Shown in pieces: positions 1 to 21,560 of a stretch of 21,560 nucleotides of DNA; position 1 is the stretch's first letter, and each line of letters begins with the position of its first letter. Made by a program: the position numbers and the translations under genes. This stretch comes from a virus (taxonomy: Duplodnaviria > Heunggongvirae > Uroviricota > Caudoviricetes). The notes under the pieces are model-generated. The model was not told the origin of the DNA. It ran no database searches and worked only from the letters and a program-made list of their open reading frames with translations. The stretch lies in IMG/VR virus record IMGVR_UViG_2579779084_000006; one strand, 5' to 3'.

Positions 1-144
1 GGAGACCTGGTTGCAGATTTTTTTATGGGTTCAGGTTCAACGGTAAAAGCGGCGATGGCACTGGGGCGTCGTGCGATTGGTGTTGAGCTGGAGACCGGAC
101 GTTTTGAACAGACAGTCAGGGAAGTTCAGGATTTAATCGTTTGA
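1..144 (+). CDS. DNA methyltransferase, C-terminal fragment (5' end lies outside the window)
   Basis: Frame-1 ORF open from base 1 to TGA at 142-144. Translation GDLVADFFMGSGSTVKAAMALGRRAIGVELE... carries an F-x-G-S-G-S/T AdoMet-binding motif near the C-terminus, as in beta-class N6-adenine/N4-cytosine DNA methyltransferases. Only 47 aa are visible, so the family call is tentative. Confidence 0.6.
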   Translation, partial: GDLVADFFMGSGSTVKAAMALGRRAIGVELETGRFEQTVREVQDLIV

Positions 145-193
145 AACGGATGAGATTGCAGAATTAATTACGCACCATTATTATTCTGCTCCC

Positions 194-269
194 GGCCCTT
201 TAGCTCAGTGGTGAGAGCGAGCGACTCATAATCGCCAGGTCGCTGGTTCAAATCCAGCAAGGGCCACCA
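194..269 (+). tRNA. tRNA with anticodon CAT, probably Ile2-type (lysidine, reads AUA) rather than elongator Met; CCA encoded
   Basis: Cloverleaf folded by hand: acceptor GGCCCTT/AAGGGCC, D-stem GCTC/GAGC, anticodon loop CTCATAA (anticodon CAT at 227-229), T-stem GCTGG/CCAGC with T-loop TTCAAAT, discriminator A, CCA at 267-269. The sequence closely resembles enterobacterial tRNA-Ile2 as I recall it; the isotype cannot be settled from the anticodon alone. Confidence 0.85.
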
Positions 270-276
270 TCACATA

Positions 277-353
277 CCGCCATTAGCTCATCAGGATAGA
301 GCGCCAGCCTTCGAAACTGGCTGTGTGGGGCTCGGGTCCCCGATGGCAATCCA
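277..353 (+). tRNA. tRNA-like gene, probably tRNA-Arg (anticodon TCG by canonical 7-nt loop), with non-canonical features
   Basis: D-stem GCTC/GAGC, anticodon stem CCAGC/ACTGG (one C-A mismatch), loop CTTCGAA (anticodon TCG at 311-313), T-stem TGGGG/CCCCG, encoded CCA at 351-353. The T-loop CTCGGGT departs from the TTCRANY consensus and acceptor pairs 1:72 and 2:71 are C-A mismatches. An alternative fold with a perfect 5-bp stem GCCAG/CTGGC gives a 9-nt loop. Confidence 0.55.
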
Positions 354-366
354 TTATCTGCATTAT

Positions 367-443
367 GCGTTGTTAGCTCAGCCGGACAGAGCAATTGCCT
401 TCTAAGCAATCGGTCACTGGTTCGAATCCAGTACAACGCGCCA
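367..443 (+). tRNA. tRNA-Arg (anticodon TCT, reads AGA); CCA encoded
   Basis: Acceptor GCGTTGT/ACAACGC, D-stem GCTC/GAGC, anticodon stem ATTGC/GCAAT with loop CTTCTAA (TCT at 401-403), T-stem ACTGG/CCAGT with T-loop TTCGAAT, discriminator G, CCA at 441-443. Confidence 0.85.
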
Positions 444-457
444 CGCTTATTTTTCCA

Positions 458-481
458 GGCTCGCTTCGGCGGGCCTTTTTC
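458..481 (+). terminator. Rho-independent terminator downstream of the tRNA cluster
   Basis: Stem GGCTCGC (458-464) / GCGGGCC (469-475) with one T-G wobble, TTCG tetraloop, followed by TTTTT (476-480). Confidence 0.5.
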
Positions 482-618
482 ATATCCGCGCCACGCCCGG
501 CGCACATCAAAAAACCACAGAGCCTTTCAGGTGTGAGCTTACGGGATGGTCAGTGTGACTTTCTCTGTGGGCTGGTCACCCCCGGGCGCAGGCTCACCCA
601 CTAAAAGGAAAAGTCACG

Positions 619-1044
619 ATGTTTGGTATTTTCAAAAAGAAAACCCGCAAGGCCATTACCGAAGTGAAGAAGATGGAGAACCGTGACGCAGTGGAGGCGA
701 CCGTCTGGGGCGCGTACTCCATTGCATACGCTGACGGCACCTGTGACGCGAAAGAAATCGCGGTATTGGAAAAAACCATTGCAGCACTTCCTGCCTTTGC
801 GCCGTTCTCCGGTGAGATTGCACAAATGAGTGCAAATATCCGCGCCCGTTATGAAGCGTCGCCGCGTTCTGCCAATGCCGAAGCTCTTCGTCAGCTGGCT
901 GATGTTGCCGGTACTGATGATGCAGTTAATGTGCTGTGCCTGTGTCTGGATATCGCTGACCAGGACGGTATCGCTCAGGAAGAAGAAGCGCAACTGAAGA
1001 AAATTGCGCAGGCGCTGCAGTTGCCGCTGGAGCAGTACCTGTGA
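619..1044 (+). CDS. TerB-family (tellurite-resistance TerB-like) protein, 141 aa
   Basis: ATG at 619 with AAGGA about 10 nt upstream. Translation shows the TerB-like pattern of two helical segments with conserved Asp-Gly and acidic residues (AYADGTCDAKEIAVLEK and LDIADQDGIAQEEEAQLKKIAQAL). Recognised from memory of TerB sequences, not from a search. Confidence 0.65.
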   Translation: MFGIFKKKTRKAITEVKKMENRDAVEATVWGAYSIAYADGTCDAKEIAVLEKTIAALPAFAPFSGEIAQMSANIRARYEASPRSANAEALRQLADVAGTDDAVNVLCLCLDIADQDGIAQEEEAQLKKIAQALQLPLEQYL

Positions 1045-1193
1045 AAAGTGCGCGCCTTGTGCTGGCTGTCATCCTGTTGTTTCTGGTAGTGGTGGTTGAT
1101 TTCACCGGACGACTGATATCGGTGCTGGCAGATGGTGTGCTGGTGGCGATGGCGCTGGTCGTGCTCCGGCCTTTACTGCGTAAATCTGAATAA
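1041..1193 (+). CDS. Small hydrophobic protein (50 aa), possible membrane partner of the upstream TerB-like gene
   Basis: GTG at 1041 overlaps the TerB stop (cTGTGAaa), GGAG 11 nt upstream. Translation VKSARLVLAVILLFLVVVVDFTGRLISVLADGVLVAMALVVLRPLLRKSE is almost entirely hydrophobic with a basic C-terminus. Absent from the supplied ORF track (short, GTG start); existence is uncertain. Confidence 0.3.
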   Translation: MKSARLVLAVILLFLVVVVDFTGRLISVLADGVLVAMALVVLRPLLRKSE

Positions 1194-1202
1194 CATCACA
1201 CA

Positions 1203-1240
1203 AAAGGCATCTGCGGATGCCTTTGACGGGGTGTTTTTTT
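1203..1240 (+). terminator. Hairpin plus T7 tract between the cargo genes and the lysis cassette; terminator-like or antitermination target
   Basis: Perfect 9-bp stem AAAGGCATC (1203-1211) / GATGCCTTT (1216-1224) with a 4-nt loop, then 9 nt, then TTTTTTT (1234-1240). A second weak hairpin (about 1243-1258) and a T-rich run follow before the AGGAGG RBS at 1271. Confidence 0.3.
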
Positions 1241-1280
1241 ACGGGTCGCTGGTGGCCCTTTTTTATTTTCAGGAGGAAGT

Positions 1281-1673
1281 ATGTCTGAACCCTTATCCGG
1301 TTCCGGCACGGCTGCTGCGCTGGGTGGCGCGACGGTATTCGGGCTGTTTACCGGAATGGATTTCGGGATTGTGTTTGGCGCGTTCGCCGGGGCGTTATTT
1401 GTGGCAACGATGCCACAGTCACTTTCAGTCTGGCGCGTGGTGGCACATTTTCTGGTGTCGTTTATTGTCGGCGTGCTGGGAGCGCGTGTGCTGTCAGCCT
1501 GGATTGCATCAAAAACAGGGTATGACGGTACATCAGCAGATGCGCTTTGCGCGGTGCTGGTCTCGGTGGTGTCGGTGAAGATTCTCTCGTTCATCCACCA
1601 GCAGGATATTGCATCGCTGGTGTCCGGTGTGTTCTCCCGCCTGCGGGGTGGAGGAGGCGGCAATGTTAAGTAA
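1281..1673 (+). CDS. Putative holin (multi-pass membrane protein, 130 aa)
   Basis: ATG at 1281 preceded by AGGAGG (1271-1276). Translation has three to four hydrophobic segments and a charged Gly-rich C-terminus (RLRGGGGGNVK). Sits directly upstream of the endolysin. Holin role inferred from topology and position only. Confidence 0.5.
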   Translation: MSEPLSGSGTAAALGGATVFGLFTGMDFGIVFGAFAGALFVATMPQSLSVWRVVAHFLVSFIVGVLGARVLSAWIASKTGYDGTSADALCAVLVSVVSVKILSFIHQQDIASLVSGVFSRLRGGGGGNVK

Positions 1674-1938
1674 CCTTCCCGGATTGCTGAATGTGGCGTT
1701 ATGCACGGTTATCGTGCTGACGCTCTTTTTTTATCGTCGCCGTGATTCCAGACATAAACCGCTGGTGTCATGGCTGGCCTGGCTGCTGATGCTGCTGTAT
1801 GCCTTTGCGCCCCTCAGCTATCTGTGTGGTCGCCCGTTAGCAACGGGCTGGCTGGAAGTGTTTTTTAACCTGCTGTTCTGCGTGCTGGTGATACGCGCAC
1901 GCGGGAACGTCACAAAAATCTTTCCATTGTTGAGGTGA
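1663..1938 (+). CDS. Second lysis-cassette membrane protein (91 aa), possible holin or antiholin partner
   Basis: ATG at 1663 preceded by GGAGGAGG (1650-1657); overlaps the end of the upstream gene by 11 nt. Translation MLSNLPGLLNVALCTVIVLTLFFYRRRDSRHKPLVSWLAWLLMLL... has about three TM segments. The track ORF from 1609 is the same frame with an unsupported upstream start. Confidence 0.5.
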   Translation: MLSNLPGLLNVALCTVIVLTLFFYRRRDSRHKPLVSWLAWLLMLLYAFAPLSYLCGRPLATGWLEVFFNLLFCVLVIRARGNVTKIFPLLR

Positions 1939-1940
1939 AT

Positions 1941-2318
1941 ATGCCGGGTAAATTCAGATTCAGCCGTCGCAGTGAAAAAAATCTGGAGGGTGTCAAACCA
2001 CAGCTGGTTGCTGTAGTTCGCCGTGCGCTGGAGCTGACGGAGGTTGATTTCGGTATTACGGAAGGCCTGCGCAGTAAGTATCGCCAGAAACAGCTGGTTG
2101 CGGAAGGGAAAAGCCAGACCATGAACAGCCGCCACCTGACCGGTGATGCGGTGGATGTTGTGGCCTACATCGGCAGCCAGGTGTCATGGGAGTGGCCTCT
2201 GTACGAGAAAATCGCACAGGCATTTAAGCAGGCTGCCGCAGAGCTGGGGATCGCTATCGAATGGGGCGGGGACTGGAAAACGCTGAAAGACGGACCTCAC
2301 TTTCAGCTGAAGCGATAA
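1941..2318 (+). CDS. Endolysin, peptidase M15-type (L-alanyl-D-glutamate peptidase family), 125 aa
   Basis: ATG at 1941 with GAGGTG RBS at 1932-1937 (the track start at 1935 is a GTG two codons upstream). Contains the metal-ligand motifs typical of M15/VanY-like phage endolysins: SRHLTGDAVD (His-x6-Asp) and WKTLKDGPHFQL (His). Confidence 0.8.
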   Translation: MPGKFRFSRRSEKNLEGVKPQLVAVVRRALELTEVDFGITEGLRSKYRQKQLVAEGKSQTMNSRHLTGDAVDVVAYIGSQVSWEWPLYEKIAQAFKQAAAELGIAIEWGGDWKTLKDGPHFQLKR

Positions 2319-2327
2319 GTAAAACAA

Positions 2328-2364
2328 AACCCCGGCTGGGGGAACAGTCCGGGGTTGCATTTTG
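2328..2364 (+). terminator. Terminator-like hairpin after the endolysin
   Basis: 8-bp perfect stem AACCCCGG (2328-2335) / CCGGGGTT (2349-2356) with a 13-nt loop, followed by GCATTTTG. The large loop makes it only moderately convincing. Confidence 0.4.
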
Positions 2365-2436
2365 ATAAATCAGACATGGAGATAATTCATGCAGGTAAAG
2401 GATAACAATAAAACCTTTCTGAGTATAGGGGGCAGT

Positions 2437-2541
2437 ATGACACCTAAAGCAGCAAATATTGCCGGAATTATTCTTGCATTATCGGCAATGATCGGGGCAA
2501 TTGGTTTTGCGGTTGCAGTGATAGCATATGTTTGTAGATAA
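2437..2541 (+). CDS. Tiny single-TM peptide (34 aa)
   Basis: ATG at 2437 with strong SD AGGGGG (2427-2432) at 4-nt spacing. Translation MTPKAANIAGIILALSAMIGAIGFAVAVIAYVCR is one transmembrane helix with a short basic N-terminus. Not in the ORF track because of length. Confidence 0.3.
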   Translation: MTPKAANIAGIILALSAMIGAIGFAVAVIAYVCR

Positions 2542-2679
2542 GACAGAAAATCCGGCGAATCTCTGCCTTATCCGGGCGGTGACTTTTGTCATTAAGTGGA
2601 TGGTGGTTGGCATCGCCGTGTCTCCGATGCTGTATGGGCTGGCAAAATTGATTGTTGCTCTGAAATCGTGAGTGGTGAT

Positions 2680-2862
2680 ATGACGCGAAAACACTGGACA
2701 CACAGAATGCCGCGAACGGCGGTGAAACGGGCACTGGTAGCGATACTGGTGCCTTTTTTATTGGTGGGGTGCGTCAGTCTGGATAAGGCGCGCCAGCTTT
2801 TCGATACCGCGTCTCAGGTCTGTGAAATTGTCGACGGTGTTCGGCAATGTCTGCAGAACTGA
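2680..2862 (+). CDS. Small lipoprotein (start at 2680 or 2707), 52-61 aa precursor
   Basis: In-frame ATGs at 2680 and 2707; from 2707 the product MPRTAVKRALVAILVPFLLVGCVSLDK... is a textbook lipoprotein signal peptide (basic n-region, hydrophobic core, lipobox LLVGC). The mature part is about 30 aa with two more Cys. The track start at 2596 (GTG) is probably an over-extension. Confidence 0.45.
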   Translation: MTRKHWTHRMPRTAVKRALVAILVPFLLVGCVSLDKARQLFDTASQVCEIVDGVRQCLQN

Positions 2863-3033
2863 TCGCCTGTAAGAGCAGAATATTTTGCTGAAAAATGAAG
2901 GATGCGCCAGCGTCCGGTAAGCATGAAATTCTGTGTTTGTGGCTACTCAATAAAATAAATTCTTTCTGTCGCCGCGAATACTCAAATGTTGATCAGTGCC
3001 CGGTGCGGCGACGGGCTTCGATATCAGGAGACG

Positions 3034-3333
3034 ATGATGGAAAAAACAGAAAACAAACCGATTGTAATTGGTGCTGATGCTGCTCCGTTTAAGTTTGAGT
3101 TGTCTCAACTGGTGGAGATGCGTATCAGTGATGAATGGGGTGAGGTTAAAGCCCGCGCGCAGTATACGGATGGCGAAAACCAGTACTTGATCCACTACAA
3201 AGCAGCTGATGGTCGCGCCACGACGGAGTGGTTTGGTGAGTCAATGCTGGAAGCAACAGAAGATGATCGTCATCCGGGTTGTCCGGTATTTGCCGGTATG
3301 AAATTACCGGAAGGCGCAGTTGTTACTGAGTAA
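3034..3333 (+). CDS. Hypothetical acidic protein, 99 aa
   Basis: Tandem ATGs at 3034/3037 preceded by AGGAG (3026-3030). The track start at 2986 lacks an RBS. By my count 19 Asp/Glu versus 10 Lys/Arg. No recognisable motif. Preceded by a 170-bp AT-rich gap. Confidence 0.55.
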   Translation: MMEKTENKPIVIGADAAPFKFELSQLVEMRISDEWGEVKARAQYTDGENQYLIHYKAADGRATTEWFGESMLEATEDDRHPGCPVFAGMKLPEGAVVTE

Positions 3334-3394
3334 CAGGCATTACAGCAGCCCTTCAGTGAGGGGCTGCGATAATGTCGGTATTAAGGAGATTCCA

Positions 3395-3745
3395 ATGCCA
3401 TCACGAATACCCCGCGCCTGTCGTAAGCGTGGATGTGCAGGCACAACAACAGACAGTTCGGGTTACTGCGATAAGCATCGCGGTGAAGGCTGGGTACAGC
3501 ACCAGCGCGGACTGAGCCGCCACCAGCGTGGCTATGGCTCAAAATGGACGGTGATTCGTGCCCGTATTCTGAAGCGCGATAAAGGTCTGTGTCAGTTGTG
3601 TCTGCGTGCCGGTGTGGTGAGCGAGGCGAAAACCGTCGACCACATCATCCCGAAAGCGCATGGCGGAACAGACGCAGACAGCAACCTGCAGAGTCTGTGC
3701 TGGCCCTGCCATAAAGCGAAAACAGCGCGCGAACGAATCAGGTGA
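3395..3745 (+). CDS. HNH endonuclease (packaging-associated), 116 aa
   Basis: ATG at 3395 with AAGGAG (3383-3388) at 6-nt spacing. Translation has an N-terminal Cys cluster (CRKRGCAG...GYCDKH) and the HNH core VDHIIPKAHGGTDADSNLQSLCWPCHKAK. Positioned immediately upstream of the terminase genes, as in HK97-like phages. Confidence 0.85.
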   Translation: MPSRIPRACRKRGCAGTTTDSSGYCDKHRGEGWVQHQRGLSRHQRGYGSKWTVIRARILKRDKGLCQLCLRAGVVSEAKTVDHIIPKAHGGTDADSNLQSLCWPCHKAKTARERIR

Positions 3746-3860
3746 TAATTATTCTCACTTGTAGGGAGGGGCGGGGCAAATCCCTGCAGCCCTGGCTGTC
3801 CGGGACCGCCCGCCTCGTCAAATTTTTACACCCGCGAAATTAAAAATTTCAGGATTTGAC
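3746..3860. other. Intergenic GC-rich region with partial dyad symmetry; candidate cos site
   Basis: Non-coding 115 bp between HNH and the terminase small subunit. GGGAGGGGCGGGG (3764-3776) and CCGCCCGCCTC (3806-3816) form an imperfect inverted repeat flanking about 30 bp. In HK97-like phages cos lies just upstream of the small terminase gene. Positional inference only. Confidence 0.3.
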
Positions 3861-4331
3861 ATGTCAGAAAAATCTGTTGCGCCCGGAAGAGGGAGAAAGC
3901 CGAAGCCGACTACCCGTAAGGAACTGGCAGGCAATCCCGGCAAGCGGGCATTAAATAAGTTTGAACCAAAATTCACGCCGATCACCCATGCTGAGCCTCC
4001 CGAGTGGTTTGATGAAACCGCTCGTCATATGTGGGACACCATTATTCGTGAGCTCTGTGCCCAGCGAGTTCTTTATGTTACTGATTTGCACAACGTCGTT
4101 GCATTCTGCACTGCTTTTCGCAACTGGCATGAGTCGCAGCAGGAGGTTATGCGCGTTGGGATTACGGTAGAGAGTGAGGCGGGGCCAAAGAAAAACCCGG
4201 CACTCACGGCGGCAAATGAGGCCGCCAGACAAATGGTGACATTCGGTAGTTTATTAGGACTCGATCCTGCCAGTCGGCAGCGGCTTATCACGCCGAAGCA
4301 GGGGAGCGATAATCCATTTAAAAACCTATGA
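3861..4331 (+). CDS. Terminase small subunit (P27-family-like), 156 aa
   Basis: ATG at 3861 with AGGA RBS. Basic N-terminus with GRGRKPKPT and LAGNPGKR motifs typical of P27/HK97-type small terminases. Stop overlaps the large-subunit start (ATGA at 4328-4331). Confidence 0.85.
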
Positions 4332-6058
4332 CACGAAAAAATTACGTGAACGTTAATGCCGCAAATCAGTATGCACGTGATGTGGTTCGCGGAAAAATTC
4401 AGGTTTGCCGTTATGTCGTTCTGGCCTGCCAGCGTCACCTTGATGACCTGGAAAATTCAGTTAAAAAAAACTATCCGTTTAAATTTGATAAAGATAAAGC
4501 TGAGCGGGTGGCGAAATTTATCCAGCTTTTGCCACACACCAAAGGGGAGTGGGCATTTAAGCGGATGCCCATTACGCTTGAACCCTGGCAGTTGTTCTGT
4601 ATCTGTGTTGTGTTTGGGTGGGTGAGAAAAAAGAGCGGTCTGCGTCGATTTCGCGAGGCTTACAACGAAATACCCCGTAAAAACGGGAAATCAGCAATGT
4701 CTGCTGGCGTTGGTCTGTATATGTTTGCCTGCGATGATGAATTTGGCGCTGAAGTGTATTCCGGGGCCACAACAGAGAAACAGGCGTGGGAAGTTTTTCG
4801 TCCAGCCAGACTGATGGCGCAACGCACGGAGCCATTGCGTGAAGCATTTGGTATTGAAGTACATGCTCAAAGCATGAGCCGTCCGGAGGACGGTGCCCGT
4901 TTTGAACCGTTGATTGGAGATCCCGGAGACGGCGCGTCGCCGAGTTGCGCTCTCATTGATGAATATCACGAGCATCAGACCGATGCACTTTACCAGACGA
5001 TGCAAACCGGGATGGGGGCGCGTCGTCAGCCGCTGATTTTTGGTATCACCACTGCGGGCTATAACATTGAAGGGCCATGCTACGACAAACGTCGTGAAGT
5101 GATCGAAATGCTTGAAGGGATTGTGCCCAATGATGAACTGTTCGGGATTATTTATACCATTGACGACGGGGATGACTGGACAGATCCGGCGGTATTGCGT
5201 AAAGCGAACCCCAATATGGGGATTTCTGTCTACAGTGATTACCTGTTATCTCAACAGCGCGCGGCAATTAACAACCCACGAAAAGTGGGCGTGTTCAAAA
5301 CGAAACATCTGAATATCTGGGTGGCAGCAAAAGACGCCTTCTTCAATCTTGTGAACTGGCAGAAATGTGAGGACAGGAGTCTGACGCTGGAGCGTTTTGA
5401 GGGGCATACCTGCATTCTGGCGTTTGACCTTGCGCGAAAGCTGGATTTGAACGCAATGGTACGGCTTTTTACCCGAGAGATTGACGGTAAAACGCATTAT
5501 TATTGTGTCGCACCCAAGTTTTTTGTTCCCTACGACACAATCTATAGCGCTGATGTGACAGACAGTCGCACAGCAGAACGTTATCAGAAGTGGGTTGAAG
5601 GGGGATTTATTACCGTTACCGATGGTGCGGAAATTGATTACCGGGAGATCCTTGAGTCTGCGAAAGAAGCAAATCGCTTAAACGCAGTGGAGGAGTCACC
5701 TATAGATCCCCACGGAGCCACAAACCTTTCTCACCACCTTGCTGATGAAAACTTAAACCCTATTACCATCATTCAGAACTACACCAATATGTCGGATCCC
5801 ATGAAGGAACTTGAGGCGGCTATCGAGGCCGGGCGTTTTCATCATGATGGTAATCCTGTGATGACATGGTGTGTCAGCAACGTGATTGGAAAGCACATTC
5901 CCGGCGACGATGATGTTGTTCGTCCGATCAAACAAGGTAACGAAAACAAAATCGATGGTGCTGTGGCGCTGATTATGGCGATTGGTCGTTGCATGCTATT
6001 TGAGAAAGAAGACACGCTGTCTGATCACATTGAGTCCTACGGGATCCGCTCGCTGTAA
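4328..6058 (+). CDS. Terminase large subunit, 576 aa
   Basis: Long ORF translationally coupled to the small subunit. Size and N-terminal region ([31 protein letters not shown]) match the HK97-like TerL family, with acidic nuclease-type motifs in the C-terminal half. Gene order TerS-TerL-portal. Confidence 0.93.
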
Positions 6059-6069
6059 CTGAGGTAATT

Positions 6070-6252
6070 ATGATCATGCTGATTCTCGCGCCTCTGGTGG
6101 GCGTGCTGGGTGCGATTTTGCTGGCGTATGGTGCCTGGCTGATTTATCCCCCGGCGGGGTTTGTTGTTGCCGGGGCGTTGTGCCTGTTCTGGTCGTGGCT
6201 GGTGGCGCGATATCTCGACCGTACACAGTCGTCTGTCGGCGGAGGTAAATAG
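6070..6252 (+). CDS. Small two-TM membrane protein, 60 aa
   Basis: ATG at 6070 with GAGGT RBS. Translation [49 protein letters not shown]... Its stop overlaps the portal GTG start (TAGTG at 6250-6254). Sits between terminase and portal. Confidence 0.4.
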
Positions 6253-7493
6253 TGTTCTTTTCGGGATTATTTCAAAGAAAAAGTAACGCACCGGTGACCA
6301 CGCCAGCAGAGCTGGCAGATGCTATCGGGCTGTCCTACGACACCTATACCGGAAAGCAGATCAGCAGCCAGCGGGCCATGCGACTGACGGCGGTTTTTTC
6401 CTGCGTCAGGGTGCTGGCAGAGTCGGTCGGGATGTTGCCCTGCAATCTGTATCACCTGAACGGCAGCCTGAAACAGAGAGCCACCGGCGAACGTCTGCAT
6501 AAGCTGATCTCCACGCATCCTAATGGCTATATGACGCCGCAGGAGTTCTGGGAGCTGGTGGTCACCTGTCTGTGTCTGCGGGGAAACTTTTACGCCTACA
6601 AAGTGAAAGCATTTGGCGAAGTGGCTGAACTGCTGCCCGTCGATCCCGGTTGTGTGGTACCGAAGCTTAACAGTAGCTGGGAGCCGGTCTATCAGGTCAC
6701 ATTCCCGGACGGCTCCACGGATGTGCTGACCCAGGAGGATATCTGGCATGTGCGCACGCTGACGCTGGACGGACTGGTGGGGCTGAATCCCGTCGCCTAT
6801 GCCCGCGAGGCAATATCGCTGGCGGCAGCGACCGAAGAGCACGGGGCCAGACTGTTCAGCAATGGTGCGGTGACGTCGGGTGTGTTGCGTACAGAGCAAA
6901 CGCTGTCAGATCAGGCTTACGAGCGCCTGAAGAAAGATTTTGAGGAGCGTCACACCGGGCTTGGCAATGCTCACCGCCCGATGATCCTTGAGATGGGGCT
7001 GGACTGGAAGTCGATGGCGCTGAACGCCGAGGACAGCCAGTTCCTGGAAACCCGCAAGTTTCAGCTTGAAGAAATCTGTCGTCTGTTCCGGGTGCCGTTG
7101 CACATGGTGCAGAACACCGATCGCGCCACCTTCAACAATATCGAAGAGCTGGGGCTGGGATTTATCAATTATTCACTGGTGCCGTATCTGACCCGCATCG
7201 AACAGCGGATCAACACCGGACTGGTACGAAAAAGTAAGCAGGGCGTTTATTACGCCAAATTTAACGCCGGGGCGTTACTGCGCGGAGATATGAAGTCCCG
7301 TTTTGAAGCCTACGCCACCGGGATCAACTGGGGAATTTACTCTCCCAATGACTGCCGTGACCTGGAAGATATGAATCCGCGTCCCGGTGGTGATGTCTAT
7401 CTCACACCGATGAACATGACCACGAAACCCTCCGATGGCAGTAAAGCCGGTAAGCAGAAGGATAACGCCAATGCAGACGAAACAACGTCTTGA
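6252..7493 (+). CDS. Portal protein (HK97-family-like), 413 aa
   Basis: GTG start at 6252 with GGAGG (6241-6245) at 6-nt spacing. Size and position (after TerL, before protease and capsid) fit the HK97-type portal. Confidence 0.9.
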   Translation: MFFSGLFQRKSNAPVTTPAELADAIGLSYDTYTGKQISSQRAMRLTAVFSCVRVLAESVGMLPCNLYHLNGSLKQRATGERLHKLISTHPNGYMTPQEFWELVVTCLCLRGNFYAYKVKAFGEVAELLPVDPGCVVPKLNSSWEPVYQVTFPDGSTDVLTQEDIWHVRTLTLDGLVGLNPVAYAREAISLAAATEEHGARLFSNGAVTSGVLRTEQTLSDQAYERLKKDFEERHTGLGNAHRPMILEMGLDWKSMALNAEDSQFLETRKFQLEEICRLFRVPLHMVQNTDRATFNNIEELGLGFINYSLVPYLTRIEQRINTGLVRKSKQGVYYAKFNAGALLRGDMKSRFEAYATGINWGIYSPNDCRDLEDMNPRPGGDVYLTPMNMTTKPSDGSKAGKQKDNANADETTS

Positions 7494-8121
7494 TGTACCG
7501 CTGAGTCTGAAATCTGTCAGTGACTCCGGTGAGTTTGAAGGGTATGGCTCCGTCTTTGGTGTAAAGGACAGCCACGATGATGTGGTGATGTCCGGGGCAT
7601 TTGCTGCTTCCCTGCGGGCGTGGAGTGACAGAAAAGCGTTACCTGCGCTGCTCTGGCAGCACCGCATGGATGAACCCATCGGTGTTTACACCGAAATGAA
7701 GGAAGACGATGTCGGGCTTTACGTCAGGGGACGGTTGCTTATTGATGATGATCCCCTCGCAAAACGCGCACATGCACACATGAAGGCCGGTTCGTTAACC
7801 GGCCTTTCTATTGGGTACGCCCTGAAAGACTGGGAATACGACCGGAGCAAAGAAGCCTTTCTGCTGAAAGAAATCGACCTCTGGGAAGTCAGCCTGGTGA
7901 CGTTCCCGTCTAACGACGAGGCGCGGATCAGCGACGTCAAGAACGCACTGGCCCGCGGGGAAATCCCCGAACAGAAAAAAATCGAAAGAGTCCTGCGTGA
8001 TGTCGGACTCTCCCGTACCCAGGCCAAAGCATTCATGGCCGGGGGCTATGGCGCACTGTCCCTGCGCGACGCTGAGGATGTGGGCTCTGCATTGAATGCA
8101 CTGAAAAATCTGAACTTCTAA
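7471..8121 (+). CDS. Prohead maturation protease (HK97 gp4-like), 216 aa
   Basis: Translation contains FEGYGSVFGVKDSHDDVVMSGAF, typical of HK97-family prohead proteases. The track starts at ATG 7435; I prefer the in-frame ATG at 7471 (MQTKQRL...), which gives a 23-nt overlap with the portal end. The start is uncertain. Confidence 0.85.
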   Translation: MQTKQRLDVPLSLKSVSDSGEFEGYGSVFGVKDSHDDVVMSGAFAASLRAWSDRKALPALLWQHRMDEPIGVYTEMKEDDVGLYVRGRLLIDDDPLAKRAHAHMKAGSLTGLSIGYALKDWEYDRSKEAFLLKEIDLWEVSLVTFPSNDEARISDVKNALARGEIPEQKKIERVLRDVGLSRTQAKAFMAGGYGALSLRDAEDVGSALNALKNLNF

Positions 8122-8135
8122 TCAGGAGAAATACG

Positions 8136-9341
8136 ATGGCGGTTGATATTAAAGATGTCGAACAGGTCGCGCAGGAGCTGCAGCAGAAGTTTGACGACTT
8201 CAAAGCAAAGAACGACAAGCGCGTTGAGGCGATTGAGCAGGAAAAAGGCAAACTTGCCGGGCAGGTGGAAACCCTGAACGGAAAACTCAGCGAGCTGGAA
8301 AACCTCAAAAGCGACCTTGAAAAAGAGCTGCTTGAGCTGAAACGTCCGGCAGGTGGTGCGCAAAATAAACTGGCCACCGAGCACAAAGAGGCGTTTGTGG
8401 GCTTTCTGCGTAAAGGCCGTGAAGACGGTCTGCGCGATCTGGAGCGCAAGGCATTGCAGGTGGGCACCGATGAAGACGGCGGCTATGCCGTGCCGGAAGC
8501 ACTGGATCGCAACATTCTCACCCTGCTGAAAGATGAAGTGGTGATGCGCCAGGAAGCCACGGTGATCACCGTTGGTGGTTCCGACTACAAAAAACTGGTG
8601 AATCTGGGCGGCACGGCTTCCGGATGGGTTGGCGAGACTGACGCGCGCTCCCAGACTGCCACCTCAAAACTGGGCCTGATTGAACCTTTCATGGGGGAAA
8701 TCTACGGTAACCCGCAGGCTACCCAGAAAATGCTGGATGATGCCTTTTTCAACGTGGAAGCCTGGATCAACAGCGAGCTGGCAACCGAATTTGCCGAACA
8801 GGAAGAAATTGCCTTTACCACCGGCGATGGCACCAAGAAGCCAAAAGGGTTCCTGGCGTATGAATCCACGGATGAAACCGATAAGGTTCGTGCGTTCGGT
8901 AAACTTCAACATATTGTATCCGGTGAAGCGACGACGGTGACCGCAGACGCCATTATCAAACTGATTTACACGCTGCGTAAGGCACACCGCACCGGCGCGA
9001 AGTTCATGATGAACAACAACAGCCTGTTTGCCATCCGTCTGCTGAAAGACAGCGAGGGTAACTATCTGTGGCGTCCGGGGCTGGAGCTGGGGCAGCCGTC
9101 CTCTCTGGCGGGTTACGGTATCGCTGAAAACGAACAGATGCCGGATATCGCCGCTGATGCGAAAGCCATTGCATTTGGTAACTTCAAACGGGGTTACACC
9201 ATCGTTGACCGTATCGGCACCCGCATTCTGCGTGACCCGTACACCAATAAACCGTTTGTCGGTTTTTATACCACCAAGCGCACCGGCGGGATGCTGGTCG
9301 ATTCGCAGGCCATCAAACTGCTGAAGATTGCAGCGGCGTAA
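8136..9341 (+). CDS. Major capsid protein (HK97-family-like) with N-terminal coiled-coil scaffolding (delta) domain, 401 aa
   Basis: ATG at 8136 with AGGAG (8124-8128). The first 70 or so residues are a charged heptad-rich helix (VEQVAQELQQKFDDFKAKNDKRVEAIEQEKGKLAGQVETLNGKLSELENLKSDLEKELLELK). No separate scaffold gene between protease and capsid. Confidence 0.93.
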   Translation: MAVDIKDVEQVAQELQQKFDDFKAKNDKRVEAIEQEKGKLAGQVETLNGKLSELENLKSDLEKELLELKRPAGGAQNKLATEHKEAFVGFLRKGREDGLRDLERKALQVGTDEDGGYAVPEALDRNILTLLKDEVVMRQEATVITVGGSDYKKLVNLGGTASGWVGETDARSQTATSKLGLIEPFMGEIYGNPQATQKMLDDAFFNVEAWINSELATEFAEQEEIAFTTGDGTKKPKGFLAYESTDETDKVRAFGKLQHIVSGEATTVTADAIIKLIYTLRKAHRTGAKFMMNNNSLFAIRLLKDSEGNYLWRPGLELGQPSSLAGYGIAENEQMPDIAADAKAIAFGNFKRGYTIVDRIGTRILRDPYTNKPFVGFYTTKRTGGMLVDSQAIKLLKIAAA

Positions 9342-9348
9342 TCATTCA

Positions 9349-9368
9349 GGGGCGCGGAACCGCGCCCC
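9349..9368 (+). terminator. GC-rich hairpin immediately after the capsid gene
   Basis: GGGGCGC (9349-9355) / GCGCCCC (9362-9368) around a 6-nt loop. Not followed by a clean U-tract, so more likely an attenuator or RNA-stability element than a full terminator. Confidence 0.35.
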
Positions 9369-9390
9369 CTGTTCTGACGGGTGAAGAATC

Positions 9391-9591
9391 ATGATCCTGA
9401 AACAAGATCTGAAATGGTCACCGGACGGTATGCGTGTTGAGGTCATTCGGGCCGGTGAGTATGACGACGGGGCGCTTCCTGCCCGGGTGCAGGAGATTGC
9501 ACTTCAGGCCGGGTTAGCAGAGCGCGGAACCAGTGCAAAAAGCAGTAAAGCGGCAAAAGAGAAAAAAGCCACGGCCAGTAAAGAGGGCTGA
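9391..9591 (+). CDS. Hypothetical small protein, 66 aa, with Lys/Ala/Ser-rich C-terminal tail
   Basis: ATG at 9391; the stop at 9589-9591 is 2 nt before the next gene's ATG at 9594, so it is tightly packed in the operon. C-terminus is SAKSSKAAKEKKATASKEG. Confidence 0.45.
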   Translation: MILKQDLKWSPDGMRVEVIRAGEYDDGALPARVQEIALQAGLAERGTSAKSSKAAKEKKATASKEG

Positions 9592-9593
9592 GT

Positions 9594-9917
9594 ATGCTTC
9601 TGACAATGGAAGAGATTAAAGCCCAACTCCGGCTGGATGAGGATTTCGATGCTGATAACCGCCATCTGCAACTGCTGGCCTGTGCGGCGCAAAAGCGGAC
9701 GGAAACGTATCTGAACCGGAAGCTCTATGCTCCGGATGAAACCATTCCGGACAGCGATCCGGACGGGCTGCACCTGCCGGATGATATTCGTCTGGGGATG
9801 CTGATGCTTATCAGCCATTTTTACGAAAATCGCTCGTCGGTTACAGACGTTGAGAAAATGGAGTTGCCAATGAGCTTTAACTGGCTTGTCGGCCCGTACA
9901 GGTATTTCCCGCAATGA
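9594..9917 (+). CDS. Head-tail connector protein (gp6-like DNA-packaging/connector family), 107 aa
   Basis: N-terminus MLLTMEEIKAQLRLDEDFDADNRHLQLLACAAQKRTETYLNRKL matches the pattern of gp6-like head-tail connector proteins. AAGAGGG RBS. First gene after the capsid module. Confidence 0.75.
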   Translation: MLLTMEEIKAQLRLDEDFDADNRHLQLLACAAQKRTETYLNRKLYAPDETIPDSDPDGLHLPDDIRLGMLMLISHFYENRSSVTDVEKMELPMSFNWLVGPYRYFPQ

Positions 9918-10324
9918 AAATTCGTCAGGCGCAGACCAGCGCAACCTACATTCTGCCGGACCCCGGTGAACTGAATAAACGCGTCCTGATCCGCCAGCGG
10001 GTGGATATGCCCGCGGATAACTTTGGCGTGGAGCCTCAATACCCGGTTACGTTCCGGACATGGGCGAAGGTTATCCAGACCAGTGCCACCACCTGGCAGG
10101 AAACCGCGCAGACCGGGGACGCCATCACCCATTACATCACCATTCGTTACCGCCGGGGGATCACCGCTGATTATGAGGTGGTCTGCGGTGACAGTGTGTA
10201 CCGGGTGAAACGTCAGCGCGATCTGAACGGAGCGCGGCGCTTTCTGCTGCTGGAGTGTACGGAGCTGGGCGAATTTACGCAGAGTCACGGAGGCAACAAT
10301 GGCGACTTCCTTTTTGCACGTTGA
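9914..10324 (+). CDS. Head closure / head-tail joining protein, 136 aa
   Basis: ATGA start-stop overlap with the connector gene. Size and position fit the head-tail adaptor family. Assignment by synteny. Confidence 0.6.
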   Translation: MKIRQAQTSATYILPDPGELNKRVLIRQRVDMPADNFGVEPQYPVTFRTWAKVIQTSATTWQETAQTGDAITHYITIRYRRGITADYEVVCGDSVYRVKRQRDLNGARRFLLLECTELGEFTQSHGGNNGDFLFAR

Positions 10325-10805
10325 TGTTCAGCAGCCCGCGGAGATGCGCTTTAACCGCGCCCGTGTCCGGCGGGCGTTTGTCACGATTGGTCAGCGTCAT
10401 ATGCGTGATGCCCGACGGCTGGTGATGCGCCGTGCGCGGTCGGCACCGGGTGAAAACCCCGGTTATCAGACCGGACGCCTGGCTCGTTCGATTGGTTACA
10501 TGGTACCCAGAGCCAGTAAAAAGCGAGCCGGTTTTATGACACGCATTGCCCCTAACCAGCGCAACGGGAAGGGGAACCGGATGATCTCTGGTGACTTCTA
10601 TCCGGCGTTTCTGTTTTTTGGTGTCCGGGGAGGAGCAAAACGTCGTCGTAGTCATCATCGTGGTGCATCTGGTGGCAGCGGCTGGCGGCTGGCTCCACGT
10701 AATAACTTTATGGTGGAAACGCTTGAAAAGAACCGCAGCTGGACACGCTATTTTCTGGCGCGGGAATTACGTAAATCACTGAAGCCGGAGCGACGACGCA
10801 GATGA
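10299..10805 (+). CDS. Virion morphogenesis / neck protein (HK97 gp10-like), 168 aa
   Basis: ATG at 10299 with GGAGG (10286-10290), overlapping the upstream gene by 26 nt. Very basic product with an Arg-rich C-terminus. Functional call by position. Confidence 0.5.
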   Translation: MATSFLHVDVQQPAEMRFNRARVRRAFVTIGQRHMRDARRLVMRRARSAPGENPGYQTGRLARSIGYMVPRASKKRAGFMTRIAPNQRNGKGNRMISGDFYPAFLFFGVRGGAKRRRSHHRGASGGSGWRLAPRNNFMVETLEKNRSWTRYFLARELRKSLKPERRRR

Positions 10806-11362
10806 AACTGACGCCTGTTATTGCTGCGCTGCGTGCCCGCTGCCCGTATTTTGAAAACCGGGTGGCAGGCGCGGCCCAGTTCAAAAATCTGCCGGAGGTC
10901 GGAAAGCTGAGACTCCCGGCGGCGTATGTGGTACCGGGGGATGACTCTCCGGGAGAAAACAAAAGCCAGACCGACTACTGGCAGGAGCTGAAAGAGGGCT
11001 TCTCCGTGGTTGTCATACTGAGTAACGGGCGTGATGAGCGCGGTCAGTTTGCCTCGTATGATGTGGTGGACGATGTCCGGCAGATGCTCTTTAAGGCCCT
11101 GCTGGGCTGGAACCCGGAAGCGTGCGGTAACCCGATTACCTATGACGGCGGCACGCTGCTGGATCTGAATCGTCATGAGCTGATTTATCAGTTCGATTTT
11201 TCGGTCATCAGTGAGCTGACCGAAGACGATACCCGCCAGCAGGATGACCTGAACAGTCTGGATGAACTGCAAACGCTGGCGATTGATGTTGATTATCTCG
11301 AGCCCGGTAACGGACCTGACGGCGATATCGAACATCACACCGAAATAACCCTTCCTTCCTGA
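10802..11362 (+). CDS. Tail-proximal structural protein (Mu gp37-like), 186 aa
   Basis: ATGA overlap with the upstream gene. Occupies the slot before the sheath gene that Mu-like tail modules fill with gp37-type proteins. Family call from synteny. Confidence 0.45.
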   Translation: MKLTPVIAALRARCPYFENRVAGAAQFKNLPEVGKLRLPAAYVVPGDDSPGENKSQTDYWQELKEGFSVVVILSNGRDERGQFASYDVVDDVRQMLFKALLGWNPEACGNPITYDGGTLLDLNRHELIYQFDFSVISELTEDDTRQQDDLNSLDELQTLAIDVDYLEPGNGPDGDIEHHTEITLPS

Positions 11363-11370
11363 GGATCCTC

Positions 11371-11541
11371 ATGTTTGTCAAACCTGTTAAAGGGCGGTCA
11401 GTTCCTGATCCTGCCCGCGGCGACCTTTTGCCCGCCGAAGGGCGAAATGTTGATGAGAACAACTACTGGCTGCGCCGTGAAGCAGCGGGTGATATCCGGC
11501 GCGTGAATAAAAAGGTGAATACCGATGACGATAAGCTTTAA
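11371..11541 (+). CDS. Small protein (56 aa) upstream of the sheath gene (Mu gp38-like position)
   Basis: ATG at 11371 with GAGGA (11361-11365). Translation MFVKPVKGRSVPDPARGDLLPAEGRNVDENNYWLRREAAGDIRRVNKKVNTDDDKL. Its 3' end overlaps the sheath start (11525) in another frame. Not in the ORF track (under 60 aa). Confidence 0.4.
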   Translation: MFVKPVKGRSVPDPARGDLLPAEGRNVDENNYWLRREAAGDIRRVNKKVNTDDDKL

Positions 11542-13021
11542 CACCATTCCGTCGAATACGCTGGTTCCGTTGTTTTATGCGGAAATGGATAACCAGGCGG
11601 CGAATACTGCACAGGACAGCGGAGCATCGCTGCTGATTGGTCATGCCAATAACGGTGCAGAGATTGTTGCCAACAGTCTGGTGCTGATGCCGTCGGCAGA
11701 CTATGCACGCCAGATTTGTGGTGTGGGAAGTCAGCTGGCGCGTATGGTCGAGGCTTATCGCCAGACCGACCCGTTTGGTGGGCTGTATGTGATTGCCGTT
11801 CCTGAATCCACGGGCGCGGCGGCAACGGTTACGCTGACGGTGACCGGGGCGGCAACCGAAACCGGCACGGTGAATGTGTATGTGGGACGTACCCGCGTGC
11901 AGGCACCGGTGACCAATGGCGATAACGTCACGATGATTGCCAGCAGTATCCAGGATGCCATCAATGCCGTTCCGACTCTGCCGTTTACAGCTTCATCTTC
12001 GGCTGGTGTTGTCACGCTGACCGCGCGTCATAAGGGGCTTTGCGGGAATGAAATTCCTGTCAGCCTCAATTACTACGGCTTCGGTGGGGGCGAAGTGCTG
12101 CCAGCGGGCGTACAGATTGCCGTGGCGACGGGGACCGCCGGAACGGGCGCTCCGGTTCTCACCGGCGCGGTGGCTGCAATGGCGGATGAGCCGTTTGATT
12201 ATATCGGTCTGCCGTTCAACGACACGGCCTCCGTTAACACGCTGGTGACCGAGATGAACGATACCAGCGGTCGCTGGAGCTATGCGCGTCAGCTGTATGG
12301 TCATGTGTATACGGCAAAGACCGGCACACTGTCAGAACTGGTGAACGCAGGTGACCAGTTTAACCAGCAGCACATCACCCTGGCGGGGTACGAAAAAGAA
12401 ACCCAGACGCCTGCCGACGAGCTGGCAGCCAGCCGTACCGCCCGCGCGGCAGTGTTTATCCGCAACGATCCGGCACGTCCCACGCAGACCGGTGAGCTGG
12501 TGGGTATGCTGCCTGCGCCGAAGGGGAAACGGTTCACGATGACCGAGCAGCAGACCCTGCTGTCTCATGGCGTGGCAACGGCGTATGTCGAAAGCGGGGT
12601 GCTGCGCATTCAGCGTGATGTCACCACGTACAGGAAAAACGCTTACGGGGTTGCGGATAACAGCTACCTCGACAGCGAGACGCTGCATACCAGCGCGTAT
12701 GTACTGCGCAAACTGAAATCCGTCATTACCAGTAAGTACGGGCGTCACAAGCTTGCCAGTGACGGTACCCGCTTTGGTCCCGGTCAGGCGATTGTCACCC
12801 CGGCGGTGATCAAAGGGGAACTGCTGGCAACCTACCGTCAGCTCGAGCGTGCGGGGATCGTGGAAAACTACGAACTGTTTAAGCAGTACCTGGTTGTGGA
12901 GCGTGATGCCAGCGATCCGAACCGCCTGAACACGCTGTTCCCGCCTGACTATGTTAACCAGTTGCGTGTCTTTGCCGTGGTTAACCAGTTCCGTCTTCAG
13001 TATTCAGAGGAGTCTGCATAA
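11525..13021 (+). CDS. Contractile tail sheath protein (Mu L-like), 498 aa
   Basis: About 500-aa ORF immediately before a 118-aa tube gene, a frameshifted chaperone pair and the tape measure, which is the canonical myovirus order. Size matches Mu-type sheath proteins. Confidence 0.82.
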   Translation: MTISFNTIPSNTLVPLFYAEMDNQAANTAQDSGASLLIGHANNGAEIVANSLVLMPSADYARQICGVGSQLARMVEAYRQTDPFGGLYVIAVPESTGAAATVTLTVTGAATETGTVNVYVGRTRVQAPVTNGDNVTMIASSIQDAINAVPTLPFTASSSAGVVTLTARHKGLCGNEIPVSLNYYGFGGGEVLPAGVQIAVATGTAGTGAPVLTGAVAAMADEPFDYIGLPFNDTASVNTLVTEMNDTSGRWSYARQLYGHVYTAKTGTLSELVNAGDQFNQQHITLAGYEKETQTPADELAASRTARAAVFIRNDPARPTQTGELVGMLPAPKGKRFTMTEQQTLLSHGVATAYVESGVLRIQRDVTTYRKNAYGVADNSYLDSETLHTSAYVLRKLKSVITSKYGRHKLASDGTRFGPGQAIVTPAVIKGELLATYRQLERAGIVENYELFKQYLVVERDASDPNRLNTLFPPDYVNQLRVFAVVNQFRLQYSEESA

Positions 13022-13377
13022 TGGCCCGTATCGGGGGAACCTGTTATTTCAAAATTGACGGTCAGCAGCTATCGCTGACCGGCGGCATTGAGGTGCCCAT
13101 GAACAGGACGGTCAATGATGACATCATCGGCCTGGACGGTTCAGTGGACCGCAAGGAAACTCACCGTGCGCCTTATGTCAAAGGGACCTTCAAGGTGCCG
13201 AAGAATTTTCCGGTGAGCAAAATCACCTCGTCTGATGAGATGACCATCACTGCCGAGTTGGCGAACGGTCAGGTCTATGTACTGTCGTCTGCCTGGCTGC
13301 ACGGCGAAGCGAACCATAATGCCGAAGAAGGCACGGTTGATCTTGAGTTCCACGGTGAAGAAGGGGATTACCAGTAA
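13021..13377 (+). CDS. Tail tube protein (Mu M-like), 118 aa
   Basis: TAATG overlap with the sheath stop. Size and position typical of the tube protein. Confidence 0.8.
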   Translation: MARIGGTCYFKIDGQQLSLTGGIEVPMNRTVNDDIIGLDGSVDRKETHRAPYVKGTFKVPKNFPVSKITSSDEMTITAELANGQVYVLSSAWLHGEANHNAEEGTVDLEFHGEEGDYQ

Positions 13378-13646
13378 TGAAAGAGCTTGAGTTAAAGAAA
13401 CCGATTACTGCTCATGGCGAGACACTCTCCGTACTGGAGTTTGATGAGCCCACCGGGAAGGATGTCCGCGAGCTGGGGTATCCCTACCAGATGAATCAGG
13501 ATGAGTCCGTCAGACTTCTGGCGCATGTGGTGTCGAAATACATTGTGCGGCTGGCGAAAGTGCCGCAAAGCTCTGTCGACCAGATGTCTCCGGCAGACCT
13601 GAATGCAGCGGCGTGGCTTGTGGCTGGTTTTTTCCTCCAGGCCTGA
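13377..13646 (+). CDS. Tail assembly chaperone, short form, 89 aa
   Basis: TAATG overlap with the tube gene. Lies immediately before the tape measure. Contains a slippery heptamer near its 3' end (see next feature). Confidence 0.7.
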   Translation: MKELELKKPITAHGETLSVLEFDEPTGKDVRELGYPYQMNQDESVRLLAHVVSKYIVRLAKVPQSSVDQMSPADLNAAAWLVAGFFLQA

Positions 13647-13795
13647 CGGCTGAATACCTCACTGATCGCTTCTTTGACTGCGCCAGCTACTGGCGCATTA
13701 ATCCCTTCGAATTGCTGAATATGTCGATCAGTGAAATTCCCTTGCTGGTCAGTCAGGCAAACAGGATAGAGCAGGAGAAACGCACACATGGCTGA
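13377..13795 (+). CDS. Tail assembly chaperone, long form by programmed -1 frameshift at T_TTT_TTC (13628-13634)
   Basis: The zero-frame codons GGT TTT TTC place the heptamer TTTTTTC at 13628-13634. The -1 frame is open from there to TGA at 13793-13795 (FFPPGLTAEYLTDRFF...EQEKRTHG), ending inside the start of the tape measure gene. Same arrangement as lambda G/GT and Mu gp41/gp42. Confidence 0.55.
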
Positions 13796-15623
13796 ATTTG
13801 AGCTTAAGGCGTTGATCACCGGTGTCGACAGGCTTTCTCCCGCGCTGTCGAAAATGCAAAAGAAAATCCGGGGATTTAAACGCCAGGCGGAAGAAGCGTC
13901 ACAGGGTGGGCTGGCGCTTGGTGGCGGACTGGCAGCGGGTCTGACGCTTTCCCTGAAATCTTATGCCGATCAGGAAAACGCCGCCACCGGGCTGAAAGTC
14001 GCCATGATGGATGCGAACGGCGAGATTGGAAAGCGCTTTCAGGACATCAATAAACTGGCTATTGGCCTGGGTAACCAGCTACCCGGTACAACGGCTGATT
14101 TCCAGAACATGATGCAGATGCTGGTGCGTCAGGGGATCCCGGCAGAAAACATTCTTGGCGGTGTGGGTAAAGCGACAGCTTATCTTGCGGTACAACTGAA
14201 AAAAACACCGGAAGCGGCTGCCGAGTTTGCCGCAAAGATGCAGGATGCTACCGGAACGGCGTCAGAAGACATGATGGGGCTGTTCGACACTATCCAGAAG
14301 GCGTTTTATCTGGGCGTTGACGATACCAACATGTTGTCCTTCTTCACTAAAACCAGCTCTGTTCTGAAGATGGTGAACAAGGACGGTCTTCAGGCTGCAC
14401 AGAGCCTTGCCCCCATCAGCGTCATGATGGATCAGATGGGGATGAACGGGGAGTCGGCAGGTAACGCCCTGCGAAAAGTTATCCAGTCCGGATTAAGCGT
14501 TAAGAAAATCAGGGACGTCAATAAAGTCATGGCCCGCCAGAAACTCGGAGTGCAGCTCGATTTTACTGACGGCAAAGGGAGTTTTGGCGGTCTTGATAAC
14601 ATGTTCAGGCAACTGGCAAAGCTGCGAAAACTGACCGACGTTAAGCGAACAGGTGTACTTAAGGCAATATTTGGTGATGATGCCGAAACCCTTCAGGTGG
14701 TCAATGCCCTGATCGATAAAGGAAAGGATGGTTACGATCAGATCCAGCAGAAGATGAATAAACAGGCCAGCCTGAATAAACGTGTTCAGGCACAGCTTGG
14801 TACGCTGTCCAACCTGTGGGAGGCAATGACAGGGACCGCAACTAACGGCCTTGCGGCTATTGGCGGCGCATTTTCTGGTGACGCCAAAAATATCACGCAA
14901 TGGCTGGGGGAGTTGGGGGAAAAATTCACGAAGTTTGCGGATCAAAATCCCCGGGTTATTCGCGGCGTCGTCGGGCTTGCTGCCGGTCTTGCGATTCTGA
15001 AACTGGGATTGATGGGCGTGGGCAGTGCCATCAGTATCGTCAGCAGGATCATGTCGATGACGCCGATTGGCATGATTGCGACGGCGATTGCTCTGGCTGC
15101 GGGATTAATTATCACTAACTGGGATGTTGTCGGACCTTATTTTAAGAAGCTCTGGGAAACCATTGGTCCTTATTTTGAGGCTGGCTGGGAACTTCTGAAG
15201 AAAGTTTTTGCCTGGTCGCCGCTGGGAATGGTGATCAATAACTGGGGACCGGTTGTTAAGTGGTTTCAGGATATGTGGGACAAGCTGAAGCCCATTATTG
15301 AGTGGTTTACCGACAGTTCCGGTGACACGGTCGATGCCATTAACTCTGCGCAGTGGGGCGTGGGTGCTTATGATGCTTATGGGACGGGAATACCGGCGCG
15401 GGGATACACACCTTATCCGGCGGTAGATCCGGCTCAGTCAAACAACGCCTCCGGTGCCACAGGCCCGAATCCCTTCATGATTAACAAAGCTTCTGCGCCA
15501 AAAGTTGATGGTGAGATCAAGGTCTCTTTTGTGAACTCGCCTCCGGGTATGCGGGTTATGGAAACGCGATCCAGCGGTTTTGATGTCAGCCATGATGTTG
15601 GTTATACGCGCTTTTGCAGGTAA
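13788..15623 (+). CDS. Tail tape measure protein, 611 aa
   Basis: Long ORF after the chaperone pair. Predicted alpha-helical N-terminal half, internal hydrophobic segment (GLAAGLAILKLGLMGVGSAISIV...IATAIALAAGLII) and Trp-rich repeats, typical of tape measure proteins. Confidence 0.9.
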   Translation: MAEFELKALITGVDRLSPALSKMQKKIRGFKRQAEEASQGGLALGGGLAAGLTLSLKSYADQENAATGLKVAMMDANGEIGKRFQDINKLAIGLGNQLPGTTADFQNMMQMLVRQGIPAENILGGVGKATAYLAVQLKKTPEAAAEFAAKMQDATGTASEDMMGLFDTIQKAFYLGVDDTNMLSFFTKTSSVLKMVNKDGLQAAQSLAPISVMMDQMGMNGESAGNALRKVIQSGLSVKKIRDVNKVMARQKLGVQLDFTDGKGSFGGLDNMFRQLAKLRKLTDVKRTGVLKAIFGDDAETLQVVNALIDKGKDGYDQIQQKMNKQASLNKRVQAQLGTLSNLWEAMTGTATNGLAAIGGAFSGDAKNITQWLGELGEKFTKFADQNPRVIRGVVGLAAGLAILKLGLMGVGSAISIVSRIMSMTPIGMIATAIALAAGLIITNWDVVGPYFKKLWETIGPYFEAGWELLKKVFAWSPLGMVINNWGPVVKWFQDMWDKLKPIIEWFTDSSGDTVDAINSAQWGVGAYDAYGTGIPARGYTPYPAVDPAQSNNASGATGPNPFMINKASAPKVDGEIKVSFVNSPPGMRVMETRSSGFDVSHDVGYTRFCR

Positions 15624-15646
15624 TGAAAAATTAATCTGTTAATGAG

Positions 15647-15668
15647 TCCCACTCCGGTGGGATTTTTT
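15647..15668 (+). terminator. Intra-operon hairpin plus T-tract between tape measure and baseplate genes
   Basis: Stem TCCCAC (15647-15652) / GTGGGA (15657-15662) with TCCG loop, then TTTTTT (15663-15668). Lies inside the track ORF's upstream extension, which supports the downstream ATG at 15684 as the real start. Confidence 0.4.
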
Positions 15669-15683
15669 ATGTACGGAGTTTAT

Positions 15684-17012
15684 ATGACGTGGAAAGACAG
15701 GCTTCAGGATGCGTCATTTCGCGGCGTACCGTTTAAGGTTGAAGAAGAAAGTGCGGGAACCGGTCGCCGTGTGGAAACGCACGAATACCCGAACCGCGAC
15801 AAACCCTATACCGAAGATCTGGGAAAAGTCACTTTCCGCCCGTCCATCACGGCTTATGTGGTGGGAGATGACTGCTTTGACCAGCGCGATCGCCTGATTG
15901 ACGCGCTGAATAAACCCGGTCCCGGCACGCTTGTCCATCCGACATACGGTGAGCTGAAAGTCTGTGTTGACGGGGAGGTTCGGGTCAGCACATCGAAGAG
16001 TGAAGGGCGTATTGTCCGCTTTGACCTGAAGTTTGTCGAAGCGGGAGAACTCTCTTACCCCACATCAGGTGCGGCGACGGCGCAGACGCTGATGTCATCC
16101 TGTTCTGCACTGGATGACTGCATCAGTGACAGTTTCAGTGGTTTCAGTGTCGATGGCGTGGCAGATTTTGTACAGAACGACGTCGTCGGTAATGCCAGCA
16201 CAATGCTTGGGTATGTTTCTGATGCGATGAAAGTGGTGGATTCTGCCGTATCGGATGCTGCCAGGCTGTTGCAGGGGGATATCTCGGTACTTCTGCCGCC
16301 ACCATCGTCAGGCAAAAATTTCGTTGAGCAGGTGCAGAAAATGTGGCGTACCGGGAAACGCCTTTATGGTAACGCCAGCGACCTTGTCACCATGATCAAA
16401 ACGCTTTCCGGTGTCAGCCTCGGCAGCGATCTGCAACCGCGCGGCATCTGGAAAACGGACAGTAAAACCACCGCCACGGCGACGCAGCAGCGTAACGTGG
16501 TTGCCAGCACCCTTCGTACGACCGCAATCAGCGAAGCGGCGTATGCCGTCACCCGATTGCCTGCGCCAACAACTTCCGCGGTGATGCAGAATGCCACAGT
16601 GGGGCAGGCAACAACACCTGCGCAGAGCACTGGCTGGCCTTCCGTCACGCATCCGGCACTGAACAATGCACCGGCGGTGAAAAACACGGTTGACCTGCCA
16701 ACGTGGGAAGAACTGACCGACATTCGCGACACACTGAATACGGCAATTGATAAGGAGTTGTCCCGTACAACCAGTGATGCGTTGTTTCTGGCGCTGCGCC
16801 GGGTGAAAGCAGATCTGAATGCGGATATCAACACGCGCCTTGAACAGTCTGCACGGATCATTCAGCGCACACCGGATGAGGTTTTACCCGCGCTGGTGCT
16901 GGCGGCGACCTGGTTTGATAACGCGGCGCGTGACGAGGACATTATCCGGCGTAATGCCATTACGCATCCCGGCTTTGTGCCGGTGATCCCTCTGAAGGTG
17001 CCAGTGCAATGA
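15684..17012 (+). CDS. Mu N-like DNA circularisation / baseplate hub-associated protein, 443 aa
   Basis: ATG at 15684 with GGAG (15675-15678). N-terminus MTWKDRLQDASFRGVPFKVEEESAGTGRRVETHEYPNRDKPYTEDLGKVTF matches the conserved N-terminal domain of Mu gpN-type proteins as I recall it. Confidence 0.78.
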   Translation: MTWKDRLQDASFRGVPFKVEEESAGTGRRVETHEYPNRDKPYTEDLGKVTFRPSITAYVVGDDCFDQRDRLIDALNKPGPGTLVHPTYGELKVCVDGEVRVSTSKSEGRIVRFDLKFVEAGELSYPTSGAATAQTLMSSCSALDDCISDSFSGFSVDGVADFVQNDVVGNASTMLGYVSDAMKVVDSAVSDAARLLQGDISVLLPPPSSGKNFVEQVQKMWRTGKRLYGNASDLVTMIKTLSGVSLGSDLQPRGIWKTDSKTTATATQQRNVVASTLRTTAISEAAYAVTRLPAPTTSAVMQNATVGQATTPAQSTGWPSVTHPALNNAPAVKNTVDLPTWEELTDIRDTLNTAIDKELSRTTSDALFLALRRVKADLNADINTRLEQSARIIQRTPDEVLPALVLAATWFDNAARDEDIIRRNAITHPGFVPVIPLKVPVQ

Positions 17013-18088
17013 ACGACAATGTCACGCTACGGGTAAATGGCCGGGAGTGGAATGGCTGGACATCGGTGCGCATCGGTGCCGGTATTGAACGGCTGGCACG
17101 GGATTTCAGTGTGGAGATCACCCGCCAGTGGCCGGGGGGGGAGGGTATCACCACGCTTCAGCCGCGCATTAAAAACGGTTCAAAAGTGGAGGTGCTGATT
17201 GGTGATGAACTGGTGATCACCGGCTGGGTGGAGGCGACCCCCGTTCGTTACGATGCCCGTTCGGTCAGCACCGGTATTGCCGGACGTAGTCTGACTGCTG
17301 ACCTGATTGACTGTGCAGCCGAACCGACACAGTTTAACGGACGATCGCTGGTACAGATTGCGCAGGCGCTTGCTGCGCCCTTCGGCATTGAGGTGGTGAA
17401 CAGCGGTGCGCCGTCGGGTGTTATTCCTGACGTCCAGCCCGATCATGGTGAAACGGTGATTGAGGTAATCAACAAAATACTCGGTCAGCAGCAGGCACTG
17501 GCTTACGACGACCCGCACGGCAGGCTGGTGATTGGCGGTATTGGCTCAACGCGGGCGCATACTGCGCTGGTGCTAGGGGAAAACATCCTTTCCTGCGATA
17601 CGGAGAAGAGTATCCGGGAGCGGTTTTCTGTTTACCAGGTGGCGGGGCAGCGTGCCGGAAACGACGATGATTTCGGTGAGGCCACCACCACCGCGCTGAG
17701 GGCCCGCACAGAGGACGCATTTATTGCCCGTTACCGTCCGATGTATATCAGGCAGACAGGGCAGGCTACGGGGGCAGGTTGTATTGCCCGTGCTGACTTT
17801 GAAGCCCGACAACGGGCGGCGCGGACGGATGAAACCACCTATGTGGTGCAGGGCTGGCGACAGGGTAACGGTACGCTGTGGCAGCCCAACCAGCGGGTGA
17901 TTGTCTTTGATCCGGTCTGTGGTTTCGACAATACCGAACTGCTTGTCTCGGAAGTCACGTTTACTCAGGACCAGAACGGCACCCTGACGGAAATCCGTGT
18001 CGGCCCGCCTGATGCTTATCTGCCTGAACCCGAGGCTCCCGGCGCGCGGAAAAAGAAAAAAGCCAGAGTACAGGAGGACCCGTTCTGA
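17009..18088 (+). CDS. Mu P-like tail/baseplate protein, 359 aa
   Basis: ATGA overlap with the upstream gene. Size and position after the N-like gene match Mu gp44 (P). Contains a G8 homopolymer at 17144-17151. Confidence 0.75.
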   Translation: MNDNVTLRVNGREWNGWTSVRIGAGIERLARDFSVEITRQWPGGEGITTLQPRIKNGSKVEVLIGDELVITGWVEATPVRYDARSVSTGIAGRSLTADLIDCAAEPTQFNGRSLVQIAQALAAPFGIEVVNSGAPSGVIPDVQPDHGETVIEVINKILGQQQALAYDDPHGRLVIGGIGSTRAHTALVLGENILSCDTEKSIRERFSVYQVAGQRAGNDDDFGEATTTALRARTEDAFIARYRPMYIRQTGQATGAGCIARADFEARQRAARTDETTYVVQGWRQGNGTLWQPNQRVIVFDPVCGFDNTELLVSEVTFTQDQNGTLTEIRVGPPDAYLPEPEAPGARKKKKARVQEDPF

Positions 18089-18636
18089 TGAGGACGATTG
18101 AAGTCATGCAGCGACAACTCCTCGGCCTGATTGGTCGGGCCGTGGTGAAAAGCATCAGTGCCGCCACGAAATGTCAGACCGTGGATGTGTCCCTGATTGC
18201 AGGTGAACCCAAAGCCGGGGTTGAACATCTTGAACCCTACGGTTTTACCGCAAGCGCAAACAGCGGTGCGGAAGCGGTGGTGTTGTTTCCGGATGGCGAC
18301 CGTTCTCATGCGGTGGTTGTTACGGTGTCGGATCGGCGCTACCGCCTGAAAGGGCTGAAGACGGGTGAGGTGGCTGTCTATGACGATCAGGGGCAGTCCG
18401 TGACGCTGACCCGGGAGGGGATCGTGGTGGACGGTGCAGGTAAAACGATCACGTTTCGCAATGCACCTGAAGCACGTTTTGAAATGGACCTGGAAGTGAC
18501 AGGACAGGTGAAAGACCTGTGCGACTCCGGCGGCACCACCATGTCAGCGATGCGGCTTGCCTATAACGGGCATCGTCACAGAGAGAACGGTCAGGGCAGT
18601 AACACCGACAAACCTGATAAAGCGATGGAGGCATGA
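18088..18636 (+). CDS. Baseplate assembly protein V-like (spike / Mu gp45-like), 182 aa
   Basis: TGATG overlap. Size and order match Mu gp45 / P2 gpV-type baseplate spike proteins. Confidence 0.72.
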   Translation: MRTIEVMQRQLLGLIGRAVVKSISAATKCQTVDVSLIAGEPKAGVEHLEPYGFTASANSGAEAVVLFPDGDRSHAVVVTVSDRRYRLKGLKTGEVAVYDDQGQSVTLTREGIVVDGAGKTITFRNAPEARFEMDLEVTGQVKDLCDSGGTTMSAMRLAYNGHRHRENGQGSNTDKPDKAMEA

Positions 18637-19061
18637 TGGAACTGTGGCTGACGGTGAACGGCAAACGCACCAGTGCCAGCGCACCGCTGGATCCGCTGAC
18701 CCGCGCCGTGGTGATTTCCCTGTTCACCTGGCGGCGGGCGGAGCCTGATGACAACGCCGACGTCCCGATGGGATGGTGGGGGGATACCTGGCCTGCGGTA
18801 CAGAATGACCGTTACGGCTCCCGGCTGTGGCTGCTTCAGCGCAGCAAACTGACCAATCAGCTGGTGCAGACGGTAAGGGGGTATATCCGCGAATGCCTGC
18901 AATGGATGATTGATGACGGTGTGGTGTCCCGTATTGATCTGGATATCCGCCGCACCGGGATTAATGAACTGGGTAACAGTATCACTCTCTGGCGGCGTGA
19001 CGGACCGGTAATGATTTCTTTTGATAATCTGTGGAGTGCGATAACGCATGGCGGACAGTGA
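18633..19061 (+). CDS. Baseplate protein (Mu gp46 / GP46-family-like), 142 aa
   Basis: Overlapping start. About 140 aa between the spike and the J-like gene, as in Mu-type baseplates. Confidence 0.72.
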   Translation: MMELWLTVNGKRTSASAPLDPLTRAVVISLFTWRRAEPDDNADVPMGWWGDTWPAVQNDRYGSRLWLLQRSKLTNQLVQTVRGYIRECLQWMIDDGVVSRIDLDIRRTGINELGNSITLWRRDGPVMISFDNLWSAITHGGQ

Positions 19062-20130
19062 ATTTCAGCGCCCGACGCTGGCAGAAAATATCAGTATGCT
19101 CCGTAACGATTTATTCGCCAGGCTGGACGTCAGTGACCCACTCCGGCGCATGGATGAAGACGTGCGGGCAAAGGTGTATGCGGCGGCGCTGCATACGGTT
19201 TACGGTTACATCGATTATCTGGCAATGAACATACTGCCTGACCGGTGTGATGAATCCTGGCTGGCGCGACATGCTGCGATGAAACGGTGTCCGCGCAAGG
19301 GGGCCACGGCTGCCAGCGGGTATATGCGCTGGGAAGATGTCAGCGATGACCTGAAGGTGACCGCCGGGAGTGTTATTCAGCGCGATGACCTGGTTCAGTA
19401 CACGGCAACTGCCGATGCAACCAGCGCCGGTGGTGTCCTGCGCGTGCCGATCGCCTGCTCAACTGCAGGTGCGGTCGGTAATGCTGACGACGGTACGGCA
19501 TTAATCCTGGTCACGCCGGTGAATGGTCTGCCGTCGTCCGGTGTGGCTGATACCCTGACCGGCGGATTCGATACTGAAGATCTGGAAACGTGGCGCGCCC
19601 GCGTCATTGAGCGGTATTACTGGACGCCTCAGGGCGGGGCTGACGGGGATTATGTCGTCTGGGCTAAAGAAGTGCCTGGTATTACGCGCGCATGGACATA
19701 CCGTCACTGGAGAGGAATAGGAACGGTAGGGGTGATGGTGGCGACAAACGATCCGGAACATCCGGCTCCGGATGAAAGCGTCATTAATGCAGTCAGAGAG
19801 CACATTCTTCCTCTGACACCGGTTGCCGGAAGCGGATTGTATGTATTCGGTGCCACAGAAAAAGTCATCCCGATGACGATTGCATTATCGAAAGACACAC
19901 CGCAGATCAGGACTGCAATAAAAGCAGAGCTGAATGCACTGATGTTACGGGATGGTGTGCCAGAGGGGCGTATGTATCTGTCCAGAATCAGTGAGGCCAT
20001 CAGTTTGTCTGCTGGTGAAGTGGCCCACCGGTTAATCGTCCCTTCATCGGATATTGACCTGGGGGAGACCGAGCTTCCGGTGCTCGGCGAGATCACCTGG
20101 CAGGCTTATGACCCGGCAAGGAGTAAATAA
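19048..20130 (+). CDS. Baseplate J-like protein (Mu gp47-like), 360 aa
   Basis: 14-nt overlap with the upstream gene. Size and position typical of baseplate wedge J-family proteins. Confidence 0.82.
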   Translation: MADSEFQRPTLAENISMLRNDLFARLDVSDPLRRMDEDVRAKVYAAALHTVYGYIDYLAMNILPDRCDESWLARHAAMKRCPRKGATAASGYMRWEDVSDDLKVTAGSVIQRDDLVQYTATADATSAGGVLRVPIACSTAGAVGNADDGTALILVTPVNGLPSSGVADTLTGGFDTEDLETWRARVIERYYWTPQGGADGDYVVWAKEVPGITRAWTYRHWRGIGTVGVMVATNDPEHPAPDESVINAVREHILPLTPVAGSGLYVFGATEKVIPMTIALSKDTPQIRTAIKAELNALMLRDGVPEGRMYLSRISEAISLSAGEVAHRLIVPSSDIDLGETELPVLGEITWQAYDPARSK

Positions 20131-21089
20131 TGGATTCGTTACAGGATGATTATACAAAGCTGCTGTACGGACTGATGCCGCCGGGGCCTGCATGGAGCGA
20201 TACCGACGGCGTGCTTGATGGTCTGGCACCATCGCTTGTACGTGTTCATCAGCGGGCTGATGAACTGATGGCTGAAATCGATCCTGGTCAGTCAACAGAG
20301 CTGATTGAACGTTATGAAGAATTGTATGGTTTACCTGACACCTGCTCTCCTGTTGGAGCCCAGACATTACGCCAGCGTCAGCAACGGCTGGAAGCAAAAG
20401 CCAATGTGGCTGGTGGCATAAATGAGCAGTTCTTCCTGGAGCAGCTTGAGGCGCTGGGATATACCGGCGTGACGATCGAACAGTTCCAGCACCTGGATGC
20501 AAGCCCCGATCCGGAATGGGGTGATCGCTGGCGTTATTTCTGGCGTGTGACGTTGCCGGTGGATGCCGGTGCTCAGTGGCAGACATGTTCGGACACCTGT
20601 AACACACCGATCCGGACGTGGGGTGATACGGTTGCGGAGTGCGTGATTAATAAATTATGTCCGTCGCATACTGTTGTCCTTTTTGCATATCCGGATGAGT
20701 CTGGTGAAGGGCAACAAGCCGCCCTGACTATAAACAGCCTCTCCTTTCAGGCCGGACACAAGACGACTGAGCCATTAGCGATTAATCATACAGGTGTTCA
20801 TTTTGCGGTTGTTCCGGCACTGACAGGTAAGCCGCTGACAATTAACCGGATTAACTTTTATGCCGCCCGTCCGATGGCAGAACCACTGGTACTCAGCAGG
20901 GCGCAATTGCACTCAGGTCTGCCGACAACGGACCCCATGACCATGAACAGCGCACAGTTGCAGACGGGATACAGGACCCGCTCCCCCGTACCGGTTAACA
21001 GTATGCAGTTGCAGACAGCCAGCAGAACCCGTGAACCGTTATTGATTAATCACCCGGGACTGCATTTTGCTGTGGTCACGTCCGAATGA
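20130..21089 (+). CDS. Tail protein (Mu gp48 / YmfQ-like family) with repeat-containing C-terminal extension, 319 aa
   Basis: TAATG overlap with the J-like gene. N-terminus MDSLQDDYTKLLYGLMPPGPAWSDTDGVLDGLAPSL resembles gp48/YmfQ-type proteins that follow J in Mu-like clusters. The C-terminal 110 or so residues are degenerate repeats. Confidence 0.72.
   Translation: MDSLQDDYTKLLYGLMPPGPAWSDTDGVLDGLAPSLVRVHQRADELMAEIDPGQSTELIERYEELYGLPDTCSPVGAQTLRQRQQRLEAKANVAGGINEQFFLEQLEALGYTGVTIEQFQHLDASPDPEWGDRWRYFWRVTLPVDAGAQWQTCSDTCNTPIRTWGDTVAECVINKLCPSHTVVLFAYPDESGEGQQAALTINSLSFQAGHKTTEPLAINHTGVHFAVVPALTGKPLTINRINFYAARPMAEPLVLSRAQLHSGLPTTDPMTMNSAQLQTGYRTRSPVPVNSMQLQTASRTREPLLINHPGLHFAVVTSE
20769..21077 (+). 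repeat. Intragenic degenerate direct repeats in the 3' part of the gp48-like gene
   Basis: DNA units at about 20769-20813 and 21033-21077 are roughly 70 percent identical by eye, encoding EPLAINHTGVHFAVV and EPLLINHPGLHFAVV. A second motif pair, NSAQLQTGYRTR and NSMQLQTASRTR, lies at about 20944-21030. Confidence 0.5.
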
Positions 21090-21112
21090 CATAAAATAAA
21101 AGGAGAGCCGCT

Positions 21113-21560
21113 TTGAATATTATTAAACTCGAAAGTTTTCGACAAATTCCGGCGAATGAGGGATTGTGCGAGAACTATTATTCAACAAATATTATTTCAG
21201 CACTGAACGAAAACGGTGTCACGCTTATCAATGATATGTCCGGTTCTGTAACATCCGTCTGTCGTGGCACTCAGGCCGTAAATACTGTAGAAAGAACGGG
21301 GCTGATTTTTACGACACCCTCATATGTCACACTGTACAGCACACTTCCGGACTTAAAAGCCTCAGCTGTACAGCTGGGATTTCGTCTGACATTAAGTGCG
21401 GGAAAGAAATATTCATCTTCGCCATCCCACATCAGGATTAATGGCTATTCATTTACAACCCCGTATCCTGATGAAGCAGCCAGTTATTACTATGAAATTT
21501 TCGCAACGCGAAACGAAAACGGCTATGTCTCAGCCAGTCTGTACTGCAACCGCTCATTAG
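21113..21560 (+). CDS. Unknown protein, 5' portion (open to window end), at the expected tail-fibre position; AT-rich
   Basis: Frame open from TTG 21113 (AGGAG at 21101-21105, 7-nt spacing) to the window end; the first in-frame ATG is near 21233. Translation LNIIKLESFRQIPANEGLCENYYSTNIISALNENGVTLINDMSGSV... has no motif I recognise. Base composition is visibly more AT-rich than the rest of the window. Confidence 0.4.
   Translation, partial: MNIIKLESFRQIPANEGLCENYYSTNIISALNENGVTLINDMSGSVTSVCRGTQAVNTVERTGLIFTTPSYVTLYSTLPDLKASAVQLGFRLTLSAGKKYSSSPSHIRINGYSFTTPYPDEAASYYYEIFATRNENGYVSASLYCNRSL

What the first reader, a model, noticed from the sequence alone, without database searches (positions are those of the whole stretch)
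619..1240. TerB-family gene plus a tiny hydrophobic ORF as a cargo cassette between the tRNA cluster and the lysis genes
The segment has a moron layout: terminator at 458-481, a TerB-like protein (619-1044), a translationally coupled 50-aa hydrophobic ORF (1041-1193), then a hairpin and T-tract (1203-1240) before the holin. In lambdoid phages the equivalent slot, downstream of a tRNA cluster and upstream of lysis, is where Stx and other cargo are carried. TerB domains are membrane-associated stress modules that turn up in anti-phage contexts, so this pair could be a prophage-encoded superinfection exclusion or defence module. Function is unproven and the small ORF may not exist.
Basis: partly seen in the sequence, partly recalled or inferred. 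Interest (0 to 1): 0.6.

Follow-up and report, generated by a model that had tools for sequence, protein, structure and literature searches.

The report
Phage TerB cargo with knotted leader
A named but uncharacterised two-gene membrane module (TciA/TciB) sits in the prophage slot that elsewhere carries Shiga and other AB5 toxins, and it is preceded by an apparently undescribed pseudoknotted RNA leader that pairs with its ribosome-binding site.

Summary
ORF 619-1044 is a TerB-family protein (Pfam above cut-off). ORF 1041-1193 is a real, translationally coupled 50-aa membrane protein (DUF3927). Together they are homologues of phage P1 tciA/tciB, already annotated in RefSeq, so the protein pair is not new and its function is untested.

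The "cargo slot" reading is strongly supported. Between the same tRNA cluster and the same holin, related prophages carry Stx2e, Stx2k, a subtilase cytotoxin, a pertussis-like toxin, IS elements or nothing. phiP27 and a SubAB phage still hold remnants of tciB or tciA, so toxin operons displaced tciAB.

The "moron with its own promoter expressed in the lysogen" and "defence" parts are not supported: no promoter and no PADLOC hit were found. Neither is excluded.

The unexpected result is the 131-nt leader (488-618). It belongs to a conserved structured RNA family with no Rfam 15 match. A 5' hairpin loop pairs with a bulge of a long hairpin, whose base pairs an anti-SD with the Shine-Dalgarno. 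A second long-range helix is also present. All helices covary. The family precedes at least 40 different accessory genes in lambdoid phages, including phi80. The most likely role is translational gating of late-operon cargo.

The parts
194..443 (+). Context: tRNA cluster ileZ-like (CAT), argN-like (TCG) and argO-like (TCT). It is the left-hand conserved module shared with Stx phages.
   Evidence: ARAGORN and Rfam tRNA. About 88-89% identical to the DNA methylase-tRNA module of Stx2 phages, and the match always ends at window 492.
457..481 (+). Intrinsic terminator-like hairpin (AGGCUCGC-UUCG-GCGGGCCU) plus a U run. It is the usual 5' neighbour of the leader.
   Evidence: Terminator scan. The hairpin keeps pairing through compensatory changes in other phages.
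488..503 (+). Leader hairpin HP1: stem 488-492/499-503 and loop ACGCCC 493-498. The loop is the 5' strand of pseudoknot PK1.
   Evidence: Coordinates. The stem is 100% paired in alignment A7. The loop is complementary to the bulge at 584-588 and covaries with it.
515..522 (+). CCACAGAG, the 5' strand of the long-range helix PK2 (or of an alternative helix). It pairs with 563-570.
   Evidence: Eight Watson-Crick pairs. Compensated variants include CCAUGGAG:CUCCAUGG, CCUGCAGA:UCUGCAGG, CCACAA:UUGUGG and GAAAGU:ACUUUC.
523..538 (+). 5' strands of P1 (anti-SD CCUUU 523-527, AG 529-530) and P2 (GUGUGAGC 531-538). U532 replaces the majority G and gives a U.C mismatch.
   Evidence: RNAalifold and pair counts. 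cmsearch alignment.
543..581 (+). P3 arm (543-554 pairs with 570-581). Its apical region holds CUCUGUGG (563-570), the 3' strand of PK2.
   Evidence: helix 3: 8 of 11 pairs show changes on both sides across classes. Coordinates.
584..588 (+). GGGCG in the 3'-side bulge between P3 and P2. It is the 3' strand of pseudoknot PK1.
   Evidence: Cognate loop/bulge complementarity of 5-6 nt in every parsed class, against 1-4 nt for non-cognate classes.
592..608 (+). 3' strands of P2 (GCUCACCC 592-599) and P1 (CU 601-602; AAAGG 604-608, which is the Shine-Dalgarno).
619..1044 (+). tciA: a 141-aa cytoplasmic TerB-domain protein with a basic, disordered N-terminus (residues 1-20) followed by a six-helix bundle.
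   Evidence: Pfam TerB and PHROG 632. 80% nt identity to P1 tciA. AF2 pLDDT 85.5. Best structural match is 2h5n.
1041..1193 (+). tciB: a 50-aa membrane protein with two hydrophobic helices (DUF3927). It is translationally coupled through the GTGA overlap.
   Evidence: Pfam DUF3927 and PHROG 1470. Coding signature and conserved coupling.
1203..1264 (+). Two hairpins after tciB: 1203-1224 followed by a T tract to 1240, and terminator 1243-1258 plus a T run. They travel with the holin module.
   Evidence: Retained in phiP27 (from 1099), SerU-LTIIb (from 1190) and the Stx2k phage (from 1239).
1281..2318 (+). Context: lysis cassette with a Phage_holin_8 gene, a Phage_holin_3_7 gene and an M15 endopeptidase. 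It is the right-hand conserved module.
   Evidence: Pfam and PHROGs.

Best explanation
**Shown**
- Window 488-1193 is a tciA-tciB cargo cassette. tciA encodes a TerB-domain protein. tciB encodes a coupled 2-helix membrane peptide of the DUF3927 family.
- The host is a mosaic prophage with phiP27-like late and lysis genes and SfII-like morphogenesis genes.
- The cassette occupies the exchangeable slot between the ileZ-argN-argO tRNA module and the holin. In relatives this slot holds Stx2e, Stx2k, SubAB-like or pertussis-like AB5 toxins.
- tciAB is a frequent and probably older occupant of the slot. Toxin operons have replaced it and left tciB or tciA stubs.
- The cassette has no detectable promoter of its own. 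It is preceded by a terminator and a 131-nt leader.
- The leader belongs to a conserved, covarying RNA family. HP1's loop pairs with a bulge of a long P1-P2-P3 hairpin (PK1). The strand just 5' of P1 pairs with the P3 apical loop (PK2). P1 pairs CCUUU with the Shine-Dalgarno AAAGG.

**Inferred**
- The cassette is transcribed only as part of antiterminated late (post-induction) transcription.
- The leader sets or switches translation of tciA, and through coupling that of tciB, by occluding the SD. Two competing folds are possible.
- TciA is recruited to the inner membrane by its basic N-terminus and/or by TciB. There it acts as an accessory module that is not essential for phage growth. Its most likely job is to protect or monitor the envelope of the induced cell against superinfecting phage or pore-forming colicins until lysis.
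- The trigger for the leader and the biochemical activity of TciAB are unknown.
For: **Identity**
- Pfam, PHROG and P1 similarity.
- RefSeq names the two genes 'tellurite resistance TerB family protein' and 'DUF3927 family protein'.

**Slot and displacement**
- Breakpoints against phiP27, the Stx2k phage and pPE4.
- In JLK-2012 and PPyecE, tciAB lies between Q/tRNAs and nanS-p/holin.
- The holin-anchored survey found tciAB, an empty scar, IS1, a pertussis-like toxin and SubAB.

**No promoter**
- The scan found none.

**Leader**
- It is more conserved than the CDS and is shared by two TciA clades that are only 43% identical.
- On a CM alignment of 38 leaders of two classes, 94.4% of cells pair, against 41-45% in slid controls.
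- In that alignment 18 of 31 pairs show changes on both sides, against 8.6 +/- 1.4 in shuffles (0 of 500 reach the observed value).
- PK1: cognate runs sum to 49, against 25.0 +/- 2.3 in shuffles (maximum 35). At least seven complementary sequence types exist.
- PK2: cognate runs sum to 57, against 37.6 +/- 2.8 in shuffles, with multi-base compensated variants.
- Minimum-free-energy folds of six unrelated-looking members give the same architecture with the SD paired.
- G.U cells number 114 against 25 A.C cells, which favours the sense strand.
- No Rfam family matches.

**Protein and coupling**
- Coupling and coding of tciB.
- TerB-like helical bundle.
- P1 tci genes are non-essential (PMC10695390).
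- In P1 the genes lie in the C1-controlled ban operon.
Against: - The promoter scan is a simple consensus scan, so a weak or non-sigma-70 promoter could be missed. No expression data were available.
- For the window's own copy, the pseudoknot-free minimum free energy (-47.0 kcal/mol) belongs to a different fold from the consensus (-42.4 constrained). In that fold the AAA of the SD is free, so SD occlusion is not guaranteed in this variant.
- Much of P1/P2 is invariant in sequence, and the family is young and recombining. Part of the conservation may therefore reflect ancestry.
- The CM alignment leans towards its own structure.
- The PK registers were chosen per sequence by my own script.
- Nothing here shows what TciAB does. 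PADLOC gives no hit. TerB homologues also occur in virulent N4-like and jumbo phages, which fits a lytic-cycle role but not a specific one.
Confidence: 0.55

Rival explanations
1. tciAB is a self-transcribed moron, expressed from the repressed prophage, that gives the lysogen superinfection exclusion or anti-phage defence.
For: - TerB domains occur in validated defence systems: Bunzi and Shango (10.1101/2022.05.11.491447) and Dionysus (10.1101/2025.09.30.679545).
- The cassette is flanked by terminators and is variably present.
- The slot carries lysogenic-conversion genes elsewhere.
Against: - No promoter-like site was found.
- A terminator and an SD-pairing leader lie immediately upstream.
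- PADLOC gives no hit.
- In P1 the genes are in a C1-repressed operon.
- Homologues occur in virulent phages.
Confidence: 0.2
2. The leader is a true ligand-, temperature- or factor-responsive switch (riboswitch-like) that turns cargo translation on under a specific condition. It would not be a constitutive damper or insulator.
For: - The fold is compact and double-pseudoknotted, with conserved unpaired bulge and loop positions and the SD in the closing helix.
- Two energetically close folds exist for the E. coli-type copy. One has the PK2 helix nested and the SD largely free.
Against: - The RNA precedes at least 40 unrelated genes, including TerB, KilA-N, an antirepressor, HNH, a glycosyltransferase and tail-tip-domain proteins. 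This argues against a metabolite tied to gene function.
- No ligand can be inferred.
Confidence: 0.3
3. The leader has no RNA function. Its conservation would reflect a DNA-level role as a homologous 'linker' for cassette exchange, or recent common ancestry.
For: - Mosaic breakpoints fall at or in the element. The left joint at window 492 is inside HP1.
- Stx2 phages keep an HP1-like hairpin and a CUUCAG..AAAAGGAA remnant upstream of stxA.
- Long invariant stretches are present.
Against: - Compensatory changes occur in five helices, including two long-range ones.
- There is an excess of G.U over A.C on the sense strand.
- One helix always involves the SD.
Confidence: 0.07
4. TciAB serves the phage in the lytic cycle in another way. 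It could be an anti-defence decoy for host TerB-based sensors, or a regulator of holin timing or membrane energisation.
For: - The cassette is always placed just upstream of the lysis genes in lambdoid phages.
- TerB homologues occur in virulent phages.
- TciB is a small two-helix membrane peptide, like antiholin or holin-modulating peptides (sequence).
Against: - In P1 the genes are far from the lysis genes.
- The cassette is freely lost or replaced with the lysis cassette unchanged.
- CRISPRi knock-down in P1 has no plating phenotype.
Confidence: 0.15
5. The cassette is a genuine tellurite or colicin resistance determinant, as the database names say.
For: The name is inherited from TerB of the ter operon. 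PHROG and RefSeq annotations repeat it.
Against: - No terC, terD, terE or terZ lies beside it. The neighbours are tRNAs and holins.
- The P1 names were given 'by homology' only.
- The match to Pfam TerB is modest (32 bits).
Confidence: 0.03

Closest known systems
Phage P1 tciA-tciB-tciC (Lobocka et al. 2004 annotation; NC_005856)
   Same: - TciA is 86% identical in protein and 80% in DNA.
- TciB is the same DUF3927 peptide with the same overlapping start.
- In both phages the genes lie embedded among phage tRNA genes, downstream of a DNA methyltransferase.
- Both are non-essential and variably present (PMC10695390; PMC9603915).
   Different: - There is no tciC here.
- P1 lacks the structured leader.
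- P1 expresses the genes from the C1-controlled ban promoter, not from a late operon slot upstream of the lysis genes.
TerB of the terZABCDEF tellurite-resistance/phage-inhibition/colicin-resistance operon, and the TerB-like domain of DjlA
   Same: The Pfam TerB domain, a helical bundle, two D-G-x4-E acidic motifs (residues 39-46 and 116-122), and a presumed membrane-proximal location.
   Different: - It stands alone with a 50-aa membrane peptide. There is no TerC, TerD or TerZ and no J domain.
- Sequence similarity is low: 32 bits to Pfam, and nothing in a PDB sequence search.
Stx, SubAB and Plt/LT-II toxin cassettes of lambdoid and phiP27-like converting phages
   Same: The genomic slot is identical: after the ileZ/argN/argO tRNAs and terminator and before the holin. 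The mode of transcription is the same, by read-through of the late operon.
   Different: The cargo is not a toxin. The toxin cassettes lack the full leader. Only HP1-like or degenerate leader remnants and tci gene stubs remain beside them.
SD-sequestering cis-regulatory leaders: riboswitch expression platforms, RNA thermometers, IS10 fold-back inhibition, lambda cIII alternative structures
   Same: An anti-SD pairs with the SD in a conserved 5' UTR helix. Alternative folds are possible. The likely effect is control or insulation of translation within a longer read-through transcript.
   Different: - The double-pseudoknot architecture (HP1 loop with a bulge; 5' flank with the apical loop) matches no Rfam 15 family.
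- It is too stable (-40 to -58 kcal/mol) and too complex for known thermometers.
- No ligand is implied by the gene content.
Pistol ribozyme and other small pseudoknotted phage-associated RNAs
   Same: A 5' hairpin loop forms a roughly 6-bp pseudoknot with an internal loop of the following hairpin. These RNAs are frequent in phage genomes (from my own knowledge, not tested).
   Different: The pseudoknot partner here lies on the 3' side. The RNA is about twice as long. The Pistol model in Rfam does not match. No cleavage-site signature was identified.

Membership tests
TerB (Pfam PF05099) | Match to the family HMM above the curated gathering score | tested here: met
   32.2 bits against a cut-off of 24.4, E 1.4e-7, in two stretches. 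Nearly all database homologues listed carry PF05099.
TerB (Pfam PF05099) | All-helical TerB-like fold | tested here: inconclusive
   The AF2 model is a six-helix bundle with pLDDT 85.5. The only meaningful PDB match is 2h5n (PG1108): prob 1.00, E 8e-3, TM 0.53-0.60. That 2h5n is a TerB-family structure is from my memory. The Klebsiella TerB NMR structure was not among the top hits.
ter operon (tellurite resistance / Phi / PacB) | Co-occurrence with terC, terD/E and terZ/A | tested here: not met
   The neighbours are tRNAs, tciB and holins. The same holds in all related loci inspected.
P1 TciA/TciB pair | TerB-type gene followed by an overlapping DUF3927 small membrane ORF | tested here: met
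   PHROG 632 (5e-64) and PHROG 1470 (5e-22). Pfam DUF3927 at 51.4 bits. The GTGA overlap is present, and 245 of 254 tciA genes have the partner.
P1 TciA/TciB pair | Third small gene tciC | tested here: not met
   No ORF follows tciB before the hairpins at 1203-1264.
Moron (Hendrix/Juhala sense) | Own promoter upstream of the inserted gene | tested here: not met
   No sigma-70-like site was found in 1-2500. The scan is simple, so a weak promoter is not excluded.
Moron (Hendrix/Juhala sense) | Terminator-flanked insert that is present in some related phages and absent from others | tested here: met
   Terminators at 457-481 and 1243-1264. About 45 of 80 contigs with the same holin carry tciAB. 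The others carry toxins, IS1 or an empty scar.
Known anti-phage defence systems with TerB (Bunzi, Shango and others in PADLOC-DB v2) | Match to a defence-system protein model | tested here: not met
   No PADLOC family at E <= 1 for TciA or TciB. Dionysus (2025) is not in that library.
Any Rfam 15 RNA family (for the leader) | Covariance-model match | tested here: not met
   No hit at E <= 1 over window 482-618 or over five class-2 copies.
Riboswitch / structured cis-regulatory RNA | Conserved secondary and tertiary structure supported by covariation, with the SD in a regulated helix | tested here: met
Riboswitch / structured cis-regulatory RNA | Specific ligand or signal that changes the fold and the output | not testable with these tools
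   This needs in-line probing, SHAPE and reporter assays.

The most novel reading that the evidence does not exclude
The 131-nt element upstream of tciA is the founding example of an undescribed class of double-pseudoknotted regulatory RNA. This class would gate translation of accessory or virulence-slot cargo genes inside the late operons of lambdoid and phiP27-like phages, including phi80 in common laboratory strains. It could act as a signal-responsive switch or even as a self-processing RNA. Remnants of it and of tciAB would mark the sites where Stx2e and SubAB operons were captured.
Probability: 0.45. Interest if true: 0.8.

Novelty: new variant of a known kind. Interest (0 to 1): 0.62.

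Why it matters
**Protein pair.** The two proteins are ordinary, already named and annotated, but their function is unknown.

**The toxin slot.** The AB5-toxin slot of converting phages is normally filled by tciAB. Toxin operons entered by displacing tciAB and left identifiable stubs. This gives a concrete picture of how Stx2e- and SubAB-converting phages arose.

**The leader RNA.**
- Cargo genes in this slot, and in the post-lysis slot, share a portable leader with five covarying helices. It matched no Rfam 15 family and turned up in none of the literature searches run here.
- If it controls translation, it would explain how phages keep accessory genes silent or dosed inside a massively transcribed late operon.
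- It would also be a new handle on the expression of prophage cargo.
- Copies exist in phi80/DH10B and in common ETEC strains, so it is directly testable.

Tried and rejected
- **Promoter scan of 1-2500.** It found nothing. By eye only a tRNA promoter candidate is visible (TTGCAG-17-TATTAT, 156-184), and none lies in the leader.
- **Rfam.** The only weak hit near the finding is STnc100 at 338-483 (18.6 bits against a gathering score of 47). I regard it as noise from the tRNA and terminator.
- **PADLOC and NCBIfam.** Nothing useful.
- **PDB sequence-profile search.** Nothing.
- **Folding the window's leader alone.** z = -0.85, not significant. Only the comparative analysis revealed the structure.
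- **RNAalifold on six sequences.** It missed both pseudoknots.
- **MAFFT alignment of both leader classes (A5).** It misaligned HP1 and the apical region and was abandoned.
- **CM alignment A7.** It puts the PK strands of the two classes in different registers. I therefore scored the pseudoknots with my own cognate/non-cognate and shuffle script instead of the count of structure pairs.
- **Put-like antiterminator.** Considered and rejected, because phiP27 lacks the leader yet keeps the same lysis module.
- **Promoter element.** Considered and rejected, because the leader is GC-rich and has no hexamers.
- **Pas sRNA identity.** The Pas preprint places PasA/C and PasD at other positions, each with its own terminator.
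- **P0060, a TerB-DUF3927 fusion.** It looks like a 1-nt indel in a single contig and is not evidence of a natural fusion.
- **Papers not held.** The P1 genome paper and Anantharaman et al. 2012 were not in the library.
- **Literature search.** Searches for leader sequence strings and key words found nothing.
Full report
**1. Observation**

The window begins with the 3' end of a DNA methylase gene. Three tRNA genes follow: CAT 194-269, TCG 277-353 and TCT 367-443. A terminator-like hairpin occupies 457-476 with a T run to 481.

ORF 619-1044 encodes 141 aa. It matches Pfam TerB above the gathering score (32.2 against 24.4 bits) and PHROG 632 'tellurite resistance' at 5e-64.

ORF 1041-1193 encodes 50 aa and starts at a GTG that overlaps the tciA stop (GTGA). 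It matches Pfam DUF3927 (51.4 against 25 bits) and PHROG 1470 'TciB-like'.

Two hairpins follow, at 1203-1224 with a T tract to 1240 and at 1243-1258 with a T run. Two holin genes and an M15 endolysin come next.

**2. The small ORF is real**

In the loci fetched here, 245 of 254 tciA genes are followed by an overlapping 50-54-aa ORF. The junction is either GTGA or TAATG/TGATG. The peptide has an invariant DFT...S.LADG core between two hydrophobic helices.

Differences between 108 unique sequences fall mainly on third codon positions (52138/26677/100633). Synonymous single-base codon changes outnumber non-synonymous ones 63198 to 16037.

**3. Identity of the pair**

The pair is homologous to tciA-tciB of phage P1, with 80% nt identity over tciA and 86% protein identity. 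[quoted passage not shown]

RefSeq already annotates the same genes in E. coli as 'tellurite resistance TerB family protein' and 'DUF3927 family protein'. The cassette occurs in 388 of 5426 complete E. coli genomes, at 315 chromosomal and 171 plasmid places. Many of the closest matches are ETEC strains. Homologues are confined to Enterobacterales.

An AF2 model is a confident six-helix bundle (pLDDT 85.5) behind a basic, disordered N-terminus. Its only meaningful PDB neighbour is 2h5n.

No ter-operon partner genes are nearby. PADLOC has no model that matches either protein. In P1, CRISPRi knock-down of tciA, tciB or tciC does not affect plating (PMC10695390). About half of one subgroup of P1-like phage-plasmids have lost the operon (PMC9603915). 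The protein pair is therefore known and annotated, but functionally uncharacterised.

**4. The slot**

- phiP27 aligns with window 1-492 and 1099-2312. It has stx2eA/B in place of 493-1098, so it still carries the last 95 nt of tciB.
- An Stx2k phage aligns with 177-492 and 1239-2317 and has stx2k plus other genes in between.
- In JLK-2012 and PPyecE_EH1910 the order is Q-(tRNAs)-tciA-tciB-nanS-p-holin. From my own knowledge this is the position stx occupies in 933W-type phages.
- CharmingMan and Klebsiella phages have Q-...-tciAB-holin.

I then fetched 80 viral contigs that encode the same holin at 93% identity or more.

- About 45 carry tciAB.
- Nine have an emptied slot with a degenerate leader fused to the pre-holin terminator (L239).
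- Nine carry a 5'-truncated tciA (L238).
- The rest hold other contents. Examples are IS1 (L271), a pertussis-like AB5 toxin (L285; Pertussis_S1 5e-15) and a subtilase cytotoxin (L292; Peptidase_S8 4e-25).
- In L292 the toxin operon follows a degenerate leader and a 12-codon stub of a clade-2 tciA.

tciAB is thus the common occupant, and AB5 toxin operons displaced it more than once.

**5. No promoter, but a conserved leader**

No sigma-70-like promoter is detectable. Instead, the 131 nt between the terminator and the ATG are more conserved than the coding sequence. They are shared by two TciA clades that are only 43% identical in protein.

In a few phages the same leader precedes other genes, such as a secreted SBP-like protein in L134 and a signal-peptide ORF in L139.

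A profile search then found a second, diverged class of the same architecture elsewhere in the same phages. It usually lies between the lysis genes and the terminase, upstream of a range of genes:
- KilA-N genes
- antirepressor genes
- HNH genes
- glycosyltransferase genes
- genes for tail-tip-domain proteins

A covariance model built from class 1 alone scores class-2 copies at 36-56 bits. The window has one copy (488-621, 135 bits). phiP27, the Stx2k phage and P1 have none.

Class-2 copies occur in 234 of 5426 E. coli genomes and in more than 120 viral contigs. In DH10B and NEB10-beta they lie in a prophage that I take to be phi80 (from my own knowledge). It has two copies. At least 40 different N-termini follow the leader. 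No Rfam 15 family matches either class. Literature searches found nothing.

**6. Structure of the leader (window coordinates)**

| Element | Coordinates |
|---|---|
| HP1 stem | 488-492 / 499-503 |
| HP1 loop | 493-498 |
| A-rich linker | follows HP1 |
| PK2 5' strand | 515-522 |
| P1 5' strand (anti-SD CCUUU) | 523-527 |
| P2 | 531-538 with 592-599 |
| P3 | 543-554 with 570-581 |
| Apical CUCUGUGG (PK2 3' strand) | 563-570 |
| 3' bulge GGGCG (PK1 3' strand) | 584-588 |
| SD AAAGG (P1 3' strand) | 604-608 |
| AUG | 619 |

*Nested helices.* On the CM alignment of 38 leaders of both classes, 94.4% of cells pair against 41-45% when partners are slid. Eighteen of 31 pairs show changes on both sides, against 8.6 +/- 1.4 in shuffles (0 of 500 reach the observed value). 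This alignment is fitted to the model, so it leans towards the structure.

*PK1 (HP1 loop with the bulge).* It covaries in at least seven sequence types: CGCUC:GAGCG, CGCCC:GGGCG, UCGCAC:GUGCGA, UCUCAC:GUGAGA, UCGUAC:GUACGA, UGCCC:GGGCA and UCGCAU:AUGCGA. Cognate runs are 5-6 nt, against 1-4 nt for non-cognate classes. The summed run is 49, against 25.0 +/- 2.3 for shuffled partners.

*PK2 (strand 5' of P1 with the apical loop).* It also covaries: CCACAGAG:CUCUGUGG, CCAUGGAG:CUCCAUGG, CCUGCAGA:UCUGCAGG, CCACAA:UUGUGG, GAAAGU:ACUUUC, GAGAG:CUCUC and CACAGAA:UUCUGUG.

*Other support.* Minimum-free-energy folds of six dissimilar members give the same hairpin with the SD paired. G.U cells outnumber A.C cells 114 to 25, so the sense strand is the structured one.

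*Caveat for the window's own copy.* It has U532 where the majority have G. Its pseudoknot-free minimum free energy (-47.0 kcal/mol) belongs to an alternative fold in which the PK2 helix is nested and the AAA of the SD is free. The consensus nested fold reaches -42.4 kcal/mol before adding PK1 (about -9.7) and PK2 (about -12.2). The two folds may compete.

**7. How it most likely works**

*Shown:* the cassette lies in the late transcription unit, behind a terminator. It has no recognisable promoter. A conserved RNA precedes it whose closing helix contains the SD.

*Inferred:*
- tciAB is transcribed only by terminator-resistant late transcription after induction. In P1 the genes lie in the C1-repressed ban operon, which I infer also confines them to the period after derepression.
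- The leader damps or switches translation of tciA, and tciB follows by coupling.
- The products form an inner-membrane-associated accessory module.

What the module does cannot be decided here. TerB domains are proposed membrane-surveillance modules in Bunzi, Shango and Dionysus. TerB homologues also occur in virulent N4-like and jumbo phages. I therefore favour a role in the infected or induced cell: envelope protection or exclusion until lysis. I rank a prophage-state defence role lower. An anti-defence decoy or a lysis-timing role is a rival.

**8. Novelty**

The gene pair is a new member of a known, named, uncharacterised family. The demonstration that it is the default tenant of the AB5-toxin slot, with stubs left beside stx2e and subAB, was not found in the literature searches run here. 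The leader matches no Rfam 15 family and looks like a new RNA family. Its kind, an SD-sequestering cis-regulatory leader, is known. Its architecture and its association with phage cargo genes are not.

**9. Verdict**

The slot, the TerB assignment and the coupled small ORF hold. The own-promoter and prophage-state defence parts do not.
- Overall interest is moderate to high, and this rests on the RNA rather than on the proteins.

Noticed in passing
window 156-184: By eye there is a plausible sigma-70 promoter, TTGCAG-17 nt-TATTAT, just upstream of the first tRNA (194). Transcripts from it would stop at the 457-481 terminator. The consensus scan did not flag it.
   Followed up: no
window 338-483: There is a weak Rfam match to the prophage sRNA STnc100 (18.6 bits, gathering score 47, E 0.38) spanning tRNA-Arg(TCT) and the terminator. 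A 2026 preprint relates STnc100 to the prophage sRNA PasD and lists a TerB gene as a conserved neighbour of PasA/PasC.
   Followed up: partly
window 4349-19737: The morphogenesis region is 94.8% identical to Shigella phages SfII, SfI and SfIV, while the tRNA-lysis region is phiP27-like. The prophage is therefore a mosaic of the two.
   Followed up: partly
L316 1407-1537 and 3001-3114 (E. coli DH10B chromosome; the prophage looks like phi80): The prophage in DH10B and NEB10-beta, which I take to be phi80, carries two copies of the leader RNA family between its lysis genes and terminase. One lies upstream of a Rha-family gene and one upstream of a 243-aa hypothetical gene.
   Followed up: partly
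L003 about 460-550 (Stx2k phage, upstream of stxA): The stx2 upstream region keeps the terminator and an HP1-like hairpin (GCGCC-GGGUCU-GGUGC), then ..CUUCAG-CC-AAAAGGAAC..AUG. It looks like the leader with the whole P2-P3 stem-loop deleted.
   Followed up: no
L001 3324-3521 (phiP27 gene L27, minus strand): The annotated hypothetical gene L27 of phiP27 overlaps the 3' remnant of tciB on the opposite strand. It is probably not a real gene.
   Followed up: no
protein P0060 (196 aa, one Logan contig): This is a single ORF that fuses a P1-type TciA to TciB (Pfam TerB plus DUF3927). The junction looks like a 1-nt indel, so it is probably a sequencing or assembly artefact rather than a natural fusion.
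   Followed up: partly
window 2389-2541 and 2596-2862: Two small ORFs lie downstream of the endolysin. One is a 50-aa hydrophobic peptide. The other is an 88-aa protein with a lipobox-like LLVGC, and they may be spanin-type lysis components. Neither had a Pfam hit where tested (only the first was scanned).
   Followed up: no
L002 645-846 (phage vB_Apl-pPE4): A phage deposited as an Actinobacillus phage carries a 94%-identical tciAB cassette and leader. It also carries enterobacterial-type isrK and C4 antisense RNAs. Its sequence looks like that of an E. coli-type lambdoid phage.
   Followed up: no
L139 2683-3123 (minus strand as fetched): The ORF that follows the leader in this contig (MKKRFLSAVTVAV...) runs 146 codons and overlaps the holin gene in another frame. 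The real product is probably a short secreted or lipoprotein peptide, or the ORF call is wrong.
   Followed up: no

Follow-up and report, generated by a model that had tools for sequence, protein, structure and literature searches.

The window, that is, the whole stretch of 21,560 nucleotides analysed, belongs to a P27-like E. coli prophage and contains a lysis cassette of the P27 type, whose gene order is holin(s), endolysin and lipoprotein, with the lipoprotein as the conserved last gene (Table 1). A sequence-only reading had described three small ORFs and a lipobox after the endolysin gene, and all of these features are present. The three small proteins, ORF50, ORF47 and the lipoprotein, belong to PHROG families (phrog_12997, phrog_1115/4493/3246 and phrog_7528, respectively) that are all annotated as unknown function, and searches with them against Pfam, NCBIfam, PADLOC and PDB sequences gave nothing significant. 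Comparative data support each of the three as a real gene. The hairpin that follows the endolysin gene has a folding energy of -21.2 kcal/mol (z -4.2) on the + strand and of -20.3 kcal/mol (z -4.1) on the - strand, where its U-run is better. The 24-bp boundary sequence is identical to the sequence directly 3' of the lysozyme gene R in lambdoid prophages.

Table 1. Genes and sequence features of the lysis cassette region in the window.
Feature	Position	Strand	Basis
Phage_holin_8 holin-like membrane protein, first gene of the lysis cassette	1281..1673	+	Pfam PF16931, E 3e-23; phrog_198 holin
Phage_holin_3_7 second holin-like protein, overlapping the first holin	1663..1938	+	Pfam PF05449, E 1e-21; phrog_217
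M15 peptidase endolysin, soluble	1941..2318	+	Pfam Peptidase_M15_4; phrog_465, E 4e-75; RefSeq 'M15 family metallopeptidase'
Mobile module of 354 bp (hairpin, ORF50 and ORF47)	2326..2679	+	common to lambdoid prophages
Terminator-like hairpin downstream of the endolysin gene, at the 5' edge of the 354-bp module	about 2328..2356	.	folding
ORF50, small single-TM membrane protein	2389..2541	+	phrog_12997 (E 2e-7); RefSeq WP_164725614
ORF47, small membrane protein	2528..2671	+	phrog_1115/4493/3246 family, PHROG E 4e-16
Lysis-cassette lipoprotein precursor, 60 aa	2680..2862	+	phrog_7528, E 3e-36; lipobox
Terminator-like RNA hairpin and U-run within the signal-peptide coding region, conserved	2729..2763	+	folding; alignment
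24-bp boundary sequence	2874..2897	.	100% match to L091/L092 3709-3732, L004 and L005

The 354-bp module shows 96.9% nucleotide identity to positions 3799-4152 of loci L091 and L092, where it is located between the gene encoding the Phage_lysozyme (R) and Rz/Rz1, and the complete module was found in 35 of 5426 complete E. coli genomes. Since it is shared with lambdoid prophages that have Rz/Rz1, ORF50 and ORF47 are read as accessory genes and not as spanin substitutes. Judged from these comparisons, the module is a horizontally mobile insert, and its two ORFs form no part of a spanin or of a toxin-antitoxin pair; they would encode two small inner-membrane proteins carried as accessory genes in the late lysis operon. 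The extramembrane parts of both proteins have at most 16 residues. A word-indexed protein search gave only four clusters for ORF50 and five for ORF47; tblastn of ORF50 against phage records gave no match, with low-complexity masking as the probable reason. ORF47 is the alternative-frame ORF of the earlier reading, whose translation was given exactly and which is the sole open frame there. In this gene codon position 2 varies least, and its N-terminus is replaced relative to the family, which most relatives carry as a 37- or 57-aa ORF; the chimera P0129 connects the ORF47 and ORF37 forms. Members of the ORF47 family sit between R and Rz in lambdoid phages.

The first of the small ORFs had been described as a 34-aa transmembrane peptide (2437-2541). 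The ORF is real but its start was misplaced: RefSeq annotates a 50-aa form from 2389, and the 34-aa peptide is most likely the C-terminal part of this ORF50. The N-terminal extension 'KTFLxIGGxM' is kept in three diverged homologues through five synonymous changes, and an SD-like motif precedes the long start in each of them. The 26 mismatches between ORF50 and its Citrobacter homologue are distributed as 5/5/16 by codon position, and the 23 codons that differ cause only seven amino-acid changes. The peptide had also been compared with type I toxins. ORF50 has a suitable size and hydrophobicity, with a single transmembrane segment at residues 27-44 (hydropathy 2.56), and like Hok, Ldr, TisB and similar toxins it is a hydrophobic peptide of no more than 50 aa. 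However, it is embedded in late operons: its homologues are co-oriented with the late genes in three unrelated contexts, namely the R-Rz interval, the tail/baseplate region of a Citrobacter prophage and locus L105. Neither an antisense RNA gene nor an own promoter was detected: a crude scan of positions 1100-3500 gave no sigma-70-like promoter on either strand, and an Rfam scan of positions 2200-3100 gave no small RNA match, with sub-threshold hits on the hairpin only. Ordinary translation is suggested by the long N-terminal extension, which is conserved and has an SD of its own. A type I toxin under antisense-RNA control is hardly credible for ORF50.

The lipoprotein gene is the only lipobox ORF among all six frames of the window. 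It had been proposed with two alternative starts, 2680 and 2707; the lipobox (LVGC) and the first of these starts were confirmed, but not the second. Homology starts at the 2680 ATG across more than eight differing upstream contexts, and homologues keep the MxRKHWTHR extension but have T, V, I, A or Q in place of Met10 (2707). The published annotation of this gene is wrong twice: P27p32 was assigned to the wrong frame, and the forms in RefSeq have 51 aa. The signal peptide comprises codons 1-30, including a basic n-region of 17 residues, and is followed by the predicted lipid-modified Cys31 (2770-2772), which begins a mature peptide of 30 aa (2770-2859) with a net charge of -1. The alignment shows three invariant cysteines overall, of which Cys48 and Cys57 are in the mature peptide. 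The lipobox has Val at +2 and Ser at +3 and, since none of the homologues shows Asp at +2, the lipoprotein would be sorted to the outer membrane. The mature part shows no hydrophobic segment, so it has no C-terminal transmembrane domain, and AlphaFold2 run from the alignment predicts a single helix with low confidence (pLDDT 66).

The 55 variable sites of the lipoprotein gene are distributed as 15/11/29 by codon position, and overall dN/dS is about 0.11-0.42 in comparisons across genera. These codon comparisons show that the gene is real and that purifying selection acts on it; the reading as a decaying remnant was rejected on these dN/dS values of about 0.1-0.4. In more distant comparisons dN is 0.03-0.06 in the signal peptide versus 0.27-0.43 in the mature part. 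Conservation of the signal peptide may come partly from the embedded RNA hairpin (2729-2763, z -4.4) instead of from protein function. Codons 19-26 are nearly invariant, synonymous sites included, with only two single-allele variants; 99.5% of the cells in the hairpin alignment are paired, the pairing survives seven one-sided changes, and the hairpin is kept in a distant subfamily of the lipoprotein.

In the best 80 of 269 IMG/VR loci, a set biased to close relatives, the lipoprotein gene closes the lysis cassette on its 3' side throughout. Among these best 80 of 269, the lipoprotein gene follows the M15 endolysin gene in 23, with a gap of mostly 14 nt, the order M15, ORF37 and lipoprotein is found in 35, and GH108, ORF37 and lipoprotein in nine, the others being variants. 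The most diverged members show an ATGA overlap with the stop of a GH108 endolysin gene, and the distant subfamily is located 3' of an M15 endolysin gene, behind a different, single holin. In all, three arrangements of holins and two types of endolysin are seen with the lipoprotein gene. Since the packaging modules downstream differ (terL 100%, about 40% or absent), the lipoprotein gene appears to travel with the lysis module. Of 5426 complete E. coli genomes, 315 (about 6%) carry it, and it also occurs in Salmonella, Citrobacter and Cronobacter; its carriers include ETEC H10407-type prophages and two inducible phages, the Stx2e phage phiP27 and phiSTEC1575-Stx2k. Upstream, phiP27 has a Q-like antiterminator, tRNAs and a toxin slot, and the lipoprotein is presumably expressed late.

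Constant linkage to the lysis cassette is equally expected of a hitch-hiking late moron, and an outer-membrane exclusion lipoprotein had been suggested for this gene. Such a lysis-unrelated protein would act in exclusion or receptor-masking, as Llp of T5 and Cor of phi80, or would be a Bor-like virulence lipoprotein. With Bor, Cor and Llp the lipoprotein shares its small size, its predicted outer-membrane location and a gene close to lysis or late genes in a temperate phage: lambda bor also adjoins Rz/Rz1, and exclusion proteins are typically small, disulfide-containing lipoproteins of the outer membrane. The flanks of the cassette are moron hot-spots (TerB/DUF3927, stx2e, LT-IIb, KilA-N and small TM genes), and locus GER2 places the lipoprotein gene downstream of a normal Rz/Rz1 pair. 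However, two stops make a pseudogene of this copy, the only one adjacent to Rz/Rz1, and no intact lipoprotein gene lies alongside an intact spanin in the 95 loci. In contrast to the known morons, the lipoprotein gene shows neither an own promoter-like site, in the crude scan, nor opposite orientation, being on the strand of the lysis genes. It is linked to holin and endolysin genes and not to tail, receptor-binding or packaging modules, which are variable; it is translationally coupled to, or overlaps, the endolysin gene in some relatives, and it sits in the exact spanin slot of related cassettes. PADLOC gave no match, and Pfam and NCBIfam gave no match to exclusion or virulence lipoproteins. 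The exclusion claim is disfavoured by the movement of the gene with the lysis module, by the lack of an own promoter-like site and by the overlap with the endolysin stop in some relatives, and a late-operon moron of any of these kinds is unlikely. If the lipoprotein were only a moron, P27-type cassettes would still be without any recognisable outer-membrane disruptor.

The earlier reading had noted the lack of a canonical Rz/Rz1 pair, and there is none after the endolysin or elsewhere in the prophage; an Rz-like i-spanin is encoded neither in the window nor anywhere in the complete E30 prophage and phiP27 genome. The lipoprotein is the sole o-spanin-like candidate. A scan for type-II membrane proteins in 95 loci gave a credible i-spanin in GER2 only, within its Rz/Rz1 pair. 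The phiP27 homologue of the lipoprotein was catalogued as a 'separated' o-spanin by Kongari et al. (2018; PMC6139136). The ORF paired with it as i-spanin is antisense to the real phrog_36812 gene, unique to phiP27 and not conserved, and phiP27 should not be counted as a two-component-spanin phage, which corrects the published record. A 275-aa SPFH lipoprotein (Asp at +2) that phiP27 and the E30 prophage encode in their early arms was set aside as inner-membrane partner because its gene is on the opposite strand beside int/xis and the lysis module is found on several unrelated backbones. The DUF3927/TciB-like protein (1041-1193) was rejected as partner, since it is missing from many loci.

The lipoprotein has several attributes of an o-spanin, namely a predicted lipobox signal, location in the lysis cassette and periplasmic cysteines (Cys48 and Cys57), but it has no cognate i-spanin (none in 94 of 95 loci) and belongs to no known o-spanin family. 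Pfam Rz1 and Lysis_col gave no match to it at E<=1, and phrog_1275 ('Rz-like spanin') only reached E 0.048, mostly across the signal peptide. Phages mEp390 and HK639 show the same cassette type, with relatives of Phage_holin_8 and Phage_holin_3_7 as holin pair and an endolysin, followed by a small spanin pair (a phrog_1026 i-spanin of 91 aa and an o-spanin of about 50 aa) and then by a gp53-like gene. In L100, L101, L105 and L106 this gp53-like gene comes after the lipoprotein gene. These arrangements show that the lipoprotein slot is equivalent to the i-/o-spanin slot of mEp390 and HK639, although these two phages have a real type-II inner-membrane subunit and an o-spanin dissimilar in sequence to the lipoprotein. 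The cassette position of the lipoprotein is shown to be constant and its inner-membrane partner to be absent. In the related cassette of SerU-LTIIb (holin1, holin2 and GH108) neither lipoprotein nor spanin is found in the partial record, so the outer-membrane step may there be dispensable or encoded elsewhere.

An o-spanin with a tiny partner had also been suggested, which would make the lipoprotein part of a genuine two-component spanin whose miniature inner-membrane subunit is ORF47/ORF37 or ORF50. ORF37 is translationally coupled to the lipoprotein gene in most loci (…TGGTGGTGAtATG), and the ORF47/ORF37 family abuts the Rz start in GER2 and L091-L095 and may therefore be connected in some way with the outer-membrane step. 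Nevertheless, 23 of the best 80 of 269 IMG/VR loci have no annotated small ORF between the endolysin and lipoprotein genes, and the known small ORFs are likewise missing from this interval in L100, L101 and L103-L109. ORF47 and ORF50 coexist with a full Rz/Rz1 in lambdoid prophages, their nearly identical module being inserted between R and a normal Rz/Rz1 pair, and their short extramembrane parts also speak against this role, as does the antisense, non-conserved nature of the ORF paired as i-spanin in phiP27. A miniature two-component spanin is very improbable.

The favoured reading, a tentative one somewhat short of probable, is that the lipoprotein completes lysis by breaching the outer membrane, and that it does not need an inner-membrane spanin subunit encoded by the phage. 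Possible, but held with more reserve, is the narrower proposal that it is a self-sufficient, one-gene disruptor of the outer membrane, with its signal peptide or precursor as the inner-membrane component. The 60-aa prolipoprotein would be lipidated at Cys31 and then sorted to the outer membrane, leaving in the periplasm an amphipathic helical peptide of 29 residues with two invariant cysteines. It would act on the outer membrane once holin and endolysin have worked. The unusually conserved signal peptide would provide the inner-membrane side, being retained there as an uncleaved signal-anchor or, once cleaved, as a stable peptide; self-association of the helical periplasmic part would rely on its heptad-like hydrophobic face and on disulfide bonds. 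A periplasmic peptide of 29 residues is far too short to reach across an intact periplasm, the periplasmic domain of Rz having about 130 aa; with the wall gone and the two membranes touching, the lipoprotein might destabilise or fuse them. Outer-membrane localisation, lysis role and mechanism are all predictions from sequence and gene context, and a search of the literature on P27, spanin-less phages and LT-II prophage lysis turned up no experiments with members of this family.

Known systems resemble the lipoprotein only in part. Like lambda Rz1, it is a lipoprotein, here putatively of the outer membrane, at the end of a lysis cassette, with a small mature part (30 aa versus 40 aa in Rz1) and conserved periplasmic cysteines, a near-universal feature of spanins (PMC6139136). 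Unlike Rz1, it lacks an i-spanin partner in the entire phage, its mature part, predicted to be helical, is not rich in proline, no homology links it to Rz1 or to a PHROG spanin family, and conservation is higher in its signal peptide than in its mature peptide. It shares with the unimolecular spanin gp11 of T1 the single lysis-cassette gene and the N-terminal lipoprotein signal, but not the C-terminal transmembrane domain, and it cannot span the periplasm because its mature part has 30 aa. The disruptin gp28 of phiKT is likewise a small single-gene product with an amphipathic helix and disrupts the outer membrane independently of spanins; however, gp28 is a cationic peptide of 56 aa without signal sequence, whereas the lipoprotein has a signal and, because of its mature net charge of -1, is not disruptin-like.

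Colicin lysis proteins (BRPs) offer another route, in which the lipoprotein would permeabilise the envelope through a stable signal peptide and without a membrane-bridging complex, for example by activation of outer-membrane phospholipase A by a very small outer-membrane lipoprotein. In the passages of PMC2896534 that cite its references 47 and 48, BRPs are described as 47-aa precursors with a 19-aa signal peptide and about 28 aa in the mature form, which activate phospholipase A and whose signal peptides are stable and lethal. The lipoprotein belongs to the same size class (mature part of about 28-30 aa in both), it has no partner gene, its signal peptide is its best-conserved part and appears functionally important, and a terminator-like hairpin is present at the 5' end of the gene, as in ColE7 cel, or around it. 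It is, however, unrelated in sequence to BRPs, with no match to Pfam Lysis_col (PF02402) at E<=1, and BRPs have neither the two extra invariant cysteines nor a helical, heptad-like mature peptide. Its gene is in a phage lysis cassette and not in an SOS-controlled colicin operon, and the 'quasi-lysis' caused by BRPs is slow, with no built-in coupling to endolysin action. A BRP-like action is improbable, slightly more so than a moron.

No recognisable spanin is found in about 13-15% of phages of Gram-negative hosts, and the way in which these breach the outer membrane is a current question of phage lysis (PMC6139136; bioRxiv 10.1101/515445). The lipoprotein family represents a tractable E. coli case, being conserved, partnerless, at the exact spanin position and present in inducible phages as well as in numerous sequenced strains. 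Disruptin is, to our knowledge, the only alternative to spanins demonstrated so far. If the narrower proposal of a self-sufficient, one-gene disruptor were true, the lipoprotein would be a fourth solution to the final lysis step of phages of Gram-negative bacteria, after two-component spanins, unimolecular spanins and disruptin. The outer-membrane step matters for toxins as well, since it is lysis that governs how Stx2e, LT-II and other toxins encoded by prophages are released.

The window matches a prophage of E. coli E30 at 100% identity and, across the lysis genes, the Stx2e phage phiP27 at ~94%. In phiP27 a Q-like antiterminator lies upstream of the lysis region, and region 2326-2862 is therefore placed in the late operon. 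The TerB slot holds stx2e in this phage. Fragment 190-1193 contains tRNAs for Ile, Arg and Arg, followed by the TerB-family gene and a gene encoding a DUF3927/TciB-like membrane protein of 50 aa; since these two genes fill the stx2e slot of phiP27 3' of the tRNAs, the slot is one for morons, and its cargo differs here from that of phiP27. The 98-aa ORF follows the lipoprotein gene in many, not all, relatives, and others show a gp53-like gene of 65-72 aa there.

Gene order and features in the window, and ORFs of comparison loci
Feature	Coordinates	Remarks
DNA methyltransferase gene end, then three tRNAs	5' end of window	
TerB	619-1044	
DUF3927/TciB-like	1041-1193	
Phage_holin_8	1281-1673	
Phage_holin_3_7	1663-1938	
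M15 endolysin	1941-2318	
Region in question	between M15 endolysin and ORF 3037-3333	hairpin, ORF50, ORF47, lipoprotein
Hairpin after endolysin	~2328-2356	-21.2 kcal/mol, z -4.2; better U-run on minus strand
ORF50	2389-2541	small membrane protein
ORF47	2528-2671	small membrane protein
Lipoprotein	2680-2862	60-aa precursor
Hairpin inside lipoprotein ORF	2729-2763	terminator-like, with U-run; z -4.4
24-bp sequence	2874-2897	just past lipoprotein stop
ORF without assigned function	3037-3333	98 aa, phrog_1935
HNH endonuclease, P27-type terS, terL, head and tail genes	downstream of 3037-3333	
Gap single-TM ORFs without assigned function	L004 3135-3266; L005 2751-2980; L088 3862-3996	comparison loci

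All the elements that a sequence-only reading had listed between the endolysin and the 98-aa ORF, including the hairpin after the endolysin, were found, and the observation is confirmed with two start codons corrected. The 34-aa ORF 2437-2541 is present but is most likely the distal part of ORF50, so that its start needs correcting. The 50-aa form is favoured because the 26 mismatches to the Citrobacter homologue are split 5/5/16 by codon position (23 changed codons, seven amino-acid changes), the extension KTFLxIGGxM is retained in three homologues despite five synonymous changes, and an SD-like motif precedes the long start in each of the three. ORF47 has the translation proposed, is the sole open frame there and matches phrog_1115/3246/4493. 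For the lipoprotein, the sole lipobox ORF in the six frames of the whole window, two starts had been offered, and 2680 is right and 2707 is not, since homology to the relatives starts at ATG 2680 in more than eight differing upstream contexts and the N-terminal MxRKHWTHR is conserved but Met10 (2707) is not. The RefSeq 51-aa forms (WP_001138287) start at an internal, non-conserved Met, and the phiP27 annotation gives P27p32 a wrong reading frame over the lipoprotein gene (L002 3074-3268 and 3356-3511; L110 20348-20861).

The lipoprotein precursor shows an n-region of 17 residues, with six Lys/Arg and two His, an h-region, ALVAILVPFLLVG, and Cys31 as the predicted lipidation site. The mature peptide, CVSLDKARQLFDTASQVCEIVDGVRQCLQN, has a net charge of -1 and hydrophobic residues at positions 4, 7, 10/11, 14, 17/18 and 21, a heptad-like spacing; AlphaFold2 gives a single long helix with low confidence. 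The gene is under purifying selection (dN/dS 0.11-0.42), and the more distant comparisons give, unusually, a far lower dN for the signal-peptide half (0.03-0.06, with dN/dS 0.05-0.09) than for the mature half (0.27-0.43). Part of the signal-peptide constraint coincides with the embedded hairpin, located in the signal-peptide coding part: codons 19-26 are near-invariant even synonymously among 28 alleles, with just two single-allele variants, and pairing holds in 99.5% of cells and survives seven one-sided changes; double compensatory changes were not found among the alleles compared. The hairpin is kept in the distant subfamily, re-formed in another register in locus L108, and may serve as an attenuator or act in mRNA processing or stability. 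The n-region lies outside it and shows protein-level conservation through synonymous changes.

The lipoprotein family is small. A word-indexed search gave 136 clusters (clustered at 90% identity; none below 70% identity), from Escherichia, Salmonella, Citrobacter and Cronobacter, and a profile search, exhaustive over 1.84 billion representatives, gave only 22 clusters at 50% identity. Among the best 80 of 269 IMG/VR loci, a sample biased towards close relatives, 35 show the M15 endolysin followed by ORF37 (the ORF47-family gene of most relatives) and the lipoprotein, 23 show the lipoprotein directly after M15 (14-nt gap in most), nine have a GH108 endolysin, ORF37 and the lipoprotein, eight have a 93-aa ORF between M15 and ORF37, two have GH108, an ORF47-like gene, a 44-aa TM ORF and the lipoprotein, one is of the window type, and two are outside these classes. 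The most diverged members have a lipoprotein ATG that overlaps the stop of the GH108 gene. The distant subfamily, with the pattern C-x3-EKAR-x-W[FL]..VC-x9-C, has a different holin, a single one of 115 aa, followed by an M15 endolysin and the lipoprotein. Since this lysis-gene setting is constant and the packaging modules 3' of the cassette vary widely, the lipoprotein travels with lysis genes, not with tail or packaging genes; it is the constant terminal gene of the lysis cassette. NZ_CP026085.1, labelled E. coli DH5alpha, contains a prophage whose lysis cassette is the compact holin-holin-M15-lipoprotein form, close to a Hok/Gef gene (L109 3949-5183). This prophage is unexpected for a K-12 laboratory strain; either it was acquired or the record may be mislabelled.

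Phages with related holin pairs (~40% identity) show an i-/o-spanin pair (inner- and outer-membrane subunits) 3' of the endolysin. mEp390 and HK639 have a 91-aa phrog_1026 i-spanin and a ~50-aa o-spanin after the endolysin, and F1055 has a 179-aa Rz-like protein. In mEp390 gp53 is next after the spanin pair, as a gp53-like gene is next after the lipoprotein in L100, L101, L105 and L106. By gene order, the lipoprotein slot is equivalent to the spanin slot of these cassettes. The absence of a canonical Rz/Rz1 pair had already been noted, and this part stands: no Rz-like gene was found in the complete phiP27 genome or the complete E30 prophage. A scan of 95 lipoprotein-bearing loci (both strands, all start codons, N-terminal TMD plus polar tail of at least 45 residues) gave no credible inner-membrane candidate except Rz of GER2. 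GER2 is the sole case seen of the lipoprotein gene adjoining a spanin, and its copy, which follows a normal Rz/Rz1, is pseudogenised, with two stops in frame (L008, ~3426-3593). PhiP27 and the E30 prophage have only one other credible lipoprotein, a 275-aa SPFH protein for which Asp at +2 predicts inner-membrane retention; its gene is in the early arm beside int/xis, on the other strand (E30, L111 15337-16164, outside the window; phiP27, L110 2480-3307). In the partial record of the related SerU-LTIIb, neither lipoprotein nor spanin was seen.

PhiP27 has been listed as a 'separated' two-component spanin (Kongari et al., 2018; PMC6139136 supplements), with an i-spanin at 20348-20542 (64 aa, 32 periplasmic residues, coiled coil absent) and an o-spanin at 20706-20861 (51 aa, 30 mature residues). 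The lipoprotein of the window is homologous to this o-spanin, at 94% identity. The i-spanin ORF has a TTG start, is absent from all other loci compared and is antisense to a 90-aa reverse-strand ORF, unannotated in phiP27, which matches phrog_36812 end to end (E 5e-20). Since it is antisense to this ORF and unique to phiP27, the pairing is judged spurious and the lipoprotein an orphan: an already-known, mis-paired 'o-spanin' that is in fact partnerless. No experimental papers on the family were found in the literature search.

These data fit a late-expressed lipoprotein which would perform, or contribute to, the outer-membrane lysis step without a phage-encoded inner-membrane subunit. In the favoured model, the conserved signal peptide or the precursor would remain in the inner membrane, and the helical, Cys-bearing periplasmic part, too short for bridging an intact periplasm, would self-associate and act after wall removal. 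The main mechanistic rival is that the lipoprotein acts as colicin lysis proteins do; these are small lipoproteins which activate phospholipase A and whose signal peptide is stable and toxic (PMC2896534). This rival is considered quite improbable. Points against the lysis reading are the shortness of the periplasmic part, the SerU-LTIIb record with neither protein, a locus sample weighted to close relatives, and the fact that homology to any proven disruptor was not found. That the lipoprotein, constant as its place in the cassette is, may be a hitch-hiking moron is held to be unlikely. Being partnerless, the lipoprotein is a candidate for an outer-membrane route that needs no spanin, and one open to direct testing.

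Module 2326-2679 contains the hairpin and both small ORFs, and ends exactly at the lipoprotein ATG. Lambdoid prophage loci L091-L095 share it at 96.9% identity, with a Phage_lysozyme endolysin on one side and a normal Rz/Rz1 pair (PF03245/PF06085) on the other. The 24-bp sequence is a 100% match to the one after the lysozyme R stop in L091, L092, L004 and L005; it resembles a module boundary and is probably a conserved junction for modular recombination between lysis cassettes. Of 5426 complete E. coli genomes, 35 have the whole module and 1025 the 3' part of the ORF47 family, O157:H7 prophages among them. Several lambdoid and Stx phages have ORF47-family members of 37, 57 or 60 aa in the R-Rz gap, and one abuts the Rz start in GER2 and L091-L095. 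ORF50 homologues are also found in tail/baseplate regions, where lone copies (Citrobacter prophage L090, 4001-4150; IMG/VR contig L105, 5320-5490) each have a related 115-aa gene next to them on the 3' side. Hence this family travels between late-operon sites as one small gene. From these contexts, ORF50 and ORF47 are not spanin substitutes but ordinary accessory cargo in a mobile module, and the tiny spanin partner proposed earlier is not supported, given the normal pair of L091-L095. The suggested type I toxin-antitoxin pair is likewise unsupported: neither strand of 1100-3500 shows a promoter-like site, the module region has no Rfam match, and the homologues are co-oriented within late operons. 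The PHROG families of both ORFs are labelled 'unknown function', and Pfam and PADLOC searches gave no match.

Protein P0129 is a chimera of an ORF47 N-terminus and an ORF37 C-terminus, joined in the common AAFAI(K/R) motif (cf. L003 2552-2665 and the window's ORF47), which shows recombination inside this small-membrane-protein family. The 57-60-aa members have a common basic KYKRxxLRL N-terminus, left out of the 37-aa RefSeq calls. In lambdoid and P27-like phages, the space that separates the endolysin gene from the spanin or lipoprotein gene contains several further families of 31-44-aa single-TM proteins (phrog_4906, phrog_6632).

What the first reader, a model, noticed from the sequence alone, without database searches (positions are those of the whole stretch)
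21090..21560. Abrupt shift to AT-rich sequence and an unrecognisable ORF at the tail-fibre position
Right after the gp48-like stop the sequence becomes markedly AT-rich and an ORF with a good SD but TTG start (or a later ATG) runs to the window end. The product has no tail-fibre N-terminal signature I recognise. A compositional break at the end of the baseplate module is the signature of a horizontally exchanged receptor-binding cassette, or of a foreign cargo gene inserted at the fibre locus.
Basis: seen in the sequence. Interest (0 to 1): 0.55.

Follow-up and report, generated by a model that had tools for sequence, protein, structure and literature searches.

The report
Extra lectin-like tail protein cassette
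The AT-rich ORF is not the phage's tail fibre but an uncharacterised lectin-fold protein that always travels with a 17-residue repeat tail, here fused to the baseplate protein gp48, and it most likely gives this E. coli prophage a second, swappable host-recognition device.

Summary
Bases 21090-21560 have GC 0.427, the lowest 0.2% of same-size windows (window mean 0.542). An SD plus TTG at 21113 opens an ORF that runs off the window. In identical E. coli loci it is 349 aa.

This ORF ("ORF-A") is not the fibre. A canonical tail fibre (369 aa, MHRIDT... N-terminus, 90% DNA identity to phiP27 L54) and its Tfa chaperone follow it.

Compared with phiP27, a clean ~1.49-kb insertion starts at 20700, inside gp48, not at 21090. 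It adds seven 17-20-aa repeats (consensus (E/D)PLxINRxxLQSxxxxx) to the gp48 C-terminus, then ORF-A.

Across 34 loci, ORF-A homologues are always accompanied by this repeat array, except in one degraded locus. The array sits on three different anchor families: Mu gp48, lambda-Stf phage_tail_N and the P2-type fibre N-terminus. Searching for the repeats alone found 11 real arrays, all next to an ORF-A homologue.

The AlphaFold2 model of ORF-A (pLDDT 90) shows two ConA-like lectin/glucanase beta-sandwiches. It resembles virion proteins of some siphophages. dN/dS is about 0.2.

Best reading: a portable two-part accessory receptor-binding module, so this phage would carry two host-recognition devices. 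Attachment and binding are inferred, not shown. It is a new variant of a known kind.

The parts
20130..20699 (+). gp48/YmfQ baseplate wedge core (aa 1-190), the anchor domain
   Evidence: Pfam Phage_Mu_Gp48 matches aa 13-187 at E 7e-25. phrog_203 baseplate wedge matches at E 1e-73. It is 92% identical to phiP27 L53 over aa 1-195. It aligns to Mu gp48 in PDB 9ki1. DNA homology to phiP27 ends at 20699.
20700..21089 (+). C-terminal extension of the same ORF (aa 191-319 plus stop). After a short linker come seven repeats of 17-20 aa at 20718-20768, 20769-20828, 20829-20879, 20880-20930, 20931-20981, 20982-21032 and 21033-21086. Repeats 2 and 7 are the 'cap' type (PLxINHxGxHFAVV).
   Evidence: The extension is absent from every gp48 homologue among 50,697 phage records and from about 110 of 119 gp48 clusters. 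The same repeats end the anchor proteins of all related loci. pN/pS is about 0.3. AF2 pLDDT is below 50 for aa 189-319 when modelled alone. No Pfam or PDB sequence match was found.
21100..21105 (+). Shine-Dalgarno AAGGAG of ORF-A
   Evidence: Read directly from the sequence. It lies 7 nt upstream of the TTG.
21113..21560 (+). ORF-A, first 149 of 349 codons, TTG start, running off the window. It is a two-domain ConA-like lectin/glucanase-fold protein (phrog_8291).

Best explanation
The window ends in a two-part accessory receptor-binding cassette inserted between the baseplate wedge gene and the canonical tail-fibre gene of a phiP27/SfV-like E. coli prophage (HK97-type head, Mu-type tail).

Part 1 is a tether. 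It is an array of seven 17-20-residue repeats, consensus (E/D)PLxINRxxLQSxxxxx, with a distinct 'cap' variant ...GLHFAVV. It is fused in frame to residue 190 of wedge protein gp48.

Part 2 is ORF-A, a 349-aa globular protein made of two ConA-like lectin/glucanase beta-sandwiches. It is translated from a conserved TTG 23 nt after the gp48 stop.

Proposed mechanism, all inferred: ORF-A docks non-covalently on the repeat tail, which is unfolded on its own. It would then be displayed at the baseplate periphery, at least one per wedge and so at least six per virion. There it would bind a cell-surface glycan such as LPS, O-antigen or capsule.

The gp48 core keeps its fibre-docking function for the canonical trimeric fibre encoded next, so the phage would carry two independent host-recognition devices.

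Because the tether travels with its partner, the pair can be grafted onto any virion protein with a free C-terminus. That explains why it occurs on gp48, on lambda-Stf-type N-termini and on P2-type fibre N-termini.

Shown here: the insertion and its breakpoints, the linkage of repeats and ORF-A, the fold, purifying selection, and embedding in the late operon.

Inferred: physical docking, presence in the virion, and glycan or receptor binding.
For: 1. Precise insertion. phiP27 homology stops at window 20699, which is gp48 codon 190. It resumes about 3-10 nt before the fibre ATG at 90% identity. The insertion is about 1.49 kb.

2. Linkage. 34 loci carrying ORF-A homologues were examined. In 31 the gene immediately upstream ends in the repeat array. 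In L017 and L019 the array is on gp48 two genes upstream. Only the degraded L005 lacks a clear array.

3. Reverse test. A two-repeat DNA pattern found 8 IMG/VR contigs, all already retrieved through ORF-A. It also found 3 real arrays in metagenomes, each with an adjacent ORF-A homologue. The other 12 metagenome hits were out-of-frame noise.

4. Three anchor families by Pfam: Phage_Mu_Gp48 (at least 4 lineages), phage_tail_N, and Phage_tail_fib. P0092 has a gp48 core that diverges from the window's (49% identity overall) but near-identical repeats.

5. In lambdoid locus L009 the repeats plus ORF-A sit where the Stf distal domain and Tfa normally are. No Tfa is called downstream.

7. Full-length structural matches (TM 0.6-0.7) to a 'virion structural protein' of Achromobacter phage AchV4 and its relatives. 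AchV4 virion proteins of about 35-37 kDa from the tail cluster were detected by LC-MS/MS (PMC7996906).

8. Late-operon embedding. The gaps are 23 nt and 30 nt, and no promoter-like or terminator-like site lies in them.

9. Both parts are under purifying selection. ORF-A dN/dS is 0.16-0.24. The gp48 extension has pN/pS of about 0.3.

10. The gp48 extension is predicted to be disordered alone (pLDDT below 50). So is loop 149-164, which corresponds to the Mu gp48 fibre-docking loop. In Mu there is one gp48 per wedge, and the trimeric fibre grips that loop (PMC11915804).
Against: - There is no direct evidence that ORF-A is in the virion, binds the repeats, or binds any glycan. A complex could not be modelled with the tools available.
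- No isolated phage among 50,697 records carries ORF-A, so no virion proteome covers it.
- Some carrier prophages are degraded: frameshifts in B7A and deletions in AST205.
- Conservation is the same in both ORF-A domains (entropy 1.20 versus 1.23). A classic receptor-binding protein has a conserved anchor end and a hypervariable tip.
- The same repeat array is attached to a monomeric anchor (gp48) and to presumably trimeric anchors (Stf N-termini). The stoichiometry and the fold of the array are therefore unresolved.
- The lambdoid array in L009 lacks the 'cap' repeat.
- The jelly-roll fold is also that of polysaccharide lyases and glucanases, so an enzymatic role is not excluded.
Confidence: 0.6

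Rival explanations
1. ORF-A is a dedicated assembly chaperone for the repeat array. It would play the role Tfa/gp38/gpU plays for classical fibres, is needed for folding, and is not necessarily retained in the virion. The repeat array itself, or something else, would be the functional element.
For: ORF-A is encoded directly downstream of the protein it would act on, as fibre chaperones are. In L009 it occupies the Tfa position. The repeat array is predicted to be unfolded on its own. Linkage is strict in both directions. Sequence variability is even along ORF-A.
Against: There is no Caudo_TAP or other chaperone family hit. At 349 aa, with two lectin/CBM-like beta-sandwiches, it is unlike known fibre chaperones. 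Its structural analogues are annotated as virion structural proteins, and AchV4 tail-cluster proteins of that size were detected in virions. A 50-120-aa repeat tail with no distal domain would be an odd end-product to need a 349-aa chaperone. In L017 and L019 ORF-A is separated from the array by two genes.
Confidence: 0.15
2. ORF-A is a tethered glycan-degrading enzyme, a jelly-roll polysaccharide lyase or glucanase-type depolymerase, rather than a non-catalytic lectin. It would clear capsule or O-antigen at the baseplate.
Confidence: 0.15
3. ORF-A is a cargo gene (moron) that is unrelated to the virion, such as a lysogenic-conversion, exclusion or defence gene sitting at the variable fibre locus.
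For: The first half of ORF-A has low GC (0.42). It lies near the prophage end, where morons accumulate. It is annotated as a hypothetical protein everywhere.
Against: No promoter or terminator flanks it, and the intergenic gaps are 23 nt and 30 nt inside the late operon. There is no PADLOC hit. It has no signal peptide or transmembrane segment evident in the sequence (not formally tested). It is strictly linked to a repeat array carried on structural proteins of three different tail types. It structurally resembles phage virion proteins.
Confidence: 0.05
4. The region is decaying prophage debris. The gp48 extension would be read-through into junk, as RefSeq's 'pseudogene, missing C-terminus' flag implies, and ORF-A a remnant.
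For: PGAP flags the gp48 gene as incomplete in every complete genome inspected. Some carrier prophages are clearly degraded.
Against: The 319-aa ORF is intact in the window and in a 90%-identity cluster of 179 database sequences. The extension has pN/pS of about 0.3 and a conserved repeat architecture in four gp48 lineages. ORF-A dN/dS is about 0.2 across lineages down to about 40% identity. The PGAP flag is explained by the length mismatch with the roughly 195-aa YmfQ family.
Confidence: 0.03

Closest known systems
T2/T6/S16-type gp38 adhesin on the tip of long tail fibre gp37 (a two-gene fibre with a separately encoded distal adhesin). Cited from established knowledge, not tested here.
   Same: The receptor-recognising unit is a separate polypeptide, encoded just downstream of the protein it attaches to, and would be held non-covalently at that protein's C-terminal end. 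The pair is exchanged as a module.
   Different: There is no sequence or fold relationship. ORF-A is a pair of ConA-like sandwiches, not an attachment domain plus glycine-rich PGII sandwich, and no fibre or adhesin family was hit. The tether is a 17-aa repeat array, not a trimeric fibre tip. Here it is fused to a monomeric baseplate wedge protein.
Mu gp48 (BW3) fibre-docking loop with the gp49 trimer, and the analogous T6SS TssG loops with TssK trimers
   Same: A single-copy wedge protein presents a flexible peptide that a receptor-binding protein grips (PMC11915804). The window's gp48 core is a homologue of Mu gp48 (PDB 9ki1), and its equivalent loop is also low-confidence in AF2.
   Different: The extra docking element here is a C-terminal repeat array added to the core. 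It is absent from Mu, phiP27, SfV, ST64B and all other sequenced phages. The partner is globular and lectin-like, not a fibre N-terminus.
Lambda Stf/Tfa and Mu gp49/gp50 side or tail fibre plus chaperone cassettes
   Same: They occupy the same genomic slot at the distal end of the tail operon. They show the same mosaic, horizontally exchanged behaviour. Some anchors of this cassette are bona fide Stf N-termini (Pfam phage_tail_N and Phage_fiber_2).
   Different: The usual distal shaft, receptor-binding tip and Caudo_TAP chaperone are replaced by the repeat array plus ORF-A (L009). In the window the classical fibre and Tfa pair is present in addition.
Virion structural proteins of about 35-37 kDa in the tail clusters of Achromobacter phage AchV4, Serratia JS26, Providencia Kokobel1 and related siphophages
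   Same: They share the full-length two-domain architecture (Foldseek TM 0.6-0.7, E about 1e-13). AchV4 tail-cluster proteins of this size are present in virions by LC-MS/MS.
   Different: Identity is only 13-16%. The function of those proteins is also unknown. Whether they use a repeat tether was not examined. Which AchV4 gene corresponds to the BFVD entry was not resolved.
Baseplate-anchored carbohydrate-binding receptor-binding proteins of Gram-positive siphophages (BppU/BppL/BppA type; mycobacteriophage Douge gp23)
   Different: The hosts, baseplate proteins and attachment chemistry are all different. There is no sequence relationship.

Membership tests
   ORF-A has no Pfam hit and no fibre PHROG. 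The next gene, ORF-B, has this domain: phrog_6859 at E 1.9e-170 and 90% DNA identity to phiP27 L54.
   The AF2 model is two compact beta-sandwiches. The gene downstream of ORF-A is a fibre, not a Caudo_TAP chaperone.
phrog_8291 (PHROGs family of unknown function) | Full-length profile match | tested here: met
   E 8.5e-247, residues 1-349 matching profile positions 1-349 of 349.
Concanavalin A-like lectin/glucanase superfamily | Jelly-roll beta-sandwich fold | tested here: met
Concanavalin A-like lectin/glucanase superfamily | Sequence-level membership (Pfam Laminin_G_3 or relatives above threshold) | tested here: inconclusive
   The window-type protein has no hit. Three of 24 family members hit Laminin_G_3 weakly, best E 1.6e-4.
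Concanavalin A-like lectin/glucanase superfamily | Carbohydrate binding or cleavage | not testable with these tools
   This needs glycan-array, LPS-binding or enzyme assays.
Phage_Mu_Gp48 / YmfQ baseplate wedge protein (for the upstream ORF 20130-21089) | Pfam PF10076 domain, and position directly after the gp47/Baseplate_J gene | tested here: met
   PF10076 matches at E 7e-25 over aa 13-187. The gene follows baseplate J/gp47. It aligns to Mu gp48 in PDB 9ki1.
Phage_Mu_Gp48 / YmfQ baseplate wedge protein (for the upstream ORF 20130-21089) | Single-domain protein of about 175-200 aa | tested here: not met
   The protein is 319 aa. About 110 of 119 homologue clusters are 184-211 aa. Extended forms are a small minority (P0043, P0044, P0045 and P0092).
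Tail fibre assembly chaperones (Caudo_TAP / gp38 / gpU) | Profile match to a chaperone family | tested here: not met
   ORF-A has no such Pfam or PHROG hit. The real Tfa is two genes downstream (PF02413, E 1e-21).
Anti-phage defence or moron cargo | Match to a known defence family, or an autonomous promoter and terminator | tested here: not met
   PADLOC gives 0 families. No promoter-like or terminator-like site lies in the flanking gaps.
Triple beta-spiral fibre shaft (adenovirus fibre / reovirus sigma1 type). Considered for the repeat array because the motif xPLxVxxxxLxx was recalled from memory. | Sequence-profile similarity to solved triple beta-spiral shafts, and an obligate trimeric context | tested here: not met
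   A repeat profile searched against all PDB sequences retrieved no adenovirus or reovirus fibre at E up to 10. The array is fused to gp48, which is present once per wedge in Mu. The fold itself could not be tested.

The most novel reading that the evidence does not exclude
The repeat array is not a shaft but a string of docking peptides. Each 17-residue unit, or each 'cap' unit, would capture one ORF-A molecule. A single-copy wedge protein, or each chain of a fibre stub, would then display a multivalent beads-on-a-string array of lectin domains.

This would be a non-fibrous, non-trimeric receptor-binding architecture whose valency is tuned by repeat copy number (3 to 7 copies observed). It would also be a self-contained plug-and-socket pair that can be grafted onto any virion protein.
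Probability: 0.15. Interest if true: 0.8.

Novelty: new variant of a known kind. Interest (0 to 1): 0.55.

Why it matters
If the reading is right, it matters in five ways:

- **A second route to receptor-binding proteins on Mu-type tails.** Simple Mu-type contractile tails could gain a second receptor-binding protein through a tether fused directly to wedge protein gp48. They would not need a second fibre or a more complex baseplate.
- **New family definitions.** The work defines a compact, portable tether-plus-lectin pair that is missing from Pfam, NCBIfam and PDB. ORF-A is labelled 'hypothetical protein' in every record inspected. The fused gp48 is flagged as a pseudogene in the RefSeq complete genomes inspected.
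- **Better host-range prediction.** It would improve host-range prediction for E. coli, Shigella, E. albertii and Raoultella prophages. About 1.2% of complete E. coli genomes carry ORF-A, and many of the carriers have ETEC strain names.
- **Annotation fix.** It would correct a systematic annotation error in RefSeq.
- **Engineering.** The pair could serve as a small module for retargeting phages or tailocins, because the same cassette already works on three unrelated anchors.

The finding is still comparative and structural inference. No virion, binding or host-range data exist.

Tried and rejected
- They were rerun with P0001, which is 98% identical.
- **No phage isolate.** tblastn of ORF-A against 50,697 phage records found nothing, so no isolated phage could be used for context.
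- **Extension search.** A search with the gp48 extension alone returned one partial protein. The full-length query was needed to find the extended forms.
- **Repeat array against PDB and Pfam.** Only spurious PEX14 hits and a one-motif gp11 hit at E 1.1 appeared.
- **Triple beta-spiral idea.** My recollection that the motif resembles adenovirus triple beta-spiral shaft repeats got no support and is not claimed.
- **Tandem repeat finder.** It found no DNA-level tandem array at 20500-21560. The repeats are diverged at the DNA level.
- **The search for related loci.** It could not use the short repeat alignment.
- **Wasted scan.** One IMG/VR scan was wasted on a pattern one N too long, so it was out of frame, and its 3 hits are meaningless. 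It was corrected.
- **GTDB scan.** The species-representative scan yielded one locus, from E. albertii, because the family is concentrated within E. coli.
- **Literature.** Searches for YmfQ, the RefSeq accession, ConA-like prophage receptor-binding proteins and Casjensviridae gave no description of this module.
- **Rejected hypotheses.** A defence system was rejected, an autonomous moron was rejected, and a pseudogene remnant was rejected.

Full report
**Context**

The window is the late region of a phiP27/SfV-like E. coli prophage. It holds:
- three tRNA genes;
- lysis genes and an HNH endonuclease;
- P27-type terminase genes;
- an HK97-type portal, protease and capsid module;
- a Mu-type contractile tail, with sheath, tube, tape measure and gp43-48 homologues.

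The 961 nt at the window end (20600-21560) are 100% identical to four complete E. coli chromosomes. They match 85 of 5,426 complete genomes in all. I used those chromosomes to read the sequence beyond the window end.

**1. The observation**

It is real.
- Bases 21090-21560 have GC 0.427.
- The window mean for 471-nt windows is 0.542, with sd 0.036.
- Only 0.19% of such windows are as low, and all the lowest ones are at this end.

The gp48-like ORF (20130-21089, 319 aa) is followed by TAA at 21098-21100. AAGGAG lies at 21100-21105, and TTG at 21113 opens a frame that runs off the window.

The TTG start is well supported:
- RefSeq uses it.
- The residues right after it (N2, E7, F9, Q11, I12) are invariant or nearly so in the family.
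- 31 of 34 related loci have TTG at the same position.

In identical loci the ORF, here called ORF-A, is 349 aa. It has no Pfam, NCBIfam or PADLOC match. It is a full-length member of the function-unknown phrog_8291.

Two caveats apply. Only the first half of ORF-A is AT-rich (GC 0.42 against 0.52 for the second half). The fibre and Tfa genes beyond it are also below the module mean, at 0.46-0.47 against 0.548.

**2. It is not the fibre**

Thirty nucleotides after ORF-A comes a 369-aa protein, ORF-B, that begins MHRIDTPTAVKDKFGPGKNGF. ORF-B matches tail-fibre PHROGs (phrog_6859, E 1.9e-170). It is followed by a Caudo_TAP tail-fibre assembly protein.

DNA comparison with phiP27 shows where the extra sequence lies:
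- Homology runs through the baseplate genes up to window 20699. That is gp48 codon 190, just after the residues ...YPDE.
- It resumes at 90% identity a few bases before the fibre ATG.
- In phiP27 the 196-aa gp48 homologue (L53) overlaps the fibre gene L54 directly.

The window lineage therefore carries a clean insertion of about 1.49 kb.

**3. The gp48 extension**

Pfam Phage_Mu_Gp48 covers only aa 13-187. No gp48 homologue in 50,697 phage records extends past about aa 196. About 110 of 119 homologue clusters are 184-211 aa.

After a short linker, the extension is seven repeats of 17-20 aa with consensus (E/D)PLxINRxxLQSxxxxx. Repeats 2 and 7 are a distinct 'cap' form, PLxINHxGxHFAVV.

This architecture recurs in four gp48 lineages: the window type, P0092/L026/L035, L017/L019, and L011/L028-30. 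Copy number varies by exact units. P0092 has a gp48 core that diverges from the window's (49% identity overall) but near-identical repeats, so the array moves by recombination.

The extension has pN/pS of about 0.3, which means it is coding. RefSeq's label 'YmfQ family protein, incomplete, missing C-terminus' is an annotation artefact of the unexpected length.

The repeat has no Pfam or PDB sequence match. Modelled alone by AF2, residues 189-319 have pLDDT below 50.

**4. Linkage of repeats and ORF-A**

I collected ORF-A homologues from four sources:
- the 5.8-billion-protein collection: 27 clusters, almost all E. coli, with Shigella sonnei members and one Raoultella cluster;
- an exhaustive profile search of 1.84 billion representatives: only 17 hits;
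- IMG/VR: 28 loci;
- GTDB species representatives: one locus, from E. albertii.

Of the 34 loci examined:
- 31 have a gene immediately upstream that ends in the repeat array.
- In L017 and L019 the array is on gp48 two genes upstream, with the fibre and Tfa in between.
- Only the degraded lambdoid locus L005 lacks a clear array. It keeps a 64-aa ORF containing LPLVIKHAVVSVG.

By Pfam the anchors fall into three families:
- Phage_Mu_Gp48;
- phage_tail_N, with or without Phage_fiber_2 (lambda Stf type);
- Phage_tail_fib (P2-type fibre N-terminus).

In lambdoid L009 the order is J, Lom, Stf stub with repeats, then ORF-A. No Tfa is called downstream, so the pair replaces the usual distal fibre and chaperone.

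The reverse test searched for a two-repeat DNA pattern.
- It found 8 IMG/VR contigs, all already retrieved through ORF-A.
- It found 15 metagenome stretches. Three are real arrays, each with an adjacent ORF-A homologue. Twelve are out-of-frame noise, close to the number expected by chance.

**5. What ORF-A looks like**

The AF2 model was built on 24 family sequences, with P0001 (98% identical) as the target. It is confident: pLDDT 90.1 and pTM 0.89. It shows two beta-sandwich domains.

- Foldseek against PDB gives legume lectins and toxin binding domains.
- Three of 24 family members weakly hit Pfam Laminin_G_3.
- Against predicted viral structures, the whole protein aligns at TM 0.6-0.7 and E about 1e-13. 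The matches are a 'virion structural protein' of Achromobacter phage AchV4 and uncharacterised proteins of Serratia JS26, Providencia Kokobel1 and relatives.
- In AchV4, several 35-37-kDa tail-cluster proteins were detected in virions by LC-MS/MS (PMC7996906).

ORF-A is under purifying selection, with dN/dS 0.16-0.24 across pairs. Variability is spread evenly over both domains.

**6. Mechanism**

In Mu there is one gp48 per wedge, and the trimeric fibre N-terminus grips a gp48 loop at residues 133-155 (PMC11915804; PDB 9ki1). The window's gp48 core is 92% identical to phiP27 L53. The first 550 nt of the ORF-B fibre gene are 90% identical to those of phiP27 L54. Canonical fibre docking should therefore be intact.

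The added repeat tail is disordered alone, like the docking loop. Its invariable companion is a globular protein with a lectin fold. ORF-A is embedded in the late operon, with 23-nt and 30-nt gaps and no promoter or terminator in them.

The most economical reading is that ORF-A docks on the repeat tail and is displayed at the baseplate rim as a second, glycan-directed receptor-binding protein. The tether and its partner would form a portable pair. Docking, virion presence and ligand are all inferred. Multichain modelling was not available.

The stoichiometry is open. The same array sits on a single-copy wedge protein and on presumably trimeric fibre stubs.

**7. Rivals**

- **Dedicated chaperone.** This fits the gene order and the strict linkage. 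It does not fit the size, the fold or the virion-protein analogues.
- **Tethered depolymerase.** This is a sub-variant that the fold alone cannot exclude.
- **Cargo or moron, or defence gene.** These readings are contradicted.
- **Pseudogene remnant.** This reading is contradicted.

**8. Novelty**

ORF-A is labelled 'hypothetical protein' in every source checked. No paper found describes it or the repeat, although the paper library is incomplete. It occurs in 64 of 5,426 complete E. coli genomes and in no isolated phage.

The kind of thing is familiar: a horizontally exchanged receptor-binding cassette at the end of the tail operon. Four features are not described elsewhere as far as I could find:
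- the repeat tether;
- its fusion to wedge protein gp48;
- its portability across three anchor families;
- the two-domain ConA-like partner.

I rate it a new variant of a known kind, of moderate interest.

Noticed in passing
window 20130-21089, and the RefSeq records behind L001-L003: In the three complete genomes inspected, RefSeq/PGAP annotates the intact 319-aa gp48-repeat fusion as a pseudogene ('YmfQ family protein, incomplete, missing C-terminus'). It truncates the feature at about codon 195, so the extension is missing from RefSeq protein sets. GenBank, JGI and Logan gene calls do contain the 319-aa protein, in a 90%-identity cluster of 179 sequences.
   Followed up: yes
window 21113, and ORF-A starts in L003-L040: The TTG start codon of ORF-A is conserved in 31 of 34 loci (7 of about 10 distinct lineages), despite a strong Shine-Dalgarno. 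This may be a way of tuning the amount of ORF-A relative to the anchor protein.
   Followed up: partly
L003 12514-13563 (window 21113 onward): There is a compositional mosaic inside ORF-A. The first half has GC 0.42 and GC3 0.39. The second half has GC 0.52 and GC3 0.54. The E. albertii homologue (L040) matches the window type closely in its N-terminal residues but diverges at its C-terminus, which suggests recombination within the gene.
   Followed up: partly
L017 2736-6223 and L019 3599-7056: These loci have an alternative gene order: gp48 with repeats, then fibre, then Tfa, then ORF-A (96-97% identical to the window type). ORF-A therefore need not be adjacent to its presumed tether.
   Followed up: partly
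window 194-443: Three tandem tRNA genes sit upstream of the lysis module: CAT anticodon (called Met by ARAGORN, annotated Ile in RefSeq relatives), Arg-TCG and Arg-TCT. This is typical of phiP27 and Stx-phage late regions.
   Followed up: no
window 13377-13795: Two overlapping ORFs lie between the tube and tape-measure genes: 13377-13646 (89 aa) and 13613-13795 (60 aa). This is the usual place for a programmed-frameshift tail assembly chaperone pair.
   Followed up: no
L001 (E. coli AST205) 9940-14570; L003 (B7A) 8410-10462: Some carrier prophages are degraded. In AST205 a terminase-small remnant is joined directly to a gp46 remnant, and an IS5-family element truncates ORF-A to 345 aa. In B7A, RefSeq marks the gp44-like and gp46-like genes as frameshifted.
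   Followed up: no
E. coli genome hits: Many carriers have strain names that are, from my own knowledge, those of enterotoxigenic isolates (B7A, ETEC6, E2528-C1, ATCC 43886). Four ORF-A matches lie on plasmid records, for example NZ_OZ547049.1 at 249 kb, which may be phage-plasmids.
   Followed up: no
L028-L030, upstream ORF (for example L028 4788-5978): One gp48 lineage carries an extra Ig-like/CarboxypepD_reg-like domain and an acidic linker between the gp48 core and the repeat array (396-413 aa in total).
   Followed up: partly
PDB entry 23sg chain N: The only PDB sequence touched by the repeat profile is an 893-aa phage 'gp11' with a single ...QDPLVINQLQ motif at E 1.1. This is not significant. 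It would be worth a look if that structure is a fibre or an adaptor.
   Followed up: no
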